Shown here: one piece after another, positions 1-55,037 of the stretch
How the letters are laid out: each line of letters opens with the position of its first letter
How positions within the stretch are numbered: position 1 is the stretch's first letter
Assembly (NCBI GenBank): GCA_016207285.1
Contig: JACQPW010000033.1
Coordinates: 1 to 55,037 of the forward strand
DNA from: Candidatus Kerfeldbacteria bacterium
GTDB taxonomy: Bacteria > Patescibacteriota > Patescibacteriia > UBA9570
DNA: 55,037 nucleotides
Reading direction: 5' to 3'
Made by a program: the position numbers and the translations under genes
The notes under the pieces: generated by a model
Seen by the model: the letters and a program-made list of their open reading frames with translations, nothing else
Told to the model about the DNA's origin: nothing
Databases searched by the model: none

Positions 1-58
1 GGTGTGGGTGCGTGCCTGGCCATTTACTAAATTTTCCACCTATTAATTTATTCACCTT

Positions 59-1570
59 ATGCCTAAGAAAAAAGTAATGAAAACTGATAAAGCCGTTAAA
101 GCCCCTGCTGCCGCTGCGCCGGTGAAAAAAATGCGTCGTAAATTTGAACCACCCCAGCTGTTAAAGGGGATGAAGGATATTCTACCCGAAGAGCAGTCTT
201 ACCGGATGGTCATCTTACGCAAATTGGAAGATATTGCCATTGCCTATGGTTATCAACGCGTTGATACACCTATTTTAGAGCAGGCGTCCTTGTTTCAGCG
301 CTCAATTGGTGAGATGACTGATGTCGTGCAAAAAGAGATGTACACTTTCGAAGATAAATCAGGTGACCAAGTGGCCATGCGACCTGAGTTTACCGCTTCA
401 ATTGCTCGCTCCTACATTGAGCATGGGATGATGAACCGGACTCAGCCGGTGAAACTGTATACCATTGGACCCTTATTTCGTCACGACCGTCCGCAAGCTG
501 GTCGCTATCGCCAATTTTGGCAACTCGATTTAGAGGTGATCGGTGAAGGTCAGCCGATTATTGACGCCGAACTGATTGCCATTGGCTATTTCTTATTTAG
601 AGATTTAGGCTTAGAAGCCACTGTGCATATCAATAGTATTGGTGATGAGCAATGTCGTCCGCAATATATTCAAGTCCTGCAAGAATACTTCAAGGCGCGG
701 CGTAAAAATTTATGTGAAAATTGCAAGTTGCGCTTGAATAAGAGCACCCTACGCCTATTGGATTGCAAAGAACCAGCCTGCCAAGAGATTGCTCAAGATG
801 CTCCGCAAATCGTTGATCATTTATGTGCCCCTTGTCGTGACCACTTTGTGAAAGTGTTAGAGCACTTGGATGAAACTCAGATTCCCTATACCTTAAATGC
901 CAAAATTGTGCGTGGGTTAGACTATTATACCCGCACTGCCTGGGAATTTTTCCCAGTCGCACAAGGTGAGGAGCAAATGCAGAGTCAATCAGCCTTAGCG
1001 GGCGGCGGACGTTACGATACTTTGTTGGAGATGCTGGGTGCTACCCAACCCGTACCAGCCTCTGGCTTTGCCGCTGGCATTGAACGCTTAATCTTGGCCA
1101 TGAAGAACAAGAACATCATGCTACCTAGCTTGTATGTACCCGATGTCTATTTGGCTCAACTGGGTGCTTCGGCGCAAAAACGCTCCATTAGTTTGATGGA
1201 GCAATTGCGTCAAGCTGGTTTCAAGGTGTGGGGTAACTTGGTGAAAGAAAGTTTGTCGGCGCAACTGAAAGTAGCGAACAAATTAGCGGTTCGATTTACC
1301 TTAATCCTTGGCCAGAAAGAATTATTGGATGGCACTATCATTATTCGCGATATGGATAGTGGTTCGCAGGAAATCGTCGATATCAAGAAAATTGAAAAGG
1401 AACTAGCTAAACGGATTGAAAAAGCTCCTGCTTTGTCACCGAATCGATCAGTAGGTGCGTATGATGCCTTAGCTGCTAACCTAGAAGAGCAGCCCAACTT
1501 GGCACCAGAAGTGGTCACTCCAGCAGCCGTTGAGCCATTGCAGACCGAATTACCGATTGGTGATAAGTAA
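59..1570 (+). CDS. hisS: histidine--tRNA ligase (class II aaRS)
   Basis: 503-aa ORF. HisRS-type motifs are readable in the translation (AMRPEFTASIARSY, RQFWQLDLEVIG, ALAGGGRYD), with an anticodon-binding-like C-terminal domain (FTLILGQKE...IIIRDM). It has a Lys-rich ~25-aa N-terminal extension and a Pro/Ala-rich ~60-aa C-terminal extension. An alternative start ATG at 131 is preceded by GGTGA. Confidence 0.9.
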   Translation: MPKKKVMKTDKAVKAPAAAAPVKKMRRKFEPPQLLKGMKDILPEEQSYRMVILRKLEDIAIAYGYQRVDTPILEQASLFQRSIGEMTDVVQKEMYTFEDKSGDQVAMRPEFTASIARSYIEHGMMNRTQPVKLYTIGPLFRHDRPQAGRYRQFWQLDLEVIGEGQPIIDAELIAIGYFLFRDLGLEATVHINSIGDEQCRPQYIQVLQEYFKARRKNLCENCKLRLNKSTLRLLDCKEPACQEIAQDAPQIVDHLCAPCRDHFVKVLEHLDETQIPYTLNAKIVRGLDYYTRTAWEFFPVAQGEEQMQSQSALAGGGRYDTLLEMLGATQPVPASGFAAGIERLILAMKNKNIMLPSLYVPDVYLAQLGASAQKRSISLMEQLRQAGFKVWGNLVKESLSAQLKVANKLAVRFTLILGQKELLDGTIIIRDMDSGSQEIVDIKKIEKELAKRIEKAPALSPNRSVGAYDALAANLEEQPNLAPEVVTPAAVEPLQTELPIGDK

Positions 1571-1578
1571 TCCGCCCC

Positions 1579-1917
1579 ATGGATTGTATTTTTTGCAAAA
1601 TTGCTGCGCATGATATTCCAGCCAAGGTTGTTTTAGAAACTGATCAAGTGATTGTGATCCATGATATTGCACCAAAAGCCAAGGTGCATGTGTTGGCTAT
1701 TCCCAAGCAGCATCTGGTCACTTTTACTGATTTAACTGAAGACAATAAAGCACTCTTGGCGGAGCTCGGTTTGACGATCAAGCAAGCAGTGCAGCAACTG
1801 GGTATTGCAGAATCTGGTTATAAAGTGATCATCAATAACGGTCATGATGGTGGTCAGGCCGTACCGCATTTACATGCGCATGTCTTGGGCGGCGAACGAG
1901 TCAAAGGGATTACTTAG
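1579..1917 (+). CDS. HIT-family (histidine triad) nucleotide hydrolase
   Basis: 112 aa. Histidine-triad motif HLHAHVLGG near the C-terminus and an N-terminal CIFCKI, typical of HinT-like proteins. Confidence 0.85.
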   Translation: MDCIFCKIAAHDIPAKVVLETDQVIVIHDIAPKAKVHVLAIPKQHLVTFTDLTEDNKALLAELGLTIKQAVQQLGIAESGYKVIINNGHDGGQAVPHLHAHVLGGERVKGIT

Positions 1918-1929
1918 CGTTAGAATCAT

Positions 1930-3939
1930 ATGCGTCTGGCTATCATTTCAGTCATCCTCTGTAGTCTGCCAACTCTGGCTTTTGCTCGAACTCTGTTATT
2001 AGAGAACTATCAAAATATTCTGTCGTATTCTACTCAGTATCAGTCATCTTCCCTAGTACTTGGTAGGCATGATGCCTCGGGAGATTTTACCGGTGATGGT
2101 ATCAATGATCTGGTCTACTCGGATCCAAATGACAGTGGTCAAGATAAACGCACTGGTATGGTGCGCCTCTTGCCAGGCAATACTACCATCACAGATCCGA
2201 CTAAAGCGGATACTAGCCTACTGAAGAAAGGTAGTGTGGAAAATGAGCGGCAGGGAGCCAGCCTAAATTATATTGGTGATATCAATGGCGACGGCTTTGA
2301 TGAGATTTTTTCCAGTGGCAAGGTCGGGGATGCCTATCTGTATTTTGGAGCATCAGACCCAACCAATCGCTCTGAAACAGCCCTCACCAGTTTATATGAT
2401 TTCAATTGTTGCTTTGAGGCACTTGGTCCGGCCGATATCAATGGTGACAGTCAAGATGACTTAGTGATCGTTCATAATGATTTTTGGAGAACAGAAACGG
2501 CGGTTTATATTGCCTTTGGCCCCATCGACCCGACCACCGCCTTAACCATTACTGATGTAGCTGATGTGACTATCCCCAATCTGGGCAGGGGTGGTCGTAC
2601 GTATTCTCACAGTGCAACTGGAGACATCAATGGTGATGGATATGATGATTTACTATTAGCTGATGATACCACCTACCCAGACAAAGCTGTCTATCAAATT
2701 GTGTTTGGATCAACCAGCCTGCCAACCACAGTCACAGCATTCGATGCCACGATCGCCTCAAAATATGAACTCACTGACGTGTTGACTGGAGATGTGAACG
2801 GGGATGGCTTAACGGATATACTCTGTCGGCAGGCAAGCAGCAAAGGGTTTTATCTCATATTAGGTTCAGCCGACTTAGCTGGCGAAATCGGTTTAAAAAC
2901 AGCTGCCGTCTCTACCATCCCGTATACATTGGGAGAACCCGCCGAAATTGCCGATCTCAATGCTGATGGTTTAGATGACATCGTCATCGTGAAAGATGAT
3001 TTGGTTGGCTCACATAATCAATACGGTTCAGGGTATATTGTGAATGGGCGTACCGACTGGCCAGCCAGCCTTACTGAACAAGATGCCAGAAGTCAATTTA
3101 TTGGCGGTGGTATGTATGAAGAAATTCCTGTGATATCAGCCGGTGACATTGATGGCGATCAGAAAAATGATTTGATTGTTGGTTCACCATATTATCAGGC
3201 TGGTCAGCCAGCTCGCCTGTATTTACTCACTTCTCGAGATCAGGACAGTGATCAGTTTACTGGTCTATCCGGTGATTGTGATGATACTATCTCCACCATC
3301 AATCCGGATGAACGTGATGATACGGGTGATCAAGTGAATAATGATTGTGATGGTTACACCGATGAAGCTGCGACGTTCTCACCACTCCAAAATGGGAAGA
3401 TCGTGTCAGTTGAATTGTTGCCTTATCAGCAGTTGGTTATCACCTATGCAGATGATTCTAAGCAGAGTATTTTTTTAAGTGAATATAGTAACAAATCGAA
3501 CAAGTATTATAATGCCTTCCATATCCCAGAAACAAAGTTCATCGCTGTCATGAATAATGACTATGGTGACGGTGAAGAATTGTATGTCATGAATGGCTAT
3601 TCAGGAAAAACAGTTGCTCGAGTGGTGGAGCATGTTTCGAACGCATTTCAAACTAACGGTATTCTTCATCTGGATCATACTACTGCGTATGGGCAAGAAC
3701 TGCTGATTGGTGCCAATCATTACGAAGTGGGTGCCGGAGACTATTATTTTCCTACAGAAGTATATCTTTTTTCCGTAGATACAGTTACTGGGCAGATCAT
3801 CTGGCGAGATACTGTGGCTATTGATCAGTTGTACCGTCAAGTAGAGGTCAGGGGTAAAACAATCCAGTTGCTCATTAAGGGAAATACCGTAGCGCAGTTC
3901 AAGATTACCGCAGATCTCACATTAGAACAAACCGAGTAA
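1930..3939 (+). CDS. secreted FG-GAP/VCBS-repeat protein with MopE-like Cys/Asp motif and unknown C-terminal domain
   Basis: 669 aa with a signal-peptide-like N-terminus (MRLAIISVILCSLPTLAFA). Repeated Ca-binding-type loops: GDFTGDGINDL, GDINGDGFDE, ADINGDSQDDL, GDINGDGYDDL, GDVNGDGLTDI, ADLNADGLDDI, GDIDGDQKNDL. Motif DCDDTISTINPDE...NNDCDGYTDE lies at nt 3274-3366. Confidence 0.75.
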   Translation: MRLAIISVILCSLPTLAFARTLLLENYQNILSYSTQYQSSSLVLGRHDASGDFTGDGINDLVYSDPNDSGQDKRTGMVRLLPGNTTITDPTKADTSLLKKGSVENERQGASLNYIGDINGDGFDEIFSSGKVGDAYLYFGASDPTNRSETALTSLYDFNCCFEALGPADINGDSQDDLVIVHNDFWRTETAVYIAFGPIDPTTALTITDVADVTIPNLGRGGRTYSHSATGDINGDGYDDLLLADDTTYPDKAVYQIVFGSTSLPTTVTAFDATIASKYELTDVLTGDVNGDGLTDILCRQASSKGFYLILGSADLAGEIGLKTAAVSTIPYTLGEPAEIADLNADGLDDIVIVKDDLVGSHNQYGSGYIVNGRTDWPASLTEQDARSQFIGGGMYEEIPVISAGDIDGDQKNDLIVGSPYYQAGQPARLYLLTSRDQDSDQFTGLSGDCDDTISTINPDERDDTGDQVNNDCDGYTDEAATFSPLQNGKIVSVELLPYQQLVITYADDSKQSIFLSEYSNKSNKYYNAFHIPETKFIAVMNNDYGDGEELYVMNGYSGKTVARVVEHVSNAFQTNGILHLDHTTAYGQELLIGANHYEVGAGDYYFPTEVYLFSVDTVTGQIIWRDTVAIDQLYRQVEVRGKTIQLLIKGNTVAQFKITADLTLEQTE

Positions 3940-3948
3940 AGAAAGGGT

Positions 3949-3986
3949 TAGCTCGTGGAGCCAGCAGCGAGTACTGGACTTTTTTC
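3949..3986 (+). terminator. possible weak intrinsic terminator after the FG-GAP gene
   Basis: Short imperfect stem (CCAG...CTGG, 3961-3977) followed by a T6 run at 3980-3985. The stem is weak. Confidence 0.3.
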
Positions 3987-4006
3987 GAAAAGTCAAGTGA
4001 ACCAGA

Positions 4007-4036
4007 TTGACAACCTTGGGAAAGAAGTGGTATAGT
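4007..4036 (+). promoter_or_regulatory. sigma70-like promoter for the rpsU operon
   Basis: TTGACA (4007-4012), an 18-nt spacer ending in TGG, then TATAGT (4031-4036), giving an extended -10 TGGTATAGT. A strong SD, GAGGAGGTGA, lies at 4070-4079. Confidence 0.55.
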
Positions 4037-4085
4037 CCAAACGCAATTTGTTTATTATTTTTCTCACCTGAGGAGGTGAAATTTT

Positions 4086-4343
4086 GTGCCAGCTATTAGA
4101 GTGCAACGCAACGAAAACGAATCAAACGAAAGCCTAACGCGCCGTTTTGTTCGCAAAGTCCAAGCTAGCGGTAATTTAACCCTAGTGAAAAAGAAACAGC
4201 ATCGTGAACGTCCGGTCAGCAAACGATTGCAGCGTCGCAGCGCCATTCTCCGTTCCAAATCTCGTGATAAACGGGAACACTTACGGAAAATCGGTAAGCT
4301 CGATGAGATCCAAGATCGTTCTAAGCGGAAATTTCGTCGGTAA
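4086..4343 (+). CDS. rpsU: 30S ribosomal protein S21
   Basis: 85 aa, very basic, GTG start 6 nt after GAGGAGGTGA. The translation PAIRVQRNENESNESLTRRFVRKVQASG...KRLQRRSA resembles S21. Confidence 0.85.
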   Translation: MPAIRVQRNENESNESLTRRFVRKVQASGNLTLVKKKQHRERPVSKRLQRRSAILRSKSRDKREHLRKIGKLDEIQDRSKRKFRR

Positions 4344-4371
4344 AAATAAAGCTAAAAACCAAATATTGCGC

Positions 4372-4815
4372 ATGAGCGTTTTTGCCACCATCCAAACAGA
4401 CATGATTTCCGCCATGAAAAGCAAGGTAGAAATTGAGGTCTCCACGTTGCGTGGTTTAAAAGCGGCTATCCAAAAAGATGCGATCGACAGCAAGGGCTCG
4501 CCAGATGATGATCAGCGAGCTTTTGTTGTGTTGAAACAAGAGGCTAAAAAGCGGCAGGATTCTGTCCAAGCTTATCGGGCGGCTGGTCGGAATGATTTAG
4601 CCGATCAAGAGCAAGCGGAGTGGGAGTTGATTAAGCACTATTTGCCGGCACAGTTATCGGAAGCCGAAGTGAAGATCGTGGTGGATCAAGTGGTGCAGGC
4701 CAATGGGGACAATAAAAATTTTGGTTTGTTAATGAAACAGGTCATGCAACAGTTGGATGGTCAAGCCGATGGAAAGGTCGTATCCACTCTTTTGAAACAA
4801 GCACTGACTGTATGA
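4372..4815 (+). CDS. yqeY: GatB/YqeY-domain protein
   Basis: ATG at 4372 (Met57 of the listed 4204 ORF) gives ~147 aa. Typical YqeY pattern: IQTDMISAMKSK...LRGLKAAIQKD...QEAKKRQDSVQAYRAAGRNDLADQEQAEWELIKHYLP...FGLLMKQVMQQLDGQADGKVVSTLLKQ. Its position after rpsU matches the conserved rpsU-yqeY pairing. Confidence 0.8.
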   Translation: MSVFATIQTDMISAMKSKVEIEVSTLRGLKAAIQKDAIDSKGSPDDDQRAFVVLKQEAKKRQDSVQAYRAAGRNDLADQEQAEWELIKHYLPAQLSEAEVKIVVDQVVQANGDNKNFGLLMKQVMQQLDGQADGKVVSTLLKQALTV

Positions 4816-7800
4816 ACCGGTATAAACGTGCCTTGCAACTGTTCCTCGTCTCTGCCAGTGGTTGGGTTTTAACTACCCAGGCTGCCTGGGCGCAAGTCAA
4901 TACCAGTTTTGATTTTGTGTTAGGTGATACCTCGCCAATTGATATCATCATTGCGATCATTAATTGGACGTTAGGTATCTTAGCTCTGATCGCTGTAGTC
5001 ATCATTCTCTATGGGGGCTTTGTCTGGATGACCGCTCAAGGTGATGAGGAGAAGCTCACTAAAGCTAAAGCTATTTTACGTAATGCCTTGATCGGTTTGG
5101 TCATTATTTTGGCCTCATGGGGGATCGCCCGCTACATTATCAACTTGTTCCTTGATCTGACTGGGGCAACCAATGATGAATACTCGACACCGTATGAACC
5201 ATACGAATCATCCAGTGGTTCGCCGTTTTACGTTGATCATTCTAATCCAGCTGATGGCGACGAAGACGTTACGTTGTGTCATATTATTGCCGTTACTTTT
5301 TCTTACCCACTCAACGAATCATCCGTCGATTCCAGCAGCTTCACGGTCACGATTCCAGAAGATTCCGTCACTAACCCGGGTGGTGGGTTGGGCAATAGTG
5401 TGAGTTGTACCTCTGATAACCAGTGTTTGTCGGGTGTCTGCAGCGATGCGGGATCCTGTGATGGTGACGCTGTAGCTGGTTCATTTGCCTTTTCCGAAAG
5501 CAGCTATGCAGCGGTGTTTTATCCCAGTACGGATTACTTATCAGACACCACCTACCGGGTAGAATTAAGCACTGCCGTTGAAGGGATTAGCCCAGACACC
5601 GGTGCTGTTTATAATTTGACCTCTGGTGACGCCAAACGTATTTTTACCTTTACCACTGGTAATACCACTGATGATATTCCCCCCAAGGTAGACGTGACAG
5701 ACGTGACACCCTCCCCTGATGACGATGAAGCCGACATCTGTTTAAATCCAACGTTCCAAGTATCGTTTTCAGAGAGTTTGGATCCCGCCTCTCCAGCAGA
5801 CACCAATGTCTGGCTGTATGCGGCTGCCTCGACACCAACCGATAGTCTAGATTTAGGCACCATTCGTTTAACCAGTATTGGCGGTGAGGCTGATGATACG
5901 ATTGCGACCTCACCAGAATTAGAGCTGTCCAGTTACACCGACTATGGGTTAAGCCTGTATAGTGGTGACAGCACCACTGACACCTTTGAAGGGGCTATTT
6001 ATGATACCTGCGGCAATCCATTGAGTGGTGATTTTGATGATGATATGGAAGGTAGCCCGACGGATGATTTTGTCGATCCGGCTTCCAGTGGGTTAGATCA
6101 AGCCTTTTGTAGCTGCACAACGGGCACTGATAGTTGTAATGTCGATATCGGTAGTAGTAGTTGCGACGTAGATGCTGACACCACTTGTACATTAGACGCT
6201 ACCTGCAGTGATACCAGTGACGATTATGTTGGCTTCACATATCAATGGAACTTTACCACTGGTGACGAACCGTACTGTCTGCCTAATGTCGAAGATATTA
6301 CCCAGGAAGATTATTACTATAGTGAAGATGAAGACCCCACCGGAGATACCGGTAGTGAAGATACTGGGATCGTTTTGATTGAGGGGGAGTATCTGTATCC
6401 GTTCTATGATGTCGACTTTAATAACAATATGTCGGCAGCTGGGATGAACTGTTTTGATACCGATTTTACTTCCAGCATGTCCTGTTTTGTGGATAATATT
6501 GGCAGCACTGCCATCACTGTCCGTACCCCGGTAGCCAGCCAGACCGGACGCATTAGTGTTGAAAATGCTGATGGTGCCGATACGTCTGCCGACACAGCCA
6601 TCATCTTGTCGCCCTATGTGCGTAACACTTCCCCGTTAAGTGGGCCGCCCGGGCAGTATGTTACCATTCGCGGTTCCAACTTTATTGATTATGATCCAGA
6701 TGATACGACCAGTGAGCGTGGCCATGTTTATTTTGATGGAGTAGAGGTGGAAGTGATGTGTGATGATGGTTGGGATGATGATCAAATTATCGTCCGAGTG
6801 CCGGATGAGTATGTGGATGGTGACACGCCATTAATTCAGGTGTTGACCGTTGGGCCAGATGAGTCGGCTGATACCAGCGATGATAAATATAGTAACCATG
6901 AAGGGTTCACCGTCACCTCTGGCAACCCTGGGCCAGGGATTTGTGAGCTTGATCCTAGTTGTAGCGATAGTGGTTTAGATGATGTAGCGGTGATTGGTGA
7001 AAACTTTGGCACCTCTGGCACAGCCTATTTAGATCCGCCCGATGCTGACTATGAAGCTTGGCCAGCCTCGCAGTGGGATGTGTATAATTCTACCTATGAT
7101 AGTCAATCGGTTGTCACTGATGGTGCCAGCAGTCCATTCACAGCACCCAATGACTATACGTTGACCTTAGGTAACTCGGAAGGAATCAGTAATGGTCTAG
7201 ATTTTGATATTACCTGTCACGATTCTCCCCAGGTCTTTCAGTACTACCAGTGCGATTTAGAGCAAGATACCTACTATTTACCGAACCCAACTGGTTACAC
7301 GGATAATGCCTGCGTCAACAGCGTCATCTACTTTGGGTTTACCAATGACATGGATGATGCCACGGTCGAAGCCAATGCCACCATCTATCAATGTAATAGT
7401 ACGGCTACACCGTATGACGCCACTACCTGTACTACTTCCGTTGCTGGAACCTATGTGACCGATTACTTGAATGCCGCTTATCTTGGTGGTGACAGTAGTG
7501 ACACCTTAGATGGTACCGATGACATAGATGGTGACGGTGACATTAATGAATACGATGCCTATAGTGGCTACACCTTTTATCCAGACGGGGGTTTGGATGC
7601 TGCCTACTACTATTTGGTGACACTACCAGTAACCATTACCAATAAGGCCGGTGTCCCACTAGGGAGTGAATACAGCTGGTATTTTGCCGTCCGGGATGAT
7701 ACCGCTAATTGTGTGGCTGATTATTTAGCCTTGAATCCGGCTGCGCAACGGGTCAATAGTTATGATAGTTTTGATGCTTGTTTGGATCAGTATGAGTATA

Positions 7801-10800
7801 ACGATACTAGCTATTCGTTACGAGCTCGTCCAGCTACCTCTGATTGTTTGATCTTAAACGATGCCGGTGATTACGACTGGAGTGTGACGCAGCCAGTTGG
7901 TGCGGACATTTTAAGTTTTGGTGTGAACGATGCTACTACTACGGATATTGCTTATGGTACTACAACCACTACCACGACCAATGGTTATAATACCGTTTGT
8001 TTAGAAGGTGACGATGAGACCAATGATGGCTTAGCGACTGTATCAGCCGAGCTACTAGATTCTAGTGACGGTTCTGTGGCGGCTAGTGATGATGCTACCA
8101 TCGAAGTCGACTTTGGTTTCTGTACCCAAGATAGTGATTGTTACACCGAAGATTGTCGTGATACCTATTGTGATGCTACTACTTCGCATTGTGCTCCCGA
8201 TATTATTGCCTTTACCCCTAACAATAGCACTGGTTCTGACGTTGGCCCCAGTGGTTGTGTCACCTTGTCTGGTTGTTATTTTGGTAACGATCAAGATCAA
8301 GAAGGTTCGTGTACGTGTACGCAACTGGAAGTGAATGATTCCGATACGAGCGATAATGAAACCTGTAGTGTGGATGAAGGGGGCTATAATTGTTTGTTGC
8401 AAGATGGCATCCAAACCTGTAGTTTAGATGCCGATTATTGTGCGTTAGGTGAGACTTGTTCCACTGAATCTACCAGCGCCAATTATGATCTCGGTTTCTT
8501 CCGTGGTTGTGATTGTACGATGACCGATGGAACGGATCGCACCTGTCGCGTTGAAGAAGGCTATACCGAGTGTGTCGCTCAAGGTGATACAGAAACGTGT
8601 GATAGCACTGATAGTAGCTTTGTCGATGGTGGTACGGGTAGTGTTAGCTTTACGGATGCAGCTGCCACTGATTATCCGGCTTCTTTCCCATCGGAAGTGA
8701 TTTGTGAAGATATTTGGGATAACGATCAAGTGATCGCGCAGGTACCGGGCTCGGTGGCTGCGGGTGATTATAGTTTAACCTTAAACAGTTACTATAGTTT
8801 GACTGATATCTACGGTAGCGCCGGTGATGATGCTACAGAGTCAGATTGTACGGTGGGCAGTAACGCTACTCCTTGTTTGTGCCGCGCTGACCCAGATACG
8901 GGACGAGAAAGCACCACTACCGATTTATATGGTGAGGGTTTTGATCTTTTGACTACTGACGGTAATCAGGAGGTGACTTTTTCCCCTTCCACTAGCCGGT
9001 TACCGGCTGATGGTTCAGAAATCTGGACGAGTGCCAATTTCATTGATGAAGTCGTGGTACCAGAAGGGGCGGTGTCAGATGACGAAGGCGTGCAGTTGGA
9101 AAATGATACTTTAGCTTTAACCAGTAATGCTTTATCATTTTCAGTCAGTTGTGGCTCTAACTTAGATTGTGCCACTGGGTGTTGCAGTGCTGGTCAGTGC
9201 GCCACCGCTGAAACTTGTAATGCCTGCGAAAATAGTACAGATTGCACCTATGGAAGCTGCCTATCCGAATGCGCCGATGGCATGTGTGAACCCTACATTA
9301 TTGATGTTAGCCCAGAAGCTGGTGCAGTGGGTCAGCCAGTGACTATTCAAGGTTGTCATTTTGGAACGTACTATAATCCGTCCACCTATACAACAGGTAG
9401 TAAAGTGACTGTGGACGGTATTACCGCCGAATTAGCCTGTAGCGAAGTAGATTCTTGGAATAACCTGCAGATTATTGCCACGATGCCGGATGATATTTTT
9501 GTTGATACCTCTGACACCACGGCCGATGTTGTCGTTACTCAAGTGTATACCAGTGGTGGTGCCCAGGTAGCCCAAACCAGCAACACGGCCGTCTTTAGCC
9601 AGGATGAGAGTTGTTCGGAAGTTGATCTACCAGTATTGTGCGATGCTACCCCAGGCTATAGTCCGTTGACGACCAGTTATGATGTGACCCTAGAAGGGGA
9701 GCAGTTTGCGGATGAAGATAGCGGTTACTGCACCTGTAACACCACTTCCTTAGGTGATTGTGAGATTGCAGAGGGTTCCGCCTCTTGCACGGTTTCTGCT
9801 ACCACCACCTATTATGTCAATCCAGATTTCACCTCTGAAACCTGTGCTACGACCACCTCTAATGCCTATAGTGTCTATGATGGTACGCTTGGGTATTGTG
9901 TGTATACCGATCCTGATGGTGCCACCACAGTGTATTTAGATCCAGAGGATCCTACAGAAGTCTGTGCGACCACGACCACATCAGCTGATACCAATGGTTA
10001 TTCGACCTATTCAGCGACCGATGGGTACTGTACGTACACTGATCCTACAGATGCAACACAGACCTGTGTGATAGCCGTAGGCAACGCTAGTTGTAGTGTA
10101 TGTACCATACCGGTTGACAGCAGCACCTGCTCATTAACGGCTAGCGAGACCTGTTATGTGGATGAAGACGCTACATCAACCACCTGTTCTTCCTCTGTGA
10201 GTAACTTCACCAATTTAGATGGTTCGGCTGAATATTTCAATGATGTGACAGCCAGTGTGGACTGGACTCAATATTACGACACTCAATATATTACCGATGT
10301 GCCCGATGGTTCTGAAACCGGTGATGTACTGGTTATTGCCACTACCGATGCTGGCACCCAATGCAGCAGTAATGGTCTGGAATTCCCAGTCACGTGTGAT
10401 AGTTGCAGTGAGTGTGGTAGCACGCGGGATAACTTATTGAACTGTAATTTGGATTACGATCCCAGTTTTGGTAGTTGCACGGCGGACACCGCTGGGTTCT
10501 GTCGGGATGAACCAGATTCCTGTTGTAATCTATCTAGTTGTGCGTATGATGATAGTGATGGTACAGATACCGGCACCTGTGCCGCTCAACCGATTATTCA
10601 GTTTGACGATGAAGATGCCGATGCCTTGAGTGACTACATCGAAAGTGACTACAGTATGGATGCCGGGTTACAAGATACGGATGATGATGACACGATTGAT
10701 TCTGACGAAGTCGGCGTAGATAATGGTAATTATGCCCTGGATGTGATTGATTCAGCGACCTTCCCCACACCTGGTCAAAATCCTGTCTGTTCTAATGCAC

Positions 10801-13229
10801 AAATTAGTATCCAATTTAGTCAGCCGATTACCACGAGTGCTGTCTTTGACTTCAACGATAACGATACTGTATTGGACGAGAATGGAGACGATATTACTGA
10901 CTTTACCGATGACGTGGCTCCTGAAGATATTGAATTTACCGATTATATCCGGTTGCATTACTCAAGTTTTGCTGACACGAGTACGGTCACAAATATTAGC
11001 GACATAGTTTTATCCAATGATGGTACTACGTTAACGTTCGAGCTGAGTCGTGTACTCCGTCATGGCGTAGAGTTTGAGATTATTATCGAAACGGATGATT
11101 ATCGCTCCGGGATTATCGATGCCGAAACTGGGGTGCCGCTAGGCTGTACTACGGAAATGGAGGATGATGGGTTGTGTTACGATGGTTACCTACGATATAC
11201 CTTTACGACCACTTCCTTGACGCAGTACAGTGATTCCTGTTCACCAGCGTATGTGGTGCTGGAAGCGGACAGTGAGGATTTTCAAGATGCCAATTATACC
11301 TTTAGTGAGTCTGAACAGGAAGAAAGCTTTACTGCCACTGTGTATGCAGCCGGCGAGGATCTCTATCCAGATAATGGTACAACAGATGCAGACGCTGATG
11401 GGGTTGATGATGGCGACGATGATCAGCCGATCACCCGGATTGATGATGGGGCGGACGCTGGGTTTGATTGGACGTATGCGTGGGATCCGATCTATGACAC
11501 CATCGAAGATTTAGAAGCCGCTTCTTGCCCGGTAGCTGGTATTATTACGGATGAGGAAGTCGGTAGCTGTAGCTGTGATGTGGAGGAAAGCTGTGATATT
11601 ACCGCTGGTGATGAAACTTGTACGACCAGCAGTGGTGTCAGTTGTTACACCGATTCACCCAATGCCGAATGTGATGCCTTTGATTCTGGCTATGATCCTA
11701 CCGATAACAATTGTGTCTGTACCGTATCCGATAGTTGCACCATCGAAGCAGCCGAAGCTAGTTGTACGGTGGATATTAATGACACTACGGTTACGTGTAC
11801 AACCGATTCTACCGCTACCACACCAGTCTGTGATACTTCCGATACTGGTTGGTCTGATGGCAGTTTTGTGGAAGATACCGATACGCAAACCTTGACCGCC
11901 GATACACCAGATAGTAATGGTAGTAATACCGATACCATTGAGGTGAGGGTAACGGGAGATGGCTCGGTGGAACAAGGTTGGGGTAGCTCTGTACCTGCCG
12001 CCGAAGGGGATGATCTAACGGATAGCATCTTATTTGATCTCTACTATTGTGATGCCAACTACTTGGTCAGTTATTCGAATGCGGACTATAATTTTTACTG
12101 GCGCTATTGTCGTGGTACCGACCCGCAAGATGAAGACTTCTTGCCTGATTTTTCTACGCCGGTGTTTGAACGCAGCGATACAGACATTGATACCGCCTAT
12201 GGTAGCGATCAAGAATTTATTTACGAAGTTGCCTTTAAAGATGCGACAGCCGGGAGCAACGATCCTACCACTAATAATAACTTGGTGGCAGTGCGGGTAT
12301 ACCCCAATGACTTTGATGGTGATTTAACCACCCCAGGGGATAGTGTGAATCCAGATCTGTGGTACTTATTGAATACCAATAATGCGGATGCTTCCTCTAG
12401 CGCCACGACCATTGATGGTTATGATGCGGTCGAGGTGGGTAACACTACCTATGTAGCGGCCACCAACTTAGACGATGGTACTGGTATTGTTTCACCGTAT
12501 ATTTATGTGATTGCCTACAGCAGCGATGCCGATGAGGAGACGACAGCAGTCGTAGCAGCTTTACTAGAAGGCTTTAAGTTCAACCGTAATGATGAACTAT
12601 CCGCTAGTTGTGCTATTGAGAAAGTTGCGCTCATTGCGGATGCCGACCGAGTAACGGATCTAGGAACCATTGCCTATGTATTAAGCAGTTATTATTACAA
12701 TGATACGGATTTGAATGGTACAGATGATTTCCCAGCCCTGGCCAGTGGGTCGTATATTTCTGGATTTACTACCTCTATCTGGCCGTCGTGGAACGATACC
12801 TTTGGTACGCTATTGGGGCAGACCTTAGATACCGATCCTGTGAATGCCTTTGCTGATGCCGAAACCAGTTGCCCGTATGATCCACCAGATTTGTCCGCCG
12901 GCGAAACGACCGGTACGTATTATGATGAAACGGGCACCTGTTGGGATCCAGTGCTAGAAGATTTCTATGGTCCAGCCGATTCAGAGCTCTATCTCTATCA
13001 ATACCATGATGCCGACGATTTTGCGCTCTATACTAACTTAGAATATGATGGCACCGGTAGTTGGATTGAGGCCAAATATGATCCTTGCACCTCCTATTAC
13101 GATGATGGTACAACGGCGACGACGGCTGACGCTATTAGCGCTTACTCTGATAGTGGTTGCGGTACGTTCGATTATATAGTGGAGGATAGCGAAACGACTG
13201 ATAATACCACCTATGACGACCTCTTCTAG
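4812..13229 (+). CDS. giant (2805 aa) membrane-anchored, highly acidic, Cys-rich surface protein with Ig-like (SbsA/Big_5-like) and IPT/TIG-like modules
   Basis: Uninterrupted 8.4-kb ORF whose ATG overlaps the yqeY stop (ATGA). The N-terminus has a signal-like segment plus two TM helices flanking GGFVWMTAQGDEEKLTKAKAIL. IPT/TIG-like segments follow (e.g. SGPPGQYVTIRGSNF...VYFDGVEVEV; SPEAGAVGQPVTIQGCHFG). There are many CxC-containing Cys modules, and the composition is D/E/T/S-rich and K/R-poor. Confidence 0.85.
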   Translation: MNRYKRALQLFLVSASGWVLTTQAAWAQVNTSFDFVLGDTSPIDIIIAIINWTLGILALIAVVIILYGGFVWMTAQGDEEKLTKAKAILRNALIGLVIILASWGIARYIINLFLDLTGATNDEYSTPYEPYESSSGSPFYVDHSNPADGDEDVTLCHIIAVTFSYPLNESSVDSSSFTVTIPEDSVTNPGGGLGNSVSCTSDNQCLSGVCSDAGSCDGDAVAGSFAFSESSYAAVFYPSTDYLSDTTYRVELSTAVEGISPDTGAVYNLTSGDAKRIFTFTTGNTTDDIPPKVDVTDVTPSPDDDEADICLNPTFQVSFSESLDPASPADTNVWLYAAASTPTDSLDLGTIRLTSIGGEADDTIATSPELELSSYTDYGLSLYSGDSTTDTFEGAIYDTCGNPLSGDFDDDMEGSPTDDFVDPASSGLDQAFCSCTTGTDSCNVDIGSSSCDVDADTTCTLDATCSDTSDDYVGFTYQWNFTTGDEPYCLPNVEDITQEDYYYSEDEDPTGDTGSEDTGIVLIEGEYLYPFYDVDFNNNMSAAGMNCFDTDFTSSMSCFVDNIGSTAITVRTPVASQTGRISVENADGADTSADTAIILSPYVRNTSPLSGPPGQYVTIRGSNFIDYDPDDTTSERGHVYFDGVEVEVMCDDGWDDDQIIVRVPDEYVDGDTPLIQVLTVGPDESADTSDDKYSNHEGFTVTSGNPGPGICELDPSCSDSGLDDVAVIGENFGTSGTAYLDPPDADYEAWPASQWDVYNSTYDSQSVVTDGASSPFTAPNDYTLTLGNSEGISNGLDFDITCHDSPQVFQYYQCDLEQDTYYLPNPTGYTDNACVNSVIYFGFTNDMDDATVEANATIYQCNSTATPYDATTCTTSVAGTYVTDYLNAAYLGGDSSDTLDGTDDIDGDGDINEYDAYSGYTFYPDGGLDAAYYYLVTLPVTITNKAGVPLGSEYSWYFAVRDDTANCVADYLALNPAAQRVNSYDSFDACLDQYEYNDTSYSLRARPATSDCLILNDAGDYDWSVTQPVGADILSFGVNDATTTDIAYGTTTTTTTNGYNTVCLEGDDETNDGLATVSAELLDSSDGSVAASDDATIEVDFGFCTQDSDCYTEDCRDTYCDATTSHCAPDIIAFTPNNSTGSDVGPSGCVTLSGCYFGNDQDQEGSCTCTQLEVNDSDTSDNETCSVDEGGYNCLLQDGIQTCSLDADYCALGETCSTESTSANYDLGFFRGCDCTMTDGTDRTCRVEEGYTECVAQGDTETCDSTDSSFVDGGTGSVSFTDAAATDYPASFPSEVICEDIWDNDQVIAQVPGSVAAGDYSLTLNSYYSLTDIYGSAGDDATESDCTVGSNATPCLCRADPDTGRESTTTDLYGEGFDLLTTDGNQEVTFSPSTSRLPADGSEIWTSANFIDEVVVPEGAVSDDEGVQLENDTLALTSNALSFSVSCGSNLDCATGCCSAGQCATAETCNACENSTDCTYGSCLSECADGMCEPYIIDVSPEAGAVGQPVTIQGCHFGTYYNPSTYTTGSKVTVDGITAELACSEVDSWNNLQIIATMPDDIFVDTSDTTADVVVTQVYTSGGAQVAQTSNTAVFSQDESCSEVDLPVLCDATPGYSPLTTSYDVTLEGEQFADEDSGYCTCNTTSLGDCEIAEGSASCTVSATTTYYVNPDFTSETCATTTSNAYSVYDGTLGYCVYTDPDGATTVYLDPEDPTEVCATTTTSADTNGYSTYSATDGYCTYTDPTDATQTCVIAVGNASCSVCTIPVDSSTCSLTASETCYVDEDATSTTCSSSVSNFTNLDGSAEYFNDVTASVDWTQYYDTQYITDVPDGSETGDVLVIATTDAGTQCSSNGLEFPVTCDSCSECGSTRDNLLNCNLDYDPSFGSCTADTAGFCRDEPDSCCNLSSCAYDDSDGTDTGTCAAQPIIQFDDEDADALSDYIESDYSMDAGLQDTDDDDTIDSDEVGVDNGNYALDVIDSATFPTPGQNPVCSNAQISIQFSQPITTSAVFDFNDNDTVLDENGDDITDFTDDVAPEDIEFTDYIRLHYSSFADTSTVTNISDIVLSNDGTTLTFELSRVLRHGVEFEIIIETDDYRSGIIDAETGVPLGCTTEMEDDGLCYDGYLRYTFTTTSLTQYSDSCSPAYVVLEADSEDFQDANYTFSESEQEESFTATVYAAGEDLYPDNGTTDADADGVDDGDDDQPITRIDDGADAGFDWTYAWDPIYDTIEDLEAASCPVAGIITDEEVGSCSCDVEESCDITAGDETCTTSSGVSCYTDSPNAECDAFDSGYDPTDNNCVCTVSDSCTIEAAEASCTVDINDTTVTCTTDSTATTPVCDTSDTGWSDGSFVEDTDTQTLTADTPDSNGSNTDTIEVRVTGDGSVEQGWGSSVPAAEGDDLTDSILFDLYYCDANYLVSYSNADYNFYWRYCRGTDPQDEDFLPDFSTPVFERSDTDIDTAYGSDQEFIYEVAFKDATAGSNDPTTNNNLVAVRVYPNDFDGDLTTPGDSVNPDLWYLLNTNNADASSSATTIDGYDAVEVGNTTYVAATNLDDGTGIVSPYIYVIAYSSDADEETTAVVAALLEGFKFNRNDELSASCAIEKVALIADADRVTDLGTIAYVLSSYYYNDTDLNGTDDFPALASGSYISGFTTSIWPSWNDTFGTLLGQTLDTDPVNAFADAETSCPYDPPDLSAGETTGTYYDETGTCWDPVLEDFYGPADSELYLYQYHDADDFALYTNLEYDGTGSWIEAKYDPCTSYYDDGTTATTADAISAYSDSGCGTFDYIVEDSETTDNTTYDDLF

Positions 13230-13827
13230 CCAAGTAGAGGATATCTTTGCTGACCAAACCGAGGTTTCGTTACCAACTGAACCAGAGCCGCCCGTCCTTG
13301 ATACAGATACTACAGATACGGCGTCCAGTGTTACCCCACTGGTCGCTCCACGGCGGTCGTATGGCCGGCTGATCTTAATCATTGCCAGCTGCTTGTTGGC
13401 TTTGCTATTATTAGGTGGTATTGGGTTTGGTGTTTGGGTCTGGTTGCAGACTCCGCCAGACGATGGAACCAACCTAAGCAATGACAATGTGAACGTGGTT
13501 GTTCCAGTGGTCAATACAAATGACAATACCAATGATCCTGTGGTGGTGACGCCAACCAACACCACGGTGGATGTCACACCTACCTTCGTAGACGTTGACC
13601 ACGATGGTTTGTCCGACGGTGAGGAGTTGATCGTCAACACCAACCCGAAGAAAAAAGATACCGATGAGGATGGTTTGTCTGATCGCGAAGAAGTCCGGGT
13701 CTATAATACTGATCCACGTAATCCAGATACGGATGGAGATGGCTATACTGATGGAGATGAAGTAACGCACTCTTACCACCCCAATAGTTCAGACCCTAAA
13801 AAACGTTTATTCGATTTACCACAATAA
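13213..13827 (+). CDS. single-pass membrane protein with thrombospondin type-3-like Ca-binding repeats
   Basis: 204 aa, overlapping the giant ORF by 17 nt. TM segment LILIIASCLLALLLLGGIGFGVWVWL, an N/V/T low-complexity linker, then DVDHDGLSDGEE, DTDEDGLSDREE and DTDGDGYTDGDE repeats. Confidence 0.65.
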   Translation: MTTSSSQVEDIFADQTEVSLPTEPEPPVLDTDTTDTASSVTPLVAPRRSYGRLILIIASCLLALLLLGGIGFGVWVWLQTPPDDGTNLSNDNVNVVVPVVNTNDNTNDPVVVTPTNTTVDVTPTFVDVDHDGLSDGEELIVNTNPKKKDTDEDGLSDREEVRVYNTDPRNPDTDGDGYTDGDEVTHSYHPNSSDPKKRLFDLPQ

Positions 13828-13838
13828 AAATAAATCCT

Positions 13839-15140
13839 ATGGATTTTCCAAGTGCACCACAACCACAAACCCCGACCACTCCTCCTATGCCACCTGCCTT
13901 CCCGACTCCAAGTCCCGCTCCGGCTCCTACCCCGGTTCCACCGCAACCAATGATGACACCGACCTTTCCAAGCGTGGCTGCTCAACCTGTACAGATTCCG
14001 GTGCAAACGCATGCGGCTGGGCCGATGGGTAGCGATGACCAAATTTATACAATGCCAGAGAAATTTATTCCGGCTAATCAGGCTCCGGTAACCACAGCCA
14101 AACGCCCGCGTAAAACCATGACCATTATCTTAATCGTGGTGATTGTGTTAGCGGTCTTATCTATCATTGGTGGTGTGGCCTTTTATGTTTGGCAAATGAT
14201 GTCGACCGAAACCGTGGTCACGGATGCAAACAATGCTGTGGTGGTGAATACGCCGGTTAATAATGCGAATACTAATAGCGCGAATACCAATTTGGATAAT
14301 GCTAATACTAACGACAATGCCAACGTTGTGAATGTCAATGACGACGATAACGGTAACGACAATGCGAATGCAAACAGCAATGCTAATGACAATGTGAATG
14401 CTGATACCAATACGAATGCGGCTAATACCAACACAGTCAATACAAATACAACCAACACAAACACCACAACAGCTGTGGTTCCGCCTCCCAGTAAGGATAC
14501 CGATCAAGATAGCTTAACCAACGAAGAAGAAAAGATCTGGGGTACCAAAGCTGATTTACCAGACACTGATAGTGACGGCTATAACGACGGTGTTGAAATT
14601 TTGGCTGGTTATGATCCTACCAGTGCTGTGAGTTCTACTCGTTTGTCGGCTAGCGCACTCGTCAGTACCTTTACGAATAGTGAATATAATTATACCTTGC
14701 TCTATCCCAAGAATTGGCTAGCTGAAGGCTTAACTGGTGGTGATGGCAGTGAAATTCTGATTACGCCTAATACGCTAGATTTAACTGGTCAGTTTATTGC
14801 CATTACCGTGGCTGGTAATCCTACCGGGTTTACGGCCGTTGATTGGTATATGGATACCGCCGATGTCACAGAAGCCGAAGTCGAGACCTTTACGACCTTT
14901 GCTGGTCAAACGGGTGCCTGGAGTACCGATCATACTACGGCTTATCTGACTGATACGGACTATGTGTATGCCATTAGTTATCGCTATGGCAATAGTGATA
15001 CCCTTTATTTTCCAGCGACGCATGAGATGATGTTGAAGAGTATGACATTTACCGAAGTAACTACCAAGAAAAAAGATTCCACCAACACTAACGAGAACAC
15101 CAACGAAGATTCCAATACGAATGCCAACGCTAACAATTGA
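13839..15140 (+). CDS. membrane protein: Pro-rich N-terminus, TM, Asn-rich linker, TSP3-like repeats, unknown C-terminal globular domain
   Basis: 433 aa. PQPQTPTTPPMPPAFPTPSPAP region, TM segment MTIILIVVIVLAVLSIIGGVAFYVW, a long NANTN-type low-complexity tract, DTDQDSLTNEEE and DTDSDGYNDGVE repeats, then a ~150-aa non-repetitive domain. Confidence 0.65.
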   Translation: MDFPSAPQPQTPTTPPMPPAFPTPSPAPAPTPVPPQPMMTPTFPSVAAQPVQIPVQTHAAGPMGSDDQIYTMPEKFIPANQAPVTTAKRPRKTMTIILIVVIVLAVLSIIGGVAFYVWQMMSTETVVTDANNAVVVNTPVNNANTNSANTNLDNANTNDNANVVNVNDDDNGNDNANANSNANDNVNADTNTNAANTNTVNTNTTNTNTTTAVVPPPSKDTDQDSLTNEEEKIWGTKADLPDTDSDGYNDGVEILAGYDPTSAVSSTRLSASALVSTFTNSEYNYTLLYPKNWLAEGLTGGDGSEILITPNTLDLTGQFIAITVAGNPTGFTAVDWYMDTADVTEAEVETFTTFAGQTGAWSTDHTTAYLTDTDYVYAISYRYGNSDTLYFPATHEMMLKSMTFTEVTTKKKDSTNTNENTNEDSNTNANANN

Positions 15141-15537
15141 GCTACGGAAGCAAGTAGTGGCACCACAGCTTACTCATCCACTGGTGCAACGAGTGTGGCG
15201 GGCGGTGCAACGTCAGGTGACGGTACCGCAGCGCTGGCAACAGGTGAGTGTGGTGGTTGTAGGTGATACAGCGATGAAGCGTCTGAATCAGCGTTATCGT
15301 CATTCAGCCACTGTGACGGATGTATTGTCTTTTCCGTATGGTGCCGATGGCGGTGAGGTGGTGGTCTGTTATCCACAGGCTAAACGTCAGGCTGCCAGTA
15401 AACAAGTTTCCGTACGGTCTGAACTGGCTTGGTTATTGACTCATGGTTTATTGCATATCTTGGGTTACGATCACGAACTGGCTAAGGACGCTAACGTGAT
15501 GCGTCCACTAGAACAACGTATTTTACAGTATGTTTAA
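15121..15537 (+). CDS. ybeY: rRNA maturation endoribonuclease YbeY
   Basis: 138 aa. The zinc-binding motif HGLLHILGYDHE is diagnostic of the YbeY family. Overlaps the upstream ORF by 20 nt. Confidence 0.85.
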   Translation: MPTLTIELRKQVVAPQLTHPLVQRVWRAVQRQVTVPQRWQQVSVVVVGDTAMKRLNQRYRHSATVTDVLSFPYGADGGEVVVCYPQAKRQAASKQVSVRSELAWLLTHGLLHILGYDHELAKDANVMRPLEQRILQYV

Positions 15538-15892
15538 CTTTAAGAACCAGAGCCAGAGTTTTCGTTATGCCGTGCAAGGTTTACGCTTTGTTTGGCAACA
15601 GGAGCAGAATTTTCGGGTTCAAAGCTTTATAGCGGTCTTGGTGATTATCGCCATGATCCTGTTTCGGGTAACACTCGGTGAAGCTATTATTCTGACCATG
15701 ATGATCGTTTTTGTTTTGGTTTTAGAGGTAGTCAATACTATTTTTGAGAAATTTGTTGATATTTTAAAGCCGCGTTTACACATGTATGTTGGTGTTATTA
15801 AGGATATGATGGCGGCGGCGGTCTTACTGGCCGCCTGTGGAGCAGTAGCCATAGCCTTAATGGTGTTTATTCCATATATTGTGGTACAATAA
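15530..15892 (+). CDS. dgkA: diacylglycerol/undecaprenol kinase (DgkA family)
   Basis: 120 aa, three TM helices. FRYAVQGLRFVWQQEQNFRVQ ... LEVVNTIFEKFVD ... KDMMAAAVLL matches the prokaryotic DAGK pattern. Its position after ybeY is conserved synteny. Confidence 0.8.
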   Translation: MFNFKNQSQSFRYAVQGLRFVWQQEQNFRVQSFIAVLVIIAMILFRVTLGEAIILTMMIVFVLVLEVVNTIFEKFVDILKPRLHMYVGVIKDMMAAAVLLAACGAVAIALMVFIPYIVVQ

Positions 15893-15896
15893 CGCT

Positions 15897-17150
15897 ATGC
15901 CAAAAGGGGACATCATCACTGGTTTAGACATTGGATCAACTACCATCCGTGTTGCCGTCGGTCAAATGAATCCGCATGATAACGATCTGCACATTATTGG
16001 TGCCGCTGAACACCCAGCCGAAGGTATTAATAAAGGGGTAGTGACTAGTATTGAAGATGCCGTTGCTAGTATCTCGGGTGCTTTGGATAAGGTAGAGCGC
16101 ATGACTGGAATCCCCACTGAACGATCGTATGTGAGTGTCAACGGTAGCCATATTGTTTCGCAAGAGAGCCACGGGGTAGTGGCGGTATCCAAGGCGGATG
16201 GCGAGATTCGTGAAGATGATGTGCAACGTGCCATTGAAGCAGCCCAAACGGTAGCTACTCCGCCCAATTATGAAATTCTCCATGTCATCCCACGCCAGTT
16301 TCAGGTCGATAATCAGGCCGGCGTCAAAGACCCGGTAGGGATGACCGGTATTAAACTAGAAGTTGATGCGCAAATTATTCTCGGTCTCACCTCGCAAGTC
16401 AAAAATCTCACTAAGTGTATTTATCGTACGGGCACGGATATTCAGGATCTGGTCTTGGGTGTGCTAGCCGTGAGTGAAGCGGTGCTGACCAAACGACATA
16501 AGGAATTGGGAGTTGCCTTAGTGAACATGGGTGGCCTCACGACTAGTGTAATGGTATTTGAAGAAGGGGATGTGATTCACACCAAAATTTTACCAATTGG
16601 TTCTGGACATATCACTAATGATATTGCGATTGGTTTACGTACCTCGGTGGATGTGGCTGAAATCATTAAGGCACGGTTTGGTACGGCTGTCCCGGGAGAT
16701 GTCGCTAAACATGAAGAAATCGACCTGCGTGAAATTGACCCTACTGAAAATAGCCGGGTATCGCGTAAAGAAGTGGCTGAAATCATCGAAGCGCGCTTAG
16801 AAGAGATTTTTACCATGGTGAACAAAGAGCTAAAATCAATTAATCGTCATGGTATGTTGCCAGCCGGTGTTGTGCTCACGGGTGGCGGCGCTAAACTGAC
16901 CGGAATTGTGGAGGTGGCTAAGAAACTATTTTCCTTACCCGCTTCGATTGGTACCCCCCATAAATTTAAGACGGCTATTGATAAAATTGAAGATCCGGTG
17001 TTTGCTACGGCGCTTGGTTTAGTGATGTGGGGAGAGAATATGCATCAACAAAACAGTAGTGGTGGCAGATTGGCGTCTTTGGCTAGATTTTCGGCGGTGG
17101 GGGATGCCACGACCAAAATGAAGAAGTGGTTCAAGAGCCTTCTACCCTAG
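15897..17150 (+). CDS. ftsA: cell division protein FtsA
   Basis: Actin-like ATPase. GLDIGSTTIRVAVG phosphate-1 motif and VLTGGGAKLTGI; lies upstream of ftsZ. The start is taken at ATG 15897 (Met7 of the listed ORF), just after the dgkA stop. Confidence 0.9.
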   Translation: MPKGDIITGLDIGSTTIRVAVGQMNPHDNDLHIIGAAEHPAEGINKGVVTSIEDAVASISGALDKVERMTGIPTERSYVSVNGSHIVSQESHGVVAVSKADGEIREDDVQRAIEAAQTVATPPNYEILHVIPRQFQVDNQAGVKDPVGMTGIKLEVDAQIILGLTSQVKNLTKCIYRTGTDIQDLVLGVLAVSEAVLTKRHKELGVALVNMGGLTTSVMVFEEGDVIHTKILPIGSGHITNDIAIGLRTSVDVAEIIKARFGTAVPGDVAKHEEIDLREIDPTENSRVSRKEVAEIIEARLEEIFTMVNKELKSINRHGMLPAGVVLTGGGAKLTGIVEVAKKLFSLPASIGTPHKFKTAIDKIEDPVFATALGLVMWGENMHQQNSSGGRLASLARFSAVGDATTKMKKWFKSLLP

Positions 17151-17166
17151 GTACTCATTAAAAAAT

Positions 17167-17227
17167 AAATTTCCCTTGCGCTTAACGAAGACTAAGTCGC
17201 TTAAGGGAAATTTATTCTTTAATTTTT
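17167..17227 (+). terminator. intrinsic terminator after ftsA
   Basis: Long hairpin: AAATTTCCCTT (17167-17177) pairs with AAGGGAAATTT (17203-17213), with further inner pairing (GCG/CGC, CTTA/TAAG). It is followed by the T-rich tail ATTCTTTAATTTTT. Confidence 0.6.
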
Positions 17228-17236
17228 CTCCAAAAA

Positions 17237-17299
17237 ATCCGGCAGACTGTGTTGGAACGACTTAGGTCCTCCGTTAAGTGAGAACACAGTCTGCTGGAT
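17237..17299 (+). promoter_or_regulatory. 63-nt strand-specific RNA hairpin of unknown function in the ftsA-ftsZ spacer
   Basis: ATCCGGCAGACTGTGTT (17237-17253) pairs with AACACAGTCTGCTGGAT (17283-17299). The single non-Watson-Crick position is G-U on the + strand RNA but C-A on the - strand. The 29-nt loop has its own pairing potential. Confidence 0.4.
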
Positions 17300-17315
17300 T
17301 CAATGTGTGCAGCAT

Positions 17316-17332
17316 GAATACAAATTGTATTC
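17316..17332. promoter_or_regulatory. palindromic candidate operator upstream of the ftsZ promoter
   Basis: GAATACAAATTGTATTC: 7-bp arms around a 3-nt centre, ending 6 nt upstream of the TTGACG -35 element. Confidence 0.35.
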
Positions 17333-17338
17333 AATATA

Positions 17339-17367
17339 TTGACGTAATCTTGAATAGCAAGTAGTAT
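17339..17367 (+). promoter_or_regulatory. candidate sigma70-like promoter for ftsZ
   Basis: TTGACG (17339-17344), 17-nt spacer, TAGTAT (17362-17367), about 40 nt upstream of the ftsZ ATG. Confidence 0.4.
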
Positions 17368-17407
17368 AGATACTTGTAAGTTTAGCATTGAACAAAATAA
17401 GTGTTTT

Positions 17408-18559
17408 ATGGCCAATGGTAATAAATATATGGAAGTAAAACCAGATGTCGAAACATTCGCTAAAATCTTAGTGGTCGGTGTTGGTGGCTCCGGTGGTTCA
17501 GCCGTTTCGCGCATGATTGATAGTGGTCTTAAGGGCGTGGAATTTGTAGCGGTGAATACCGATGCTCAGGCTTTGCACCACAACCCAGCGAAACGCAAAA
17601 TTCATATTGGTAAAAGCACGACCCGTGGTTTAGGAGCCGGGATGGATCCCAGTGTTGGTGCCAAAGCGGCTGAGGAAACGAATGAAGAATTAGCCACGAT
17701 GTTAAAAGGTGCCGACATGGTCTTTGTCACTTGTGGCTTGGGTGGTGGCACTGGTTCTGGTGCTGGGCCGATCATTGCCCGCATGGCGCGTGAGGCTGGT
17801 GCCTTAACTGTAGCCGTGGTCACACGACCGTTCGCCTTTGAAGGTGCTCAACGTGGTCAAATTGCTGATAGTGCTTACAATGAGATGGCTGATGCCGTGG
17901 ATACCATTATCACCATTCCGAACGATCGGCTATTGCAGATTATTGATAAGAAGACCTCTTTACTGGATGCGTTCAAGACAGTTGATAATGTCTTATTTCA
18001 AGGCGTTCAAGGTATCTCGGATTTAATTACAGTGCCAGGTTTGATTAACGTTGACTTTGCTGATGTGAAATCGGTCATGGCGAACGCCGGTTCGGCTTTG
18101 ATGGGGATTGGTAAAGCCAGTGGGGAGAGTCGGGCAGTAGATGCCGCTAAATCCGCTGTGGATAGTCCTTTACTAGAATTAAGTATTGATGGTGCCAAAG
18201 GGATTTTGTTCACCATCACCGGTGGTCCGAATATGGGTATGTATGAGGTGAATGAAGCAGCCCGGGTGATTACCGAATCCGCTGACCCATCTGCTAAGAT
18301 TATTTTTGGTGCTAATGTCGATGAATCCATGGGTGATGAAATTAAGATCACGGTCGTAGCCACTGGGTTTGGTCAGCCAGCCAAAGCGGCCAAAAAGATC
18401 CAAGCCGTTCGTCCAACCCCGTTCAGTAAACGGGATGATATGGATACCCCAGTTCCAGCCTCGTTCCGCAACAAAAATATCATGGATGAGAAGCCGGTCG
18501 ACAATTCCGATGATGATGACCTGGAAGTTCCAGCCTTCATCCGGAAGAAGATGATGTAG
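17408..18559 (+). CDS. ftsZ: cell division GTPase FtsZ
   Basis: 383 aa. Tubulin signature GGGTGSGAGP, NTDAQAL, and an acidic C-terminal peptide DDDLEVPAFIRKK. An alternative start at Met8 is possible. Confidence 0.95.
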   Translation: MANGNKYMEVKPDVETFAKILVVGVGGSGGSAVSRMIDSGLKGVEFVAVNTDAQALHHNPAKRKIHIGKSTTRGLGAGMDPSVGAKAAEETNEELATMLKGADMVFVTCGLGGGTGSGAGPIIARMAREAGALTVAVVTRPFAFEGAQRGQIADSAYNEMADAVDTIITIPNDRLLQIIDKKTSLLDAFKTVDNVLFQGVQGISDLITVPGLINVDFADVKSVMANAGSALMGIGKASGESRAVDAAKSAVDSPLLELSIDGAKGILFTITGGPNMGMYEVNEAARVITESADPSAKIIFGANVDESMGDEIKITVVATGFGQPAKAAKKIQAVRPTPFSKRDDMDTPVPASFRNKNIMDEKPVDNSDDDDLEVPAFIRKKMM

Positions 18560-18569
18560 CCTTATAACA

Positions 18570-18598
18570 ATAACCCTGTACTTTATGTGCAGGGTTAT
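18570..18598 (+). terminator. hairpin after ftsZ (first of two)
   Basis: ATAACCCTG / CAGGGTTAT 9-bp stem with an 11-nt loop; no clear T tract. Confidence 0.4.
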
Positions 18599-18611
18599 GT
18601 TGGATCAAGCA

Positions 18612-18648
18612 AATAACCCCAGGTATAAAACCTGGGGTTATTGATTTT
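18612..18648 (+). terminator. intrinsic terminator after ftsZ
   Basis: Perfect 12-bp stem AATAACCCCAGG / CCTGGGGTTATT with a 7-nt loop, followed by GATTTT. Confidence 0.75.
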
Positions 18649-18687
18649 ACATACGTATTGGCTTTACAAATTGACCTTAATTCACTA

Positions 18688-19008
18688 GGGTGTTCGCGGA
18701 GGTGTCTCTTGCGTCAATCACGGTTCTTCCTTGGTGTCCCTTCAACCAGCCCGGTTTTCGCGGCGCTGCGTCGGCTCTCCCACGAGATCGGACGCGCCAA
18801 GTCGCGCCGGCTGTTCGAACGCTTCGCTGCCGACCCTCCCCAGGGTCTCGAAGCGGTGCTCGACTGGGTCGAGCGGGCAGTGGATCAACTGGAAGTCAAG
18901 CCGGCTGACCGTGCTCCCATGCGGCGGGTTGTGGCCGTCTGGGTGCGAGCGCAGCTCGGTCTGCCCAGGTCGTCGGCCTGATCGGCGACCAGTGGAGACA
19001 TGCGAGAC
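18688..19008 (+). other. high-GC island containing a foreign-looking ORF or gene fragment
   Basis: An abrupt jump to about 65-70% G+C. All three + frames are open. The frame of the 18658 ORF shows coding-like periodicity (GC2 much lower than GC1 and GC3) and an Ala/Arg/Val/Leu-rich helical-looking peptide (...RLFERFAADPPQGLEAVLDWVERAVDQLEVKPADRAPMRRVVAVWVRAQLG). There is no ATG or GTG start in that frame inside the island. Confidence 0.4.
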
Positions 19009-19052
19009 GGCCGGCGCTGTATACCCATACAGCGACCGGCCTTTCCCTTTTT
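19009..19052 (+). terminator. GC-rich intrinsic terminator closing the high-GC island
   Basis: GGCCGGCGCTGTAT / ATACAGCG(A)CCGGCC stem with an ACCC loop, followed by TTTCCCTTTTT. Confidence 0.7.
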
Positions 19053-19092
19053 CAAACCGTACGTTACACTTTAACTAATTAATCTTTAGCTG

Positions 19093-19575
19093 TTGCAGCC
19101 TATGCACATCGTACAAAAACTAATAGCTGTTACCACATTAACCGCCGTCACGTTGTTGCCGGTCGTGGCTAGTGCCCGTACCTATACCAAAGTAGAGGTA
19201 CTAGAGATTTATGGTGCTGAACTATCTACTGGTTATGAACTTAATAATCATAACTGTGATTATGATTTTGTCACATCTGATTTAGTGATCGATATCAAGA
19301 GTGCCTTTACCGATGGTACGATTGATAACGCCTATATACGCTATCTGGGACATAAATATAAAAACTTAACCGGCGATATTCATTCCAAAAACAAGAAGTA
19401 CTATCAAATTTTGTTGCAGAGTGCTGATGATACCTTAACTTCAGAATATGGCCAACTCACCTTTACGCTCAATATCAAGAAAAAGAACCCATATGCTACC
19501 TCGCACGGTAAAGCTAAGGTGAAACGGTCTGCCAGTGATGATTACGAAGCCTGTAGCTCGAAAGCCACCTTCTAG
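19093..19575 (+). CDS. small secreted hypothetical protein
   Basis: 160 aa with a signal-peptide-like N-terminus (LIAVTTLTAVTLLPVVASA). No recognisable family. Confidence 0.5.
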   Translation: MQPMHIVQKLIAVTTLTAVTLLPVVASARTYTKVEVLEIYGAELSTGYELNNHNCDYDFVTSDLVIDIKSAFTDGTIDNAYIRYLGHKYKNLTGDIHSKNKKYYQILLQSADDTLTSEYGQLTFTLNIKKKNPYATSHGKAKVKRSASDDYEACSSKATF

Positions 19576-19576
19576 T

Positions 19577-21724
19577 TTACCGATAAATAACGTATTCTCG
19601 ATCTGGCCGAAGTTCTAATACCAGTTCGTTGGTGTCGGTATCATAGCTCCAGTATTCGTGATCTAGACCTAACTCTGTCACGCGGCTGGGAGCAGTGTCA
19701 TACGGTAAACGTACGATGATACTGGTGTTCGTCTTGTCATACTCTAAGGCTAACTCATCAATGTTTCCGGCAGATAAGCGATAGGTCTTGTTCACTGGCA
19801 AGTTCAGTACAAAGCGGCCACCACTGGAGGAACCTTCTTCCACCATATCGATACTAGCGTCCGTGTCCAGGCGTGTAATGGTTAGCTCATCGGTATAATG
19901 TTTGTCACGGGGGTCATTAAAGACGAGGCGACCATAATCAATGTGGGGGCAAACGTAGACATTCCAAATGGTTTTGGTGACGCAGCCAGCGGTATAATGA
20001 AAATCAAGTAATGGCAATGTGACTGCTCCCGTTTTGCTATTGTTGAGCACAGCAAACATATCGCCAGCGTGGGTGACATCATCGATAAAAAACTCCTGGG
20101 CGTGTGTAAACGTTAGGTCAGCAAAGCTGTTATTGGGTGACATGGCGTAGGGATTGGTGGGTAAAATACTCACCGCGGCTTGGGTTTGGTCACCTTCCGT
20201 TTTAAAATTTTTGAACGTTGTTTGTCTGACATGTACTGGCCCGTCGTAAAAGGCGAAACCAAACTTATAGGGCATCCAACCTTCCGTTGAATCGTTACCG
20301 GATTCACCGATCACCAGTGACTTGGTCAGCGTGACGTTATTGGCAGCAAAGCTGGCACCGATGCGGTTATCCAACAGAGTAGCGTCCGTAAAGGTCAGAT
20401 CGCGCCCGCGTACCCAAATGCCGGTACTGGCGTTTTTATAAGCCGTCACACTGTCGAAGGTAGCCGGCTTCGTAGGCATATAATAGACAGAGTCAAAGCC
20501 TTCACCATCAATGGTTAACCCGCGCTCACCATTAGAATGGGTTGTATTATTGGAGAACTCTTGTAGCCGCATGGTGCGGGGTACTATGTCGCTATCTTCC
20601 GCGCTCATACCCGTGGCAGCATCTAGTAAAAAGAACCAGTAACCAAAGCCAGCCGATCCAGCCGCGCTGTTACGGCGGTAGGTATTTTGCGGGTTGGTAA
20701 TCCAAAAGGTGGCTGGTTCAGCATCAGAATCCAGGGTGGCTCCAGCGGCGGTATCGACACCAAGATTATGAATAAATTGATTATCCTCTTCTACACCATC
20801 TTCCAAAAAGTAACAGTGTCCTTTGGTGTGATAAGCTACATTATCTTGAATCAGTACATTACTAGTGGCATGGATGGTGATGCAGCGGTTACTGGAATTG
20901 GTAATGGATACTTGTTTGATGTAGGAACCAGTCCCATCACCAACCAGGTGAAAATGTAGGGGATACTGCGCCAAGGTAGCGTAGGTGCCTAGCGTGTCAA
21001 ATTGAGCTCCCACCACGGTGGCGACAGTACTGCCATTGAAAATGATGTGGCCGGCATCATACTCTTCATCACCACTAAACTGGATATTGTGTGACAGTAA
21101 ACCGACTTCAGCAAACTCATGGTGAGCACCGTAGTGTTTATAGTCTAGCTTATCTTCTAGGGTGAGTACTTTTTTGTTATTGGAGACCGCTGCAATGGTG
21201 TGCGCCTCAGCTTCCGTTGGGTCATAGCTGGTCGAAGCAATGACAATCTGATCGCCAACTTGCCAATCGACCGCTTGTTTCAGACGGAGGCGTTTACTGT
21301 CACGTGGTGCCGTAATGGCTAAGCGTGTCCAGGTACGGTCATGGTTAGCGCCATGGACAGAGAAGATACCATTGTACACTCCCAGTCGCTCGGTTTGTCC
21401 GGTGATGGCAACTTGGGTAGTCACCGAACGAGGGATAGGGTTGTCAGTTGTTCCCATTTGCCAACTACCGTAGACAGCCGCTTCATCCAGCGTCAACCGA
21501 GTATTCTGATCAGTCGAAAAATCTAGAGTGCCATTGATCGTCAACAAGTCAATCACCACATCTGATACCGCATCATAAGTAACCGTGTGATCTTCCGCAA
21601 CTTCTACTGTATCATGTTCACCGGGCACGGTAGCTGCATCCCAAGTGGCGACATCGCTCCAGTTACCTGACTGTACCGAGGTGATCGTAGCGGCTTGGAC
21701 TGCTAATGCGATAAACCATTGCAT
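19577..21724 (-). CDS. secreted G8-domain / right-handed beta-helix protein
   Basis: G8-domain hallmark at the N-terminus (SGNWSDVATWDAATVPGEHDTVEV...HTVTYD...LLTINGTLDF), followed by beta-helix-like repeats. The start is placed at Met12 (ATG 21724, MQWFIALAVQAA signal) because an extended -10 element sits 7 nt upstream. Confidence 0.75.
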   Translation of the reverse strand: MQWFIALAVQAATITSVQSGNWSDVATWDAATVPGEHDTVEVAEDHTVTYDAVSDVVIDLLTINGTLDFSTDQNTRLTLDEAAVYGSWQMGTTDNPIPRSVTTQVAITGQTERLGVYNGIFSVHGANHDRTWTRLAITAPRDSKRLRLKQAVDWQVGDQIVIASTSYDPTEAEAHTIAAVSNNKKVLTLEDKLDYKHYGAHHEFAEVGLLSHNIQFSGDEEYDAGHIIFNGSTVATVVGAQFDTLGTYATLAQYPLHFHLVGDGTGSYIKQVSITNSSNRCITIHATSNVLIQDNVAYHTKGHCYFLEDGVEEDNQFIHNLGVDTAAGATLDSDAEPATFWITNPQNTYRRNSAAGSAGFGYWFFLLDAATGMSAEDSDIVPRTMRLQEFSNNTTHSNGERGLTIDGEGFDSVYYMPTKPATFDSVTAYKNASTGIWVRGRDLTFTDATLLDNRIGASFAANNVTLTKSLVIGESGNDSTEGWMPYKFGFAFYDGPVHVRQTTFKNFKTEGDQTQAAVSILPTNPYAMSPNNSFADLTFTHAQEFFIDDVTHAGDMFAVLNNSKTGAVTLPLLDFHYTAGCVTKTIWNVYVCPHIDYGRLVFNDPRDKHYTDELTITRLDTDASIDMVEEGSSSGGRFVLNLPVNKTYRLSAGNIDELALEYDKTNTSIIVRLPYDTAPSRVTELGLDHEYWSYDTDTNELVLELRPDREYVIYR

Positions 21725-21725
21725 A

Positions 21726-21740
21726 TGGTATAGTATAGCA
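21726..21740. promoter_or_regulatory. overlapping divergent extended -10 promoter elements (candidate leaderless starts)
   Basis: + strand: TGGTATAGT (21726-21734), then 7 nt, then ATG 21742. - strand: TGCTATACT (21740-21732), then 7 nt, then ATG 21724. The two -10 hexamers overlap by 3 bp. Confidence 0.5.
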
Positions 21741-21741
21741 T

Positions 21742-24417
21742 ATGATACATAAACCATTCGTTTGGACTGTAGTCGTGAGCAGCTTTTTATTCATTATCTC
21801 AACGGTTCCGGCGCTCGCTACAGGAACCTTTTATGTGGATAGTGTCACTGGTAATGATGCTAATAATTGTACATCTGCCGATACGCCTTGCGTAACCGTC
21901 GCCGGCGCCAAAGCCTTGATCGTAGATTTGGCCGACCCCTCGAATACGACGTTGAAGTTAAAAGGAACATTTACAGATCAGGTCAGTTTCGCAAACACTG
22001 ATGTGACCAAACCCGATACGCTTGATGGTCTGCGCATCACAGCAACCGATCAATCGAATCAACCAGTCGTGAATACAGCAGTGGCGAGCACCGCGGCAAT
22101 CGCCATCGTAAATATCAATAATGTGACAGTGGATCATCTGACGATTACGGGGGGAACCAAAGGGGTGTATGTAGTAGGCAGCGGAGGTTTTGTCCAAAAT
22201 ATCTCAATTCATGATAACAATGTGTCCGGGGTGTCTTCCACAACCACGAGTTCTGGCATTGAACTGACCTACGTCAAGTCTGGCACAATTCGTAACAATA
22301 CCATTCACGATATGGCGGCAACCGTGACTGATGTGAGTTATACGTATCTGTACGGGGTTTATGTGTTGTATGGGTATAATATTGCCATACAGCAGAACAC
22401 AATCTCCAACGTAGGTATCAACAGCACACTCGCTGCTACAACATCTCACGTTAGCTACGTGTATGGATTATATCTGTCCAACATCACGGACGGCATCGTT
22501 AAACAAAACACACTGTCGGATATGTTTGTGACGGAAACCGCCACCTTAGCCGATACCAATCAAACCACCAGTGTGTTTGGTTTCAACGGTTCTAATTTGT
22601 TCGATGTGGCCGTGACCAACAACACGTTTACCAATTTGACCAGTACCATTTCGGCTGATGTAGACGGCAACTATTGCACCAGCGCAGTATATGGTTTATT
22701 GGTATCGGATCTGCGGCCTGATGATGGTGTCGGTTTGATCAATCAGAATACCATCGATACAGTCACATCCACCCAAACCTGCGATTCCGGTGCACCTATC
22801 GCGCAGGGTATGAATATTCAGTACGCCTTTGGGGCGACAGTGGAAGACAACACAATTCAGCACATCACCACCTCTCATATCGCGAATGGAGAAGATGTGA
22901 GCACTGGGGGATCGGCCACCGGCATTTCTGGCCCATTCTACGGTTCTACTGTGACCTTGTCACAGAATGTGATTAGTGATGTGGGTGCTACAGCAGTCTA
23001 TTCCGGTGCCGATTCCGGCAGCAATGTAACCGTTCGTGGTATTTACCAGTATGTTGGCTCGGGCAGTATTGTCGGAAACACTATCTCGGATCTCTCTATC
23101 TCAATCGATAATAACGATGCGGCTGGCTACTATGATTATGCCACACTCTATGGTATCGATTCGAGCTTTGCTGACAACGTGGTGTTAAAGAATAATACCA
23201 TCAAGCAAACTACCTTCAATTACACTACCGCTGGTGTGGATGGCACGACCCTGTTCTATCTGTATGGTCTATCAATAGGCTATGCCGATGGCGCTGTGAT
23301 TCAGAAAAATACCGTCAAAGATGTGGAGGTGGCCACAGCCGCTACAGATGTCACTGATGCGAGTTACGTCTCCATGAATACGTACGGGTTCTTTTTTAAC
23401 AGATTACCCAATGCCGTCATCAGCAACAATCGTCTGCAGCGTTTCTCTATTTCAGGCGATGCCGGGAACGCCAACGACTTATTCAACTATGTTCAAGGGA
23501 TCAACTTGAATTCTGTGTCTGGGACAATTCACAAGAACCGCATTGTGAATGCTGATGTTACTTCGACCATTGTGGCTGATGCGGCGAGTCAATTTTTCTA
23601 TGCGATTGCTGTATCCACCCAAAGCAGCCAAACCGCCATCACGGACAATATCGTGCGTGATATCACTACCACCACTTCTGGAGTTGGCACGAGTAACACG
23701 GTGATGGGTATTAATGTGTCCTACGGGCCAGATTTGCTCTTAACCGGCAACCAAATTCGACCGTTCACGAGTACCGTCTCGGCCGGTGAAGCGTTAGCGC
23801 ACTATGGCATTTACTTTTCGTCTGATGCGAGTCATGCTCGAATTCTGGATAATATGCTGTTGGGTAATGCCACGGCGGCTACAACGGTGAGTACCGGCAT
23901 CTACCTGTCAATTGATTCCACGGTTGATGCGGATCTGATTCATAATACGATCGCTGACTGGGAATATCCAGTGCGTGCGGATGGCGGGAATAAAATTTAT
24001 CTCCGCAATAATATCTTAGCTGCATCCGGATCCGACAGTTACGCTTTAGCGATTGGGCGAGATACAATGAACAATGATACCTTTAAATCCGACTATAACC
24101 TACTGTATAACGCCACGGTAGCGGATCAACTGGTGTACGATACCGATAACACCTTAGCAATCTTGTTGGCTGATTGGACCAATGTGGGTGGTAGTTATGG
24201 CTATGATGTGAATTCCATCAATAAGATTCCAAAAATCAATGCGCTCGGTCGTTTGCAAAAGGGTTCTAAAGCCATTAATGCCGGCAGTAAGGATTATCCT
24301 TACAGCAAAGGTGATGTTGAACTGACCTATTTAGCCACTGATGTGAATGGTGACAATCGGCCAATCAACGCCAAAAAGAAACAGGTAGACATTGGTGCTG
24401 ATGAGTACAAGAAATAG
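21742..24417 (+). CDS. secreted parallel beta-helix (PbH1) repeat protein
   Basis: 891 aa with signal peptide VVVSSFLFIISTVPALA. Many ~22-25-aa repeats of the type IRNNTIHD, IQQNTISN, VKQNTLSD, IHKNRIVN, ITDNIVRD, typical of pectate-lyase/NosD-like beta-helices. Confidence 0.8.
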   Translation: MIHKPFVWTVVVSSFLFIISTVPALATGTFYVDSVTGNDANNCTSADTPCVTVAGAKALIVDLADPSNTTLKLKGTFTDQVSFANTDVTKPDTLDGLRITATDQSNQPVVNTAVASTAAIAIVNINNVTVDHLTITGGTKGVYVVGSGGFVQNISIHDNNVSGVSSTTTSSGIELTYVKSGTIRNNTIHDMAATVTDVSYTYLYGVYVLYGYNIAIQQNTISNVGINSTLAATTSHVSYVYGLYLSNITDGIVKQNTLSDMFVTETATLADTNQTTSVFGFNGSNLFDVAVTNNTFTNLTSTISADVDGNYCTSAVYGLLVSDLRPDDGVGLINQNTIDTVTSTQTCDSGAPIAQGMNIQYAFGATVEDNTIQHITTSHIANGEDVSTGGSATGISGPFYGSTVTLSQNVISDVGATAVYSGADSGSNVTVRGIYQYVGSGSIVGNTISDLSISIDNNDAAGYYDYATLYGIDSSFADNVVLKNNTIKQTTFNYTTAGVDGTTLFYLYGLSIGYADGAVIQKNTVKDVEVATAATDVTDASYVSMNTYGFFFNRLPNAVISNNRLQRFSISGDAGNANDLFNYVQGINLNSVSGTIHKNRIVNADVTSTIVADAASQFFYAIAVSTQSSQTAITDNIVRDITTTTSGVGTSNTVMGINVSYGPDLLLTGNQIRPFTSTVSAGEALAHYGIYFSSDASHARILDNMLLGNATAATTVSTGIYLSIDSTVDADLIHNTIADWEYPVRADGGNKIYLRNNILAASGSDSYALAIGRDTMNNDTFKSDYNLLYNATVADQLVYDTDNTLAILLADWTNVGGSYGYDVNSINKIPKINALGRLQKGSKAINAGSKDYPYSKGDVELTYLATDVNGDNRPINAKKKQVDIGADEYKK

Positions 24418-24419
24418 GT

Positions 24420-24893
24420 ATGCGCTGTCCAGCTTGCTTACACGATGATACCAAAGTGCTTGATTCCCGCGATATGGATGATGGCATGGCTACACGCCGC
24501 CGGCGGGAATGTCCCAAATGTGATTTTAGGTTTTCCACCAAAGAGCAGGTCGAAATTTTGAATTTAAAAGTTAAGAAACGCACTGATAAGATCGAACCGT
24601 ACTCAACCGAAAAAATTACCCGGGGTCTCCATATTGCTTTGGAAAAACGCTTAGGGGATGAGGAAAAATTCAAAAAGCTCGTCACCGGTATTGAGCGCGA
24701 TATTCAGATCGCTGCTAAGGCTGACGATACCATTGAATCCCAAGCCATTGGGGATATCGTCATGCGCCATTTGAAAAAAATTGATAAAATAGCTTATATC
24801 CGCTTCGCTTCGGTGTATCAAGATTTTGAAGACCTCCTGTCTTTCCAAGAAGAGGTAGAAAAACTCATGAGTAGCCGTAAAAAGAAATCTTAA
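24420..24893 (+). CDS. nrdR: transcriptional repressor NrdR
   Basis: 157 aa. N-terminal zinc ribbon MRCPACLHDDTKVLDSRD...RRRRECPKCDFRFST followed by an ATP-cone. Confidence 0.9.
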   Translation: MRCPACLHDDTKVLDSRDMDDGMATRRRRECPKCDFRFSTKEQVEILNLKVKKRTDKIEPYSTEKITRGLHIALEKRLGDEEKFKKLVTGIERDIQIAAKADDTIESQAIGDIVMRHLKKIDKIAYIRFASVYQDFEDLLSFQEEVEKLMSSRKKKS

Positions 24894-24898
24894 TCCCT

Positions 24899-25474
24899 AT
24901 GAAAATCCATAAAAAACCAGCTAAAAAAACGAATCCCAAGAAAAATTTGGGCCAGGTGCATGTCTACACGGGTGAAGGCAAAGGCAAAACTTCAGCCGCG
25001 CTTGGCATTTTGTTACGGGCGGCTGGGCAAGGTCATCGTGTGTTGATGATCCAGTTTATCAAAGGGGATCGAGCCGCCGGTGAATTATTGGCGTTCCAAA
25101 ATTTGGGTAAGCATGTCGAAATTTTGCAATTTGGCCGAGCCGATTTAACCTCGATGGCTGATCTGCAAGCCGTGGATGCGTATTTCACCGAGCAAGGTCT
25201 GAATTATGCTCGTGAAGCCATGCGTAGTCGGCGCAAACGTCCCGATGTCCTGATTTTAGACGAGATCACAACTGCGGTAGAGCACGGATTAGTGCGCGTG
25301 GAAGAAGTGATTGATGTGGTGGATAACCGCCACCGCAATACGGAAATCATTATGACTGGCACAACCACACATCCAGCGTTATTGAACCTGGCTGACTTAG
25401 TAACGGTGTTATACCCGGCCAAACACTATTTTGACCGGGACAACTTTGAGGCTAGATCAGGAATTGAATTTTAG
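24899..25474 (+). CDS. cobO: ATP:cob(I)alamin adenosyltransferase (CobA/CobO/BtuR family)
   Basis: 191 aa. GQVHVYTGEGKGKTSAALGILLRAAGQGHRVLMIQFIKG P-loop region typical of the family. Confidence 0.85.
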   Translation: MKIHKKPAKKTNPKKNLGQVHVYTGEGKGKTSAALGILLRAAGQGHRVLMIQFIKGDRAAGELLAFQNLGKHVEILQFGRADLTSMADLQAVDAYFTEQGLNYAREAMRSRRKRPDVLILDEITTAVEHGLVRVEEVIDVVDNRHRNTEIIMTGTTTHPALLNLADLVTVLYPAKHYFDRDNFEARSGIEF

Positions 25475-27652
25475 TATCTTGGAGGTCGCTTTGGAATATT
25501 CTCGGCGATCTTTAGCGCTCGGTTTCCAGGTAGCTTTCAATTTGGTGCCGTCCGCCACGTTCACCTGCAAACTGGCCCGGCCTTTAGAGTTGGTGCGTAC
25601 AGAATCAATTTTTTTCCACTCACCGGATTTTTTACGATACACTTTAACGGTTTTATGTTTCAGATTCTTAGCTGTGGCGGCATCACGTAACCTGATTGAA
25701 ACATTTTTTTGATTTTTTTCCGTCAATCTCAATTTGGCACGTGATTTAATGTCGAAGACACCGCGGTCGTTACCGGCCATCAGTCCATCAAAGAACATGG
25801 CGTAAAAGTTTTCTTGTTTCAGGCCTTCGTACCATTCGCCCCAGGTGTCACCACCGTCACTCGATTTATAGACCGTGCCGTTTAGGCTGCTGCCATCCTG
25901 ACCAGTGACATAGAGCGTAATAGGACTGGTGGTGGTCTGTGGAGTTAACGTATCCAAATTATTGGCATCTTCGATAGTAATTTCCGTCCAGGTGCTGCCG
26001 CTGTCCGTTGATTTCCACAGGCCTTCTGGAGTGGTTACCAGCAATACAGTATCGTTGTCTGGGTGAACTAATAAGCTTGTGATGATTTGTCCTGAGACAT
26101 CACCACTGACCTCGCTCCAACTGCTGCCGTTATAGGTGTACACGCCAGGAGCAGACGCATCTCCATCCACCCCAACATACAGGGTATCGTCAGACGCAAT
26201 CGACATGGATGTAGCCGGAAAATCGTTGGTAAAGCCCAAATCAGTCCAGGTTTGGCCAGCATCTGTACTCATAAACACTGCGCCGTTGTCATCGCCCGTT
26301 AAATCATAGTTACCAATCGCTGCATACAACGTGTTGTCATCAATGCGTGACTGCACGATTTCGTAAGCCTGACCCTGAAACTCGGGAGCTGAGGCAGTAG
26401 ACCAGGTATCGCCACCATCAGTGCTATACGCCAGATTTTCTCCACTACCAGATACAACTACATTGGCATCATCTGGATTGACCCAGACCCCATGCACATT
26501 ATTAGTACTGCCAGCTGGCAAAATAGGATACTCCCAGGTGGGCTCATCAGCATCGAAGTTTTCCGTTTTCGCTAAGCCACCATTCGCGCCCAGCCAGACG
26601 GTCACTTTATCACTGGTTTGGGTAATATCATACACTTTGACTGACGCCACGCCATCCACAATATCTGTCCAGGTGGCGGTGCGGTCAGTACTCTTGGCTG
26701 GCCCCATACTGCTATTATTGAAGACCACATTCTCATCTTCCGGATCAACGGCTATTAAATCTGCATAAATGCTCGACAGGGGAGTATCACTGCCATAATC
26801 TGTCCAGGTTGGTGAGCTAACGGTCGGGTTATCGGTGTACATAAATCCAACATATAACCGGCCAGTCGTATCAAAGGCTAACCCACTGCCACTATCAATG
26901 GCAGTCCAGTTGTCACCACCATCTGTAGTGATGTAATTGGTGCTGGTAGCCACTCCTGAAGTGGTGGCGAAATTATCACCATCAGTTGGGTTGACCGCTA
27001 CTTTCCACAAACTTGTACCTTCAGCCATGCCGTTATTGGTGACTTCCAGGTCAGTCCACGTTTCACCACCATCCGTGCTTTGCCACAAAGCTTCTTGGTC
27101 AACAATGGCGTAGAAGACATCGGTATCTGGGGAAGCGGCTAAATAACTCATGTCGGCACCTTCAGAAACCGTGAACAGATCGAATGTTTCACCACTATCT
27201 GTGCTTATACCAACCTGTCCGTTACCTGCGTCTACTACTAGGCGATTATGTGCACTTACGAGTACACTACCGACCGTCCCTGCAAGGTTAGGACTGATGT
27301 CTTCCCAAGTTGTCCCTTGATCTGTTGTGCGCAGCAAGCTATCACCAATCAAGGCAAAAGCCGTACCGCTCGTTGGGTCAACTTCTACTGCCGCCCCATT
27401 CCCGTAATTGACGTCACTGGGAAGACCAGACCAGGATTCTCCCAAATCAGCCGACACAAATAACCCATTAGGGGAAAATGTGATCATGTATGCCGTATCG
27501 CTCAGTGGATCAAGGGCGAAATCAGCCGCTTGACCACCATACAAGCCAAGGTTAGTGGCGATGGCCGTATTTTGGGTGTCTACTTCTTGAGCGGTCGTTA
27601 CAACACCTAGGGTTAGACCTAGTAAGGTAGTAAGATAAATCCGTTTGAACAT
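25457..27652 (-). CDS. secreted BNR/Asp-box repeat double beta-propeller protein with Lys-rich C-terminal domain
   Basis: 731 aa with signal peptide MFKRIYLTTLLGLTLGVVTTAQ. At least 10 S-x-D-x-G-x-T-W Asp-boxes (STDGGETWTD, TTDGGDNWTA, STDGGDTWST, STDAGQTWTD, STDSGSTWTE, SSDGGDTWGE ...). Its 3' end overlaps cobO by 18 nt, in convergent orientation. Confidence 0.8.
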   Translation of the reverse strand: MFKRIYLTTLLGLTLGVVTTAQEVDTQNTAIATNLGLYGGQAADFALDPLSDTAYMITFSPNGLFVSADLGESWSGLPSDVNYGNGAAVEVDPTSGTAFALIGDSLLRTTDQGTTWEDISPNLAGTVGSVLVSAHNRLVVDAGNGQVGISTDSGETFDLFTVSEGADMSYLAASPDTDVFYAIVDQEALWQSTDGGETWTDLEVTNNGMAEGTSLWKVAVNPTDGDNFATTSGVATSTNYITTDGGDNWTAIDSGSGLAFDTTGRLYVGFMYTDNPTVSSPTWTDYGSDTPLSSIYADLIAVDPEDENVVFNNSSMGPAKSTDRTATWTDIVDGVASVKVYDITQTSDKVTVWLGANGGLAKTENFDADEPTWEYPILPAGSTNNVHGVWVNPDDANVVVSGSGENLAYSTDGGDTWSTASAPEFQGQAYEIVQSRIDDNTLYAAIGNYDLTGDDNGAVFMSTDAGQTWTDLGFTNDFPATSMSIASDDTLYVGVDGDASAPGVYTYNGSSWSEVSGDVSGQIITSLLVHPDNDTVLLVTTPEGLWKSTDSGSTWTEITIEDANNLDTLTPQTTTSPITLYVTGQDGSSLNGTVYKSSDGGDTWGEWYEGLKQENFYAMFFDGLMAGNDRGVFDIKSRAKLRLTEKNQKNVSIRLRDAATAKNLKHKTVKVYRKKSGEWKKIDSVRTNSKGRASLQVNVADGTKLKATWKPSAKDRREYSKATSKILKFNS

Positions 27653-27740
27653 AGTACTTCCCAGCTAATACTTAATTAGCCTAATGATACCCTTTTTTTA
27701 GACTTATCCACAAGTCTAGGTGTACTACCCTCCCTACCCA

Positions 27741-27788
27741 ACACAACCTATTGTGGTATAATGTAACTTCTAACACAATATATAGAAA
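27741..27788 (+). promoter_or_regulatory. two NrdR boxes flanking the nrdJ promoter
   Basis: Box 1 is ACACAACCTATTGTGG (27741-27756), palindromic ACACAA/TTGTG. Box 2 is ACACAATATATAGAAA (27773-27788). The centres are ~32 bp apart. An extended -10, TGGTATAAT (27754-27762), lies between them, 31 nt upstream of the nrdJ ATG. Confidence 0.7.
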
Positions 27789-27793
27789 ATCGT

Positions 27794-30127
27794 ATGTATA
27801 AGCTCGAAGGCCTCGCTAAAGATGTATTTTTTGATCGCTACACCCTGAAGGATGCAGCCGGTAAGCGAATGGAAGATACTCCAGAACAAATGTGGCACCG
27901 GGTAGCCAAGGCCATTGCGAATGTCGAGAAGACCGACGCGCGCAAACAAGAGTGGGAAGAGAAGTTCTATAGTGTGTTAGAAAACTTTGATTTTGTCCCC
28001 GGTGGTCGTATTTTAACCGGTGCTGGCTCCGGCGTACCGTTAACCTTGTATAACTGTTTCGTCATTCCATCACCAGAAGATAATCGCGGTGGTATCTTGG
28101 ATAGTGTTAAATTAATGGTGGAAATCATGAGCCGCGGTGGTGGTGTGGGTGTTAATTTATCTTCGATTCGTCCCCGTGGTGCGTATGTAAAAGGTGTGAA
28201 TGGTACCGCTTCGGGTGCAGTGTCGTTTGGTGCGCTCTATTCCTTTGCTACCGGTTTAATCATTCAAGGCGGCTCACGCCGTGGCGCCTTAATGTTGATG
28301 TTAGATGTTGATCATCCAGATGTGATGGAGTTTATCACCGTCAAACGTACCATGGGTCAGATTACGAATGCCAATTTGTCGATCTGTATTTCGGATGCCT
28401 TCATGGAGGCGGTCAAAAAGGATGCTGATTGGGACTTGCAGTGGAAAGGTAAAGTCTATAAAACGGTCAAAGCGAAAGCCATTTGGGATTTAGTCTGTGA
28501 GTCGGCTTGGGCGGCTGGCGAACCAGGGTTGATGTTTAAGGAACGCTACAATAAAGAATCGAACTCTTGGTACTTTGAAGATATTATTGCGACTAACCCC
28601 TGTGGTGAACAAGGTTTGCCAGCCTGGGGCGTGTGTAACTTGGGCGCGATTAATGTGTCTAACTTCGTGAAGGAAGACCGTACTTTTGATTATGAGCGGT
28701 TAGGTAAAGTCTCCAGAATTTGCATGCGCTTCTTAGACAACGTAGTGGACACGACCGATTATTTCTTCCCAGAAAACGAAGCTGCCCAACGGCGGATTCG
28801 TCGTACCGGCCTGGGCACGATGGGATTGGCCGATGCCTTGATTAAGATGCAAGTGCGTTATGGCAGTGATGAATCGGTCAAGATTGTTGAAAAAATGCAC
28901 GAAACCATTCGCGATGAAGCGTATATCGCCAGTTCTGAAATTGCTGCTGAAAAAGGACCGTTCCCAGCTTTTGAGAAAGAGAAATACTTACAGGGGCACT
29001 TTATCAAACGCTTACCACAAGCAGTGCAGGAGATGATTGGCAAACAGGGGATTCGTAATGGTGTTTTGCTGACGCAAGCGCCGACGGGTACCACTAGTAT
29101 TTTGGCGGGAGCTAGTTCTGGCATTGAACCAGTGTATGATTTTGCTTTCCAACGTAAGGATCGTTTAGGCGTGCATACCGTGTATCATACTTTATTCAAA
29201 GCTTGGAAAGACGCGCATCCAGACGAGACTACTATCCCAGACTATTTTGTGAATGCTAAGATCCTGACTCCAGAAGAACATGTGCGGATGCAAGCCGCTA
29301 TTCAGCATTATGTGGATTCTAGTATCAGTAAAACAGTCAATGCTCCCAATGATCATACCCAAGAGCAAGTGCAAGAATTGTATATGAAGGCGTATGATCT
29401 TGGCTGCAAAGGCGTGACCTATTTCCGTGATGGTTCCCGCAATGAATCGGTCTTAACCAGTTTGGATGATGTCAAGAAAGAATCTGCTGCGCCGAAGGCT
29501 GCGCAGGATTCTAAAGAGAAAGAGACAGTCATTTCACCGCGCTTACGTCCAGAACGGGTGGCTGGTATTACCTATAAAATTAAAACCGGCTATGGCACGA
29601 TGTTTGTGACGGTGAACCATGATGAAGAGGGGAAACCATTTGAAGTATTTGCCACCATCGGTAAAGCCGGCGGGGTGTTTGCGGAAGAATCAGAAGCGAT
29701 TTGTCGTTTAGTCTCCTTAGCCTTACGGGCGCGCATCCCACTGCAAACCGTTATTGAACAGATTAAAGGGATTCGTGGACCGATGCCGATCTTTGGTAAG
29801 AATGGGATGATCTTATCGATTCCAGATGCCATTGGCCAAGTGTTAGGGCAACATATGCAAGATGTCGAAGCTAAACAAACTCCAGCGCAACAGGCCGCCG
29901 AACGTGAGAAAGAAGTCGTGATGATGAAAGATCAAGCGGAAGAGATGGTGCAAACGACCTTAACGGAAACGGTGAAAAAAGCGGAATCGAAGTATAAGCT
30001 GATTGAAGCCTCGTCATCAGTTGCCAACTTGGGCTTCTCTCCAGAATGCCCTGAATGCAGCAGCATCATGGCGATGGCCGAAGGTTGTCTGACCTGCTTC
30101 TCCTGCGGCTATTCTAAGTGTACGTAA
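27794..30127 (+). CDS. nrdJ: adenosylcobalamin-dependent (class II) ribonucleotide reductase
   Basis: 777 aa. RNR active-site region TNPCGEQGLP and SISKTVN. Cys-rich C-terminal tail CPECSSIMAMAEGCLTCFSCGYSKC. Preceded by NrdR boxes, with cobO nearby. Confidence 0.9.
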   Translation: MYKLEGLAKDVFFDRYTLKDAAGKRMEDTPEQMWHRVAKAIANVEKTDARKQEWEEKFYSVLENFDFVPGGRILTGAGSGVPLTLYNCFVIPSPEDNRGGILDSVKLMVEIMSRGGGVGVNLSSIRPRGAYVKGVNGTASGAVSFGALYSFATGLIIQGGSRRGALMLMLDVDHPDVMEFITVKRTMGQITNANLSICISDAFMEAVKKDADWDLQWKGKVYKTVKAKAIWDLVCESAWAAGEPGLMFKERYNKESNSWYFEDIIATNPCGEQGLPAWGVCNLGAINVSNFVKEDRTFDYERLGKVSRICMRFLDNVVDTTDYFFPENEAAQRRIRRTGLGTMGLADALIKMQVRYGSDESVKIVEKMHETIRDEAYIASSEIAAEKGPFPAFEKEKYLQGHFIKRLPQAVQEMIGKQGIRNGVLLTQAPTGTTSILAGASSGIEPVYDFAFQRKDRLGVHTVYHTLFKAWKDAHPDETTIPDYFVNAKILTPEEHVRMQAAIQHYVDSSISKTVNAPNDHTQEQVQELYMKAYDLGCKGVTYFRDGSRNESVLTSLDDVKKESAAPKAAQDSKEKETVISPRLRPERVAGITYKIKTGYGTMFVTVNHDEEGKPFEVFATIGKAGGVFAEESEAICRLVSLALRARIPLQTVIEQIKGIRGPMPIFGKNGMILSIPDAIGQVLGQHMQDVEAKQTPAQQAAEREKEVVMMKDQAEEMVQTTLTETVKKAESKYKLIEASSSVANLGFSPECPECSSIMAMAEGCLTCFSCGYSKCT

Positions 30128-30148
30128 CACAACCACACCTTCCCCCTA

Positions 30149-30173
30149 CCCCCTTCCTATCTCAGGAAGGGGG
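30149..30173. repeat. C5/G5-tract hairpin element
   Basis: CCCCCTTCC-TATCTCA-GGAAGGGGG, a 9-bp stem between nrdJ and the next gene with no T tract. It resembles the core of the palindrome at 38360-38479. Confidence 0.45.
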
Positions 30174-30188
30174 TGCTATGATTCGTGC

Positions 30189-30767
30189 ATGAAAAATGTG
30201 TTCAATAAAAAAAATATCCTCACAGCCATCGCGTTGTTAGCTATCGGCATCCTTGGCCGCTTAGCGTTAGAAGCTTACCCGAATGTGGAAACTTTAACAG
30301 CGGTGTCGATTATTGCCGGTGCTTTATTAGGGCCTTACCTGGGCTTGGCGGTGGCGTTATTTAGTGTGGTGGGTTCAGATATGGTGATTGGTAACACTAA
30401 CATTTTGCTCTACACCTGGACTGCTTGGGCGGTGATTGGGGTTGGTAGTGCGTGGCTGAAACGCAAACAACGTGGACAACTACAGGTGTGGTTAGACAGT
30501 TTAAAGTTCACTGGCTTTGGCGTAGTGACTACGTTGTTTTTTTACGCCTGGACGAATTTTGGTGTCTGGCATTTGAGCGGTATGTATCTCCATACCTGGG
30601 ACGGTTTAATGCTGTCCTACTACAACGGCTTACCGTTTCTACGTAATCAATTACTGGGTAATTTGTTGATTGTACCGGTGTTATCCGTGGCAACATTGTC
30701 GGTGTTGAAATATGTACCGGTGTTCTTACAGCAGAGAGTCCAACAGCGCCAGTCCGTTAAGATATAA
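30189..30767 (+). CDS. multi-pass membrane protein, DUF6580-like putative vitamin transporter (solitary ECF-S-like)
   Basis: 192 aa with ~6 TM helices. The pattern YPNVETLTAVSIIAGALLG ... GSDMVIGN ... FFYAWTNFGVW...Y..TWDGLMLSYYNGLPFLRNQLLGNL is recalled as DUF6580-like. The family assignment is from memory and needs an HMM check. Confidence 0.55.
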   Translation: MKNVFNKKNILTAIALLAIGILGRLALEAYPNVETLTAVSIIAGALLGPYLGLAVALFSVVGSDMVIGNTNILLYTWTAWAVIGVGSAWLKRKQRGQLQVWLDSLKFTGFGVVTTLFFYAWTNFGVWHLSGMYLHTWDGLMLSYYNGLPFLRNQLLGNLLIVPVLSVATLSVLKYVPVFLQQRVQQRQSVKI

Positions 30768-30864
30768 TGCATTGACAAAAGTGGTTTAAGCTGGTAAAGA
30801 GAGGCCAGCTCTTTGAGCTTGAGCAGGTCTTGCTCTGCCCCCAACTCACTTTCCCCGGTGACCA

Positions 30865-31011
30865 ATGTCCTCCTTCCTCGCTTTTCTGACGGACTTCTGG
30901 GTTATCCCATTTGCGCTGATTAGCTTCGGTCTCATCCTCCTGCGGATCCGCTACCACATGCGCACTCCAGGCAAGTCAGGCGAACCGCCTCCTGACCACG
31001 AGGATTCCTAA
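30865..31011 (+). CDS. possible 48-aa single-TM small protein
   Basis: ATG 30865 to TAA 31011, below the ORF-track cutoff: MSSFLAFLTDFWVIPFALISFGLILLRIRYHMRTPGKSGEPPPDHEDS. A hydrophobic helix plus a charged tail, with strongly C-ending codons unlike neighbouring genes. The SD is weak (GGTGA). Confidence 0.25.
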   Translation: MSSFLAFLTDFWVIPFALISFGLILLRIRYHMRTPGKSGEPPPDHEDS

Positions 31012-31182
31012 CCGCAGCTGGTCTGGCTGGAACTTTCGTAGTTGATGTTCGTGGTGTGCACAGACCTGCTCACCACCCTTGAATTGATTAACCATAATCA
31101 GTTGGAGGGTGGACAAAGCTACCGAATCGTGCTACGGTTTTGGCTCTTAGTAGTCTTTATATAACTAGTAATCATCAACTTT

Positions 31183-31662
31183 ATGTTCAAACGTACCCTG
31201 ACGATCGCCATTGTTTCCACCTTATCAGTGATGAGTGTGGTAATGACTGCCCAAGCGGTCACTAGTTTGATTACCGGCAACAACAACCTCCGTCTGTACG
31301 GTGAAGCTTTTAACCCCAAGGGTTACTTTACGGTGGCTGACGATATGGTTATTACGGAAAAACTCAACGTCAAAGGGGATGTGTCCGATAGCAAAGGCAA
31401 TCTCACTTTGAACGATACGGTAGCGGTCACTGGTGATCTCTATGTCGAAGGCAACGCTGAAGTAAAAGGGGAGTTATACAATTCAAACGATGTGGTGACC
31501 GTCAATGATGATCTGTATGTGGGTGGACTATTCTCGATGAATTCAATCGAGACTCCTACGACTAGTACGTGCGAAACCAATGGCGGGTTATCCTATGATG
31601 CTAGTTATCTCTATCTATGTGTTGACGGTACGTGGAAGAAAGTAGCGTTGCAAAGCCTGTAA
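31183..31662 (+). CDS. secreted hypothetical protein
   Basis: 159 aa. Signal peptide IAIVSTLSVMSVVMTAQA, beta-rich repeats (GDVSDSKGNLTLNDTVAVTGDLYVEGNAEVKGELY) and a C-terminal GGLSYDASYLYLCVDGTWKKVAL. Confidence 0.5.
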   Translation: MFKRTLTIAIVSTLSVMSVVMTAQAVTSLITGNNNLRLYGEAFNPKGYFTVADDMVITEKLNVKGDVSDSKGNLTLNDTVAVTGDLYVEGNAEVKGELYNSNDVVTVNDDLYVGGLFSMNSIETPTTSTCETNGGLSYDASYLYLCVDGTWKKVALQSL

Positions 31663-31895
31663 TGGAAATCAGCAAAGACAGTTTAATTGGAGAAGTGTTA
31701 CTGGAATATCCTGAAGCCCAGGAAGTAATGTTGAAATACTTTGGTGAACAGGTAGCCTGTGTGATGTGTCCTGGTCAAGCCTTTGATACCTTTGCTATGA
31801 TCGCTGAATTACACGGCATCGAAGAGGATGTTGTGGAAGCGATGTTAGTGGAGATGCGTACTGTCGTGGCTGAGATCGAAGCGGAACGGAAATAA
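31662..31895 (+). CDS. DUF1858-domain small protein
   Basis: The start is taken at ATG 31662, which overlaps the upstream TAA (TAATG). IGEVLLEYPEAQEVMLKYFGEQVACVMCPGQAFDTFAMIAELHGIEEDVV fits the DUF1858 C-x-x-C pattern. Confidence 0.6.
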   Translation: MEISKDSLIGEVLLEYPEAQEVMLKYFGEQVACVMCPGQAFDTFAMIAELHGIEEDVVEAMLVEMRTVVAEIEAERK

Positions 31896-31896
31896 A

Positions 31897-33213
31897 TTAC
31901 AAGATCGGTAAGTATTTATCAATCTCGTATTGATGTACTTGGCGGCGATACTCGTTCCATTCGTGTACTTTATTGGCAATCAGCTTGGTGTGGACTTCCT
32001 CGCCTAAGGCTTCTTTGAGTAGACTGCTACCCTTGGCCAACTCAATGGCTTCCCGCAAACTGCCGGGTAAAGCGGTGATACCCTGCTTAGTCATCTCGGC
32101 ATCCGACATTTCATAAATATCAGCTTCGGTGGCTGGGCTGAGTTTATAATTCTCTGTGATGCCCTTGAGACCAGCGCGTAACATGACGGCAAAGGTTAAA
32201 TAAGGGTTAGCGGCTGGGTCTGGGCAGCGTAGTTCAATGCGAGTGGCATTGGCTTCACCGCGAGTCAATGGGATGCGAATTAAAGCCGAGCGATTGCGGC
32301 GACCCCAGGCTAAGTAGGCCGGGGCTTCAAAGCCGGGCACTAACCGCTTGTATGAGTTCACATATTGGTTAGTGACTATAACAATTTCTGGCATATGTTT
32401 AAGGACACCGGCGACATATGATTTCGCGATAGCCGATAAACCGTATTCGTCATTGCCTTCATGAAACATATTAATGCCATCTTTCCACAAACTTTGGTGG
32501 ACATGCATGCCACTACCATTTTCGCTAAAGATGGGTTTGGGCATGAAGGTGGCGTAGGCTCCATTTGAGCTCGCAATCTCTTTCACTACGTACTTATACG
32601 TCATAACGATATCACCCATGGTCAACGCATCACTATATTTCATGTTGATCTCTTGTTGGGAGGCGGCGACTTCATGATGACCACGTTCGACACTGTAGCC
32701 GAGCTTTTCCAATGCTTCTACGGTGCGTTCACGGAGAATCGTACCTTCGTGCATGGTGATTTGGTCAAAATAACCAGCTTTATCTAAGCCTTCGGTAGCG
32801 GTTTTGGACTTGAAATAAAAATACTCTAATTCTGGGCCAACAAAGTAGTCGTAGCCAAGCGACTTAGCGTAATCGACATTACGGGCCAGGACGTTGCGTG
32901 GGTCACTGTGGTAAGGGTTGCCTTGGGCATCGAACACCCGACACATGAAGCGAGCAATTTTGTGGACGTCGGCTTGTAAGGGAATGATCGCAAAAGACTC
33001 TAAAACCGGTTTTAAGACCAGGTCGCTTTCTTCAATCCGGGCAAACCCATCAATGGAAGAACCATCAAAGAAAGTGCCTTCCTCAAGATAGCGTTCTAAA
33101 CGTTGTACCGGGAAGGTGATCCCTTTCAGTTGACCTAATACGTCGGTGAACCAAAAACCGACCATCGTAACTCCTTCGGCCTTCACTTTGGCCATGATCT
33201 CTGCCTTTGTCAT
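31897..33213 (-). CDS. glnA: glutamine synthetase, type I
   Basis: 438 aa. The N-terminal beta-grasp (FWFTDVLGQLKGITFP...FDGSSIDGFARIEESD) and catalytic-domain motifs (GSGMHVHQSLW, NSYKRLVPGFEAP) align by eye with GSI-alpha enzymes. Confidence 0.92.
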   Translation of the reverse strand: MTKAEIMAKVKAEGVTMVGFWFTDVLGQLKGITFPVQRLERYLEEGTFFDGSSIDGFARIEESDLVLKPVLESFAIIPLQADVHKIARFMCRVFDAQGNPYHSDPRNVLARNVDYAKSLGYDYFVGPELEYFYFKSKTATEGLDKAGYFDQITMHEGTILRERTVEALEKLGYSVERGHHEVAASQQEINMKYSDALTMGDIVMTYKYVVKEIASSNGAYATFMPKPIFSENGSGMHVHQSLWKDGINMFHEGNDEYGLSAIAKSYVAGVLKHMPEIVIVTNQYVNSYKRLVPGFEAPAYLAWGRRNRSALIRIPLTRGEANATRIELRCPDPAANPYLTFAVMLRAGLKGITENYKLSPATEADIYEMSDAEMTKQGITALPGSLREAIELAKGSSLLKEALGEEVHTKLIANKVHEWNEYRRQVHQYEIDKYLPIL

Positions 33214-33237
33214 GTGGGTGATACGTTACTAATAAAG

Positions 33238-33309
33238 AAAAAATCTTCGCCCCCGTATACGACGAGAGTGAAGACAGCGTTGTCTTGCAATGGGTGTACG
33301 ACATTGTAC
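33238..33309 (-). promoter_or_regulatory. glnA leader: two hexaloop hairpins (ANTAR-target-like) overlapping an intrinsic terminator
   Basis: On the - strand RNA, P1 is GUAC-AAUGUC-GUAC (33309-33296) and P2 is AGAC-AACGCU-GUCU (within 33286-33271). Both hexaloops have A1 and G4. The terminator is UCUUC-A-CUCUC-[GUCGUAUAC]-GGGGG-C-GAAGA-U6 (33274-33238). Its 5' arm shares 4 nt with the 3' arm of P2. Confidence 0.55.
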
Positions 33310-33315
33310 CTAGGT

Positions 33316-33343
33316 AGTATAACGGGTTAGCTGGTTTTGTCAA
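33316..33343 (-). promoter_or_regulatory. strong sigma70-like promoter for glnA
   Basis: On the - strand: TTGACA (33343-33338), 16-nt spacer, TATACT (33321-33316). The predicted TSS at ~33309 coincides with the first base of hairpin P1. Confidence 0.6.
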
Positions 33344-34346
33344 AAGTGGCTCGAAGTTTACGTAAAGCTGCTAGTACCTCGGCCTGGGTCTTGGCATGCT
33401 GAATGCCGAATCCGCTCATGCTATAAGGTAAATTGATTAGGTTTGGTTGCTGTTGTGCCACGAGTAGCGTTTCAACTAACGCGCGTTGTACAGTTGCATC
33501 CTCGACAAATTGTTGTGGGCAAAGTTCGCAGAGACCAAGGTACGCACGATCTAATCTATCAAATAATTGCCAGCGCGCTAATTTTCGTTTTAGGGTTTGT
33601 CCTGCCGGGTCATTAGCTAAGCTAGCACTTAACCGTTGTGGATCAAGAATACGTAATTCCACAAATGTGCCATACGGTGGCAGGTCATTGACTTTGGCCT
33701 GGCGGGGTACAAAGTTAAATTGTGGGTGTACTGGAGTAATACCGCGTTCCAACATCTTTACAATAATACTCGTTGGGTTGATCGCTCGGGCTGTTGCCAG
33801 AGCCGTAGCAACATCCGCCCCACCATTGATTAATTCGGGACCAAATTCATCGACCACAGCGTGATCAACGGCCTGACCCGCGAGATACATAGCTAGTTTT
33901 TTGTCTTCGGTTAACCCATTATCTTGTAGACCATGGATAATGGCATAACCAGCATCGACAATGGCATCGTACCGTTTTAATAACTCAGTGTCACCTTGGG
34001 CTCTCTTCGTTACTGTCATCGGAACATCAGCCGTGGGATCAAATTGAATCTCACCATCCGATCCGGTTGTTAAGCGTGGATCAACACCACCGACGATACC
34101 AACCGTATGATCTGGAAACAGTTCATGAATGATAGTCATTTCATAAAACACCGCTTTGTGATGAAACGGTGACACAGGTATCCGTTTGGCGTCTTCGGTC
34201 TCATGTTTGACCTGGCGGTGAGTGCGATACCATTCCTTTAAGACCAGTGGGTTTTCCGGTGTCCCAAAAAAATAGATGCGACCCTCTTCACCACGTTTAT
34301 CGGGTGTGCGCTTACGGATAGGGTCGATGTCTTTACGGTCTAACAT
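33327..34346 (-). CDS. hypothetical protein (ORFan) between the GAF-ANTAR gene and glnA
   Basis: 339 aa with balanced composition and no motif I recognise. It starts 4 nt after the GAF-ANTAR stop. Confidence 0.65.
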   Translation of the reverse strand: MLDRKDIDPIRKRTPDKRGEEGRIYFFGTPENPLVLKEWYRTHRQVKHETEDAKRIPVSPFHHKAVFYEMTIIHELFPDHTVGIVGGVDPRLTTGSDGEIQFDPTADVPMTVTKRAQGDTELLKRYDAIVDAGYAIIHGLQDNGLTEDKKLAMYLAGQAVDHAVVDEFGPELINGGADVATALATARAINPTSIIVKMLERGITPVHPQFNFVPRQAKVNDLPPYGTFVELRILDPQRLSASLANDPAGQTLKRKLARWQLFDRLDRAYLGLCELCPQQFVEDATVQRALVETLLVAQQQPNLINLPYSMSGFGIQHAKTQAEVLAALRKLRATFDKTS

Positions 34347-34350
34347 TGCA

Positions 34351-35034
34351 TTATAACGACAAAGCCAATAAGATCGCCTCGGCTACCTCCTTCATGGTTT
34401 TTTTGGTGTCCATGGATTTTTTGCGGATCAGGGCATAGGCGGCATCTTCACTCAGCTGTTGTTGTCTCATCAGCATACCTTTAGCCTTCTCCACCACTTT
34501 TCTGGTCTCGAGGGCATCTTTGAGGGCTTGAGTTTCTGACAATAATTTAGCATTATAAATCGCCCCACCTACTTGGGTGGCGATCATTTTTAGTAACGAC
34601 AAGTCCGTTTCTGGATGTTGGCGTTTTTTACGGTGTTGTACATTAATGACTCCAACCACATCACCTTTAAACATAATGGGTGCAGAGACAAAAGCTTCCC
34701 AGCGATCTTCGTCAACGTCTAAATGAGGAACAAACTTGAACCGACTATCAGCGTAAGATTTTTCTGTCAGGACTACTAACTTGTGGTGTTCGGCCACCCA
34801 GCCAGTGATACCCTCACCATACTGCATAGCTACTTTATTAATCATCTTGGGGTGGGGTATTTTTGAGGCCTTTAAAATGAGGTGATCATCCTGGGAGAGG
34901 TAAATCAAACAGGAATCCGCCTTCATCGTTTTAGACACTAAATCCACCACTTGAGCTAACACCTCATCTAAATCTAGGTTATAGCTGATGGTTTCGGTAA
35001 TGCGCTCTAGGAGTTGTAATTGTTGCTTCAACAT
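34351..35034 (-). CDS. GAF-ANTAR RNA-binding antitermination regulator
   Basis: 227 aa. N-terminal GAF domain (LDEVLAQVVDLVSKTMKADSCLIYL...GEGITGWVAE...VGVINVQH) and C-terminal ANTAR helices (LETRKVVEKAKGMLMRQQQLSEDAAYALIRKKSMDTKKTMKEVAEAIL). Confidence 0.85.
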   Translation of the reverse strand: MLKQQLQLLERITETISYNLDLDEVLAQVVDLVSKTMKADSCLIYLSQDDHLILKASKIPHPKMINKVAMQYGEGITGWVAEHHKLVVLTEKSYADSRFKFVPHLDVDEDRWEAFVSAPIMFKGDVVGVINVQHRKKRQHPETDLSLLKMIATQVGGAIYNAKLLSETQALKDALETRKVVEKAKGMLMRQQQLSEDAAYALIRKKSMDTKKTMKEVAEAILLALSL

Positions 35035-35041
35035 GCCCCCA

Positions 35042-35050
35042 TGGTATACT
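35042..35050 (+). promoter_or_regulatory. extended -10 element 7 nt upstream of ATG 35058 (candidate leaderless start)
   Basis: TGGTATACT (35042-35050), 7 nt, then ATG 35058. This is the same geometry as at 21726-21742. Confidence 0.45.
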
Positions 35051-35057
35051 AAGTGGT

Positions 35058-35390
35058 ATGAATCCTCAAGTGACCAGTCGCAAATTTGGGATCGCTGCTG
35101 CCATCGTGACTCTATGGCTCTTTTTACATCAGACCCTGGCTTTTATCATTGCCGTGGTGCTGGGGACTACTAGTTCTAGCTATAAAGATGAACCAGCTAC
35201 CATTACATATTTGGTCTTGTCGGCTTTTGGTGTCTTACTTGGTATTGCTAGTCTGACATTGAGCGCCTTAAATCTCATGAAGGATACTAAAGGCAAGTGG
35301 CTAGGAATTGTGTCCATCATTATCACCTTACTTTGTTTGGCAGCTACCATTATTGTGGCCGTTTGGTCCTCGGTTGATACCTGGGGTTAG
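35058..35390 (+). CDS. small 3-TM membrane protein, hypothetical
   Basis: 110 aa with three hydrophobic helices and no recognised family. Confidence 0.5.
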   Translation: MNPQVTSRKFGIAAAIVTLWLFLHQTLAFIIAVVLGTTSSSYKDEPATITYLVLSAFGVLLGIASLTLSALNLMKDTKGKWLGIVSIIITLLCLAATIIVAVWSSVDTWG

Positions 35391-35399
35391 GTCTTCACC

Positions 35400-36104
35400 T
35401 TAAAAATGTTGCGCTAAAAAAGTTTGCAACCATGGATCTGGTTGTTGTTTGAGTGCTGCCCAGATATTCGCTGCGGTGATTGTTCCAGCCCGCAAGACAA
35501 TGGCTTGGTCAGCGATATAGTTGGCTTCGGCTAAATCATGCGTGACATACAGCACCGGTAGTCGCAGAGCGGCTAGTTGTTGTTTTAATAACCGTACTAG
35601 TTCAACCCGTAACAGCGCATCGACGCCAGCAAACGGTTCATCAAACAATAAAATTTTTGGTTGATAGACCATGGTGCGGGCTAACATCACCCGGCGTTGT
35701 TCACCACCACTCAACTGATGTGGGTAGCGCTTTAAAACAGCGGTCAGTTGGAGTTGTGCAGCTAGAGTGTTTACCGCTTGGGCAATCATCACCGGCGCTT
35801 GTTTGCGGAGTTTCAAGGGGTAGGCGATATTGTCCGCGGCAGTGAGATGCGGCAACAGGGTGTTGTCTTGTTCAACGTATCCCAATGAGCGTTTTTCTGG
35901 TGCCAATCCATCGAGTGGCAGGTTATTTAACTGGATTGTACCTTGATACGATTCTAAGCCAGCGATGCAGCGTAGCAAACTAGTTTTACCGGAGCCCGAT
36001 GGACCAATCAGAGCAGTGACTACATTTGGTTGCACCTGAAAAGACAGTTCTGATAATATCAGCTGATCATTTTTAGATAAAATCAGGTGATCAACGGCGA
36101 GCAT
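35400..36104 (-). CDS. thiQ: ABC transporter ATP-binding protein (thiamine importer by context)
   Basis: 234 aa. Walker A GPSGSGKTS, signature LSGGEQRR, Walker B LLFDEP. It is the last gene of the riboswitch-controlled thi operon. Confidence 0.75.
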   Translation of the reverse strand: MLAVDHLILSKNDQLILSELSFQVQPNVVTALIGPSGSGKTSLLRCIAGLESYQGTIQLNNLPLDGLAPEKRSLGYVEQDNTLLPHLTAADNIAYPLKLRKQAPVMIAQAVNTLAAQLQLTAVLKRYPHQLSGGEQRRVMLARTMVYQPKILLFDEPFAGVDALLRVELVRLLKQQLAALRLPVLYVTHDLAEANYIADQAIVLRAGTITAANIWAALKQQPDPWLQTFLAQHF

Positions 36105-37413
36105 AGAATACAGTAATGATGCCAGTCATGCAGCCAAGTATAATAAGCATAGCTAGGCTACCGACGGCAAAATGGTAACTGCCGATCAGTTGCAGGGCGT
36201 AGCCCATGGCCAAGGGTTGTTGGTGAGGTGTCAAATTGGTACTGATACTGGCATCGCCTAGGATGAGGATAACTCCGAAAATCACTACAGAGCGTATCGC
36301 TGGTAGTTGTAAGCGATACTCCAATTTTAATCTGTCCCAGACATGAGCGCCCAGTACTCGACTCGTTTGCAGCAGAGAGCGTCCATAGCGTTGGCGAGCT
36401 TGATGTAAAATAATCGTAGTGATTGGTAAAACTGATAATAACAAGGCACCCACTATACTGAGGTAACCTTTACCAAACAGCTGGTACCAAATAAACGAAG
36501 CGGTGATTGGTGAGATGCTCAAGAGTAGCAGGCCTAGGGTGGTGCCTAGCCGTAACAGCATCACCATACTAATGCTGATCATCAGCACGATCAGCGTAAT
36601 ACCAAGGGTACGTAACAGCGCACTACTAAATTGGCTGTTGAGTAGGGTGGTTACGTCAGTGGCTGTGATGGTCGTGATGATTCTCCTCACCAATGCCAAC
36701 AATGGCAGTAGTACTAAACCGGTGAGTAGTCCGCGCAATACTGTCCAGTACCACTGGCTGGGTGTAGCCGGTAGCGGAGTATATTGAGCAGGGACATAGT
36801 TTGGTTGGGTGAACACAAGTACAATCATGACCGTGAGTAGGATCAGAAATTGAATCGCCGCCGCCACTAAGGCTATAGTCGGTTGGTGATAGAGGTAGAT
36901 CTGTTTATACAACCATACCTCCATGGTTTGACCATGCACACCGCCGAGTTGTAACGGTAAGATGAAACTCGTAAAGCTGTAAAGGAAGATGATACCAGTT
37001 GTTCCAATGATGGCCAGACGTAGTTGTGGTAACAGTACTTGTCGGAAACGTTGCCAACGATTGGCGCCTAGTAGTTGTGCAGCGGCTTCGGTAGCTGGCG
37101 AAATGCCGTTTAAAGCTGACCGGAACAAACTATAGGCCAGTGGAACATTATAGTATCCGTAAGCCAGTAGTATAGTCGTAGGGGAATATAAGATTGGCAG
37201 CGGCAAGAGGCCTTGGGTACCAAAGGTAGCAATAAAACTAGTGGCCACAATGACTGGCGGCAGAAATACCGGCAACAGCATGCTGCCGATAAACCAGCGT
37301 GGGGCCGGTTGTTGCCACAGCCGTTCAACAACAGCCAAACCTCCGCCAATACCCAAGGCGAGCCCAACGGTAATTATTGAATACCAAAGGCTTGATTCCA
37401 ATCCTGTAACCAT
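36091..37413 (-). CDS. thiP: ABC transporter permease, duplicated-domain type (thiamine importer by context)
   Basis: 440 aa with ~12 TM segments in two halves. It lies between the TbpA-like binding protein and the ATPase. The start is uncertain, because the listed start overlaps thiB by 40 nt. Confidence 0.7.
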   Translation of the reverse strand: MVTGLESSLWYSIITVGLALGIGGGLAVVERLWQQPAPRWFIGSMLLPVFLPPVIVATSFIATFGTQGLLPLPILYSPTTILLAYGYYNVPLAYSLFRSALNGISPATEAAAQLLGANRWQRFRQVLLPQLRLAIIGTTGIIFLYSFTSFILPLQLGGVHGQTMEVWLYKQIYLYHQPTIALVAAAIQFLILLTVMIVLVFTQPNYVPAQYTPLPATPSQWYWTVLRGLLTGLVLLPLLALVRRIITTITATDVTTLLNSQFSSALLRTLGITLIVLMISISMVMLLRLGTTLGLLLLSISPITASFIWYQLFGKGYLSIVGALLLSVLPITTIILHQARQRYGRSLLQTSRVLGAHVWDRLKLEYRLQLPAIRSVVIFGVILILGDASISTNLTPHQQPLAMGYALQLIGSYHFAVGSLAMLIILGCMTGIITVFYARR

Positions 37414-38348
37414 GTGGTGTAGTCCTGTTTAACGGTGGCTGCATCTATGGTAAGAATCTCATCAGCTTTGGGTTGGATAATTTGCGTGTAGGCAGCTGGC
37501 CAGGTACTGGCATCGCCACCGACTGGAAACATCCATTGGGTAGTCGGGATTTGATTTTGCACTGCGTCGGACAGCAGGTAATCGATAAACAATTGACCAC
37601 CGGCAGTTTGATTATTACCGCTGACTTGCGCCACATATTCGGTTTGTTTCAAGTAGCCATCTGAAATCGGTATCGCAGCATAACGATCACTGCCTTCTTG
37701 ATCAATATGGTAGGCCGGACTAGTCAGGTAACTTAACACAATCGGCGCTTCACCATTTAAAAACATCGTGTAGTAAGCAGTATTCCAATCCGGTGCGACG
37801 GTTAGGGTTTGATCAGCTAAGGCTTCCCAGAATTCATTGCTGTCATCGCCGAACACCGCCTGGCCCCACAATAATAATTGCGTGCCGGGTGAGGATAAGC
37901 CCGCTTGTTCAATAATGATTTTGCCTTGATAGGTCTCGTCTTCGGCTAAGGTTTCTAAACTGATCGGTTCTGGAAATGATAATTGGGTAGTGTCATAGAC
38001 AAAGCCCACATAGCCGTAATCAAAAGCGGTTGGATTCGTAAATAAATCGGCATCACCATAACGTGCCACATCGCTGTTATCGATCCCTAGTACCACATCG
38101 GCTTTAGGTGCGGACTGTTCCAATAAAAGCTGGCTGACCATGGCACCGGTATCGGCAAAGGTGACTACTTCAAGTTGCAACCCAGATTCAGTTTCAAAAC
38201 TATCTTGGATCGCCGGTAGTAAACCGTAATCGGCCGCTAGGCTATCATAGGTGTACACCGTCAGGGTGTTATCTACTGGTGTGACCGTCTGTTGGGTGCA
38301 GCCAGTGATGAGGAGACTACCGACTGCAAGGAGAATGAGTTTGTTCAT
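37374..38348 (-). CDS. thiB: thiamine-binding lipoprotein (TbpA/ThiB family)
   Basis: 324 aa with lipobox LLITGC. LTVYTYDSLAADYGLLPAIQDSFE...KADVVLGIDN closely parallels the E. coli TbpA N-terminal region as recalled. Sits downstream of the TPP riboswitch. Confidence 0.85.
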   Translation of the reverse strand: MNKLILLAVGSLLITGCTQQTVTPVDNTLTVYTYDSLAADYGLLPAIQDSFETESGLQLEVVTFADTGAMVSQLLLEQSAPKADVVLGIDNSDVARYGDADLFTNPTAFDYGYVGFVYDTTQLSFPEPISLETLAEDETYQGKIIIEQAGLSSPGTQLLLWGQAVFGDDSNEFWEALADQTLTVAPDWNTAYYTMFLNGEAPIVLSYLTSPAYHIDQEGSDRYAAIPISDGYLKQTEYVAQVSGNNQTAGGQLFIDYLLSDAVQNQIPTTQWMFPVGGDASTWPAAYTQIIQPKADEILTIDAATVKQDYTTWLQDWNQAFGIQ

Positions 38349-38359
38349 AAAGTGTTTTT

Positions 38360-38479
38360 AGATCTCTTCCCCGTCCCTGTCGACCTCTCTCCCTAACCCT
38401 CTCTCCTTTCAGGAAAGAGGGAATAGCTTCCCCCTCCTGAAAGGAGGGGCGGGGGGAGGTCGAGAAGGGGATGAGATCT
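38360..38479. repeat. 120-bp imperfect palindrome (C-tract arm / G-tract arm) in the thi leader
   Basis: AGATCTC...TCGACCTC...CTCCTTTCAGGA...GGGAA-TAGC-TTCCC...TCCTGAAAGGAG...GAGGTCGA...GAGATCT. Matched blocks of 7, 4, 8, 12 and 5 bp form one long hairpin. It lies between the riboswitch terminator and the thiB ATG. Confidence 0.6.
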
Positions 38480-38486
38480 GTCTAAT

Positions 38487-38510
38487 AAAAAATTCCCTTC
38501 AATAGGGAAT
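38487..38510 (-). terminator. TPP-riboswitch expression-platform terminator
   Basis: On the - strand RNA: AUUCCCU-AUUGA-AGGGAAU followed by U6. The 5' arm AUUCCCU can alternatively pair with AGGGAAU at the 3' end of the aptamer. Confidence 0.7.
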
Positions 38511-38520
38511 ACAACACAGT

Positions 38521-38618
38521 GGCTATATTCCCTTCGCTGGCATTACCCAGATCAGGTGTATAAGGATTTATCTCAGGCCTACTCCGCTAAAGCTTCGTAG
38601 CGCCACTCCTATACAGCC
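38521..38618 (-). promoter_or_regulatory. TPP (THI-box) riboswitch
   Basis: The - strand reads GGCUGUAU...GGCCUGAGAUAAAUCCUUAUACACCUGAUCUGGGUAAUGCCAGCGAAGGGAAUAUAGCC. It contains the conserved CUGAGA, ACCUGAUCUGG-UAAUGCCAGCG and AGGGA elements, with P1 GGCUGUAU/AUAUAGCC. Confidence 0.9.
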
Positions 38619-38623
38619 CAGTC

Positions 38624-38652
38624 ATTGTAACGGATGATCAGGATTGACACAA
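38624..38652 (-). promoter_or_regulatory. promoter of the thi operon
   Basis: On the - strand: TTGTGT (38652-38647), 17-nt spacer, TACAAT (38629-38624). The predicted TSS is at the start of riboswitch P1. Confidence 0.5.
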
Positions 38653-38672
38653 GAGGTTAATTATGTCATTCT
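38644..38672 (+). promoter_or_regulatory. candidate promoter of rnpB
   Basis: TTGACA (38644-38649), 17-nt spacer ending in TGT, then CATTCT (38667-38672), 6 nt before the predicted rnpB 5' end. Its -35 element overlaps the -35 of the divergent thi promoter. Confidence 0.4.
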
Positions 38673-38678
38673 AGCCGT

Positions 38679-39032
38679 ACCCAAGTGGGCTAGATGGCTG
38701 CCCGCCGTCGCTAAGGCTATGGCGGGAGGAAAGTCCGAACATTCACACCGCCGATTGGCAGTGTAAAGAGGTAGTGGGATTATACCCATCCAGCGTGAGC
38801 TGCGAGGTGCGAACAGTGATGCCTGGACCGAAAGGAAAGGGATCCGTATTCAAAGGGAATATGGATATACCCGCCGAAGCCTTGGCGAAGGCGGGGGTGC
38901 AACAGCTAAATCCTTACCTGAATGCAAGAGCAAATTTATCATGTACGGTCGCAATTGCCCGAACATGATTGGTAGCTCGCATTAGATAGATAGCCATCCA
39001 CGACAGAATTCGGCTTATCGGCCCAGTTGGGT
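38679..39032 (+). ncRNA. rnpB: RNase P RNA, bacterial type A
   Basis: Conserved GGAGGAAAGUCCGAAC (CR-I) near the 5' end and ACAGAAUUCGGCUUAUCGGCC (CR-V) near the 3' end. P1 pairs ACCCAAGUGGGC (38679-38690) with GCCCAGUUGGGU (39021-39032). Boundaries are good to about 10 nt. Confidence 0.9.
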
Positions 39033-39039
39033 AACCGTA

Positions 39040-40482
39040 ATGATCACATCTAGTTTGAAACGAGTTGAGCTAATCATTGGTGCATTATTGGTGCCATTAG
39101 ATTACATCATGATGATCGCCGCTGGTTATACAGCGTACGTGGTTCGGTTTGGAAATACGGTTAGTACTTTGCGCGCCGCTGTCTATGTGTTGCCGTTTGG
39201 TGACTACATGAAAATCCTCTTAGCCTCGGCAGTGGTCATGGTGATTATTTTTGCCTTCAACCGCATGTACGATATTACCGGCACACGGCGGATTCTAGAT
39301 GAGTTGCGTAAAATAGTACTAGCTTGTTCCACTGGAGTGTTGATTGTGATGATCCTGTTCTTTTTTAATCGGGAGTTATTTTCTTCGCGCTTTATTATTT
39401 TATCTGCCTGGTTGTTGAGCGTGACGTATCTGGCGGCGATGCGTTTAACAGTGATTATCGTTGAACGCTGGTTGTTTCGTCGCGGTATCGGCGTGCACCG
39501 CGTCTTGCTGATTGGTTCATCGCGCACCGCTAGCATTTTATTTGATGCCTTTCGTAACAGTCCTAGTTTAGGGTATAGCGTAATTGAACGTGCCTTGGTG
39601 GCCGACGCCTCGCTGTTTGATAAGATTAATAAAGTGATTAAGATCAAAGCGATTGATGACATTATTGTGGCCGACCAAGAGTTATCGCGTGAGCAAATTG
39701 CCCGCTTAATCGAGTTCAGTAAAATTCACCACCTTGATTTCAAATATGCCGCCGATATTTTTGATACCCAGGTGTCGCATATTGCGATGCGCCCAGTGGC
39801 TGGTATTCCGTTGGTGGAATTACGCCGGACGCCGTTACAAGGGTGGGGGCGCATTTTTAAGCGCGCGATTGATGTGGTTTTTTCTAGTTTGGCGTTAGTG
39901 GTCTTTTCGCCCGTGATGTTGGCAACGGCTATTGCGGTACGGTTAGATTCAGCCGGCCCAGTGATCTATAAAAATCGCCGCGTCGGAGAAACCGGTAGAG
40001 AATTTGATACCTTGAAGTTTCGCTCAATGAAAAAAGAGTATTGCATCGGTGAGCAGTTTGGTAATCCGGCTGCTGCTTTGGCCTTAGAACAAAAATTGAT
40101 CCAGGAGCAGAGCATTAAAACGGGTCCGGTTTATAAAATCAAAGATGACCCCAGAGTGACACGTGTTGGCAAATTTATTCGTAAATATTCTTTAGACGAG
40201 TTTCCGCAATTTTGGAATGTCTTGAAAGGGGAGATGAGTTTAGTGGGTCCACGACCACACCAGCCGCGCGAAGTGGAACAGTACGCGGATTATGAGCGCG
40301 CTATTTTGACGATGAAACCAGGTGTCTCTGGTTTGGCGCAAATTTCTGGCCGATCGGATTTAGAGTTTTCGGAAGAAATGCGCCTGGACACCTATTATAT
40401 GGAGAACTGGAGTATTTTGCTGGATGTGTATATTCTATTTAAAACCCCGTTTACCTTATTGAAAAAACGTTCCGCGTTATGA
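39040..40482 (+). CDS. undecaprenyl-phosphate sugar phosphotransferase (WbaP/Bac_transf family)
   Basis: 480 aa. N-terminal TM bundle plus a C-terminal catalytic domain with KRAIDVVFS, GPVIYKNRRVG, KFRSM, DEFPQFWNVLKGEMSLVGPRP. Confidence 0.88.
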   Translation: MITSSLKRVELIIGALLVPLDYIMMIAAGYTAYVVRFGNTVSTLRAAVYVLPFGDYMKILLASAVVMVIIFAFNRMYDITGTRRILDELRKIVLACSTGVLIVMILFFFNRELFSSRFIILSAWLLSVTYLAAMRLTVIIVERWLFRRGIGVHRVLLIGSSRTASILFDAFRNSPSLGYSVIERALVADASLFDKINKVIKIKAIDDIIVADQELSREQIARLIEFSKIHHLDFKYAADIFDTQVSHIAMRPVAGIPLVELRRTPLQGWGRIFKRAIDVVFSSLALVVFSPVMLATAIAVRLDSAGPVIYKNRRVGETGREFDTLKFRSMKKEYCIGEQFGNPAAALALEQKLIQEQSIKTGPVYKIKDDPRVTRVGKFIRKYSLDEFPQFWNVLKGEMSLVGPRPHQPREVEQYADYERAILTMKPGVSGLAQISGRSDLEFSEEMRLDTYYMENWSILLDVYILFKTPFTLLKKRSAL

Positions 40483-41579
40483 AGATAGCCTTAGTACATG
40501 ATCATTTAGCTCAAGATGGTGGTGCCGAAAAAGTCCTACAAGCTTTTCAGCGTATTTGGCCAGATGCCCCTACCTATGTCATTGTGCATGATCCTCAATC
40601 TGCCAATGCCGCTTTTAAGGGTAAGGATATTCGCACTTCCTTTTTGCAACGTTGGCCTGGCGGGGTGAAACACTACCAGTGGTTTTTTCCCTTGATGCCG
40701 ACCGCCGTCGAAAGTTATGATCTGATGGAATACGATGTGGTGCTCTCGAGTACCGCTTCCTTTGCCAAAGGGGTGATTACACGACCAGAGACGTTGCATA
40801 TTTGTTATTGTCACACGCCGACGCGTTATTTATGGAGTGATACCCATGATTATGTACAGGAGCTAGAGGTGAATCGGGTGATCAAATGGTTTTTGCCGTT
40901 TTTTCTAACCTATGTGCGCTTGTGGGATAAAGTGGCCGCGGATCGAGTGGATCGTTTCGTTGCCAATTCACGTTTGGTTCAAGATCGCATCACTAAATAT
41001 TATAACAAGTCAGCCGACTTGATTTATCCGCCAGTGGATACTCAACAGTTTAAGATTGGTCCAGTGGGTGACTATTATTTGGCGGGTGGTCGGTTGGTGC
41101 CCTATAAGCGATTTGACCTCATTGTCGATGCTTTTAATCATCTTGGTCGAAAATTAAAAGTGTTTGGTGATGGTCCAGAACTAAAACAATTACGTGCTCG
41201 GGCTGGCAGCAATATCGAATTTGTGGGTCGCGTTGATGATGTTGAACTGGCCAAACTGTATAGTGGCTGCTTGGCCTTTATTAACCCCCAAGTAGAAGAT
41301 TTCGGTATTACCATGGTAGAAGCCATGGCGGCTGGTCGCCCCGTATTTGCCTTTCGAGCGGGGGGTGCCCGTGAGATCATTCAACCAGGTGTGACCGGTG
41401 AGTGGTTCGATTATCAGACCTGGGAAGATTTAGCGGATTTGATTGTGCGGGTGGATCCCATGCGCTATGATTCGGCCGTTATTCAGCAGCAAGCCCAGTT
41501 ATTTTCCACGGATCAGTTTGAGCAAAAAATGAAAGCCTTTGTGGAAGGTGCATATAGTGAGTTTACACGTCAGCGCTGA
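40479..41579 (+). CDS. glycosyltransferase, GT4 (GT-B) family
   Basis: 366 aa. MKIALVHDHL...GGAEKV N-terminus and E-x7-E-like region EDFGITMVEAMAAGRPV. ATGA overlap with the upstream gene. Confidence 0.85.
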   Translation: MKIALVHDHLAQDGGAEKVLQAFQRIWPDAPTYVIVHDPQSANAAFKGKDIRTSFLQRWPGGVKHYQWFFPLMPTAVESYDLMEYDVVLSSTASFAKGVITRPETLHICYCHTPTRYLWSDTHDYVQELEVNRVIKWFLPFFLTYVRLWDKVAADRVDRFVANSRLVQDRITKYYNKSADLIYPPVDTQQFKIGPVGDYYLAGGRLVPYKRFDLIVDAFNHLGRKLKVFGDGPELKQLRARAGSNIEFVGRVDDVELAKLYSGCLAFINPQVEDFGITMVEAMAAGRPVFAFRAGGAREIIQPGVTGEWFDYQTWEDLADLIVRVDPMRYDSAVIQQQAQLFSTDQFEQKMKAFVEGAYSEFTRQR

Positions 41580-41597
41580 TCAGGTAGGATAAGTTTT

Positions 41598-42203
41598 ATG
41601 CAAATCAAAGAACACATTATCATTCTCCGCCGTTCCCTGGCCTTTATCCTGGTCTTTGGATTAGTGGTGGGGGCAATTACCTATGTCTTAGCCAGTCGCC
41701 GGGCACCCAGCTATCAGGCTATCCAGACCTATAATCTGCAATTAGTGAACCGTTCCACTACGGTCGACTACCAATATGGTTCGTACTATGACTTAAAAGG
41801 GGCGGAATTATTCACCCAGCACGTCATGAGTATGCTGCGCAGCCCAGCGGTGATTGAAGCGATTTATCAGCAAGCCGAGATTGCTTACACCATCGATAAT
41901 ATCAGCCGCTTTACTAGTCAATTTCGAACCGATCAAGGTTCTTCACAACAAGTGACGGTCACCTTTAGTCGTTATAATCCGGATGAAGCCAAAGCGTTGG
42001 CTGAAGCGATGACAGTAGTGTTGAGTCGTGAAGTCAATTTGGCGCAAACGGATACCGATGGACGTAGTCTGTTTTACCTCAGTGCGTTACCTCCTGTGGT
42101 AGTCTATCAGCCCGTCAATGTCACCTTAATGACGACTGCGGCAGTGTTCGCTGGCTGGTTGCTAGCGTTGATGTTGGTTCATATTCGGCGCTATCTGCAA
42201 TAA
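41598..42203 (+). CDS. Wzz-like (polysaccharide co-polymerase topology) membrane protein
   Basis: 201 aa with one TM near each end flanking a soluble domain, located within the glycan locus. The assignment rests on topology and context only. Confidence 0.45.
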   Translation: MQIKEHIIILRRSLAFILVFGLVVGAITYVLASRRAPSYQAIQTYNLQLVNRSTTVDYQYGSYYDLKGAELFTQHVMSMLRSPAVIEAIYQQAEIAYTIDNISRFTSQFRTDQGSSQQVTVTFSRYNPDEAKALAEAMTVVLSREVNLAQTDTDGRSLFYLSALPPVVVYQPVNVTLMTTAAVFAGWLLALMLVHIRRYLQ

Positions 42204-42205
42204 CG

Positions 42206-43231
42206 ATGCGCATTGGCATCGACGCTCGTCCATTATTGGAGCCGTATCCATCCGGCGTGAGTGTCTATACCGCTGAACTATTACTGGCCTTGTTGGCTCT
42301 ACCCGAGCGTCAGGATACCCTGTGTTTGTTTACTGCTGGCTGGACCGTTCCCACGGATCGTCTTAAACCGTTTTTAAACTATCCGCATGTTGAGTGGCAG
42401 CATTTGAATATCCCGAACAAACTATTCGCTTTACACTTGGCACCAAAGTTGGATCGAGTGCTTGGTAAAGTGGATGTGTTATTTACTCCCAATTGGAATT
42501 TCACTCCAGTGTCGCGCGCTTGCCCGGTGGTATTGACGGTGCATGATTGCGCCATTGCGTTATATCCTCAGTTATTATCGCGCAAACAGAAATTGTGGCA
42601 TACACTTATTCGTCCCAAGGCTCAGTTGCGGCGAGCCCGGAGTTTAATTGCCGTATCTGACACCACTCGGACGGATGTGATAGCGCACTATCAGTTTCCA
42701 GCTGATCGGATTACGACTATTCATTCCGCAGCTCCCACGCCAGTTGAGCCGATCACTGTGCCCGGTTTGCCGGACAAATATGTAGTGGTCATCGGAACCG
42801 GAGAGCGACGCAAAAACTTAGCGGCTATCCAAGCGGCTCACATTCATTTACCGATTATACGTGTAGGCGACCACACCGGACCATATGGTTATTTATCAGC
42901 CGGGGAAAAATGGTATGTCCTGCAACATGCTCAGGCTCTGGTTTATATTAGTTTATATGAAGGGTTTGGTTTTCCGCCGTTAGAAGCCTTTCAAGCGGGC
43001 GTGCCAGTGGTGGCTAGTTGTGCTGGCGCCATTCCAGAAATTTGTGGCTCGGCCGCTTTATATGTGAATCCGTATTCTAGTAGCGATGTGACCAACGCGG
43101 TGAATACGGTGATTGCAGATCAAACCGTACGGGCACAACTGATTGCGGCTGGAACAGCGCAACTAAAATTGTTTAACTGGCAAACTGCCGCGCGCGCCAC
43201 GTTGCAGGTTCTGCACCAGGCAGTATACTAA
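42206..43231 (+). CDS. glycosyltransferase, GT4 family
   Basis: 341 aa. MRIGIDARPL start and YEGFGFPPLEAFQAGVPVV motif. Confidence 0.85.
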   Translation: MRIGIDARPLLEPYPSGVSVYTAELLLALLALPERQDTLCLFTAGWTVPTDRLKPFLNYPHVEWQHLNIPNKLFALHLAPKLDRVLGKVDVLFTPNWNFTPVSRACPVVLTVHDCAIALYPQLLSRKQKLWHTLIRPKAQLRRARSLIAVSDTTRTDVIAHYQFPADRITTIHSAAPTPVEPITVPGLPDKYVVVIGTGERRKNLAAIQAAHIHLPIIRVGDHTGPYGYLSAGEKWYVLQHAQALVYISLYEGFGFPPLEAFQAGVPVVASCAGAIPEICGSAALYVNPYSSSDVTNAVNTVIADQTVRAQLIAAGTAQLKLFNWQTAARATLQVLHQAVY

Positions 43232-43235
43232 CCCC

Positions 43236-44384
43236 ATGCGCATCGGGATTGACGCCAGATTTTTCGGCGGGGAACAATCAAAGGGCTTGGGTCGTTACAC
43301 GCAAAAGTTGTTGCGCTATTTATTTGAATTAGATCACACTAATCAATATGTGGTGTTTGTGCCGGAAGAGATGGTGCAGCGCTGGCCATATCCGCATCCG
43401 AACGTGACAGTAGTAGCGGCACCGTACGCCTGGTATTCATTGGCGGAACAATTATTCATGCCGTTGTTGCTGCGACGGTACAAGTTGGATCTAGTGCACT
43501 TCCCGCACTTTAATGTGCCGCTCTTGTATCGTGGTCCATTTGTGGTCACCATCCATGATTTGATTATTAGTCGCTTTCCGACCGAACGAGCTACGACGCT
43601 AGGGCCGATGATGTATCAGTTTAAGCAGTTTGCGTATAACCGCGTCATCCGACATGCGGCGTTTGGCGCCCAACATATTATTACGGTGTCTGAATATTCC
43701 AAACATGATCTGATGGATTTTTTCTCCTTACCAGCCGAGCGCATTAGCGTGATGTATGAAGCGGTCGATGAATTCGGTCCCTGGCCGAACGACGATCAAG
43801 TAACAACTACTCTTGAACGCTATCATATCAAGTCACCTTATCTGTTATATGTGGGTAATGCCTACCCACATAAAAATTTAACCAGTTTAGTGTTGACGAT
43901 GCAGCAACTAAAGAAACAAGGGAATCCCACCCGGTGTGTGCTGGTGGGAAAGGCGGATTATTTTTATGACCGACTACAACAATATGCTTGGTCAAAAGAT
44001 GTCGAGGATGTTATGCAATTTATTGGTTTTGTTCCAGACAAAGATTTACCCAGTTTATACCGTGGTGCCTTTGCGTATCTCTTCCCATCACGTTACGAAG
44101 GCTTTGGTCTACCCCCGTTAGAAGCAATGCTCTATGGCACGCCGGTGATTTCGGCGCGCACCTCTTGTTTACCTGAGGTACTGGACGACGCGGTGCTTTA
44201 TTTTGAACAAGATGACATTTCTGGTATAATAAGCCAGATTCAGCGTTTACAGACAGACGCTGCTTTGCGCCTTGATCTCATTGAACGGGGACGCAAGCAA
44301 GTAGCTCGGTATAGTTGGAAGCGCATGGCCAAACAAACGCTGCAAGCCTATGAAAAAATATTCGCCAAACTTAAAACCAAATAA
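43236..44384 (+). CDS. glycosyltransferase, GT4 family
   Basis: 382 aa. MRIGIDARFF start and YEGFGLPPLEAMLYGTPVI motif; a paralogue of the preceding gene. Confidence 0.85.
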   Translation: MRIGIDARFFGGEQSKGLGRYTQKLLRYLFELDHTNQYVVFVPEEMVQRWPYPHPNVTVVAAPYAWYSLAEQLFMPLLLRRYKLDLVHFPHFNVPLLYRGPFVVTIHDLIISRFPTERATTLGPMMYQFKQFAYNRVIRHAAFGAQHIITVSEYSKHDLMDFFSLPAERISVMYEAVDEFGPWPNDDQVTTTLERYHIKSPYLLYVGNAYPHKNLTSLVLTMQQLKKQGNPTRCVLVGKADYFYDRLQQYAWSKDVEDVMQFIGFVPDKDLPSLYRGAFAYLFPSRYEGFGLPPLEAMLYGTPVISARTSCLPEVLDDAVLYFEQDDISGIISQIQRLQTDAALRLDLIERGRKQVARYSWKRMAKQTLQAYEKIFAKLKTK

Positions 44385-46626
44385 ACTGCATAATCACTCG
44401 GATGCCGCTGAACGCCTTGGTGTTCCCAGTACGAATATCTTAGATTTGCGCCAAACGCAGACTATTCCAGAGATCACCGTCGAAATTCAGGCAGAGCCAG
44501 TTGTCGAGCCGGCTGTTCAGACTGTTCCGGTTATTACTACCATAGTAGAGGTTGCGGACGTACCAGCCGAGGTGGTGGCGGTAGAAGAAATGATCACCGT
44601 TCAAGCGATTCCTGAGGTGGCAAAACTAGAACCTATTAAACCGGTCAAAACTAAAGAAACTAACAGAACTCAATTCTCAACTAGGTCGTTTCACTTTGCC
44701 TGGCGTCCAATGTTAGCCTTTGCCGTGATTGCCGCGTTGACGATTGTGCCAGCCACGACGATTGCCTTGTGGCAAAAGGCGGCGACTGCTGCTGAGACGA
44801 TTGCGACTTTAACGGGTGAAGCGGCGGATGACTTTCAACGTGGAGCCGAAGCGACATCGGATTTGCAGTTCGATTCCGCGGCAACTTCATTTGCGGATGC
44901 GAAAACCAGTTTTGAAACTGCCCAGGATCAGTTAGCATCCGTCAACACTGCGTTAGTACCCGTGTTGCGCACGTTGCCCGCGACCCATAATCCCTATGTG
45001 TCGGCAGAAAATTTGTTGGTGGTTGGTGAACAGTTAGCTGGCGCTGGTGAAGATATGGCGTTTGCCTTTACGTTAGTTCAGCAATTAGGCCTACATGCAG
45101 ATACAATGCAGCCATCAGATATGTTTGTAGCGGCGCATTCGGCGTTTCGTCCGGTCTTGCCGCGTTTACAGCGCGCTAGTGTAGCTTTGCAAGCGGTCGA
45201 TGTGAGTACCGTGCCAGCCGAATATCGTGATGCTGTGCGTCAAGTACAAACCACAGTTCCAGTGGTCACGAGTAGTGTGGAGCAGTTGTTATCGTTGAGT
45301 GAATCACTCGTTACATTGTTGGGGCATGATGAAACTAAACGGTATTTAGTCTTGTTTCAAAATAATCGTGAGTTGCGTGCGACCGGCGGGTTCATCGGCA
45401 GCTTTGCTTTGGTGGACATTAGCCATGGTCGGGTGAGTAGTATCGAAATTCCCGGCGGTGGCCCCTATGATTTGATGGGCAATTTAACCGAACAAGTGGT
45501 GGCCCCTCAGCCGCTCCATTTGGTGAATTCGAAGTGGCAACTGCAAGATGCCAACTGGTGGCCAGATTGGCCGACCTCGGCTAAAAAAGTGCAGTGGTTT
45601 TATCAGCACAGTGGTGGCGCTAGTGTCGACGGTGTCATTACCCTGACCCCAGACATCATCGAGCAGATGTTGGATTTGACTGGCCCGATCGAGATGCCGG
45701 AATACAACACGGTGGTAGACAGCAGCAACTTCTACGATATTACGCAAGCTCAGGCCGAACGCAAATATGATGATACGCGTGAATCTAAAAAATTCATTGC
45801 CGACATGACACCGCGGTTGTTGGATAAATTATTCTCGGTTGATGCCAAAACGTTATTGCCGGTGATGCAGGTGGTGTATGATGGTTTGGAACAGAAAGAT
45901 ATCTTACTGTACTTTAACGATCCTTATATTCAACATGAATTTAGTGAGCGTGGCTGGACGGGTGAATTAAAAGCGACCGCGGGCGATTACTTGGAAGTGG
46001 TGGACACCAATATTGGCGGCGGCAAAACGGACGCTGCTATTCAACAAACCATTCACCATCAGGCGGATATTTCGGCCGACGGGAGTGTGGTGGATACCGT
46101 GACGATTACACGCTTGCATACCGGCACATCAGCCGATCAATTTGCCAATGTCAACAATATTGATTATCTGCGCCTGTATGTTCCGGCTGGCAGCGAACTC
46201 ATCACCGCCGAGGGCTTTACTCAACCAGAGGCTAGTTTGTTTTTGCCGGTCGAGGCCGGTTACACGCAAGATGCTGATTTAGCCACTGTCACCGGTGAAG
46301 TGGTAGTCGACGGTGTTACCCAAACGCGTGTGAGTCAAGAGTTTGGTAAGACCGTTTTTGGTAATTGGATCCAGACCAAACCAGGGGAGAGCAGTACGGT
46401 AACGGTGCGCTATCGTTTGCCGTTTAAAGTTGATCGTACCAGTTGGACACCTGGCCGTTACAGTTTATTTATCCAGAAACAGCCGGGAGCCTTTGATCCC
46501 ATTTTATTGACGGACGTATCTTACCCAGCAGCCTGGAATGTGGTATGGAGCTATCCGACGGAGGGAGCTTTAACGCTACGCCAGACCTTACAACACGATA
46601 CCTTTACGGGTGCCGTGTTTGAATAG
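44350..46626 (+). CDS. DUF4012-domain membrane protein
   Basis: 758 aa. A Val/Pro/Glu-rich N-terminus, one TM, then YLVLFQNNRELRATGGFIGSFALVD, characteristic of DUF4012 as recalled. The start is uncertain because of a 35-nt overlap with the upstream gene. Confidence 0.7.
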   Translation: MKKYSPNLKPNKLHNHSDAAERLGVPSTNILDLRQTQTIPEITVEIQAEPVVEPAVQTVPVITTIVEVADVPAEVVAVEEMITVQAIPEVAKLEPIKPVKTKETNRTQFSTRSFHFAWRPMLAFAVIAALTIVPATTIALWQKAATAAETIATLTGEAADDFQRGAEATSDLQFDSAATSFADAKTSFETAQDQLASVNTALVPVLRTLPATHNPYVSAENLLVVGEQLAGAGEDMAFAFTLVQQLGLHADTMQPSDMFVAAHSAFRPVLPRLQRASVALQAVDVSTVPAEYRDAVRQVQTTVPVVTSSVEQLLSLSESLVTLLGHDETKRYLVLFQNNRELRATGGFIGSFALVDISHGRVSSIEIPGGGPYDLMGNLTEQVVAPQPLHLVNSKWQLQDANWWPDWPTSAKKVQWFYQHSGGASVDGVITLTPDIIEQMLDLTGPIEMPEYNTVVDSSNFYDITQAQAERKYDDTRESKKFIADMTPRLLDKLFSVDAKTLLPVMQVVYDGLEQKDILLYFNDPYIQHEFSERGWTGELKATAGDYLEVVDTNIGGGKTDAAIQQTIHHQADISADGSVVDTVTITRLHTGTSADQFANVNNIDYLRLYVPAGSELITAEGFTQPEASLFLPVEAGYTQDADLATVTGEVVVDGVTQTRVSQEFGKTVFGNWIQTKPGESSTVTVRYRLPFKVDRTSWTPGRYSLFIQKQPGAFDPILLTDVSYPAAWNVVWSYPTEGALTLRQTLQHDTFTGAVFE

Positions 46627-46627
46627 C

Positions 46628-48211
46628 ATGTGGAATCGGTTAAAAACATTATCAGCTTCGGTAGCTGGTGGAGCAGCCATCCTGGCCGTGGCATCGCTCG
46701 CTTCGCGCTTAATTGGCTTGGTGCGCGATAATTTATTTGCGCAGTATTTTGGTGCCTCGGATATTTTAGACATGTACAATGCCGCCTTTAAAGTCCCTGA
46801 CTTTATTTTTAATATCATTGTGCTGGGAGCATTGTCAGCCAGTTTTGTCCCAGTTTTTATTGAGCGTCAGACCCAGGCGGGCAAAGCGGCGGCTGATCAG
46901 TTAGCCAGTACCATTCTGACCTTGATGGCCGTGGTATTGTTGGTGCTGACCGTGGGCGCCATTCTGATCGCAGATCCGCTAGCGCACTGGTTAATGGCTA
47001 GTCGCTCGGTGGCACAGCAAGTGGGTACAGCCCAACTGATGCGTATTATGTTGGTGAGCGTGATTTTTTTTGGTTTAAGTAATGTCTTTGCTGGGATGTT
47101 GCAAGCACGGCGGCGGTTTTTGTCCTTTGCAGCGGCCCCGATCTTATATAACTTGGGGATTATTATTGGCATCATCTGGTTCTATCCCCGTTTTCAATTA
47201 GTGGGGTTAGCCTATGGTGTTTTGTTGGGTGCGTTTATGCACTTTGTGGTGCAGGCGGTTGCCGTCTATCAGCAAGGGTTTCGTTATCAACCATTATTTT
47301 CTCTACATGCTCCGGGTGTACAAAAAATATTACGCTTAATGCCACCCCGAGCCTTGACCTTAGGAGCAGCTCAACTAAACATTGCCGTGATTGCAATTTT
47401 GGCTTTGCGTTTACCCGAAGGTAGTTTGGTGATTTGGACTTGGGCGGATAACTTACAAAATGTACCAATTAATATGTTTGGGGTGTCGCTAGCCCTATCG
47501 GCTTTTCCGGTGTTTGCGCAAGCGTTTGCCGATCAGGATTTACCCAAGTTTCGCCAAGTCTTCTCTGAAAACTTCCGCCGGCTACTCTTCTTAATCATTC
47601 CCATTAGCGTCGCCATTTTATTATTACGCGCCCAACTGGTGCGGGTGATCTTAGGCTCGTTTGATAGTGGCGCATTTGATTGGGATGCGACCGTGATGAC
47701 TGCCCAGGTATTAGGCATTTTTGCCATCTCCTTATTTGCTCAGGCCTCCTTGCCATTATTGGCCCGCTCCTTTTTTGCTCATCATGATACGAGAACCACT
47801 TTATATATTAGTCTGGGTAGTATGGCGCTCAACTTTGTGTTGGCCTATGGGTTGATGGACTATGTACAGCTGTACGGATTGGCATTGGCCTTTGCCATCA
47901 GTAGTCTGGTCAACATGTTGTTATTGGTATTTTTCTTGCGCATTAAGTTTGGTGATCTGGATGATGCCACCATCGTGCGGTCGATTTGGCGTATTATGAT
48001 CGCTAGTGTAGCGATGGGTTTGACGATTCATGGGATGAAATATTTCGTGGCGCCGTTGGTAGACATGCGCACTTTTGTGGGTATATTCATTCAGACCATC
48101 ACTAGCCTTGGTGCGGGTGGTACTGTTTATTTGGGTATTGCGTATTACTTTCATTTTCCTGAACTACAAATTGTCAAACAACAACTTGCTAAGATTCGTA
48201 AATTTTTATGA
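46628..48211 (+). CDS. murJ: lipid II flippase MurJ (MOP superfamily)
   Basis: About 527 aa from ATG 46628, just after the DUF4012 stop. SRLIGLVRDNLFAQYFGASDILDMYNAAFKVPDFIFNIIVLGALSASFVPVF is the typical MurJ N-terminus, with ~14 TM. Confidence 0.85.
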   Translation: MWNRLKTLSASVAGGAAILAVASLASRLIGLVRDNLFAQYFGASDILDMYNAAFKVPDFIFNIIVLGALSASFVPVFIERQTQAGKAAADQLASTILTLMAVVLLVLTVGAILIADPLAHWLMASRSVAQQVGTAQLMRIMLVSVIFFGLSNVFAGMLQARRRFLSFAAAPILYNLGIIIGIIWFYPRFQLVGLAYGVLLGAFMHFVVQAVAVYQQGFRYQPLFSLHAPGVQKILRLMPPRALTLGAAQLNIAVIAILALRLPEGSLVIWTWADNLQNVPINMFGVSLALSAFPVFAQAFADQDLPKFRQVFSENFRRLLFLIIPISVAILLLRAQLVRVILGSFDSGAFDWDATVMTAQVLGIFAISLFAQASLPLLARSFFAHHDTRTTLYISLGSMALNFVLAYGLMDYVQLYGLALAFAISSLVNMLLLVFFLRIKFGDLDDATIVRSIWRIMIASVAMGLTIHGMKYFVAPLVDMRTFVGIFIQTITSLGAGGTVYLGIAYYFHFPELQIVKQQLAKIRKFL

Positions 48212-49818
48212 AGCTGAATATAAAAATAAGCTGGCCAATCTGGCTATTGACGGTTAGTTATTGGGGACTGACGCTACCGTTTATGTCGCGCCTGCCGTAT
48301 AACTGGGATGCCGCTCAGTTTGTGTTGGCGCTACGGCACTATGACATCAGTATGCACCAACCGCATCCACCGGGGTACCCGTTATTTGTAGTGCTGGGTA
48401 AACTGTTGTCACTCGTGTTTACAGAAAACACCGCTTTAGTAGTAGTGGCTGCCTTGCTGGGATTTGTTTCCGTGTTGGTGTTGTACTTATTTTGTTATCG
48501 GCTATGGTCGAATAAGTTAGGGAGCAGCCTGATTGCTATTGGTTATCTGCTCAACCCGCTGTTTTGGTTGTATCGTGAAACCGCTCTCAGTTATACCGCT
48601 GATGCTGCTGCCAGTATTATCATGGGCTACGTAGTCTGGCAGACGATGACGAATCGATTCCGCCACTATGTCTTGATCAGCAGTGTAGTCTTAGCGGTGG
48701 CCGGAGCCATTCGACCATCGTTGGTATTGCTCCTATTACCGTTATTCATTTTCCAATTAAGCTTCCATCGTCGTAATTGGAAATTGATCCTGATGGCTTT
48801 AGGCATAGTGGTGGTGGGTACCTTGGCCTGGCTGATGCCAGTGATGTGGCTGACGGGCGGAGTAGGGGAATACTTAACGCATTCACGTAATTTATATAGT
48901 ACAGCCGCCGCCAGCATCAACATTGGTGCACAAACTAAATTACTGTTCAATACATTATTGGTCAGCTTGAATATCATCCTCATTCCAATGGTGGCTGGAG
49001 TTGTGCTACTCGTCATCCGTTATCGACTGTACTGGCGTACGTTTATTCATGTCTATCTATACGCCGTGGTTTGGTTGTTACCAGCTGTGTTGGTTTATTC
49101 GTTCGGCCATTTTGGTCAGCTTGGATACGCCTTGATCCTCGTTCCGCCTTGTTACTTACTGCTGATACCGGTGATGCAATCCAGCTTAGATAAATGGATA
49201 CTACGTTGGTTAGGTGCACTAGGTTTGGCACTGATCAGTTTAATTTTTTTAGTACTGACCCCTGGCTACGCTCATCCGAACTTTTTTCCCCATACGCGAG
49301 CGGAACTGTACTTACAACACTTAGCTCGCATCACGCCTAACCTGTTCAAATTGAATCGGGTTGCTATTAAGCAAAACGATACCAAGTTAACCAGTATTAT
49401 GGCGGCGATGACAGCGTATCCGCCAAGCCAAACGGTGATTGTCACTGGACGTGACCTGCTCTACCCATCACCGGCTAATGGATTACTGATCAGGAATGAT
49501 GAGTTACTGCGCGAACTATCTGCCATGCTACCAGATTATACTGTGGTAGAGGTAGCGCCAGGGCGAGATTATTTTTTACAAGCATATGCGAACCAGATGG
49601 AGACGACGTATCAGCGCACCATCACGTTGCCTAATGAGCTGCACTATGTGGTCTTTATGCTGGATTATTTTCCGTCGGATCAACTACCGGATCAGCTCAT
49701 GACTACGGCGTTGCCGTTATCCGGTACGGATGCTTTTTATCAATTGGGTATTATGGATCAACCCTGGGAATTTGCTGGCTTTACGTTCCAGCGCGAGGCT
49801 GATAAGCTGGTGCCGTGA
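48208..49818 (+). CDS. GT-C-fold membrane glycosyltransferase, DUF2723/TMEM260-like
   Basis: 536 aa, multi-TM. NWDAAQFVLALRHYDISMHQPHPPGYPLFVVLGKL matches the HPPGYP hallmark of DUF2723 as recalled. ATGA overlap with murJ. Confidence 0.7.
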   Translation: MKLNIKISWPIWLLTVSYWGLTLPFMSRLPYNWDAAQFVLALRHYDISMHQPHPPGYPLFVVLGKLLSLVFTENTALVVVAALLGFVSVLVLYLFCYRLWSNKLGSSLIAIGYLLNPLFWLYRETALSYTADAAASIIMGYVVWQTMTNRFRHYVLISSVVLAVAGAIRPSLVLLLLPLFIFQLSFHRRNWKLILMALGIVVVGTLAWLMPVMWLTGGVGEYLTHSRNLYSTAAASINIGAQTKLLFNTLLVSLNIILIPMVAGVVLLVIRYRLYWRTFIHVYLYAVVWLLPAVLVYSFGHFGQLGYALILVPPCYLLLIPVMQSSLDKWILRWLGALGLALISLIFLVLTPGYAHPNFFPHTRAELYLQHLARITPNLFKLNRVAIKQNDTKLTSIMAAMTAYPPSQTVIVTGRDLLYPSPANGLLIRNDELLRELSAMLPDYTVVEVAPGRDYFLQAYANQMETTYQRTITLPNELHYVVFMLDYFPSDQLPDQLMTTALPLSGTDAFYQLGIMDQPWEFAGFTFQREADKLVP

Positions 49819-51599
49819 CCTCTTTAGACCACATTCGCAATTTTTGTATTATTGCCCACATTGACCATGGTAAAAGCACCTTGGCTGATCGGTTATTAGA
49901 ATTGACTGGCACCGTCACCAAACGCGAGATGAAGGAACAACTCCTGGATTCCATGGATTTGGAACGGGAGCGTGGCATTACCATCAAGTTGCAGCCCGTG
50001 CGCATGGAATATAAGGGGCACGTTTTAAATTTGATCGATACGCCTGGTCATGTCGACTTTACCTATGAAGTATCACGCTCGTTGGCCGCCGTGGAAGGGG
50101 CTTTACTAGTCATCGATGCCTCGCAGGGGATCGAAGCGCAAACCCTAGCAAACTTATACCTCGCTGTTGAACAGAATCTAGAAATTATTCCGGTGATTAA
50201 TAAAATTGATTTACCGGCTGCCAATGTACCAAAAGTGATGCAGGAAATTAAAAGTTTACTGGGTTCGCGTGATGAAGAGATTATTGCCGTCTCCGCTAAG
50301 ACCGGAGAAAATGTTGAGGCGATTTTAGATGCGGTCATTGCCCGTATTGCTCCACCTAGTTCGGCGGGTAATGAAACTAAAGCGTTGATTTTTGATTCCA
50401 CCTTTGATGATTACCGCGGAGTGGTGGCGTATGTGCGGCTGATGCAAGGTAGTATTGGTCGCCATAGCAAATTGACCTTCATGCAAAACAAGATTCAAAC
50501 GGAAGCTCTAGAAGTCGGTTACTTTAAACCTAAATATTTAGCTCAGACGGAAATCAACAGTGGAGAGATCGGCTATGTCATTACTGGATTAAAATCGGTT
50601 GAAGATTGTAAAGTTGGTGATACCATTACGTTGACGCAGCAACCGGCTTCGGAAGCGTTGCCGGGTTACCAACAGGCCAAGCCGATGGTGTTTGCCAGTA
50701 TTTTTTGCAAAGAAGGTGACGATTATTCCAAACTGCGTGAGGCTCTCGGTAAATTAAAACTCAATGATGCCTCGTTAACCTATGAACCAGAAAATTCCAA
50801 AGCCCTTGGTTTTGGGTTTCGCTGTGGGTTTTTAGGATTATTGCATTTAGATGTGGTGCAAGAACGTCTCCATCGCGAGCATGACTTAGAATTGATTGTC
50901 ACTGTGCCGGCCGTAGCGTATCGTGTCACGAATACGAAAGGTCAGGTTGAAACGATTTCATCGCCATTGGATTGGCCTGACCCAACCCAGGTGAAATTAT
51001 CAGAGGAACCGGTAATGCAGGTGGATGTGGTCACACCCACCGACTACATTGGTGGTATTATGAAGTTACTCCAAGATCGTCGTGGTCAGCCGACCGGGAG
51101 TGATCTCGAATATCTCAATCCGGAGCGGGTGGTCATTCATTACCAGGTACCTCTCTCTGGGATCATCGTCGACTTTTATGATCGCTTAAAGAGCGTGTCT
51201 TCGGGTTACGCTTCCTTGAACTATGAATTCAAGGGCTTTATTGAGTGTAAAGTGCGGCGTTTAGATATTATGGTAGCAGGGGAGCCAATTGAAGCGTTAT
51301 CTTCCATTGTGTATGAAGATGAAGCCCAGTCAGCTGGCCGTAAGATTGTGGCTGCTTTAAAAAAGGTATTACCACGACAAATGTTTGAAGTTCGACTGCA
51401 AGCCGCGATTGGTGGTAAAATAATAGCATCGGAAAAAATCCCAGCTATGCGCAAGGACGTGACCGCCGGACTGTATGGCGGTGATATCAGCCGCAAACAT
51501 AAACTGTTAGATAAACAGAAGAAGGGTAAGGCTAAAATGAAAAGTATGGGCAAGGTGGATATTCCGAAAGAAGCCTTTTTGGCAGTTTTAAAGCGTTAA
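49815..51599 (+). CDS. lepA: translation elongation factor 4 (LepA)
   Basis: 594 aa, with a GTG start overlapping the upstream TGA. IRNFCIIAHIDHGKSTLADRLLE, LIDTPGHVDF, NKIDLP, and the LepA-specific C-terminal domain (RKHKLLDKQKKGKAKMK). Confidence 0.95.
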   Translation: MTSLDHIRNFCIIAHIDHGKSTLADRLLELTGTVTKREMKEQLLDSMDLERERGITIKLQPVRMEYKGHVLNLIDTPGHVDFTYEVSRSLAAVEGALLVIDASQGIEAQTLANLYLAVEQNLEIIPVINKIDLPAANVPKVMQEIKSLLGSRDEEIIAVSAKTGENVEAILDAVIARIAPPSSAGNETKALIFDSTFDDYRGVVAYVRLMQGSIGRHSKLTFMQNKIQTEALEVGYFKPKYLAQTEINSGEIGYVITGLKSVEDCKVGDTITLTQQPASEALPGYQQAKPMVFASIFCKEGDDYSKLREALGKLKLNDASLTYEPENSKALGFGFRCGFLGLLHLDVVQERLHREHDLELIVTVPAVAYRVTNTKGQVETISSPLDWPDPTQVKLSEEPVMQVDVVTPTDYIGGIMKLLQDRRGQPTGSDLEYLNPERVVIHYQVPLSGIIVDFYDRLKSVSSGYASLNYEFKGFIECKVRRLDIMVAGEPIEALSSIVYEDEAQSAGRKIVAALKKVLPRQMFEVRLQAAIGGKIIASEKIPAMRKDVTAGLYGGDISRKHKLLDKQKKGKAKMKSMGKVDIPKEAFLAVLKR

Positions 51600-51612
51600 T
51601 CATACGATACAC

Positions 51613-53400
51613 ATGCGTTTAGTTTCCTGGTCGATCAGTCTTGGCGTGTTGGTGATACCAGCCCTCAGTGTGGCGACTACCAGCATTGAACTATCTGATT
51701 TGGCAGTGGTGACCGGTGCAACCGAAGGCACGCTAGCGACTACCGGGTTGGCTCAGATTGGTGATGTCAATGGTGATGGCTATGAGGATGTTGCACTGGG
51801 CGCTCCGGATGCTGGCGACGAGAGCCAAGGAGCGGTCTACATTTTATACGGTCAGGCCGATCGGATTGATCAAGTGGTGTTTGCGGATTTACCGACTTTA
51901 GTAGGTGAAGAGGCGGGTGATCAGCTAGGTTCGGTGGTGGCTGGACTAGGGGATATCAATGCAGATAGTTATGATGATTTTGCGCTCACCTCACAATATC
52001 ATGACACGGGCGAGAATAATCCAGGAACTGTGTACCTGATCTATGGTCAGGCGACGGCGTATACTAATCAAACCGTGGCTAGTCGTCCCCGTTGGTATGG
52101 TGCCGATAATAATGATCATGCGGGTGTCAGTTTGGCCGGGGTTGGTGATATCAATAGTGATAGCTATGACGATTGGGCAGTTGGCGCCACTTGGCATGAT
52201 GATCGCAGTGGTGGCATCTATGTGCTCTATGGTCAGGCGACAGCTTTTACGGGTACGCAGCAGCTATCCGATCAGCCATTTTTTTCCGGCAGTGATGACT
52301 TTGATTATGCCGGTAGTGCTATAGCGGCTGGTGATGTCACTGGGGATGGCGTGTCCGATATCGTGGTATCTGCTCCACGGTATGATGGTACCGAACGAGA
52401 TGTCGGTACGGTCTACACGATTCCTGGTCGCACCACAGCATATAATAGTACTAACTTAGATACATTTACTAGTGTGAGTGGTGCCACCAAACGGGAGCGC
52501 ATCGGCACGAGCTTAGCTGTGGGTGATGTCACTGGTGATAATGTAAACGACATTATTGTTGGTGTACCGTACAGTGATACGGCTGGTGATAACGCCGGTG
52601 TGGTCTACGTTAATTCTACCGCTACAACCATCACTGGTGGAACAACCGGTGATCTGTTTGGTAAATCGTTAGCCTGGCTGGGGGACGTGACCGGTGATGG
52701 TGCCAATGATCTGTTGATTGGCGCACCATCCGAATTAGATCCACAAGCTGGTTTTGGCTGGTTACATTCCACATTGGCGGATTACCAATTGGCCGGTGAA
52801 GTCGTAGGTGACTTGGCTGGAGCCGTTGTGGCCGGTGCTGATTTGAATGGTGATGGTCAAACTGAGTTACTCATTGCCGCTCCACACTATGATGGCAATA
52901 GAGGTCGGCTCTATATTGGTTATTGGCCTATTTACACCTGTGCTAATTCAGTGGAGTTAGGCGGTCTATTGGCTGATTATCCCAGCACTGATTATAAATT
53001 GCGCAACTATGCTGCCAATAGTCACTTTAAAATTGCCGTGGAACGACGTGGTCAGCAAGCCTTTTTGATTAATTGTAATGCTAACCGGATTGAGCAGACA
53101 CTGACCTTTAATACGCGCACGCAACGTAAAATACTGGCGCGGGTATTTCGCGCCCGTGGTGCTAATCTCTTTATTGCAGTAACCCGGACTCCGAGCAAAC
53201 GCAAAATTAAAATCTTTCTCTATCAGCAAACTGAATCTGCGCTTGTAGAAACAGATTATTTGAAACGGAAATGGCGACCGCGTGGTTTTCGGATTAAATT
53301 AAACCATCACAATAAAGTAGTGTTGCAAAAAGGCCAAGAACGTAAACACCGGTTACGTTATCGGGTGCGCCTGGATTTAACTTTGAATCCATTAGACTAA
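51613..53400 (+). CDS. secreted FG-GAP (integrin-alpha-like) repeat protein with basic C-terminal domain
   Basis: 595 aa with a signal peptide. Repeats include GDVNGDGYEDV, GDINADSYDDF, GDINSDSYDDW, GDVTGDGVSDI, GDVTGDNVNDI, GDVTGDGANDL and ADLNGDGQTEL, with YILYG, YLIYG and YVLYG strands. Confidence 0.8.
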   Translation: MRLVSWSISLGVLVIPALSVATTSIELSDLAVVTGATEGTLATTGLAQIGDVNGDGYEDVALGAPDAGDESQGAVYILYGQADRIDQVVFADLPTLVGEEAGDQLGSVVAGLGDINADSYDDFALTSQYHDTGENNPGTVYLIYGQATAYTNQTVASRPRWYGADNNDHAGVSLAGVGDINSDSYDDWAVGATWHDDRSGGIYVLYGQATAFTGTQQLSDQPFFSGSDDFDYAGSAIAAGDVTGDGVSDIVVSAPRYDGTERDVGTVYTIPGRTTAYNSTNLDTFTSVSGATKRERIGTSLAVGDVTGDNVNDIIVGVPYSDTAGDNAGVVYVNSTATTITGGTTGDLFGKSLAWLGDVTGDGANDLLIGAPSELDPQAGFGWLHSTLADYQLAGEVVGDLAGAVVAGADLNGDGQTELLIAAPHYDGNRGRLYIGYWPIYTCANSVELGGLLADYPSTDYKLRNYAANSHFKIAVERRGQQAFLINCNANRIEQTLTFNTRTQRKILARVFRARGANLFIAVTRTPSKRKIKIFLYQQTESALVETDYLKRKWRPRGFRIKLNHHNKVVLQKGQERKHRLRYRVRLDLTLNPLD

Positions 53401-54557
53401 TGCGTCGACGTTTTTCTGCATTGACATCCCATTGGCACGTACCGAATTATACTTTGATCGGCCTGCTCTTAATTTTATTGATGTTTGGTTTGATCATGTT
53501 GTCGTCAGCTAGTTCAGTGGCCGGCTTCGAAAAGTTTGATGATCCATATTATTTTGTGAAACGGCAATTACTCTATGGTGTGTTGTTTGGGTTGCCCGTG
53601 ATGTGGTTGTTGTCGCGCATCGATTATCACATTTGGAAGCGCTATGCGTTTGCGCTAATTGTGGTGAATATCATTTTTCTGATTTTAGTATTGGTACCTG
53701 GAATTGGGGTAGAATTATTGGGGGCTCGGCGCTGGATTAACTTAGGTGGTATTTTATTTCAACCATCAGAACTGATTAAACTAACTTTTCTGCTCTATCT
53801 AGGGTTGTGGTTAGAAGCCCGGCAAAAAAGTCGGGCGATTCGTGACATTTCAACTGGGTTTGCTCCCTTCATGACCATGATTGGTTTTTTGGTCTTGATG
53901 ATTGCCGGTGTGCAGAAAGACCTGGGTACGATGGTCATTATTGCCGTCATTGCGGTCGTGGCTTATTTTATCGCCGGTGCTCCCTGGAAACATTTAGCGG
54001 TGATTGGAGCAGCTGGGGTGGCGATGTTACTCTTCTTAATTAAGGTGCTGCCATGGTTTATTCCCTCCTTTAGTTATCGAGCTAATCGGTTGACGGTGTT
54101 TTTGAATCCAGATCTGGATCCGCTAGGGATTGGTTTTCATATTAACCAGGCGTTGTTGGCGATTGGTTCGGGTGGTTTATTTGGCGTGGGGCTAGGCCAT
54201 TCGCGGCAAAAATTTAATTACTTACCAGAAGTAGCCACCGATTCTATTTTTGCGGTAGTCGCGGAAGAGATGGGGTTTATTATTGCCTTGAGTCTGGTGG
54301 CACTCTATGTTGGGATTATGTGGCAGGGGATCCAGGTAGCCAAAGCGGCCCCGGATCATTTCGGTAAAATTGTCGCGGCTGGGATTGTGACCTGGATTAC
54401 CTTTCAGGCCGTGGTTAACATTATGGCTATGTTGTCGCTACTACCGTTAACTGGCATTCCGTTACCATTCGTCAGTTATGGTAGTACCTCGATGGTTACT
54501 TTGCTGGCCGCCGTGGGCATTTTGATTAATATTTCGCGGCAAACTAATCAACGATAA
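53400..54557 (+). CDS. ftsW: SEDS peptidoglycan glycosyltransferase FtsW (FtsW/RodA family)
   Basis: 385 aa with ~10 TM. RWINLGGILFQPSELIKL, YLPEVATDSIFAVVAEEMGF and PLTGIPLPFVSYGSTS motifs. It lies immediately upstream of murG. Confidence 0.85.
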   Translation: MRRRFSALTSHWHVPNYTLIGLLLILLMFGLIMLSSASSVAGFEKFDDPYYFVKRQLLYGVLFGLPVMWLLSRIDYHIWKRYAFALIVVNIIFLILVLVPGIGVELLGARRWINLGGILFQPSELIKLTFLLYLGLWLEARQKSRAIRDISTGFAPFMTMIGFLVLMIAGVQKDLGTMVIIAVIAVVAYFIAGAPWKHLAVIGAAGVAMLLFLIKVLPWFIPSFSYRANRLTVFLNPDLDPLGIGFHINQALLAIGSGGLFGVGLGHSRQKFNYLPEVATDSIFAVVAEEMGFIIALSLVALYVGIMWQGIQVAKAAPDHFGKIVAAGIVTWITFQAVVNIMAMLSLLPLTGIPLPFVSYGSTSMVTLLAAVGILINISRQTNQR

Positions 54558-54558
54558 T

Positions 54559-55037
54559 ATGCGCATTCTGTTTAGTGGCGGTGGCACAGCCGGGTCAGTT
54601 ACACCATTATTAGCGTTAGCGGAACAGTTGCAGGAGCACGATCTCTATTTTGTTGGCACCAAGCGTGGTGTGGAACGGAAACTCGTGACTGGGATGACAT
54701 ACATTCCTTTATTAGCCGGAAAATGGCGACGTTATTTTTCTGTACGGAATGTATTGGATTTATTCGTTATTGTGGGTGCGTTCTTTCAAGCTTGGTTTTA
54801 TGTATTGAAGTATGCTCCGGATGTGGTGGTGTCAGCCGGTGGGTTTGTATCGGTGCCGGTAGTGTGGGCGGCTTGGTGGTGCAACATTCCAACGCTCGTG
54901 CACCATCAAGATGTGCAGATGAGCTTAGCTACTCGTTTAATGAAACCGTTTGCCAGTGTCGTCACTACGGCGCGGGAAATTGGTAACCCAGTACGATCAC
55001 TGACCGTCACCACGAATGATTTTAAGCTGGACTCCAC
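54559..55037 (+). CDS. murG: MurG (UDP-GlcNAc:lipid I transferase), 3'-truncated by the window end
   Basis: Open frame from ATG 54559 to the window end, not in the ORF track. Translated by hand: MRILFSGGGTAGSVTPLLALAEQL...VVVSAGGFVSVPVVWAAWWCNIPTLVHHQDV...GNPVR, which are MurG N-domain motifs. Confidence 0.85.
   Translation, partial: MRILFSGGGTAGSVTPLLALAEQLQEHDLYFVGTKRGVERKLVTGMTYIPLLAGKWRRYFSVRNVLDLFVIVGAFFQAWFYVLKYAPDVVVSAGGFVSVPVVWAAWWCNIPTLVHHQDVQMSLATRLMKPFASVVTTAREIGNPVRSLTVTTNDFKLDS

Follow-up and report, generated by a model that had tools for sequence, protein, structure and literature searches.

In cultured Paceibacteria, proteins with a T4SS-pilin domain and Ig-like proteins count among the five signal-peptide genes of unknown function with the highest expression, and they have been read as adhesion-related (PMC10936435); the epibiotic growth of a Saccharibacterium requires several surface adhesins (PMC10633639). 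T4SSs with VirB2-like pilins are widespread in Patescibacteria; only one, that of Southlakia epibionticum, has been tested, and it was essential (PMC12102498; PMC12857230).

A giant protein with both types of domain is encoded in the stretch of DNA analysed here (the window), a 55-kb contig of Candidatus Kerfeldbacteria (Patescibacteria/CPR). Its gene stands with two smaller genes, ORF2 and ORF3, between housekeeping genes (Table 1). On balance, we favour the reading that the three genes form an ancient surface module, fixed in a growth-linked operon (rpsU-yqeY-giant-ORF2-ORF3-ybeY-dgkA-ftsA-ftsZ) of Kerfeldbacteria and allied CPR groups, and that they encode a membrane-anchored surface fibril or coat that likely serves attachment.

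Gene order and expression signals

Table 1. Coordinates of the features discussed in the text (positions in the window)
Feature	Positions	Strand	Remarks
Promoter-like site, 5' of rpsU	4007..4036	+	TTGACA-18-TGgTATAGT, sigma-70-like
rpsU (ribosomal protein S21)	4086..4343	+	GTG start 4086; first gene of the inferred operon
yqeY (GatB/YqeY-domain protein)	4372..4815	+	Pfam YqeY E 1.3e-37
Giant surface protein gene	4812..13229	+	2805 aa; MBI4407225.1 (NCBI), 'Ig-like domain-containing protein'
Signal peptide (aa 1-28) and VirB2/TrbC-like two-helix hairpin (aa 40-114)	4812..5183	+	Pfam/NCBIfam, hydropathy, AlphaFold2
Conserved N-proximal ectodomain (aa 125-1160)	5184..8291	+	Big_5 and TIG Ig-like domains, one Cys module
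Variable middle (aa 1161-2339)	8292..11828	+	more TIG and Big_5-like domains; five CxC...C...C...C modules
Family-specific C-terminal domain (aa 2340-2805; ~460 aa)	11829..13226	+	fold without match
ORF2	13213..13827	+	204 aa; TSP3 membrane protein
ORF2 cytoplasmic motif V-E-D-I-F	13234..13248	+	near-invariant among orthologues
ORF3	13839..15140	+	433 aa; TSP3 membrane protein
ORF3 cytoplasmic motif Y-T-M-P-E-K-F	14046..14066	+	near-invariant among orthologues
ybeY (endoribonuclease)	15121..15537	+	Pfam YbeY E 9.7e-32
dgkA (diacylglycerol kinase)	15530..15892	+	Pfam DAGK_prokar E 1.1e-27
ftsA	15879..17150	+	Pfam-confirmed; distal gene of the conserved string
ftsZ	17408..18559	+	Pfam-confirmed; distal gene of the conserved string
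Strongest terminator-like hairpin, 3' of ftsZ	18612..18642	+	13-bp stem with 6 G-C pairs, then T-rich tail

From yqeY to dgkA runs a series of overlapping start and stop codons: the stop of yqeY and the ATG of the giant gene share the ATGA at 4812-4815 (read directly from the junction sequence), and the overlaps are 17 nt between the giant gene and ORF2, 20 nt between ORF3 and ybeY and 8 nt between ybeY and dgkA. The same junction overlaps are present in the closer relatives L001, L002 and L006, with the ORF3/ybeY overlap called as 20 nt in the first two and as 41 nt in L006. An earlier note on this DNA had listed these reading frames and overlaps, all of which were reproduced, and Pfam confirmed the flanking genes as rpsU, yqeY, ybeY, dgkA, ftsA and ftsZ. 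The match of the rpsU product to Ribosomal_S21 (E 6.3e-05) scores under the gathering cut-off, and the gene is identified by its conserved position besides. The true start of yqeY is ATG 4372 (a mechanical listing gave GTG 4204). Elsewhere in the window, an FG-GAP gene (1930-3939) and beta-helix genes (19577-24417) are variable insertions, neither of which is found in L001-L003.

The strong Shine-Dalgarno sequence and own promoter that the note had assigned to rpsU are borne out: the site at 4007-4036 is the top sigma-70-like site in the first 20 kb (11/12, with TG extension), GAGGAGGTGA is a Shine-Dalgarno sequence 5' of the GTG, and most related loci have TTGACA-17/18-TGnTATAnT and a AGGAGGTGA Shine-Dalgarno site upstream of rpsU. 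Between 4036 and 17150, where the note had seen no promoter or terminator, a scan found only weak consensus matches (10/12 promoter-like sites, several of them within the module, and 5-6 bp stems). Terminator-like sites are not enriched there (12 vs 15.3 in shuffles); promoter-like sites are about 2 sd above the shuffles (48 vs 36.1, sd 5.4), and weak internal promoters may exist. The sole strong promoter-like site precedes rpsU and the sole strong terminator follows ftsZ. Given the overlapping codons, the lack of a convincing internal promoter or terminator and the conserved promoter and Shine-Dalgarno site before rpsU, the proposed co-expression of the module with the flanking housekeeping genes would be the most economical reading, with both co-transcription and constitutive expression read from gene spacing and consensus scans.

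Architecture of the three proteins

The giant protein (~290 kDa) is extremely acidic (521 D+E vs 52 K+R, with 13 Lys only) and rich in Cys (115 residues, 4.1%; the other window proteins checked have at most 1.8% each). Its reading frame is open throughout; the protein matches P0001 at 100%, and full-length orthologues are 35-67% identical. LPxTG motifs are absent from the protein. RTX repeats are absent too and DxDxD occurs just four times, which gives no support to the idea that the giant protein itself binds Ca2+.

A Sec signal peptide at the N-terminus is followed by a match to T4SS_pilin (PF18895, 40.9 bits, cut-off 26.6; NF045849, E 5e-07). Two hydrophobic stretches (~aa 40-77 and 85-114) are read as membrane helices from hydropathy, and AlphaFold2 models a helical hairpin (42-74 / 79-117) with pLDDT above 90; a Foldseek search with this hairpin returned generic helical-hairpin matches only, with no VirB2 and no TraA. 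The loop of the hairpin has four K/R and the n-region of the signal peptide three; by the positive-inside rule, the loop would be cytoplasmic and the remaining ~2,700 residues extracellular.

The N-proximal ectodomain, alignable across nearly all 65 homologues, has two Big_5 domains (aa 138-400), a TIG domain (~aa 601-667) and a further Big_5 domain (~aa 918-958); the Pfam scores are 47.5 bits for Big_5 and 39.5 bits for TIG (in a tile). For distant homologues the middle region gives a poor alignment or none, and the middles of homologues bear other modules: C-type lectin, VWA, LamG, dockerin and DUF4215 (precomputed Pfam). Five of the six small Cys modules of the protein lie in this region, beginning at aa 1167, 1233, 1640, 2253 and 2301. 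The C-terminal domain has Cys, Trp and Tyr residues that are invariant in alignment A1, and the invariant Cys suggest an extracellular, disulfide-bonded setting. It has no Pfam match and no PDB sequence match, and its AlphaFold2 model (pLDDT 67.8, pTM 0.74) found nothing in the PDB with Foldseek at E up to 1e-3; a description as 'no known fold' is provisional, as model confidence is moderate. Clustering at 50% identity gives 1,577 clusters with this domain, mostly of proteins of 1,500-4,000 aa.

ORF2 matches TSP3_bac (69.7 bits) in three stretches (three repeats) and has a transmembrane helix inside aa 48-80, preceded by RR..R, so that the positive-inside rule predicts a single-pass, N-in protein with extracellular, Ca-binding TSP3 repeats. 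Its N-terminal tail is unalignable apart from an EDIF-like motif, present in 54 of 64 orthologues with close variants in another four, and the conservation of this motif supports the overlapping ATG 13213 as the true start. ORF3 consists of a Pro-rich cytoplasmic tail, a transmembrane helix (inside aa 89-122, preceded by KRPRK), an Asn/Thr-rich spacer, a TSP3 pair and a C-terminal domain that is probably PsbP-like: PsbP_2 (PF18933) is matched by 15/48 orthologous segments (best E 4.3e-05), and a profile search found PsbP 2xb3 (E 0.013). By the same rule, ORF3 is predicted to be single-pass and N-in with its TSP3 repeats outside. The match of ORF3 itself to TSP3_bac is sub-threshold (16.2 bits); 38 of the 48 orthologous segments match TSP3. 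In 66/68 orthologues the tail contains a motif, [YH][TV]MPxx[FY], with a median of 19 residues between it and the membrane helix that follows; the remaining two retain IYTMP.

The domain guesses of the earlier note were all reproduced: HMM searches matched T4SS_pilin, Big_5, TIG and TSP3 (the last through orthologues in the case of ORF3), the giant protein is acidic and Cys-rich as described, and hydropathy confirms the membrane anchors, all three proteins being predicted as exported or membrane proteins. New are the cytoplasmic motifs of ORF2 (EDIF) and ORF3 (Y/H-T-M-P-x-x-F) and an in-frame fusion of yqeY to the giant gene, found in three relatives (P0002, P0003 and P0005).

Possible roles at the cell surface

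In the favoured reading of a surface fibril or coat, the three proteins would be made constitutively and in a coupled manner, along with ribosome-maturation and division proteins, and would assemble into one membrane-anchored, Ca2+-stabilised and disulfide-braced structure, a physical complex that is suggested solely by co-conservation. The base and the tip of the giant protein, both conserved, would frame a variable middle bearing binding modules (in relatives lectin, VWA, LamG or dockerin), and ORF2 and ORF3 would link this structure, through the membrane, with a conserved partner in the cytoplasm. The most likely role would be attachment to a host cell or another surface. The predicted features suggest a function in adhesion or envelope structure, as a constitutively expressed surface fibril, and, for the housekeeping-like purifying selection, a structural envelope role is no worse an explanation than host-specific adhesion.

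It is unlikely, if worth serious weight, that the three proteins are the main structural surface layer of wall-poor, ultra-small cells, docked to the divisome or cytoskeleton through the cytoplasmic motifs of ORF2 and ORF3; construction in step with growth and division would explain the fixed place beside ftsA and ftsZ. The position of ftsA-ftsZ is indeed the same in all related loci, and the module diverges as slowly as YbeY and YqeY. Surface-layer proteins are typically acidic, like the giant protein, and Big_5 is presumably the Ig-like domain type of the Geobacillus S-layer protein SbsA; however, classical S-layer proteins are nearly Cys-free and of 40-200 kDa, unlike the giant protein with its size and its 115 Cys, and neither SLH nor another of the known domains that anchor S-layers turned up in it. 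The ORF3 motif M-P-x-x-F-I is faintly like the C-terminal peptide of FtsZ in the same genomes, (I/V)-P-A-F-I-R-K-K, but the likeness is inexact and the spacing is off by one residue. The lectin, VWA and LamG modules in the variable middle of relatives point to ligand binding rather than to a coat, for which it counts that the CPR envelope has explicitly been called unresolved (PMC5220378).

That a T4SS extracts the VirB2-like hairpin and polymerises it with small VirB2-like pilins, so that the giant ectodomain decorates or tips a conjugative-type pilus, we regard as quite improbable. The PF18895 match is above threshold, and the basic loop would, by the positive-inside rule, leave both hairpin ends outside, an orientation that, in the F-pilus structure, lets a C-terminal extension project from a VirB2-type pilus; the generic Foldseek matches of the hairpin speak against it. 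All 25 loci that show both have yqeY directly 5' of the pilin-like N-terminus, with gaps of -27 to 471 nt to the giant gene in 24 of them. In the other one, L004 (Uhrbacteria), yqeY and the giant gene are parted by two extra pilin-domain genes, one for a free-standing pilin of 76 aa and one for a pilin-Big_5 protein of 592 aa. This resembles the VirB2 arrays reported in Patescibacteria, but such genes are at the site in L004 only, and elsewhere yqeY abuts the giant gene. Moreover, the 55-kb window has no virB4, no virB6 and no other T4SS gene, nor do the gene tables of the six related loci with gene calls list any. A cargo of 2,700 residues per subunit is sterically implausible for a polymer, which would make the giant protein a minor or tip subunit at best.

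Conservation and age of the module

The gene order common to relatives is hisS-HIT-rpsU-yqeY-giant-ORF2-ORF3-ybeY-dgkA-ftsA-ftsZ, which recurs in 53 of 56 informative loci (at least 9 kb of sequence upstream of ftsA). Among these 56, the C-terminal domain of the giant protein is present in 53, ORF2 in 55 and ORF3 in 54. The loci come from different species, labelled as Kerfeld-, Buchanan-, Falkow-, Kuenen-, Veblen-, Uhr- and Jacksonbacteria (seven candidate phyla), and L001-L006 have an identical gene order at giant-protein identities of 25-66%. Relatives thus bear the three genes at the same place, the opposite of a position 'elsewhere with their own promoters' that the earlier note had named as refuting its reading. 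Median identities to the window are 33-51% for the parts of the module and 44% for YbeY, 39% for YqeY, 47% for DgkA and 46% for RpsU: the three module proteins co-diverge with their flanks, at about the rate of YbeY, YqeY and DgkA. The GC content of the module equals that of the flanks. The shared site, the co-divergence and the flank-like GC indicate an ancient, vertically inherited and lineage-wide core module rather than a strain-level accessory insertion.

In one small related lineage the giant gene is absent: yqeY is 120 nt from ybeY in L074, and in L078 the two genes are parted by an ORF2-like remnant only. These loci make a past insertion at this site plausible, possibly only an ancient one at the base of the clade; of the 'inserted accessory genes' of the earlier note, the insertion may stand and the accessory nature cannot. 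An island recently acquired by this particular genome is very improbable, even with L074 and L078 in its favour. Adjacency of yqeY and ybeY is not universal, as other genes part them in Bacillus. The true variable insertions of the window lie elsewhere (1930-3939, 19577-24417). There are no repeats, no tRNA was found at the module borders and no gene of the window matches a mobility-type Pfam family; together with the site shared by 53/56 loci, the co-divergence and the GC content, this refutes both 'recent' and 'accessory'. An assembly or annotation artefact, with the 8.4-kb ORF as a chimera or misassembled repeat, is practically ruled out: the contig is part of a metagenome-assembled genome and the giant gene is broken into three ORFs in L031, but about a dozen independent assemblies have colinear orthologues over 100% of the length (2,660-2,930 aa), the gene has no internal DNA repeats and a frame of 2,805 open codons cannot arise by chance.

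Read as an ancient surface module of a growth-linked operon, the three genes are a good candidate for a cell-surface or host-attachment apparatus of CPR bacteria, in dozens of related species.

A three-gene module between yqeY and ybeY

By Pfam assignment, the gene order in the window is hisS, HIT, a gene for an FG-GAP protein, rpsU and yqeY, then the module of the giant gene, ORF2 and ORF3, and then ybeY, dgkA, ftsA and ftsZ. rpsU, yqeY, ybeY and dgkA lie in this order on one strand in the window and in all related loci that have these genes in range. The ORF map reproduces exactly the positions that the earlier note, made from the sequence alone, had assigned to the giant ORF, ORF2, ORF3, ybeY and dgkA. 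The tight junctions it had described are present as well: the yqeY stop and the start of the giant gene share an ATGA, and there are overlaps of 17 nt between the giant ORF and ORF2, 20 nt between ORF3 and ybeY and 8 nt between ybeY and dgkA; a gap of 11 nt lies between ORF2 and ORF3. Junction overlaps of this type are kept in the closer relatives (loci L001, L002 and L006).

Positions of the module genes, the two genes that follow them and the putative cytoplasmic motifs of ORF2 and ORF3
Feature	Position	Strand	Length or residues	Basis or peptide
Giant ORF	4812-13229	+	2805 aa	ORF map
ORF2	13213-13827	+	204 aa	ORF map
ORF2, putative cytoplasmic motif	13234-13248	+	ORF2 aa 8-12	within peptide QVEDIFADQ
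ORF3	13839-15140	+	433 aa	ORF map
ORF3, putative cytoplasmic motif	14046-14066	+	ORF3 aa 70-76	within peptide DQIYTMPEKFIP
ybeY	15121-15537	+		ORF map and Pfam
dgkA	15530-15892	+		ORF map and Pfam

In three relatives, yqeY is even in frame with the giant gene, with no stop between them: these are the homologues P0002 (L006, 1442-9940), P0003 and P0005, which were assembled independently and are 66-67% identical to the giant protein of the window. In the fusion, YqeY is followed directly by the hydrophobic core of the giant protein's signal peptide, and a topology with YqeY inside is viable. The read-through may be a true fusion, or translation may restart at an internal GTG.

The strong Shine-Dalgarno site and the own promoter that had been noticed for rpsU are both there: its ribosome-binding site is GAGGAGGTGA, and the sequence TTGACA-18-TGgTATAGT at 4007-4036, just 5' of rpsU, is the top sigma-70-like site of the first 20 kb. 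Both signals are kept in most related loci. The strongest terminator hairpin (18612-18642) is 3' of ftsZ. The earlier claim that there is neither promoter nor terminator between 4036 and 17150 holds in part: strong signals are found only outside, and terminator-like sites between the rpsU promoter and the ftsZ terminator are not commoner than in shuffled sequence, but promoter-like sites, there only weak consensus matches, are about 2 sd above the shuffles (48 versus 36.1, sd 5.4). Rfam and tRNA scans of the window returned no match. The string from rpsU to ftsZ would be expressed together, and constitutively.

With their present start codons, ORF2 and ORF3 (13213-15137) are absent from a collection of 15 billion proteins that contains the giant protein of the same contig; the deposited annotation may use other starts for these two genes or may omit them.

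Architecture of the three proteins

The giant protein is identical to MBI4407225.1 of NCBI, from a Candidatus Kerfeldbacteria MAG, where its only name is 'Ig-like domain-containing protein'. It starts with a signal peptide (aa 1-28, with three basic residues), followed by two hydrophobic stretches (about aa 40-77 and 85-114) that are read as helices (roughly aa 40-72 and 91-114) from their hydropathy, with a loop containing four K/R residues. The Pfam domain T4SS_pilin (PF18895) matches at aa 44-109 with 40.9 bits (cut-off 26.6); the score for NCBIfam NF045849 is 29.3, below the equivalog cut-off of 40. AlphaFold2, run with 31 homologues, models a helical hairpin (helices 42-74 and 79-117, pLDDT >90). 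A Foldseek search of the PDB with this hairpin returned generic helical hairpins only (E >0.5) and no pilin among the top 50, a two-helix hairpin being too simple to discriminate. The pilin-like domain makes up the first 4% of the 2,805 residues. Further along, Big_5 is above the Pfam threshold, and searches with tiles of the protein find another copy of Big_5, two TIG domains and more Big_5-like stretches: all three domains guessed by the first reading were recovered, T4SS_pilin and Big_5 above cut-off on the full protein and TIG in the tiles.

The composition of the giant protein is far more extreme than that of the other secreted proteins of the window: there are 521 acidic versus 52 basic residues, with only 13 Lys (D+E 18.6%, K+R 1.9%), and 115 Cys. 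Scattered among the Ig-like domains, a small CxC...C...C...C module occurs six times. A motif scan found no LPxTG and no RTX motif (no GGxGxD), Pfam gave no SLH or related match and PDB sequences gave no match to the protein. The membrane orientation of all module proteins is predicted from the positive-inside rule.

The last 466 residues (aa 2340-2805) form a well-conserved domain with invariant Cys, Trp and Tyr positions in the alignment of its homologues (A1), and this domain has no match in Pfam or among PDB sequences. Its AlphaFold2 model has a pLDDT of 67.8 and a pTM of 0.74, and Foldseek found no match to this model at E up to 1e-3. When its profile was searched against 1.84 billion cluster representatives, the domain was found in 1,577 clusters, 1,337 of these at E up to 1e-30; among the best matches listed, the proteins are mostly 1,500-4,000 aa long. 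In many loci (L012-L021, L029, L039 and others) the giant protein extends 500-1,300 residues past this 'C-terminal' domain, which thus has an internal position in proteins longer than 3,000 aa. At one locus (L031) the giant gene is split into three ORFs; this may be caused by frameshifts or assembly errors. The domain contains a helix, R-D-T-x-R-x-T-D-L, reminiscent of pilin sequences; the idea of a type IV pilin-like head was dropped, as Foldseek, Pfam and PDB sequence searches lent it no support.

The N-terminal tail of ORF2 is acidic; a single membrane helix, with basic residues before it, leads into a spacer rich in Asn/Thr, and the protein continues with three TSP3 repeats, which match TSP3_bac (PF18884) with 69.7 bits, in agreement with the TSP3 assignment made from the sequence. 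In ORF3 the N-terminal tail is Pro-rich and a single membrane helix comes after KRPRK; a long Asn/Thr-rich spacer, a TSP3 pair and a domain of about 150 aa follow. Its TSP3 assignment is borne out by its orthologues, which, like those of ORF2, were taken from the related loci with HMMs of our own: 38 of 48 orthologous segments match TSP3_bac and the TSP3 Asp and Glu positions are invariant, but the copy of the window stays below the cut-off (16.2 bits). The domain of about 150 aa is probably PsbP-like, on profile matches that are all sub-threshold: PsbP_2 (PF18933) matches in 15 of the 48 segments (best E 4.3e-05) and PsbP (PF01789) in 11, the ORF3 family profile finds the cyanobacterial PsbP 2xb3 at E 0.013, and the window's own copy fails to reach E 0.1 with the PsbP families.

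Both small proteins have a short conserved motif in tails that are otherwise unalignable. The motif [YH][TV]MPxx[FY] is present in 66 of 68 ORF3 orthologues (the remaining two keep IYTMP), at a median distance of 19 residues before the membrane helix; EDIF is present in 54 of 64 ORF2 orthologues, with four more having near variants. Both resemble short linear motifs that would serve conserved partners in the cytoplasm. The C-terminal peptide of FtsZ in the same genomes is L-E-(I/V)-P-A-F-I-R-K-K-M-M; the likeness is only loose, and we do not claim that the motifs are copies of it.

Conservation of the locus and the question of insertion

The giant protein has 65 homologues, about a dozen of them colinear over 100% of the query with 35-67% identity. 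Distant homologues have the first ~1,160 residues in common with it, as well as the C-terminal domain, and differ in the middle; some homologues have C-type lectin, VWA, LamG, dockerin or DUF4215 matches, the adhesion-type ones in this middle region. The gene contexts of six homologues (66, 50, 37, 30, 25 and ~25% identity) were compared, and five show the order hisS-HIT-rpsU-yqeY-giant-ORF2-ORF3-ybeY-dgkA-ftsA-ftsZ, or the part of it that is visible. At the Uhrbacteria locus L004 (7726-23841) an expanded site spans about 16 kb, with a free-standing 76-aa VirB2-like pilin, a 592-aa pilin-Big_5 protein and the giant protein, followed by proteins of 1,504, 266 and 199 aa and then a TSP3 protein before ybeY.

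A scan with an FtsA alignment, using one genome per GTDB species, added 80 further loci, the 80 top-ranking ones among at least 200 FtsA matches. Their record titles, from which all taxon names were taken, label them as Kerfeld-, Buchanan-, Falkow-, Kuenen-, Veblen-, Uhr- or Jacksonbacteria or as 'Patescibacteria group'. Such labels are unreliable: many contigs of the clade (L007, L008, L012, L015 and others) are titled 'uncultured Gammaproteobacteria', which is evidently wrong (the FtsA of L007 is 97% identical to that of the window). The titles of L074 and L078 read 'Saccharibacteria'.

The loci were mapped with HMMs built from the first seven. Among the 56 that include 9 kb or more of sequence upstream of ftsA, the C-terminal domain of the giant protein is present in 53, ORF2 in 55, ORF3 in 54 and ybeY in all. 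Where both are in range, yqeY directly precedes the pilin-like N-terminus, with gaps of -27 to 471 nt in 24 of 25 loci; the exception is L004 with its two extra pilin-domain genes in between. Median identities to the window are 63% for FtsA, 47% for DgkA, 46% for RpsU, 44% for YbeY and 39% for YqeY, and, within the module, 51% for the hairpin, 33% for the N-region, 36% for the C-terminal domain, 42% for ORF2 and 39% for ORF3. As these values are comparable, module and neighbours have co-diverged.

A small lineage lacks the giant gene. In L074, a complete chromosome of 1.14 Mb, yqeY and ybeY are only 120 nt apart (8510-9514), and in L078 (2806-4221) there is nothing between them except a small ORF2-like gene, encoding a membrane helix and TSP3 repeats, that is broken by an in-frame TAA. 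Among complete genomes, CP181398.1 carries the module and OZ246404.1 has the empty site. The FtsA proteins of L074 and L078 are 80% identical to each other and about 60% identical to those of all other loci; at 56-58% identity to the window they are about as distant as Uhrbacteria, in a comparison with no outgroup, and the lineage may either have lost the giant gene or preserve an earlier state. The neighbourhood rpsU-yqeY ... ybeY-dgkA-era of Firmicutes, as in Bacillus subtilis, has the flanking genes in the same order on one strand; in L074, yqeY lies directly beside ybeY. The Firmicutes neighbourhood differs in that the gene string of the window's clade runs on to ftsA-ftsZ and has a surface module between yqeY and ybeY.

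The earlier note had read the module as accessory genes inserted into a housekeeping operon. An insertion is acceptable only if it was ancient, but 'accessory' does not describe genes that have co-diverged with their flanks, share a uniform GC content with them and, far from being carried elsewhere in relatives, occupy the same site in 53 of 56 loci.

Other genes of the window are less constant. A 669-aa FG-GAP repeat protein is encoded between HIT and rpsU (1930-3939); HIT directly precedes rpsU in L001, L003, L005 and several others, and L002 has only a small opposite-strand DUF559 gene there. As relatives lack the FG-GAP gene at this position, this gene, and not the giant module, is a lineage-specific insertion. 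Between ftsZ and nrdR (19577-24417) are genes for two large secreted beta-helix proteins, one of the G8/CEMIP type (726 aa, minus strand) and one NosD-like (891 aa, plus strand); in L001-L003, ftsZ is followed by nrdR-cobO-nrdA without these genes, L002 having two unrelated opposite-strand genes at this place. Judged by these gene orders, the real variable insertions of the window are the FG-GAP gene and the two beta-helix genes, not the module. Further downstream (39040-49818) there is a glycosylation/envelope cluster with a sugar transferase, three GT4 glycosyltransferases, a DUF4012 protein, MurJ and a TMEM260-like O-mannosyltransferase; it could glycosylate Thr/Ser-rich surface proteins.

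Relation to known systems and possible role

VirB2/TrbC-like pilins (PF18895; NCBIfam 'Mbov_0395 family pilin-like conjugal transfer protein') likewise have a signal peptide, two hydrophobic helices and a short basic loop, but known members are ~70-120 aa long and usually arrayed beside virB4, whereas the giant gene, many times longer, is part of a housekeeping operon. VirB2-like pilins are abundant in Patescibacteria and have been surveyed there (PMC12102498), and pilin genes of this family are essential in the one species tested (PMC12102498, PMC10633639).

Giant Ig-like adhesins (SiiE of Salmonella, LapA- and Bap-type proteins, a 7,651-aa adhesin of Mobiluncus) resemble the giant protein in being very large and strongly acidic, with tandem Ig-like domains and associated Ca2+-binding elements, and a rod-like projection is presumed for the window protein too. 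Their export is different: they use type I secretion (RTX/C-terminal signals) or an LPxTG sortase anchor, whereas the giant protein carries a Sec signal at its N-terminus, followed by a membrane hairpin. In addition, its domain repeats are diverged rather than near-identical, it is rich in Cys, two partner proteins rather than the giant protein itself carry the Ca-binding repeats, and the gene is in a conserved operon and not in an island. TSP3 envelope proteins (PF18884), such as CglD and MtsD of Myxococcus, share the repeat D-x-D-x-D-G-x-x-D-x-x-E with ORF2 and ORF3, and there are weak matches of ORF2 to CglD and MtsD and of ORF3 to MtsD. ORF2 and ORF3 differ from them in being small and single-pass, with Asn/Thr-rich spacers and cytoplasmic motifs, and have no homology to them outside the repeats.

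The VirB2-like pilin, Big_5, TIG and TSP3 domains of the module are known, as probably is the PsbP-like one, and the module belongs with the giant Ig-like-repeat surface proteins, with an unusual anchor and an unusually fixed operon context. In the literature searched, there is no description of giant VirB2-fused proteins, of the C-terminal domain, of the operon arrangement or of the cytoplasmic motifs.

The anatomy of the module, its conservation, the coupling of its reading frames and the placement of the regulatory-looking signals can be read from the sequences; its function has to be argued from them. The giant protein, ORF2 and ORF3 would form one membrane-anchored surface structure, stabilised by Ca2+ and disulfides, and serve in attachment. 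Two features speak for attachment, the Ig-like rod architecture and the swapped binding modules in the middle region of the homologues. So do reports that in cultured Paceibacteria the most expressed secreted proteins include some with T4SS-pilin domains and Ig-like ones (PMC10936435) and that saccharibacterial epibiosis requires several adhesins (PMC10633639). The main rival is a structural coat coupled to division, which would account well for the invariant linkage to ftsA-ftsZ and for the housekeeping-like rate of change; S-layer proteins, however, have low or absent Cys, compared with 115 in the giant protein, and an SLH or similar anchor, for which it has no Pfam match. Display of the giant protein on a T4SS pilus is possible, but its gene neighbourhood is without T4SS genes, none being found in the 55-kb window or among the genes tabulated for the related loci L001-L006.

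Beyond attachment, a bolder and rather improbable proposal is that the module is one trans-envelope organelle, universal and possibly essential in a large CPR clade: a fibril with an anchor exapted from a conjugative VirB2 pilin would be held by ORF2 and ORF3, whose motifs would couple it to a cytoplasmic partner (FtsA/FtsZ or YqeY), so that assembly of the structure would be linked to cell growth and division. If this were true, a long-missing major surface structure of these uncultivated bacteria would be identified, and YqeY would gain a cellular context.

Patescibacteria (CPR) account for a large part of the diversity of bacteria. To our knowledge, all that have been cultivated so far live attached to other cells, and we know of little information on the CPR envelope and the molecules that attach these cells to hosts, outside a few Saccharibacteria. 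The module is a concrete and widely conserved candidate, with a defined operon context, a distinctive anchor, a new C-terminal domain and two short motifs; the present sample has it in more than 50 species, and about 1,500 protein clusters are defined by its signature domain. Giant surface proteins are normally encoded by variable island genes, and a fixed place in an operon is unusual for them: over long evolutionary periods, a surface apparatus can become locked into an operon for ribosome maturation and division.

Follow-up and report, generated by a model that had tools for sequence, protein, structure and literature searches.

A giant protein conserved across a class of Patescibacteria, with a probable VirB2-like pilin module as its N-terminal anchor

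The stretch of DNA analyzed here (the window; 55,037 nucleotides from a tiny, not yet cultivated member of the Patescibacteria) contains as its largest gene a giant open reading frame at 4812..13229; this frame and all other features located below are on the + strand. According to the ORF list and the translation, the frame is stop-free over 2,805 aa, and it encodes a signal peptide, a PF18895 hairpin and an ectodomain of ~2,690 residues. Its start overlaps the end of yqeY (4204..4815; Pfam YqeY, E 1e-37), and direct reading of the junction revealed an ATGA at 4812-4815 that combines the ATG of the giant with the TGA stop of yqeY. Upstream of the string formed by the S21-like gene, yqeY and the giant gene, a consensus scan identified its best candidate promoter (4007..4036; TTGACA-18-TATAGT with TG), which is a pattern match only, at 11/12 positions. 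Downstream are genes for two membrane proteins of 204 and 433 aa with TSP3-type acidic repeats (13213..15140; Pfam TSP3_bac, E 1.8e-19), and the gene for the 204-aa protein overlaps the 3' end of the giant ORF. The giant gene sits in, and is co-oriented with, a housekeeping string that runs from hisS, HIT, S21-like and yqeY to ybeY, dgkA, ftsA and ftsZ. It is located outside the type IV secretion system (T4SS) locus of the genome (contig C12) and outside the pilin array (contig C6), and has neither the virB4-adjacent nor the tandem-array setting that is typical of PF18895 pilins. Because no T4SS genes were found beside the giant gene, and none beside the C6 pilin array, we rejected the possibility that the giant is a member of a T4SS operon.

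The N-terminus of the giant reads MNRYKRALQLFLVSASGWVLTTQAAWA↓QV, which corresponds to a Sec-type signal peptide (residues 1-27, 4812..4892) with an n-region containing R3, K5 and R6, a hydrophobic core and an AWA↓QV site. Cleavage is predicted to occur after AWA27, and an [AVST]x[AG]-Q site is found upstream of the module in 43 of 58 giant homologues. In the translation, the signal-like segment is followed by a first transmembrane segment (residues 45-73), the loop TAQGDEEKLTKAKAILRNA (74-92) and a second transmembrane segment (93-113), which is the layout typical of PF18895 members: a signal peptide, then two hydrophobic helices with a short basic loop between them. A search of residues 1-130 against Pfam with hmmscan matched PF18895 (T4SS_pilin) at residues 44-109 (4941..5138; E 2.1e-12, 47.3 bits against a cut-off of 26.6), with the alignment spanning model positions 7-71 of 71, and a profile search of the genome returned identical coordinates for the module. 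The initial annotation had described a signal-like segment, two transmembrane segments and a loop in 4812-5156, had named a pilin motif and had proposed this very search, and all of these points held: the translation gives exactly the segments quoted, the named motif agrees with the family consensus IINWxLGxLALIAV..LYGGFxWMTxxGxEEKxxKAKxxLxNAxIGLxIIL that we obtained with sets of 34 and of 99 sequences, and the PF18895 match is far beyond chance. The fusion of this domain to ~2700 residues was likewise borne out by the ~2,690 residues, 2,687 by count, that extend beyond the module, which set the giant apart in size from typical members of ~100-150 aa.

Searches with other models help to place the module. 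PF18895 was matched by all 99 related modules. Of these, 50 also matched PF04956 (TrbC/VirB2), with E values down to 6.7e-9, and this overlap connects the PF18895 family to VirB2 pilins; PF04956 was absent from the giant's own matches at E <= 1. The NCBIfam model NF045849 (Mbov_0395 pilin-like) remained below its cut-off, with 36.9 against 40 bits for residues 1-130 and 29.3 bits for the whole protein. The leader motif of type IV prepilins (G↓F/M-T-L-x-E) is absent from the N-terminus of the giant, which continues with two helices where type IV pilins have one hydrophobic helix. Profile searches of PDB sequences with two module alignments returned only spurious designed 'Pizza' repeats and no pilin. 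Similarly, when the hairpin model was compared with the PDB by Foldseek, nothing reached E <= 0.001 and none of the top 50 matches was a pilin; a two-helix fold carries little structural information. As one part of the overall explanation set out below, which we hold with moderate confidence, the N-terminus of the giant would be a complete VirB2-like (PF18895) pilin module.

The structure of the module was modeled by AF2 with the 99-sequence alignment, which resulted in a model with a mean pLDDT of 82 and helices at residues 2-27, corresponding to the signal-peptide region, 42-74 and 79-117. Hairpin helix 1 (residues 42-74, 4935..5033) includes the Kyte-Doolittle maximum of 2.69 and is predicted to span the membrane from outside to inside; pLDDT along its blocks climbs from 57 to 96, with values >90 from about residue 60. 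A tight turn, A75-Q76-G77-D78 (5034..5045), is predicted to lie on the cytoplasmic side, and helix 2 (residues 79-117, 5046..5162) has a basic amphipathic start, EEKLTKAKAILRNA, followed by a membrane span predicted to run from inside to outside. A Kyte-Doolittle scan of the giant ORF detected no hydrophobic segments outside residues 40-114. Lysine and arginine within the N-terminal part are confined to the n-region and the inter-helix loop, and the mean K/R count over 58 giants was 4.0 in the loop, versus 0.5 on the N-terminal side of helix 1 and 0.4 on the C-terminal side of helix 2. In paralogous fusions, the same module is followed by domains that act on peptidoglycan (Peptidase_M15/VanY and SLT) and need access to it, which suggests that the C-terminal side of helix 2 is outside. 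Also counted toward the topology were the AxA↓Q site, the ectodomain's net charge of -470 and its 115 Cys, and a DsbA-like protein encoded in the T4SS locus of the genome. The ~2,690 residues past helix 2 are thus predicted, on the basis of hydropathy, charge asymmetry, AF2 and paralogue logic, to be outside the cell; the initial annotation had called the large domain extracellular, and every topology indicator points outside rather than to the cytoplasm.

The predicted extracytoplasmic domain (residues 118-2805, 5163..13226) is supported by its composition and contains Big_5 and TIG domains. From residue 116 on, the protein contains 514 D+E versus 44 K+R, 115 Cys and 23% S+T, and the net charge of the ectodomain is -470. 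Two stretches match PF13205 (Big_5, bacterial Ig-like), the first at residues 138-282 (5223..5657; E 3e-12), and an IPT/TIG domain is located at residues about 601-681 (6612..6854; PF01833, E 3.4e-8 on a sub-fragment). With significant Big_5 and TIG matches, the ectodomain resembles bacterial Ig-like repeat surface proteins, and both domains also occur in homologues. The chain ends in a conserved, Cys-poor and aromatic-rich C-terminal domain (residues 2361-2805, 11892..13226; AF2 pTM 0.83). Sequence searches of Pfam and the PDB revealed no relative of this domain, and a Foldseek search of the PDB with its AF2 model revealed no matching fold (all TM <0.2, E >0.02), which places it outside the known families and folds of these two databases.

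The C-terminal domain was present in 161 of 201 sampled genomes of the class and in 143 of 171 genera, mostly as a single copy and within frames of 1,500-6,000 aa. Each of the 20 class-wide loci examined for this domain also encodes the N-terminal pilin module, yqeY is directly upstream of the giant in 18 of them, and a TSP3 homologue is downstream in about 8, with a conserved gene order of hisS-(HIT)-yqeY-giant. Full-length homologues (n=59; 1,800-4,200 aa) contain PF18895 and Big_5 with or without TIG. Among the matches listed, one PF18895 frame of 1,800-2,950 aa was found in at least 24 of 41 genomes, and many small PF18895 modules were found in each of 40 relatives. We conclude that the giant is a real gene and that the fusion is conserved across the class.

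The same module is reused elsewhere. The genome encodes putative partner machinery for the giant: its T4SS locus is of the PrgI/VirB4 type, and the C6 array comprises about 10 small pilins. Within the T4SS locus, the module is fused to Peptidase_M15/VanY, an M15 peptidoglycan peptidase, and a second fusion joins it to a Cys-rich domain. Relatives encode fusions to an SLT lytic transglycosylase, and elsewhere in Patescibacteria the module heads LamG, dockerin, fn3, beta-propeller and Ig-type giants. Among 213 modules surveyed in this genome and at 53 related loci, the chain stops <15 residues past helix 2 in 135, in keeping with the length of ~100-150 aa first taken as normal for these pilins, and continues for >1,000 residues in 23; because giants were overrepresented in this set of loci, the values are not population frequencies. 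A profile search of 1.84 billion representatives yielded 99,302 members of the PF18895-module family at E <= 1e-3, and the best 150 of these 99,302 matches are mostly multi-module proteins (2-17 modules). Nine genomes of the class were VirB4-negative, and 7 of these still encode the C-terminal domain of the giant, although as metagenome-assembled genomes (MAGs) they provide weak evidence. Because VirB4 and the giant are both near-universal in the class, a test of their co-occurrence has almost no power.

We consider it fairly probable that the giant is a surface protein with a 'modular VirB2-like pilin' as its N-terminal anchor and that it is handled together with the pilins or the T4SS. The family of the module, the hairpin model, the composition asymmetry, the class-wide conservation and synteny, and the reuse of the module are shown by the analysis itself. 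The Sec system would insert the giant, and signal peptidase would cut after AWA27. Helix 1 (42-74) would then cross the membrane from outside to inside and place the AQGD turn and the basic start of helix 2 at the cytoplasmic face, and helix 2 (79-117) would cross back and act as an internal export signal. Because helix 2 would cross back, residues 118-2805 would be threaded to the outside as a consequence of its direction. There, the chain may form a disulfide-stapled, very acidic Ig-like stalk (Big_5, TIG) with the conserved globular domain at its end, which an episymbiotic cell probably uses for contact or adhesion. The hairpin most likely packs with free-standing pilins, or the T4SS handles both together, and we infer that the anchor probably still works with the pilin/T4SS system. 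The resulting 'modular pilin' would be analogous to type IV pilins with grafted adhesin modules. Several observations were counted against this explanation: a load of 2,690 residues per subunit would be intolerable in a homopolymeric pilus; the gene has a housekeeping location; there is no PF04956 match and the NF045849 score is below cut-off; no conjugative pilin emerged from the Foldseek and profile searches of the PDB; the PF18895 model also matches in a Haloferax control genome; and 7 of 9 VirB4-negative MAGs keep the C-terminal domain.

A different history, possible but rather unlikely in our judgment, is that an ancestral small pilin was fused to a surface protein and the hairpin now functions solely to insert the protein and hold it in the cytoplasmic membrane, without interaction with pilins or the T4SS. 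A passive anchor of this kind fits a gene that lies among co-oriented housekeeping genes, away from both the T4SS locus and the array, and that persists in 7 of 9 VirB4-negative MAGs, and many unrelated ectodomains on the same module are as expected of a general anchor. However, such an anchor should keep its hydrophobicity and not its sequence, and yet conservation in the giant peaks within the hairpin, where the 50-residue block 51-100 reaches 72% identity versus roughly 45% overall. Conserved columns are common to giants and small pilins (I50, L54, L57, G69, W72, G77, A85, K86, I94, G95, L96, I98 and I105), and column entropies in giants and free-standing pilins are correlated (r = 0.79). 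In particular, the turn and loop residues G77, K81, K84, A85 and K86 are conserved in giants exactly as in free pilins, with G77 in the turn present in 100% of giants and 98% of small pilins. Furthermore, 77 of 78 giant anchors fall into one subfamily clade together with 33 small pilins. Since the hairpin is the most conserved part of the giant and keeps the columns of free pilins, it resembles a pilin module that has been kept as such more than a simple hydrophobic anchor. The initial annotation had suggested a generic membrane anchor or export module; the independent fusions support the reuse that this implies, but 'generic' understates a hairpin that is conserved as in free pilins.

Improbable, in our view, is that the hairpin is an export leader, a long pro-region from which the ectodomain is cut near L-x-x-[AD]-T-G and then released or assembled into an S-layer-like coat. 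An [AD]-T-[GN] motif is indeed conserved immediately after helix 2 in giants, and the extreme acidity together with the adjacent TSP3 membrane proteins, which bind Ca, could keep a released coat attached. However, the motif is also present at the end of helix 2 in small pilins, whose chain simply stops there, which suggests that it is part of the module and not a cleavage site. Moreover, no conserved protease or sortase-type gene was found beside the giant at this locus or in the class-wide loci. That assembly, a frameshift or a gene-calling error joined a small pilin to a downstream ORF is refuted by the same architecture in uninterrupted frames in dozens of independent assemblies of the class, even though public gene calls at the locus are wrong in P0003, P0004 and P0008, where yqeY is fused to the giant, and an in-frame stop interrupts the ORF of the relative L018 at 805 aa.

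Our preferred reading, a VirB2-like pilin module that carries a grafted ectodomain, was compared with known systems. Small VirB2-like T4SS pilins of Patescibacteria (PF18895), often in arrays, have been described (Wang et al., 2023, PMC10633639; Quinonero-Coronel et al., 2025, PMC12102498; T4SS review, PMC12857230). Like the giant, they have a signal peptide, a two-helix hairpin and YGGFxWMTxxGxEEKxxKAK...IGL, with the same conserved columns. They are 120-150 aa long and stop within about 15 residues of helix 2, whereas the giant runs on for 2,690 residues and, unlike them, is single-copy, lies outside the array and the T4SS locus, and has class-wide hisS-yqeY synteny. Giant pilin fusions are not mentioned in these three sources (PMC10633639, PMC12102498, PMC12857230), and we found no published description of them. 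The TrbC/VirB2 pilins (PF04956) resemble the giant in that a long signal peptide precedes two hydrophobic helices connected by a basic loop. In the membrane pool, these pilins have both termini outside and the loop inside. The giant differs from them in the lack of a PF04956 match at E <= 1 and of a match to solved conjugative pilins in the PDB searches above, in a C-terminal domain that would be in the way of head-to-tail cyclisation or C-terminal trimming and makes both impossible, and in its monoderm organism, as opposed to Gram-negative T4SSs.

Modular type IV pilins, e.g., PilB and PilC of Streptococcus sanguinis, have the same design of an N-terminal pilin module and a C-terminal functional (adhesive) graft (PMC8179133, PMC9934059). 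A filament system displays PilB and PilC on a cell that is likewise monoderm, whereas filament incorporation of the giant is hypothetical; they belong to a different pilin superfamily, and neither a class III signal peptide nor a prepilin-peptidase motif is present in the giant. The graft of the giant is roughly ten times larger, and the likeness is functional only. Giant Ig-repeat adhesins (T1SS RTX LapA/SiiE-type and LPXTG) also combine a long acidic Ig-like stalk with a distinct distal domain. RTX adhesins are held in an outer-membrane pore by a retention module at their N-terminus, and LPXTG adhesins are attached at the C-terminus by sortase. The giant, in contrast, is predicted to be anchored in the cytoplasmic membrane by the pilin hairpin at its N-terminus, and no RTX or LPXTG features were detected in it with Pfam and NCBIfam. 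The Mbov_0395 family of Mycoplasma ICEs (NF045849) aligns to giant residues 44-111 over 68 of 80 model positions, but it consists of small proteins, and the score of the giant is under the 40-bit cut-off. NCBI already names a 2,283-aa homologue (P0033) Mbov_0395 pilin-like. The preprint 'Novel Pilus System in CPR' (PMC13278184) was also considered and set aside; it concerns a donor-strand-exchange pilus unrelated to the system of the giant.

Few systems have been shown to be essential for the epibiotic life of Patescibacteria; the T4SS and its VirB2-like pilin arrays belong to them, and the literature treats pilins as small stand-alone subunits (PMC10633639, PMC12102498, PMC12857230). Across a whole class, a pilin module stands at the N-terminus of a giant surface protein that is single-copy, near-universal and probably the largest investment of the 1.2-Mb genome, and it also heads cell-wall hydrolases inside the T4SS locus. 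'Modular VirB2-like pilins' therefore offer the field a concrete hypothesis, with the giant as a candidate host-contact protein, and the hydrolase fusions may explain the apparently missing VirB1. A bolder proposal, which we regard as doubtful, is that the T4SS is primarily a surface-display machine, not a DNA or effector translocator. Its clients would be the PF18895-hairpin proteins, i.e., small pilins, M15 and SLT hydrolases that supply the missing VirB1 function, and the giant, which would be pulled out of the membrane and then mounted at the pilus base or tip as a host-contact adhesin. The patescibacterial T4SS has no relaxase and no coupling protein. In current genome annotation, the giants are named 'hypothetical', 'Ig-like domain-containing' or, misleadingly, 'pilin'.

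The longest open reading frame of the window (4812..13229, plus strand) encodes a protein of 2,805 aa, hereafter the giant. The initial annotation had described its N-terminus as a signal-like segment, a transmembrane helix, a loop and a second transmembrane helix, and the translation matches this layout exactly: residues 1-27 are signal-like, the n-region being basic (R3, K5, R6) and followed by a hydrophobic core and an AWA-QV site, and a long first hydrophobic stretch (residues 45-73) is separated by the loop TAQGDEEKLTKAKAILRNA from a second stretch (residues 93-113). When residues 1-130 were searched with hmmscan, PF18895 (T4SS_pilin) matched over nearly its entire model with an E-value of 2.1e-12 and a score of 47.3 bits (gathering score 26.6 bits), which confirms, beyond chance, the pilin-like N-terminus claimed in that annotation. 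The NCBIfam model Mbov_0395 ("pilin-like conjugal transfer protein") aligned to the same residues with a score under its cut-off. Using an alignment of 99 PF18895 modules from related loci, AlphaFold2 predicted helices at residues 2-27 (the signal peptide), 42-74 and 79-117, with a four-residue turn (AQGD, 75-78) in the hairpin and pLDDT >90 over most of the hairpin's length.

A Kyte-Doolittle scan of the whole giant found no membrane-like segment besides these two stretches and the signal region. Three K/R residues lie in the n-region and four in the loop, and the 2,690 residues past helix 2 contain 514 D+E vs 44 K+R (net -470), 115 Cys and 23% Ser+Thr. Among 58 giant homologues, the loop has 4.0 K/R on average and the segments preceding helix 1 and following helix 2 have 0.5 and 0.4, and an AxA-Q type signal-peptidase site is present in 43. 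Big_5 and IPT/TIG domains, which are extracellular folds, were found in the ectodomain. Independently of this, a paralogous module in the T4SS locus of the same genome is followed by a Peptidase_M15/VanY domain, and in relatives the module precedes an SLT lytic transglycosylase; because these enzymes must reach peptidoglycan, the sequence that follows helix 2 should lie outside the membrane. The charge asymmetry, the single hairpin, the Big_5/TIG content and the peptidase and SLT paralogues all agree with the extracellular large domain proposed at the outset, a predicted topology with good support.

The relation of the module to VirB2 pilins is indirect. PF04956 (TrbC/VirB2) did not match the giant at E <= 1 and matched 50 of the 99 related modules (best E 6.7e-9), which ties the PF18895 family to VirB2 pilins transitively. 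Among solved structures, no pilin was returned by sequence-profile searches with the module or by Foldseek with the hairpin (top 50 hits); two helices in a hairpin make too simple a fold to be judged by Foldseek statistics. In the membrane pool, F-type and VirB2-type pilins place both ends outside and the loop inside; once the pilus is assembled, the loop points to the lumen and the termini to the exterior, and short peptides on the F-pilin C-terminus become displayed on pili. Based on this outward-facing C-terminus and the display of such fusions, a C-terminal graft would be geometrically compatible with the pilin module, solely as a rare or terminal subunit.

When 24 ortholog sequences are aligned, no other 50-residue block of the giant is as conserved as residues 51-100 (72% identity vs roughly 45% on average). 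Giant anchors and small pilins conserve the same columns (I50, L54, L57, G69, W72, G77, A85, K86, I94, G95, L96, I98 and I105), and their column entropies correlate with r = 0.79. A tree of 268 modules, in which the length of 84 residues limits resolution, groups 55 of 78 giant anchors in a single clade (support 0.74) and places 77 of the 78 inside a 119-leaf clade (supports 0.75-0.88) together with 33 small pilins, which would fit an origin of the giant anchors from one pilin subfamily. We propose that Sec inserts the giant and the signal peptide is cleaved, and that the hairpin adopts an N-out/C-out orientation in which helix 2 would serve as an internal export signal, as strong indicators suggest. 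A stalk of roughly 25 domains would be exported and oxidatively folded with a conserved globular domain at its end, and the hairpin, under pilin-like constraint, may pack with small pilins or the T4SS, which would make the giant a "modular VirB2-like pilin". The main rival explanation is that the hairpin is a purely passive anchor, a view favoured by the location of the giant gene among housekeeping genes and by the diversity of domains found with the PF18895 module. However, the hairpin is conserved at the level of sequence, including its cytoplasmic turn and loop, which argues against a purely passive role.

The closest concept to a modular VirB2-like pilin is the type IV "modular pilin" of Streptococcus sanguinis (PilB/PilC; PMC8179133, PMC9934059), whose pilin superfamily is unrelated, and the Pam pili of CPR bacteria (PMC13278184) are a donor-strand-exchange system that differs from PF18895 pilins. 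In reports on patescibacterial T4SSs, the VirB2-like pilins are small and frequently occur in arrays of 2-11 genes, VirB1 is mostly missing, and giant or enzyme-bearing pilin fusions are not mentioned (PMC12102498, PMC10633639, PMC12857230). A search of full-text literature found nothing on giant or enzyme-bearing PF18895 fusions, and the architecture is retrievable from precomputed domain tables; as far as we found, the giant fusion is in databases but undescribed in the literature.

PF18895 matches 13 times in the genome, which comprises 1.2 Mb in 102 contigs and is about 90% complete: the giant, two mid-sized proteins on contig C12 and about 10 small ones in an array on contig C6. The array (C6:13976-18628) occupies both strands, includes a 311-aa open frame with two modules, and has as its neighbours PBP1a-like, tyrS and glycosyltransferase-like membrane genes, not T4SS genes. 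The T4SS locus, outside the window (C12:1274-9514), encodes, in order, a PrgI/VirB3-like protein, a TraC-N-like protein, VirB4 (641 aa), a small TM protein, PF18895 with a Cys-rich domain (332 aa), a TM protein, a DsbA-like protein, which fits disulfide formation in Cys-rich exported domains, and PF18895 with Peptidase_M15/VanY (478 aa). In relatives, the PF18895-SLT fusion occupies the last position of the T4SS locus. Wall hydrolases anchored by such hairpins may represent the VirB1 that seems to be missing from patescibacterial T4SSs. Across 213 modules (this genome and 53 loci, a sample enriched for giants), lengths past helix 2 are bimodally distributed, with <15 residues in 135, >1,000 in 23 and a thin middle. 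Public protein sets also include single chains with 2-17 tandem modules (P0061-P0064, P0096, P0105 and others; P0064 has 17 in 1,775 aa); these are either genuine polypilins or arrays of pilin genes called as one frame by read-through, possibly with an alternative genetic code in use. PF18895 also scored above its cut-off in Haloferax volcanii, a control genome, which reflects either an archaeal relative, as MPF-FATA systems include Archaea, or a model that can catch other hydrophobic hairpins.

Each of the 41 genomes searched (this genome and 40 relatives, spanning genus to class level) has PF18895 modules, and at least 24 show one frame of 1,800-2,950 aa among the matches listed, beside many of 120-150 aa. 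A search at the protein level retrieved 59 sequences of 1,800-4,200 aa that combine PF18895 with Big_5 and/or TIG, the few source names given being Kerfeldbacteria, Magasanikbacteria and "Patescibacteria group". The C-terminal domain of the giant (residues 2361-2805; 11892-13226) was modeled by AF2 with pTM 0.83 and has no PDB fold, Pfam or PDB sequence match. With even sampling across the class, 161 of 201 genomes and 143 of 171 genera have this Cys-poor domain, almost always single-copy and in frames of 1,500-6,000 aa; among its invariant residues are an SxWPSW-like motif, D250, R253 (fragment numbering) and several Cys. VirB4 is single-copy in 192 of the 201 genomes at 65-86% identity across the class, unusually high for a fast-evolving group. 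Seven of the nine genomes that lack a VirB4 match, all MAGs, keep the C-terminal domain, which weakly speaks against obligatory coupling of the giant to the T4SS.

We fetched 20 loci with the C-terminal domain from different families. The pilin module lies at approximately residues 50-150 of the longest frame in 19 (E 1e-26 to 1e-35), and in the other it adjoins yqeY (tblastn). Upstream of the giant is yqeY in 18 of the 20; hisS, frequently accompanied by a HIT gene, lies farther upstream, and a TSP3-repeat gene is downstream in about eight. In the window, the yqeY stop and giant start overlap (ATGA), and the only strong promoter-like site is upstream of the S21-like/yqeY pair. Class-wide recurrence, the N-terminal module and synteny exclude an assembly or gene-calling artefact and mark the giant gene as real and ancient.

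In the closest relative (90% identity), the orthologous frame breaks off after 805 aa (L018:1468-3885) and the C-terminal domain is still found farther along the contig, which indicates a frameshift, pseudogene or assembly error. Some lineages encode a second PF18895-anchored protein of ~800-1,000 aa between yqeY and the giant (L024:5577-7964; L067-L070). MAG records of L018-L020, L023, L028 and others are titled "uncultured Gammaproteobacteria bacterium" yet contain pilin arrays and giant orthologues, genes that are clearly patescibacterial, and the titles of these TPA assemblies are probably a labelling error. Surface proteins abound in the window itself: two large ones with FG-GAP repeats (1930-3939, 669 aa; 51613-53400, 595 aa) and further big predicted surface proteins at 19577-21757 (G8/CEMIP beta-helix), 21742-24417 and 25457-27652 (BNR/sortilin-like).

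What the first reader, a model, noticed from the sequence alone, without database searches (positions are those of the whole stretch)
6103..11835. Recurrent, apparently undescribed CxC-type cysteine module scattered through the giant protein
At least seven copies of a ~30-45-aa module occur with the spacing C-x-C-x(4-13)-C-x-[IV]-x(2,3)-[GA]-x(2,4)-C-x(3-10)-C. Examples:
- FCSCTTGTDSCNVDIGSSSCDVDADTTC
- GSCTCTQLEVNDSDTSDNETCSVDEGGYNC
- RGCDCTMTDGTDRTCRVEEGYTEC
- GYCTCNTTSLGDCEIAEGSASC
- GSCSCDVEESCDITAGDETC
- NNCVCTVSDSCTIEAAEASC

The modules alternate with IPT/TIG-like and Ig-like segments in a protein nearly devoid of Lys and Arg. I cannot match the module to EGF, TSP1, CXXCXGXG or other named Cys repeats. 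It may be a disulfide- or metal-stabilised mini-domain.
Basis: seen in the sequence. Interest (0 to 1): 0.65.

Follow-up and report, generated by a model that had tools for sequence, protein, structure and literature searches.

The report
Six-cysteine mini-domain inserted in Ig-like domains
A giant, very acidic surface protein of an uncultivated Patescibacteria (Kerfeldbacteria-like) bacterium carries repeated copies of a roughly 40-residue, six-cysteine, probably disulfide-stapled mini-domain that matches no described family or solved fold and sits as whole cassettes inside loops of its Ig-like domains.

Summary
ORF 4812-13229 encodes 2805 aa with 4.1% Cys and 1.9% Lys+Arg. It holds six full copies and two partial copies of a module, C-x-C-x(4-16)-C-x8-C-x(5-10)-C-x(3-12)-C. 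The core pattern occurs 6 times against 0.05 expected by shuffling.

The six Cys are invariant in 89 non-redundant copies from about 30 orthologues (35-84% identity). Non-Cys module positions are less conserved than the rest of the protein (30% vs 47% mean pairwise identity).

The modules do not simply alternate with Ig-like domains. They are inserted in loops: B, C and D in the loop after the G-x-x-F strand of IPT domains, and A in a Big_5 domain. They are gained and lost as whole cassettes.

Cys counts in the four insertion regions are even in 76/76 cases. Conserved Cys are lost in pairs. Both point to disulfides rather than metal sites.

AlphaFold gives a confident small beta-meander (pLDDT 92.5). 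Pfam, NCBIfam, PDB sequences and Foldseek on PDB and BFVD give no match. A profile search of 1.84 billion proteins finds the full module only in this protein family, which occurs in 10 GTDB species.

Verdict: a genuine, undescribed, lineage-restricted disulfide-rich mini-domain. Its function is inferred to be structural or adhesive. Interest is moderate.

The parts
4812..13229 (+). Giant ORF (2805 aa): signal peptide, VirB2-like T4SS_pilin membrane hairpin, then about 2700 aa of acidic, Cys-rich extracytoplasmic chain
   Evidence: full-length orthologues at 35-67% identity in Patescibacteria/Kerfeldbacteria
4941..5138 (+). T4SS_pilin (PF18895) domain, aa 44-109, two hydrophobic helices
   Evidence: Pfam E 2.1e-10, 40.9 bits vs cutoff 26.6; NCBIfam Mbov_0395 pilin-like, below cutoff
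5223..5657 (+). Big_5 bacterial Ig-like domain, aa 138-282
   Evidence: Pfam E 3.3e-12
6099..6212 (+). Module A (aa 430-467, Cys 433/435/442/451/459/465), inserted late in a second, weakly matching Big_5-like domain, before its YQWNFTTG strand
   Evidence: HMM 38 bits; absent as a whole cassette in P0003 and P0025; Big_5 on aa 300-385, E 3.3e-4, below cutoff
6612..6854 (+). Uninterrupted IPT/TIG domain (aa 601-681), reference for the host fold
   Evidence: Pfam TIG E 1.5e-9, 38.1 bits vs cutoff 20.9
8187..8831 (+). IPT domain (aa 1126-1340) split by modules B and C in the loop after GCYFG
   Evidence: With the insert removed it aligns across the splice point to both Pfam-verified IPT domains: hhalign Prob 98%, E 2e-13 and 4e-13. 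AF2 strand order is consistent
8301..8444 (+). Module B (aa 1164-1211; Cys 1167/1169/1185/1194/1203/1210)
   Evidence: pLDDT above 90 in model m8efd1ff2a010
8457..8615 (+). Module C (aa 1216-1268; Cys 1216 upstream, then 1233/1235/1245/1254/1263). A variant in which the sixth Cys lies before the CxC. Absent in P0023 and P0025
9291..9536 (+). Second uninterrupted IPT/TIG domain (aa 1494-1575)
   Evidence: Pfam TIG E 4.2e-5, 23.9 bits vs cutoff 20.9
9627..10391 (+). IPT-like domain (aa 1606-1860) split by the D composite insert
   Evidence: The spliced host aligns to IPT1 with hhalign Prob 88%, E 3e-6, but not to IPT3 (Prob 3%)
9723..9824 (+). Module D (aa 1638-1671; Cys 1640/1642/1650/1659)
   Evidence: P0008 lost C3 and C4 of this module together
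9795..10046 (+). Two copies of a second nested unit, YYVNP...C...GYC-x-Y-TDP (aa 1662-1745). One copy in most orthologues. Also inserted into modules B and C of P0009
   Evidence: read from the sequence and the alignments
10026..10193 (+). Partial modules (aa 1739-1794): CxY variant, a duplicated C-x8-C hairpin, then C5 and C6
   Evidence: HMM stretches 1739-1763 and 1763-1794; the extra hairpin lies in alignment columns that are gaps in at least 80% of the aligned orthologues
11562..11678 (+). Module E (aa 2251-2289; Cys 2253/2255/2261/2270/2278/2287)
   Evidence: AF2 pLDDT 92.5
11706..11837 (+). Module F (aa 2299-2342; Cys 2301/2303/2309/2318/2329/2340)
   Evidence: absent in P0019; E and F both absent in P0021; three copies at this site in P0013

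Best explanation
The recurring unit is an autonomous, roughly 35-50-residue, six-cysteine mini-domain. Its framework is C1-x-C2-x(4-16)-C3-x8-C4-x(5-10)-C5-x(3-12)-C6, with the core hairpin C3-x-[IV]-x2-[G/D]-x3-C4.

It folds as a small antiparallel beta-meander, probably held by three intramodule disulfides. I infer that C3-C4 staple the central hairpin and that C1 and C2 bond to C5 and C6.

It is not a bead between domains. It is spliced as a cassette into surface loops of the protein's beta-sandwich domains: the loop after the G-x-x-F strand of IPT domains, and a late loop of a Big_5-like domain. It can host further nested insertions.

The host is a Sec-exported giant protein held in the membrane by a VirB2-like pilin hairpin. 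Its acidic Ig-like chain projects from the cell of an episymbiotic-type Patescibacterium.

Shown: the module, its Cys invariance, its cassette behaviour, its position inside IPT domains, even Cys parity, paired Cys loss, a confident predicted fold, and the absence of any known family or fold match.

Inferred: that the Cys form disulfides, the pairing scheme, and the role. I take the role to be protease-resistant, rigid excrescences that brace or decorate the surface fibre and contribute to its contact surface.
For: - Module statistics: 6 core matches vs 0.05 expected, 0 of 5000 shuffles.
- Six Cys are invariant and nothing else reaches 90% in 89 non-redundant modules.
- Cys columns are at least 90% conserved in orthologues down to 35% identity. 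Non-Cys module positions are 30% identical on average, against 47% for the rest.
- Whole-cassette presence or absence is seen at all four sites, with nested inserts in P0009.
- Cys counts are even in 76 of 76 insertion regions, with counts ranging from 0 to 22 and about 14 distinct states.
- Conserved Cys are substituted in pairs in four independent cases. One is C3+C4 of module D in P0008.
- P0001 has an extra hairpin that adds exactly C-x8-C.
- AF2: the E+F model has pLDDT 92.5 and pTM 0.71, all beta. In the IPT+B+C model the module part scores above 90.
- The host with its insert removed aligns to Pfam-verified IPT domains across the junction, Prob 98%.
- The N-terminal T4SS_pilin domain scores above the Pfam cutoff.
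- Other predicted exported proteins in the window also have even Cys counts of 0-6.
Against: - No model coordinates were available, so S-S distances and connectivity could not be read.
- The DSSP register of the model places [IV], not C3, opposite C4. That does not obviously favour a C3-C4 staple.
- The C3-C4 pairing rests on only two events.
- The whole protein has an odd number of Cys (115), so at least one is unpaired.
- No Dsb, VKOR or thiol oxidase gene lies in the 55-kb window. Many Patescibacteria live in anoxic water.
- dN/dS is about 0.08 both in modules and elsewhere, with dS saturated. There is no sign of diversifying selection that would support a recognition role.
- There is no experimental or expression evidence.
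Confidence: 0.68

Rival explanations
1. The module is a metal-binding (thiolate cluster) mini-domain. The CxC and spaced Cys would ligate Zn, Cu, Cd or Fe, as in metallothionein or Zn2Cys6-type clusters, outside the cell of an anaerobe in which disulfides would not be stable.
For: CxC is a classical metallothionein motif (own knowledge). There are six Cys per module. No thiol oxidase was seen in the window. The protein is extremely acidic and might bind cations generally.
Against: Every Cys sits in a short beta-strand of a confidently predicted meander. There are no His or other ligand motifs. Conserved Cys are lost strictly in pairs, including the two hairpin Cys. Inserted sub-units add 2, 4 or 6 Cys, and parity is even in 76 of 76 regions. 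That pattern fits pairwise bonds better than fixed 4- or 6-ligand sites. The location is extracytoplasmic (and sequence).
Confidence: 0.1
2. The module is a divergent EGF-like (or CREMP/DPY-like) domain, that is, a remote member of a known family rather than a new one.
For: It has about 40 aa, six Cys, a C-x8-C hairpin with a central Gly, and a CxC motif. A weak profile match covers the hairpin of the avian CREMP modules (E 1.1). CREMP and EGF share the Cx4Cx5Cx8C spacing (PMC12723725).
Against: The order of motifs differs. Here CxC precedes the hairpin by a variable loop, whereas in EGF the hairpin is followed directly by C-x-C. No EGF, laminin-EGF, PSI, TSP1 or TNFR model in Pfam matches at E<=10. 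No EGF-containing PDB chain matches the profile at E<=10. Foldseek finds no EGF structure. The paired loss of C3+C4 argues against the EGF and CREMP connectivity, in which the hairpin Cys bond elsewhere (PMC12723725).
Confidence: 0.1
3. The modules are variable ligand or host-recognition knobs, displayed on Ig-like scaffolds in the way knob mini-domains sit on bovine ultralong CDR H3. Their main role would be binding specificity rather than stability.
For: They protrude from loops of Ig-like domains. Non-Cys positions are the least conserved part of the protein. The C2-C3 loop varies from 4 to 16 residues and accepts nested inserts. Cassette content differs between species. The giant protein evolves much faster than neighbouring housekeeping genes: 46-70% identity against 80-97% for FtsA.
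Against: dN/dS is about 0.08 in modules, the same as in the rest of the protein, although dS is saturated. The Foldseek hit to a cow ultralong-CDR Fab is not significant (E 5.7e-3, TM 0.14). No partner is known.
Confidence: 0.25

Closest known systems
EGF-like domain (Pfam PF00008 and relatives)
   Same: About 40 aa. Six Cys forming three disulfides. A beta-hairpin core with C-x8-C spacing and a Gly turn. Contains a CxC motif. An extracellular mosaic module in very large structural and adhesive proteins.
   Different: The Cys framework is in a different order. Connectivity is inferred to differ (C3-C4 staple vs 1-3, 2-4, 5-6). No sequence or fold match. Inserted inside Ig-like domains rather than strung between them. 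Bacterial.
CREMP (avian eggshell membrane) and DPY two-disulfide modules (PDB 9pgb, 1OIG; PMC12723725)
   Same: The hairpin motif C-x-[MV]-x-D-G-x3-C is nearly identical to the module core. Both are tandem disulfide-rich structural modules. This was the best PDB profile hit after MET IPT.
   Different: The hit is not significant (E 1.1). CREMP has four Cys with 1-3 and 2-4 pairing. It is an animal protein. It has no CxC strand.
PSI domains interleaved with IPT domains in plexins, MET and semaphorin receptors
   Same: Small Cys-rich modules combined with IPT/TIG domains in a long extracellular stalk.
   Different: PSI is a separate eight-Cys domain lying between IPT domains. No Pfam PSI match here. 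The present module sits inside the IPT loop.
Knob mini-domain of bovine ultralong CDR H3 antibodies (e.g. PDB 4k3e)
   Same: A small disulfide-rich mini-domain with an even Cys number, projecting from a loop of an Ig-fold domain. 4k3e was the top-ranked Foldseek row for the IPT+B+C model.
   Different: The match is not significant (E 5.7e-3, prob 0.20, TM 0.14). Origin and generation mechanism are unrelated. This is an analogy only.
Giant T4SS_pilin (PF18895)-anchored Ig-like proteins of Patescibacteria, some with the Myxococcus cysteine-rich repeat PF13948
   Same: Same overall protein class: N-terminal VirB2-like domain plus Big_5 and TIG domains, 1,700-3,800 aa, Cys-rich.
   Different: The distant members (P0033-P0065) contain no copy of this module. 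PF13948 does not match the window protein.

Membership tests
EGF-like domain | Match to Pfam EGF-type profiles or to EGF-containing solved chains | tested here: not met
   No EGF-family hit at E<=10 on the module segments. The module profile against 177,635 PDB sequences at E<=10 returned only MET IPT and CREMP.
EGF-like domain | Cys framework C-x(4-7)-C-x(3-5)-C-x8-C-x-C-x(8-13)-C | tested here: not met
   The observed framework is C-x-C-x(4-16)-C-x8-C-x(5-10)-C-x(3-12)-C in 89 copies.
EGF-like domain | Disulfide connectivity 1-3, 2-4, 5-6 | tested here: inconclusive
   No coordinates or chemistry were available. Paired loss of the two hairpin Cys in P0008 and the gain of a C-x8-C hairpin in P0001 suggest that they bond to each other.
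PSI domain (PF01437) | Profile match; eight-Cys framework | tested here: not met
   No Pfam hit; six Cys per unit.
IPT/TIG domain (host of modules B, C and D) | Pfam PF01833 match above the gathering score | tested here: met
   Two uninterrupted copies: E 1.5e-9 (38.1 bits) and 4.2e-5 (23.9 bits), cutoff 20.9. The interrupted hosts do not hit Pfam TIG even after the insert is removed. They do align to those two copies by hhalign: Prob 98% for the B/C host and 88% for the D host.
T4SS_pilin (PF18895, VirB2-like) | Profile match above cutoff with two hydrophobic helices | tested here: met
   E 2.1e-10, 40.9 bits vs 26.6, aa 44-109. The two hydrophobic stretches are visible in the sequence.
Metallothionein-like or Zn-cluster Cys domains | Metal occupancy; Cys used as ligand sets | not testable with these tools
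   Indirect evidence only: pairwise Cys loss and even parity favour disulfides.
Myxococcus cysteine-rich repeat (PF13948) | Profile match | tested here: not met
   Present in distant homologues P0054, P0058, P0061, P0063 and P0065 but not in the window protein at E<=1.

The most novel reading that the evidence does not exclude
The module is a new disulfide-rich fold with no solved counterpart. It has evolved as a transposable 'loop cassette' for bacterial Ig-like domains, and can even nest inside itself. It would serve as the host-contact knobs of a VirB2-anchored surface fibre that Kerfeldbacteria-like episymbionts use to recognise their partner cells. That would make it a bacterial analogue of knob-on-Ig display.
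Probability: 0.2. Interest if true: 0.65.

Novelty: new variant of a known kind. Interest (0 to 1): 0.45.

Why it matters
Patescibacteria make up a large part of bacterial diversity, yet how they attach to hosts is largely unknown. Their giant pilin-anchored surface proteins are obvious candidates and are almost entirely unannotated.

Defining a confident, compact six-Cys module gives annotators a new domain model. It explains why the interrupted IPT domains in this protein go undetected by Pfam.

It gives structural biologists a small, probably very stable scaffold that tolerates loop-length variation and nested insertions.

The paired-loss and parity analysis also indicates that these organisms carry out oxidative folding of exported proteins.

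The module is confined to a narrow lineage (10 GTDB species) and has no demonstrated function, so the impact is moderate.

Tried and rejected
- Pfam on the whole protein and on module segments, and NCBIfam on the whole protein: no family for the module.
- Pfam TIG on the host domains with the insert cut out: no significant hit, only DUF4469 'Ig-like' at E 0.018. This was resolved with hhalign against the protein's own IPT domains.
- PDB sequence search with the module profile and with the whole protein: nothing.
- Foldseek of the E+F model against PDB and BFVD: nothing with E below 1 and TM at most 0.33, normalised by query length.
- Foldseek of the IPT+B+C model: only weak Ig/Fab rows, all with TM at or below 0.20.
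- Profile search of 1.84 billion representatives: outside the family only hairpin-only matches ('PSCTIAAGASTCNV' in unrelated repeat proteins P0066-P0069 and P0072) and one low-complexity protein, P0070. Those proteins have no informative Pfam annotation. A single diverged copy scores too low (about 30 bits) to be detected in a library of that size, so isolated copies elsewhere cannot be excluded.
- Recent duplication or assembly artefact: rejected, since there are no DNA repeats.
- Positive selection in modules: not detectable (dN/dS about 0.08, dS saturated).
- Search for Dsb or VKOR genes in the window: none.
- Literature searches for Cys-rich giant proteins of the Candidate Phyla Radiation (CPR, i.e. 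Patescibacteria): no description of this module.
Full report
**1. The gene and its setting**

The finding lies in one ORF, window 4812-13229 (+), encoding 2805 aa. Its composition is extreme: D 13.4%, T 12.4%, S 10.0%, C 4.1% (115 Cys), K 0.46%, R 1.39%. No other ORF in the window exceeds 2.5% Cys.

The N-terminus reads as a signal peptide followed by a T4SS_pilin (VirB2-like, PF18895) domain at aa 44-109 (E 2.1e-10, above cutoff). A Big_5 Ig-like domain follows. Two segments scanned on their own match IPT/TIG above the gathering score: aa 601-681 at E 1.5e-9 and aa 1494-1575 at E 4.2e-5.

Neighbouring genes are housekeeping (HisRS, YqeY, FtsA, FtsZ, NrdR, RNR) or surface-type (FG-GAP, TSP3_bac, G8/beta-helix, BNR).

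Full-length orthologues (35-67% identity) come from Patescibacteria and Candidatus Kerfeldbacteria metagenome assemblies. The gene order HisRS-YqeY-giant-TSP3_bac-unknown-FtsA-FtsZ is kept in the related GTDB species genomes, as far as each contig reaches. This is a conserved chromosomal gene. It evolves much faster than its neighbours: giant termini are 46-88% identical across those genomes, against 80-97% for FtsA.

**2. Is the module real?**

C-x-C occurs seven times, about the number expected by chance (4.7). The composite patterns are far above chance:
- Core CxC-x(4,16)-C-x8-C: 6 observed vs 0.047 expected.
- Six-Cys pattern: 4 vs 0.002.
- Hairpin C-x-[IVL]-x2-[GAD]-x3-C: 9 vs 0.21.

None of 5000 composition-preserving shuffles reached these counts.

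From the 32 closest homologues I extracted 89 distinct six-Cys units. In their alignment (A1) the six Cys are the only invariant columns, and nothing else reaches 90%. An HMM of A1 finds eight stretches in the window protein. Six are full modules: A at aa 430-467, B 1164-1211, C 1232-1268, D 1638-1671, E 2251-2289 and F 2299-2342. Two are partial, at 1739-1794.

There is no nucleotide-level repeat in the gene. The copies are old and are not an assembly artefact.

**3. Conservation pattern**

In a 19-sequence orthologue alignment the module Cys columns are conserved in at least 90% of sequences, except where a whole module is missing. Non-Cys module positions average 30% pairwise identity, against 47% for non-Cys positions elsewhere.

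dN/dS is about 0.08 both inside and outside modules for the two closest pairs, and dS is saturated. The modules are a relaxed scaffold. They are not demonstrably under diversifying selection.

**4. Cassette behaviour and position inside host domains**

Modules come and go as whole units:
- A is absent in P0003 and P0025.
- C is absent in P0023 and P0025.
- F is absent in P0019.
- E and F are both absent in P0021.
- P0013 has three copies at the E/F site.
- P0009 carries extra nested inserts inside the C2-C3 loops of B and C.

The AF2 model of aa 1124-1345 shows IPT-type strands before residue 30 and after residue 154 of the model, with the two modules between them.

I removed the insert and compared the spliced host with the protein's own Pfam-verified IPT domains. 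This gave hhalign probabilities of 98% (E 2e-13 and 4e-13), with the alignment running across the splice point. The insert replaces the short loop 'NFIDYDPDDTTSERG' that follows the G-x-x-F strand. The host of module D aligns likewise to IPT1 (Prob 88%, E 3e-6), though not to IPT3.

Module A sits between the 'CGNPL' motif and the final 'YQWNFTTG' strand of a weakly matching Big_5-like domain.

The modules are therefore loop insertions in beta-sandwich domains. This also explains why Pfam TIG misses those domains.

**5. Disulfide or metal?**

Cys counts in the four insertion regions are even in all 76 cases (19 orthologues x 4 regions). Counts range from 0 to 22, with about 14 distinct states.

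Across 25 homologues, substitutions of otherwise conserved Cys occur in pairs:
- C861+C873 in P0024.
- C990+C1063 in P0023 and P0025.
- C1868+C1889 in P0022.
- C1650+C1659 in P0008, inside a module. These are C3 and C4 of module D.

The only singleton is C1346.

The window protein also has an extra hairpin that adds exactly C-x8-C. These data fit pairwise covalent partners and suggest that C3-C4 staple the central hairpin. C1 and C2 would then bond to C5 and C6.

This pairing is an inference from two events. I could not read model coordinates. The DSSP register of the model, with [IV] opposite C4, does not settle the matter.

No Dsb or VKOR gene is in the window. Other exported proteins there also have even Cys counts.

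**6. Fold and comparison with known families**

AF2 on modules E+F with only 17 sequences gave mean pLDDT 92.5 and pTM 0.71, all beta. Each module is a long hairpin formed by the CxC strand and the C3 strand, followed by two short strands carrying C4 and C5. In the second model the module part scores above 90 while the IPT host scores lower.

Searches found no counterpart:
- Foldseek of the E+F model: no PDB match (best E 3.5, TM at most 0.16) and no BFVD match (best E 1.3).
- The module profile against all PDB sequences: only non-significant rows. These were MET IPT strands (E 0.39) and the avian CREMP two-disulfide modules (E 1.1), whose hairpin C-x-M-x-D-G-x3-C resembles the core.

CREMP, DPY and EGF share the hairpin but use 1-3 and 2-4 pairing and a different Cys order (PMC12723725).

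The top Foldseek row for the IPT+B+C model was a bovine Fab with an ultralong CDR H3 (E 5.7e-3, TM 0.14). This is an appealing analogy, a disulfide knob on an Ig loop, but it is not evidence.

**7. Distribution**

hmmsearch of A1 against 1.84 billion representative proteins gave 16 hits at E<=1e-3. Ten belong to this giant-protein family. The others match only the hairpin (profile positions 10-26) in unrelated repeat proteins, or are low complexity.

More distant pilin-anchored giant proteins (P0033-P0065) have no copy. A pattern scan of one genome per GTDB species found the IPT+B+C segment in 10 species, all Patescibacteria-type MAGs. Several of these are titled 'Gammaproteobacteria'.

One limitation applies. 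A single diverged copy scores about 30 bits and would not be significant in a library that large.

**8. Interpretation**

Best explanation (confidence 0.68): a new, lineage-restricted, disulfide-stapled beta-meander mini-domain, used as an insertable cassette in loops of Ig-like domains of a membrane-anchored, highly acidic surface fibre.

The structural statements are well supported. The role is inferred from context, namely rigid, protease-resistant braces or decorations that contribute to the contact surface.

VirB2-like pilins are widespread in Patescibacteria. Genes for T4SS components, and a pilin array in one species, are reported as essential (PMC12102498). That paper does not discuss giant fusions or this module.

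Rivals are metal binding (0.10), a divergent EGF or CREMP relative (0.10), and a primary role as variable recognition knobs (0.25, overlapping with the main reading).

**9. Verdict**

The added findings are the six-Cys definition, insertion inside IPT and Big_5 domains, cassette and nesting behaviour, parity and paired-loss evidence for disulfides, a confident predicted fold without a known counterpart, and the narrow taxonomic range.

Novelty: a new variant of a known kind, the small disulfide-rich extracellular modules. Interest is moderate (0.45).

Noticed in passing
window 48208-49818 (+): A 536-aa membrane protein with a weak Pfam match to TMEM260-like protein O-mannosyltransferase (E 5.8e-6, 26.6 bits vs cutoff 24.2). 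Human TMEM260 is reported (own knowledge) to O-mannosylate IPT domains of plexins and MET. A Thr/Ser-rich IPT-bearing giant protein is encoded 35 kb away, next to a glycosyltransferase cluster (39040-44384).
   Followed up: no
window 9795-10046 (aa 1662-1745): A second nested repeat type, 'YYVNPxxxxExC...GYCxYTDP', with two Cys per unit. There are two copies here and one in most orthologues. The same unit is inserted into the C2-C3 loops of modules B and C in P0009.
   Followed up: partly
window aa 199-216, 1104-1127, 1447-1492, 1862-1923 (nt about 5406-5459, 8121-8192, 9150-9287, 10395-10580): Cys-dense knots of another type (C-x5-C-x4-C-x4/5-C...). Two of them lie directly N-terminal of IPT domains, a PSI-like position. 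They have no Pfam match.
   Followed up: no
window 4204-15140; loci L001-L010: The gene order HisRS-YqeY-giant-TSP3_bac-433-aa protein-FtsA-FtsZ is conserved in the ten related species genomes, as far as each contig reaches. The YqeY stop overlaps the giant gene's ATG (4812-4815). The TSP3_bac ORF overlaps its 3' end (13213-13229), which suggests co-translation. The FG-GAP gene at 1930-3939 was found only in the window.
   Followed up: partly
loci L001, L003, L004, L008, L009: MAG contigs that carry this Patescibacteria-type gene cluster are titled 'uncultured Gammaproteobacteria bacterium' in their records. This is probably a blanket mislabel.
   Followed up: no
whole ORF, aa 861/873, 990/1063, 1868/1889: Outside the modules, conserved Cys are also lost in pairs in single orthologues. 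These pairs are likely disulfide partners in the host domains. C1346 is lost alone in P0022-P0025.
   Followed up: partly
locus L001 (CAZSXL010000036.1): The closest relative (84% aa identity) has its longest open frame starting only at nt 3827, although the gene's N-terminus matches at nt 1504-1992. This points to a frameshift or assembly error in that contig.
   Followed up: no

Follow-up and report, generated by a model that had tools for sequence, protein, structure and literature searches.

The stretch of DNA analyzed here (55,037 nt, referred to as the window) contains a short GC-rich island just downstream of ftsZ that is very probably a real and conserved protein-coding gene, as judged from its sequence and from the copies found in related genomes. 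The gene is predicted to encode a small basic protein, and the island appears to be a complete, self-contained monocistronic transcription unit with a promoter, ribosome-binding site, coding sequence, and terminator. Our proposal as a whole, which we consider probable, is that this is an acquired orphan gene for a small protein and that its mRNA closes on itself.

Positions 18690-19046 contain 236 G or C among 357 nt (66%) compared with 47% across the window. When G+C was calculated over 250 bp, the peak of the window (0.688, against a mean of 0.470) fell within the island and the highest value outside it was 0.568, at position 30826. The first-pass annotation had described the segment as foreign-looking in composition, and we agree. 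Its hand counts (81 G+C in 120 nt for 18721-18840 and 22 in 60 nt for 19081-19140) were exact on recount, the G+C by codon phase that it gave for 18781-18978 (0.82/0.50/0.76) was reproduced with a periodicity equalled by none of 5000 shuffles, and the TGA codon that it placed at 18979-18981 was found there. The composition shifts sharply at both edges of the island. The coding sequence has a G+C content of 0.67 and a GC3 of 0.71, and GC3 in 36 host ORFs ranges from 0.39 to 0.53. All five copies of the gene have a G+C content of 0.63-0.67 and a GC3 of 0.71-0.75 in host loci with 0.455-0.469 G+C, and the low-GC, high-GC, low-GC layout downstream of ftsZ is repeated in four independent assemblies.

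The features of the locus are listed in Table 1. The promoter noticed in the first-pass annotation (TTTACA-17-TAGGGT) is present. Its two hexamers fit a sigma-70-type promoter, being 17 nt apart (16-18 nt is usual for this type) and upstream of a gene, and are 100% identical across the five copies, whereas the 6 nt after the -10 hexamer are only 37% identical. In the Shine-Dalgarno region, GGAGGTGT is unchanged across the five copies, and the stretch from the Shine-Dalgarno sequence to the start codon is 90% identical. The TTG start codon is located 6 nt 3' of a perfect GGAGG and aligns with ATG in two orthologs and with TTG in two others. None of 36 host genes has a 5-mer Shine-Dalgarno sequence and only two or three have a 4-mer; the small gene is the only Shine-Dalgarno-driven gene seen in the 55-kb window. 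The GC-rich terminator proposed for the 3' end was confirmed as a hairpin with a 13/14-nt stem, one bulge, and a 6-nt loop, followed by the T-rich tail TTTCCCTTTTT. It is 93% identical across the copies, and 39 of its 45 alignment columns do not vary. The bulge in the stem hid it from a simple terminator scanner. Each locus has a single copy of this motif, located after the small gene, and a REP-like repetitive element was rejected on this basis. By segment, identity among the five copies is 56% for the coding sequence, 37% for the leader, and 40% for the 3' UTR. Thus, the promoter and the terminator are the best-conserved parts of the locus in the five genomes. We infer that transcription from the sigma-70-like promoter would begin at about position 18698, giving a very short leader that is essentially the perfect Shine-Dalgarno sequence. 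Translation would then proceed from the TTG to the TGA codon, and the strong hairpin would end an mRNA of approximately 355 nt.

Table 1. Coordinates of the small gene, its predicted expression signals, and its neighbors in the window
Feature	Position	Strand	Details
ftsZ	17408..18559	+	383-aa ORF; upstream neighbor, outside the unit; synteny anchor
Two hairpins closing the ftsZ transcript	18570-18598, 18612-18642	+	Followed by GATTTT; inverted repeats I3, I2
Predicted promoter	18663..18691	+	-35 TTTACA (18663-18668), 17-nt spacer, -10 TAGGGT (18686-18691)
Shine-Dalgarno sequence and spacer	18698..18708	+	GGAGG (18698-18702), 6-nt spacer TGTCTC
Predicted coding sequence	18709..18981	+	TTG start codon, TGA stop codon; product of 90 aa, basic and mostly helical, from an undescribed family
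3' UTR	18982..19008	+	GAGACA (18995-19000) and a second GAGAC (19004-19008), complementary to the 5' spacer UGUCUC
Predicted intrinsic terminator	19009..19052	+	Stem GGCCGGCGCTGTA / TACAGCGACCGGCC, loop TACCCA, tail TTTCCCTTTTT; inverted repeat I1
Downstream neighbor	19102..19575	+	ATG at 19102; small protein, hydrophobic near the N terminus in a stretch resembling a signal peptide; outside the unit

Two hairpins (18570-18642) separate ftsZ from the small gene. The second of these scored as terminator-like, and the spacer that holds them cannot be aligned to the relatives. Pfam domains Tubulin and FtsZ_C were found in the ftsZ products of the relatives. The product of the downstream neighbor has no match in Pfam; orthologs of it (158 aa) are present in two of the related genomes, L139 and L141, and missing from a third, L138. 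Seven neighboring proteins were scanned for domains, and the products include a G8/CEMIP β-helix protein, a NosD-like protein, NrdR, and CobA. The position of the gene is a variable hotspot between conserved ftsZ and nrdR, and the relative L082 lacks a 5.8-kb stretch here that has the island at its left edge. The neighbor genes inserted with the island have host-like G+C. Genes for a B12-dependent RNR and CobA are located nearby; a cobalamin riboswitch was considered for this reason and rejected, there being no Rfam match. A diversity-generating retroelement was also rejected, as the window contains no second copy of the island and the seven neighboring proteins contain no reverse-transcriptase domain.

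When 1.84 billion proteins were searched exhaustively with HMMER (E ≤ 1e-3), only three matches were returned, all full length (82-92 aa; E values of 3.5e-16, 5e-11, and 6e-5), and a profile search recovered a fourth homolog. The genes for these homologs (P0001-P0004) are all directly 3' of ftsZ in Patescibacteria contigs that were assembled independently (NCBI, two from Logan, and ENA), and the next gene is ORF160, the G8/CEMIP gene, or nrdR. The comparison with sibling genomes suggested in the first-pass annotation shows that the gene is present in the window and in L138, L139, L140, and L141, and missing in the next relatives, L082 (FtsZ 92% identical) and L085. The dS of the small gene to its relatives is 0.6-1.0, as in neighboring genes, and the gene has therefore been inherited vertically since the common ancestor of these relatives. 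Its occurrence at the same site in four related uncultured Patescibacteria rules out both a captured gene fragment and an error of assembly. No homolog outside this clade was found in libraries of 5.8 billion and 1.84 billion proteins. Searches of plasmids and phages with blastn and tblastn gave no match to the island, nor did a profile scan of viral contigs, and none of its exact 22- and 24-mers occurred in viral and metagenome contigs. A word-indexed protein search with the 107-aa ORF and the other five frames, concatenated, also gave no match; this index is too coarse for a family that evolves this fast, and only the exhaustive HMMER search succeeded. Look-ups of the exact products (the FtsZ of the window and the 107-aa ORF) found none on record in the collections searched. 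The protein family appears to be confined to one narrow clade of Patescibacteria.

Several features of the alignment indicate that the island encodes a protein. Frame +0 is the sole frame without stops in all five copies, and every other frame contains stops in most copies. The gaps within the ORF are 3, 3, 24, 3, and 6 nt long, all multiples of three. The mean BLOSUM62 score per column is 2.10 in this frame compared with 0.80-1.45 in the other frames; shuffling of columns gave 0.94 ± 0.16, and none of 1000 shuffles attained 2.10. The alignment of the orthologs keeps to one frame throughout, which does not bear out the earlier impression that a different frame suits the upstream part better. 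The first-pass annotation was correct that there is no in-frame ATG or GTG within the island but it overlooked the TTG at 18709 that follows GGAGG. Protein identity among the copies is 38-49%, where FtsZ is 98-99% identical (to L138 and L139). The dN/dS of 0.5-0.8 points to weak constraint at the protein level. Differences are distributed nearly evenly over the three codon positions (for example, 40/26/38), and pN/pS in frame (0.74) is modestly lower than in the shifted frames (0.89 and 1.13). Thus, the coding part is under weak protein-level constraint and is fast-evolving. Coding on the minus strand was considered as well, as the central 150 nt read antisense resemble the classic high-GC pattern (GC1 0.9, GC2 0.4, GC3 0.7). 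It was ruled out: this pattern is missing in the other copies and the minus-strand frames contain stops.

The predicted protein has a net charge of approximately +7. Modeling with AF2 on the five sequences gave a fold comprised of an N-terminal β-hairpin followed by four α-helices (pLDDT 83.4, pTM 0.70). There was no match in Pfam, NCBIfam, PHROG, PADLOC, PDB, or BFVD. A role as a small nucleic-acid-binding or regulatory protein is conceivable, and we suggest it with low confidence. In the AF2 monomer, a strand at residues 6-11 is followed by helices at residues 17-27 and 29-41, with an invariant glycine (G28) at the turn. This predicted order of strand, helix, Gly-Arg turn (invariant here), and second helix over residues ~6-41 matches that of ribbon-helix-helix proteins of the CopG/Arc/MetJ type, as are the similar size and the basic N-terminal half; the C-terminal helical extension resembles that of ParD-type antitoxins. 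Unlike these proteins, the small protein has no significant sequence or profile match, its strand is almost all hydrophobic, and there is no adjacent toxin gene. No Pfam ribbon-helix-helix family was found at E ≤ 5 for any member, and Foldseek gave no ribbon-helix-helix match. Alignment with hhalign to approximate sequences of CopG, Arc, Mnt, and ParD showed a weak resemblance, at a probability of 4% (P = 0.01) with CopG in the expected register. The putative strand (FFLGV) is unusually hydrophobic for a ribbon that contacts DNA.

The two ends of the mRNA are predicted to pair with each other. Every copy retains GAGACA, even though identity over the aligned 3' UTR block is only 40%. In the minimum free energy folds of all five copies this motif is paired with the Shine-Dalgarno and start region, with pair probabilities that are mostly 0.7-1.0. 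Compared with shuffled UTRs, the duplex gave p values of 0.05, 0.51, 0.0045, 0.000, and 0.003 for the five copies; the value of 0.51 is that of L138, where the pairing contains a mismatch. In the predicted register 88.9% of cells pair, compared with at most 68% in slid registers. Covariation is seen between the initial base of the start codon and its partner, which is U for AUG and G for UUG, giving one compensatory pair (A-U / U-G). This covariation score was attained by 88 of 500 shuffles, and it comes from only four distinct sequences. In this arrangement, GGAGG-UGUCUC-start would pair with sequences immediately on either side of the terminator stem, GAGACA on its 5' side and the C/U tail on its 3' side. 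Such closure of the full-length mRNA would mask the ribosome-binding site, protect both RNA ends, or both. We regard a functional 5'-3' pairing of the mRNA as plausible, at somewhat short of an even chance.

Two other accounts of the island deny that it is primarily an intact gene for a protein. According to one, a structured RNA, GC-rich and ~355 nt long, is the functional product, possibly with a dual function, and the ORF is incidental or secondary. The best-conserved parts are indeed non-coding (promoter, 5' end, and terminator), the conserved 5'-3' helix closes the molecule, the interior diverges at near the synonymous rate of the neighbors with a dN/dS of 0.5-0.8, and the loop and C-interrupted tail of the terminator are conserved beyond what termination appears to need. 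Against this are the single frame that stays open in all five copies with indels in multiples of three, the conservative amino acid changes, the confident AF2 fold, and the invariant Shine-Dalgarno sequence, which is ideally spaced from a start codon that is always either ATG or TTG. With gathering scores, Rfam 15 gave no match anywhere in the window; a threshold relaxed to E ≤ 10 over 18500-19200 gave only chance-level matches and none over the island. No tRNA or tmRNA was found in the window, and RNase P, tmRNA, riboswitch, and T-box RNAs were rejected because the Rfam and tRNA/tmRNA scans found nothing relevant. The alifold covariation term is +2.6; most of the "compensatory" pairs lie in poorly aligned regions and the interior has no covariation. 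Folding of the single sequence gave z-scores of -2.3 (plus strand) and -2.1 (minus strand). We consider a structured RNA improbable, in line with the earlier preference for a coding segment. According to the other account, the island is a recent capture, in the form of a truncated or frameshifted gene fragment, from a mobile element or a host with high G+C, or else a chimera of assembly. The sharp compositional shift at both edges and the location at the left edge of the stretch missing from L082 are consistent with this. However, the suspected fragment is a whole gene: its 90 codons come with a start codon, Shine-Dalgarno sequence, stop codon, and terminator and align in a single frame, and the orthologous gene with the same junctions 3' of ftsZ is present in the four assemblies from NCBI, Logan (two), and ENA. 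The gene sequences differ by 40-50%, so the orthologous contigs cannot stem from the same mis-assembled reads. Orthologs at the same site with a dS equal to that of the neighbors point to vertical inheritance and do not uphold a recent capture. This account is therefore very improbable.

The high G+C of the gene, including that of its synonymous sites, is perhaps best explained by an old horizontal acquisition from a GC-rich source, which we favor slightly. The host genes without Shine-Dalgarno sequences, the excess of GC-to-AT changes, and the absence of the gene from L082 and L085 together make such an acquisition likely. We would place it in the ancestor shared by the five genomes, after the L082 lineage split off, and the amelioration that followed would have been slow and would still be incomplete. 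Polarized substitutions in the small gene (GC>AT:AT>GC) number 34:11, 18:6, and 10:5, and those in the G8 and NrdR genes are balanced (102:87, 45:52, 20:26, and 10:7); the counts are small, and polarization by parsimony over-counts changes from common to rare bases in biased sequences. No donor lineage was identified in the protein libraries or in the plasmid, phage, and viral contig collections. No integrase or transposase domains were found in the flanking genes scanned, and there is no tRNA in the window and no flanking or direct repeat at the borders of the island. Since no donor or outside homolog was found, the case for a foreign origin is made entirely from composition and distribution. 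The first-pass annotation had counted similarity to no high-GC taxon as evidence against a foreign segment, and none was found in the libraries searched. This absence of a donor homolog also favors a different explanation, which we think doubtful, in which the high G+C is not a relic of horizontal transfer: it would be native and under selection, or the gene would have been born de novo. The G+C would then be kept by a protein rich in Arg, Ala, Gly, and Pro and by the need for a tightly folded, self-closing mRNA. In agreement with this, the five diverged copies remain at 0.63-0.67 G+C and their consensus is only 0.68, suggesting that very little G+C has been lost; extensive pairing is predicted for the mRNA, including the end-to-end helix that is conserved, and the promoter is low-GC and host-like in composition. 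However, GC>AT changes exceed AT>GC changes two- to three-fold where the neighbors are balanced, implying an equilibrium G+C of ~0.46-0.55. GC3 is 0.71-0.75 even though the interior has no conserved or covarying helices, and the folding z-score is only -2.3. A canonical Shine-Dalgarno sequence in a genome otherwise without them also appears imported, and the gene is missing from the next relatives.

What had been suspected to be a foreign fragment or an artifact is thus resolved as a bona fide conserved orphan gene. It provides a natural example of a compositionally alien gene that persists in reduced Patescibacteria genomes, of expression signals far more constrained than the protein that they express, and of a canonical Shine-Dalgarno sequence in a genome otherwise lacking them. 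This lone sequence makes both its recognition by host ribosomes and its 5'-3' masking open to direct test. In practice the gain is modest: one small and narrow protein family is added. More speculatively, a recently imported or newborn gene for a small basic protein, the only one driven by a Shine-Dalgarno sequence in this genome, might have an mRNA that masks this sequence by itself through a conserved 5'-3' panhandle centered on the terminator. It would form a compact, self-limiting cassette with a rapidly diversifying product that acts when the symbiont interacts with its host or with phages, or that regulates the adjacent, co-inserted genes for secreted β-helix (G8/CEMIP-like) proteins.

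Horizontally acquired "alien" genes undergo amelioration, a concept of Lawrence and Ochman. The small gene shares with such genes the atypical G+C at all codon positions, the patchy distribution, the GC-to-AT flux, and the location in a variable hotspot. It differs from them in having no donor, no integrase, transposase, tRNA, or direct repeats, and neighbors with host-like G+C. Novel gene families have been catalogued from environmental genomes of uncultivated bacteria (PMC10849945). Like lineage-restricted ORFan genes for small proteins in such bacteria, the small gene is short, without Pfam, NCBIfam, or structural relatives, and present in few metagenome-derived genomes, with conserved synteny and a signal of protein-level constraint. 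It differs in being 20 points higher in G+C than its host (GC3 0.72 compared with ~0.47), in having the only Shine-Dalgarno sequence in 55 kb, and in evolving unusually fast beside near-invariant expression signals.

The predicted pairing also has counterparts. The 3' UTR of icaR contains a segment complementary to its own Shine-Dalgarno region, with the anti-Shine-Dalgarno motif UCCCC, and hbs, which has a very strong Shine-Dalgarno sequence, encodes the small basic protein HU. Control of these mRNAs by base pairing between the 5' and 3' UTRs is the subject of reports on Staphylococcus aureus icaR (PMC3868564) and Bacillus subtilis hbs (PMC5737220). In place of the UCCCC of icaR, the small gene has GAGACA and the C/U tail; its complementary segments flank the terminator hairpin, its leader is only ~10 nt, and its pairing is predicted from sequence. 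With both systems it shares the complementarity, predicted here, of a 3' UTR to its own Shine-Dalgarno and start region, and with hbs it shares the small basic product and the strong Shine-Dalgarno sequence.

The stretch just 3' of ftsZ stands out by its composition. Its G+C content is 66% (236/357) in a window that averages 47.0%, and G+C over 250 bp peaks at 0.688 inside the island versus a maximum of 0.568 elsewhere in the window. The first-pass annotation had given hand counts of 81/120 and 22/60 G+C, and a recount returned exactly these values. It had also described codon-phase G+C of 0.82/0.50/0.76, a TGA stop, a terminator and a promoter-like TTTACA-17-TAGGGT. Each was recovered, the terminator as a hairpin with a T-tail, and none of 5000 shuffles matched the periodicity. 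The anomaly is real and was correctly described.

Features of the window and of related loci
Feature	Position	Strand	Remark
2805-aa single ORF	4812-13229		upstream of division cluster
ftsZ	17408-18559	+	
ftsZ-nrdR gap	18560-24419		
Two different hairpins	18570-18642		3' of ftsZ
Promoter-like element	18663-18691		
Island	18690-19046	+	first element 3' of ftsZ, left edge of 5.8-kb stretch
GGAGG	18698-18702	+	
Small gene	18709-18981	+	
Codon-phase segment	18781-18978	+	
TGA	18979-18981	+	
Terminator	19009-19052	+	
157-160-aa ORF			second in stretch; no known family; signal-peptide-like N-terminus
726-aa G8/CEMIP beta-helix protein		-	third in stretch
891-aa NosD-like protein	21742-24417	+	fourth in stretch
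Overlap of 726-aa and 891-aa ORFs	21742-21757		longest-ORF starts
731-aa BNR/sortilin protein	25457-27652 (region)	-	between cobA-like and RNR genes
L139, NosD-like protein	4411-7086		
L082, ftsZ-terminator hairpin	8546-8582		
L139, ftsZ-terminator hairpin	1293-1325		
L048, GC-rich island	1970-2629	-	CAZMHV010000003.1

The island contains a 90-codon ORF that opens with an in-frame TTG, 6 nt downstream of a perfect GGAGG, and runs to the TGA. Exhaustive HMMER searching of 1.84 billion representatives brought up three proteins, and no more, at E ≤ 1e-3 (92, 82 and 82 aa; E = 3.5e-16, 5e-11 and 6e-5), aligned nearly end to end, and a profile built from the first ones added a fourth of 86 aa. P0001 (locus L138, NCBI GCA_964611225.1) lies in the order FtsA-FtsZ-gene-G8(-)-NrdR-CobA and P0002 (L139, Logan SRR22387934) in the order of the window, FtsZ-gene-158 aa-G8(-)-891 aa-NrdR. 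P0003 (L140, ENA ERZ1292633, record name Hain_H41) follows the C-terminus of FtsZ, and P0004 (L141, Logan SRR22387837) is followed by 158 aa-G8(-)-NrdR. Because four independent assemblies have the same architecture, the suggestion of a chimera or a recent capture is excluded.

The first-pass annotation had also considered a frameshift or truncation, an idea that the five copies do not support. Frame +0 alone is free of stops in all five copies, with stops in most copies in the other frames. Gaps within the ORF are 3, 3, 24, 3 and 6 nt long. The start codon is ATG in L138 and L140, TTG in the window, L139 and L141, and no other, and the stop position is conserved in 4/5 copies. The mean BLOSUM62 score per column was 2.10 in frame and 0.80-1.45 in the other five frames; shuffled alignment columns gave 0.94 ± 0.16, with 0/1000 reaching 2.10. 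From the five sequences only, AlphaFold2 predicted a short hairpin at the N-terminus, with helices spanning residues 17-27, 29-41, 47-60 and 65-83 (mean pLDDT 83.4, pTM 0.70). These comparisons indicate that the gene is protein-coding.

Known families were absent from our searches. Rfam gave nothing at gathering scores across the whole 55-kb window (1-55037) and chance-level matches only at E ≤ 10, and the window held no tRNA, tmRNA or rRNA. Predicted folding of the island is marginally more stable than that of shuffles, with z = -2.3 (plus strand) and -2.1 (minus strand). Pfam, NCBIfam and PHROGs gave nothing significant against all six frames of the island, blastn against plasmids and phages no match, and a word-indexed search of 5.8 billion proteins no match for the ORF or the other five frames. 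The island's exact 22-mers and 24-mers occurred in no viral or metagenome contigs. For the small protein itself, Pfam, NCBIfam, PHROGs, PADLOC, PDB sequences and BFVD yielded nothing significant, and a PDB fold search with its model gave a non-significant best hit (E 0.6, TM ≤0.5). We reject the readings of the island as a gene fragment, as an artefact and as any known RNA; it is a complete, conserved orphan small-protein gene, predicted to be independently expressed. Its product belongs to a very narrow new family of a familiar kind, with unusual traits in its alien G+C and Shine-Dalgarno (SD) motif, very rapid evolution of the protein beside invariant signals, and a possibly self-masking mRNA.

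The five genomes are close to one another, and the small gene diverges within them as follows.

Divergence among the five genomes
Gene	Amino acid identity	dN	dS
FtsZ	98-99%	0.00-0.01	0.84-1.2
NrdR	94-97%	0.02-0.04	0.40-1.64
G8	87-94%	about 0.06	0.45-1.96
Small gene	38-49%	0.29-0.73	0.57-1.0

Its dN/dS is 0.5-0.8 with differences near-even among codon positions, and the constraint on the protein is only weak. The gene's dS follows that of the neighbours, so it has descended vertically since the common ancestor. The expression signals are much better conserved than the coding sequence: mean pairwise identity among the five copies is 100% for the -35 and -10 hexamers, 90% from the SD through the start and 93% for the terminator (39/45 columns invariant), versus 56% for the coding sequence, 37% for the 6 nt after the -10 and 40% for the 3' UTR.

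By FtsZ the host is a member of the Patescibacteria (CPR). Among species representatives, the best matches to this FtsZ share 64-66% identity with it and come from groups that include Kerfeldbacteria, Doudnabacteria, Falkowbacteria and Uhrbacteria; closer metagenome relatives came from an FtsA search. In L082, a relative's locus (FtsZ 92% identical), 125 bp separate ftsZ from nrdR, and a cobA-like gene and a class II RNR gene come next. The ftsZ-to-nrdR distance in the window is 5.8 kb, and in L085, another relative's locus, two unrelated minus-strand genes occupy the gap. Because L082, L085 and the window differ in content there, we read the gap as a variable hotspot.

Several other observations concern this region. 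The 731-aa BNR/sortilin protein is a second clade-specific gene. The window and L139 share only 57% identity in the NosD-like protein but 90% in the adjacent G8 protein, so the small gene is not the sole fast evolver within the insert. The divergent 726-aa and 891-aa ORFs overlap by 16 nt, and their real starts probably lie further in, in which case the two genes would have a short control region in common. Conservation does not extend to the ftsZ terminator: L082, L139 and L141 have a common hairpin, GTAGAGAC...GTCTCTAC, different from those of the window. That hairpin holds the words GAGACA/TGTCTC, which recur, perhaps by coincidence, in the 3' UTR and 5' spacer of the small gene. L048, from another Patescibacteria MAG, has an unrelated island of ~650 bp (71% G+C in a 41% locus) coding on the minus strand for a His_Phos_1 histidine phosphatase (Pfam E 1.7e-8), a second example of a high-GC gene inside a CPR genome.

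The five copies of the small gene have 63-67% G+C and GC3 of 0.71-0.75; host loci have 45.5-46.9% G+C, and GC3 is 0.39-0.53 in the 36 host ORFs of the window. Among host genes of the window (ORFs ≥120 aa), 0/36 have a 5-mer SD and 3/36 a 4-mer core versus a background of 6.4%; allowing any in-frame start within the first 40 codons gave 2/36 with an SD. Host genes are essentially without SD motifs, and the GGAGGTG of the small gene is exceptional for this reason. Polarised substitutions (GC>AT:AT>GC) in the small gene were 34:11 (singletons), 18:6 and 10:5, small counts from a parsimony that is biased in skewed sequences; those in G8 and NrdR were balanced (102:87, 45:52, 20:26, 10:7). The equilibrium G+C implied by per-site rates is ~0.46-0.55, near the host value.

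The composition, the GC-to-AT excess and the absence of the gene from L082 and L085 favor a reading in which a GC-rich source would have supplied it ahead of the divergence of the five genomes, with slow amelioration since then. A foreign origin is probable. Exhaustive protein, profile, plasmid, phage and viral-contig searches returned no donor, and there was no mobility gene among the neighbors scanned. That selection has kept the G+C high, or that the gene arose de novo, is a serious rival to import, although we consider it the unlikelier account.

A count over its sequence gives the small protein a net charge of about +7, making it basic, and its invariant residues include G9, T13, R21, L23, G28, R29, R33, L35, P44, G46, W53, V54, A57, R72 and W78. 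Residues 6-41 follow the order of elements seen in ribbon-helix-helix proteins (strand, helix, Gly turn, helix), and hhalign sets CopG in the same register, but with a probability of 4% (P 0.01), and the strand is atypically hydrophobic. Because of this weak match and the hydrophobic strand we claim no ribbon-helix-helix membership, and a small nucleic-acid-binding or regulatory protein is a tentative, low-confidence guess.

When each copy was folded separately, the minimum free energy structure paired GGAGG-UGUCUC-start with two 3' segments in 5/5 copies, namely GAGACA directly 5' of the terminator stem and a C/U tail directly 3' of it, with pair probabilities mostly 0.7-1.0. GAGACA is retained within an otherwise unconserved 3' UTR. 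Against shuffled UTRs, the 9-nt spacer-plus-start duplex gave p = 0.05, 0.51, 0.0045, 0.000 and 0.003. At the first position of the start codon, the base and its pairing partner vary together, forming A-U in L138 and L140 and U-G in the other three copies (window, L139, L141). Paired cells amount to 88.9% versus ≤68% with a slid register, a value equalled by 88 of 500 shuffles with four distinct sequences. These models are suggestive of an mRNA that is closed by conserved 5'-3' pairing and might mask itself. Such a closure would resemble the interaction between 5' and 3' UTRs in icaR (PMC3868564) and hbs (PMC5737220).
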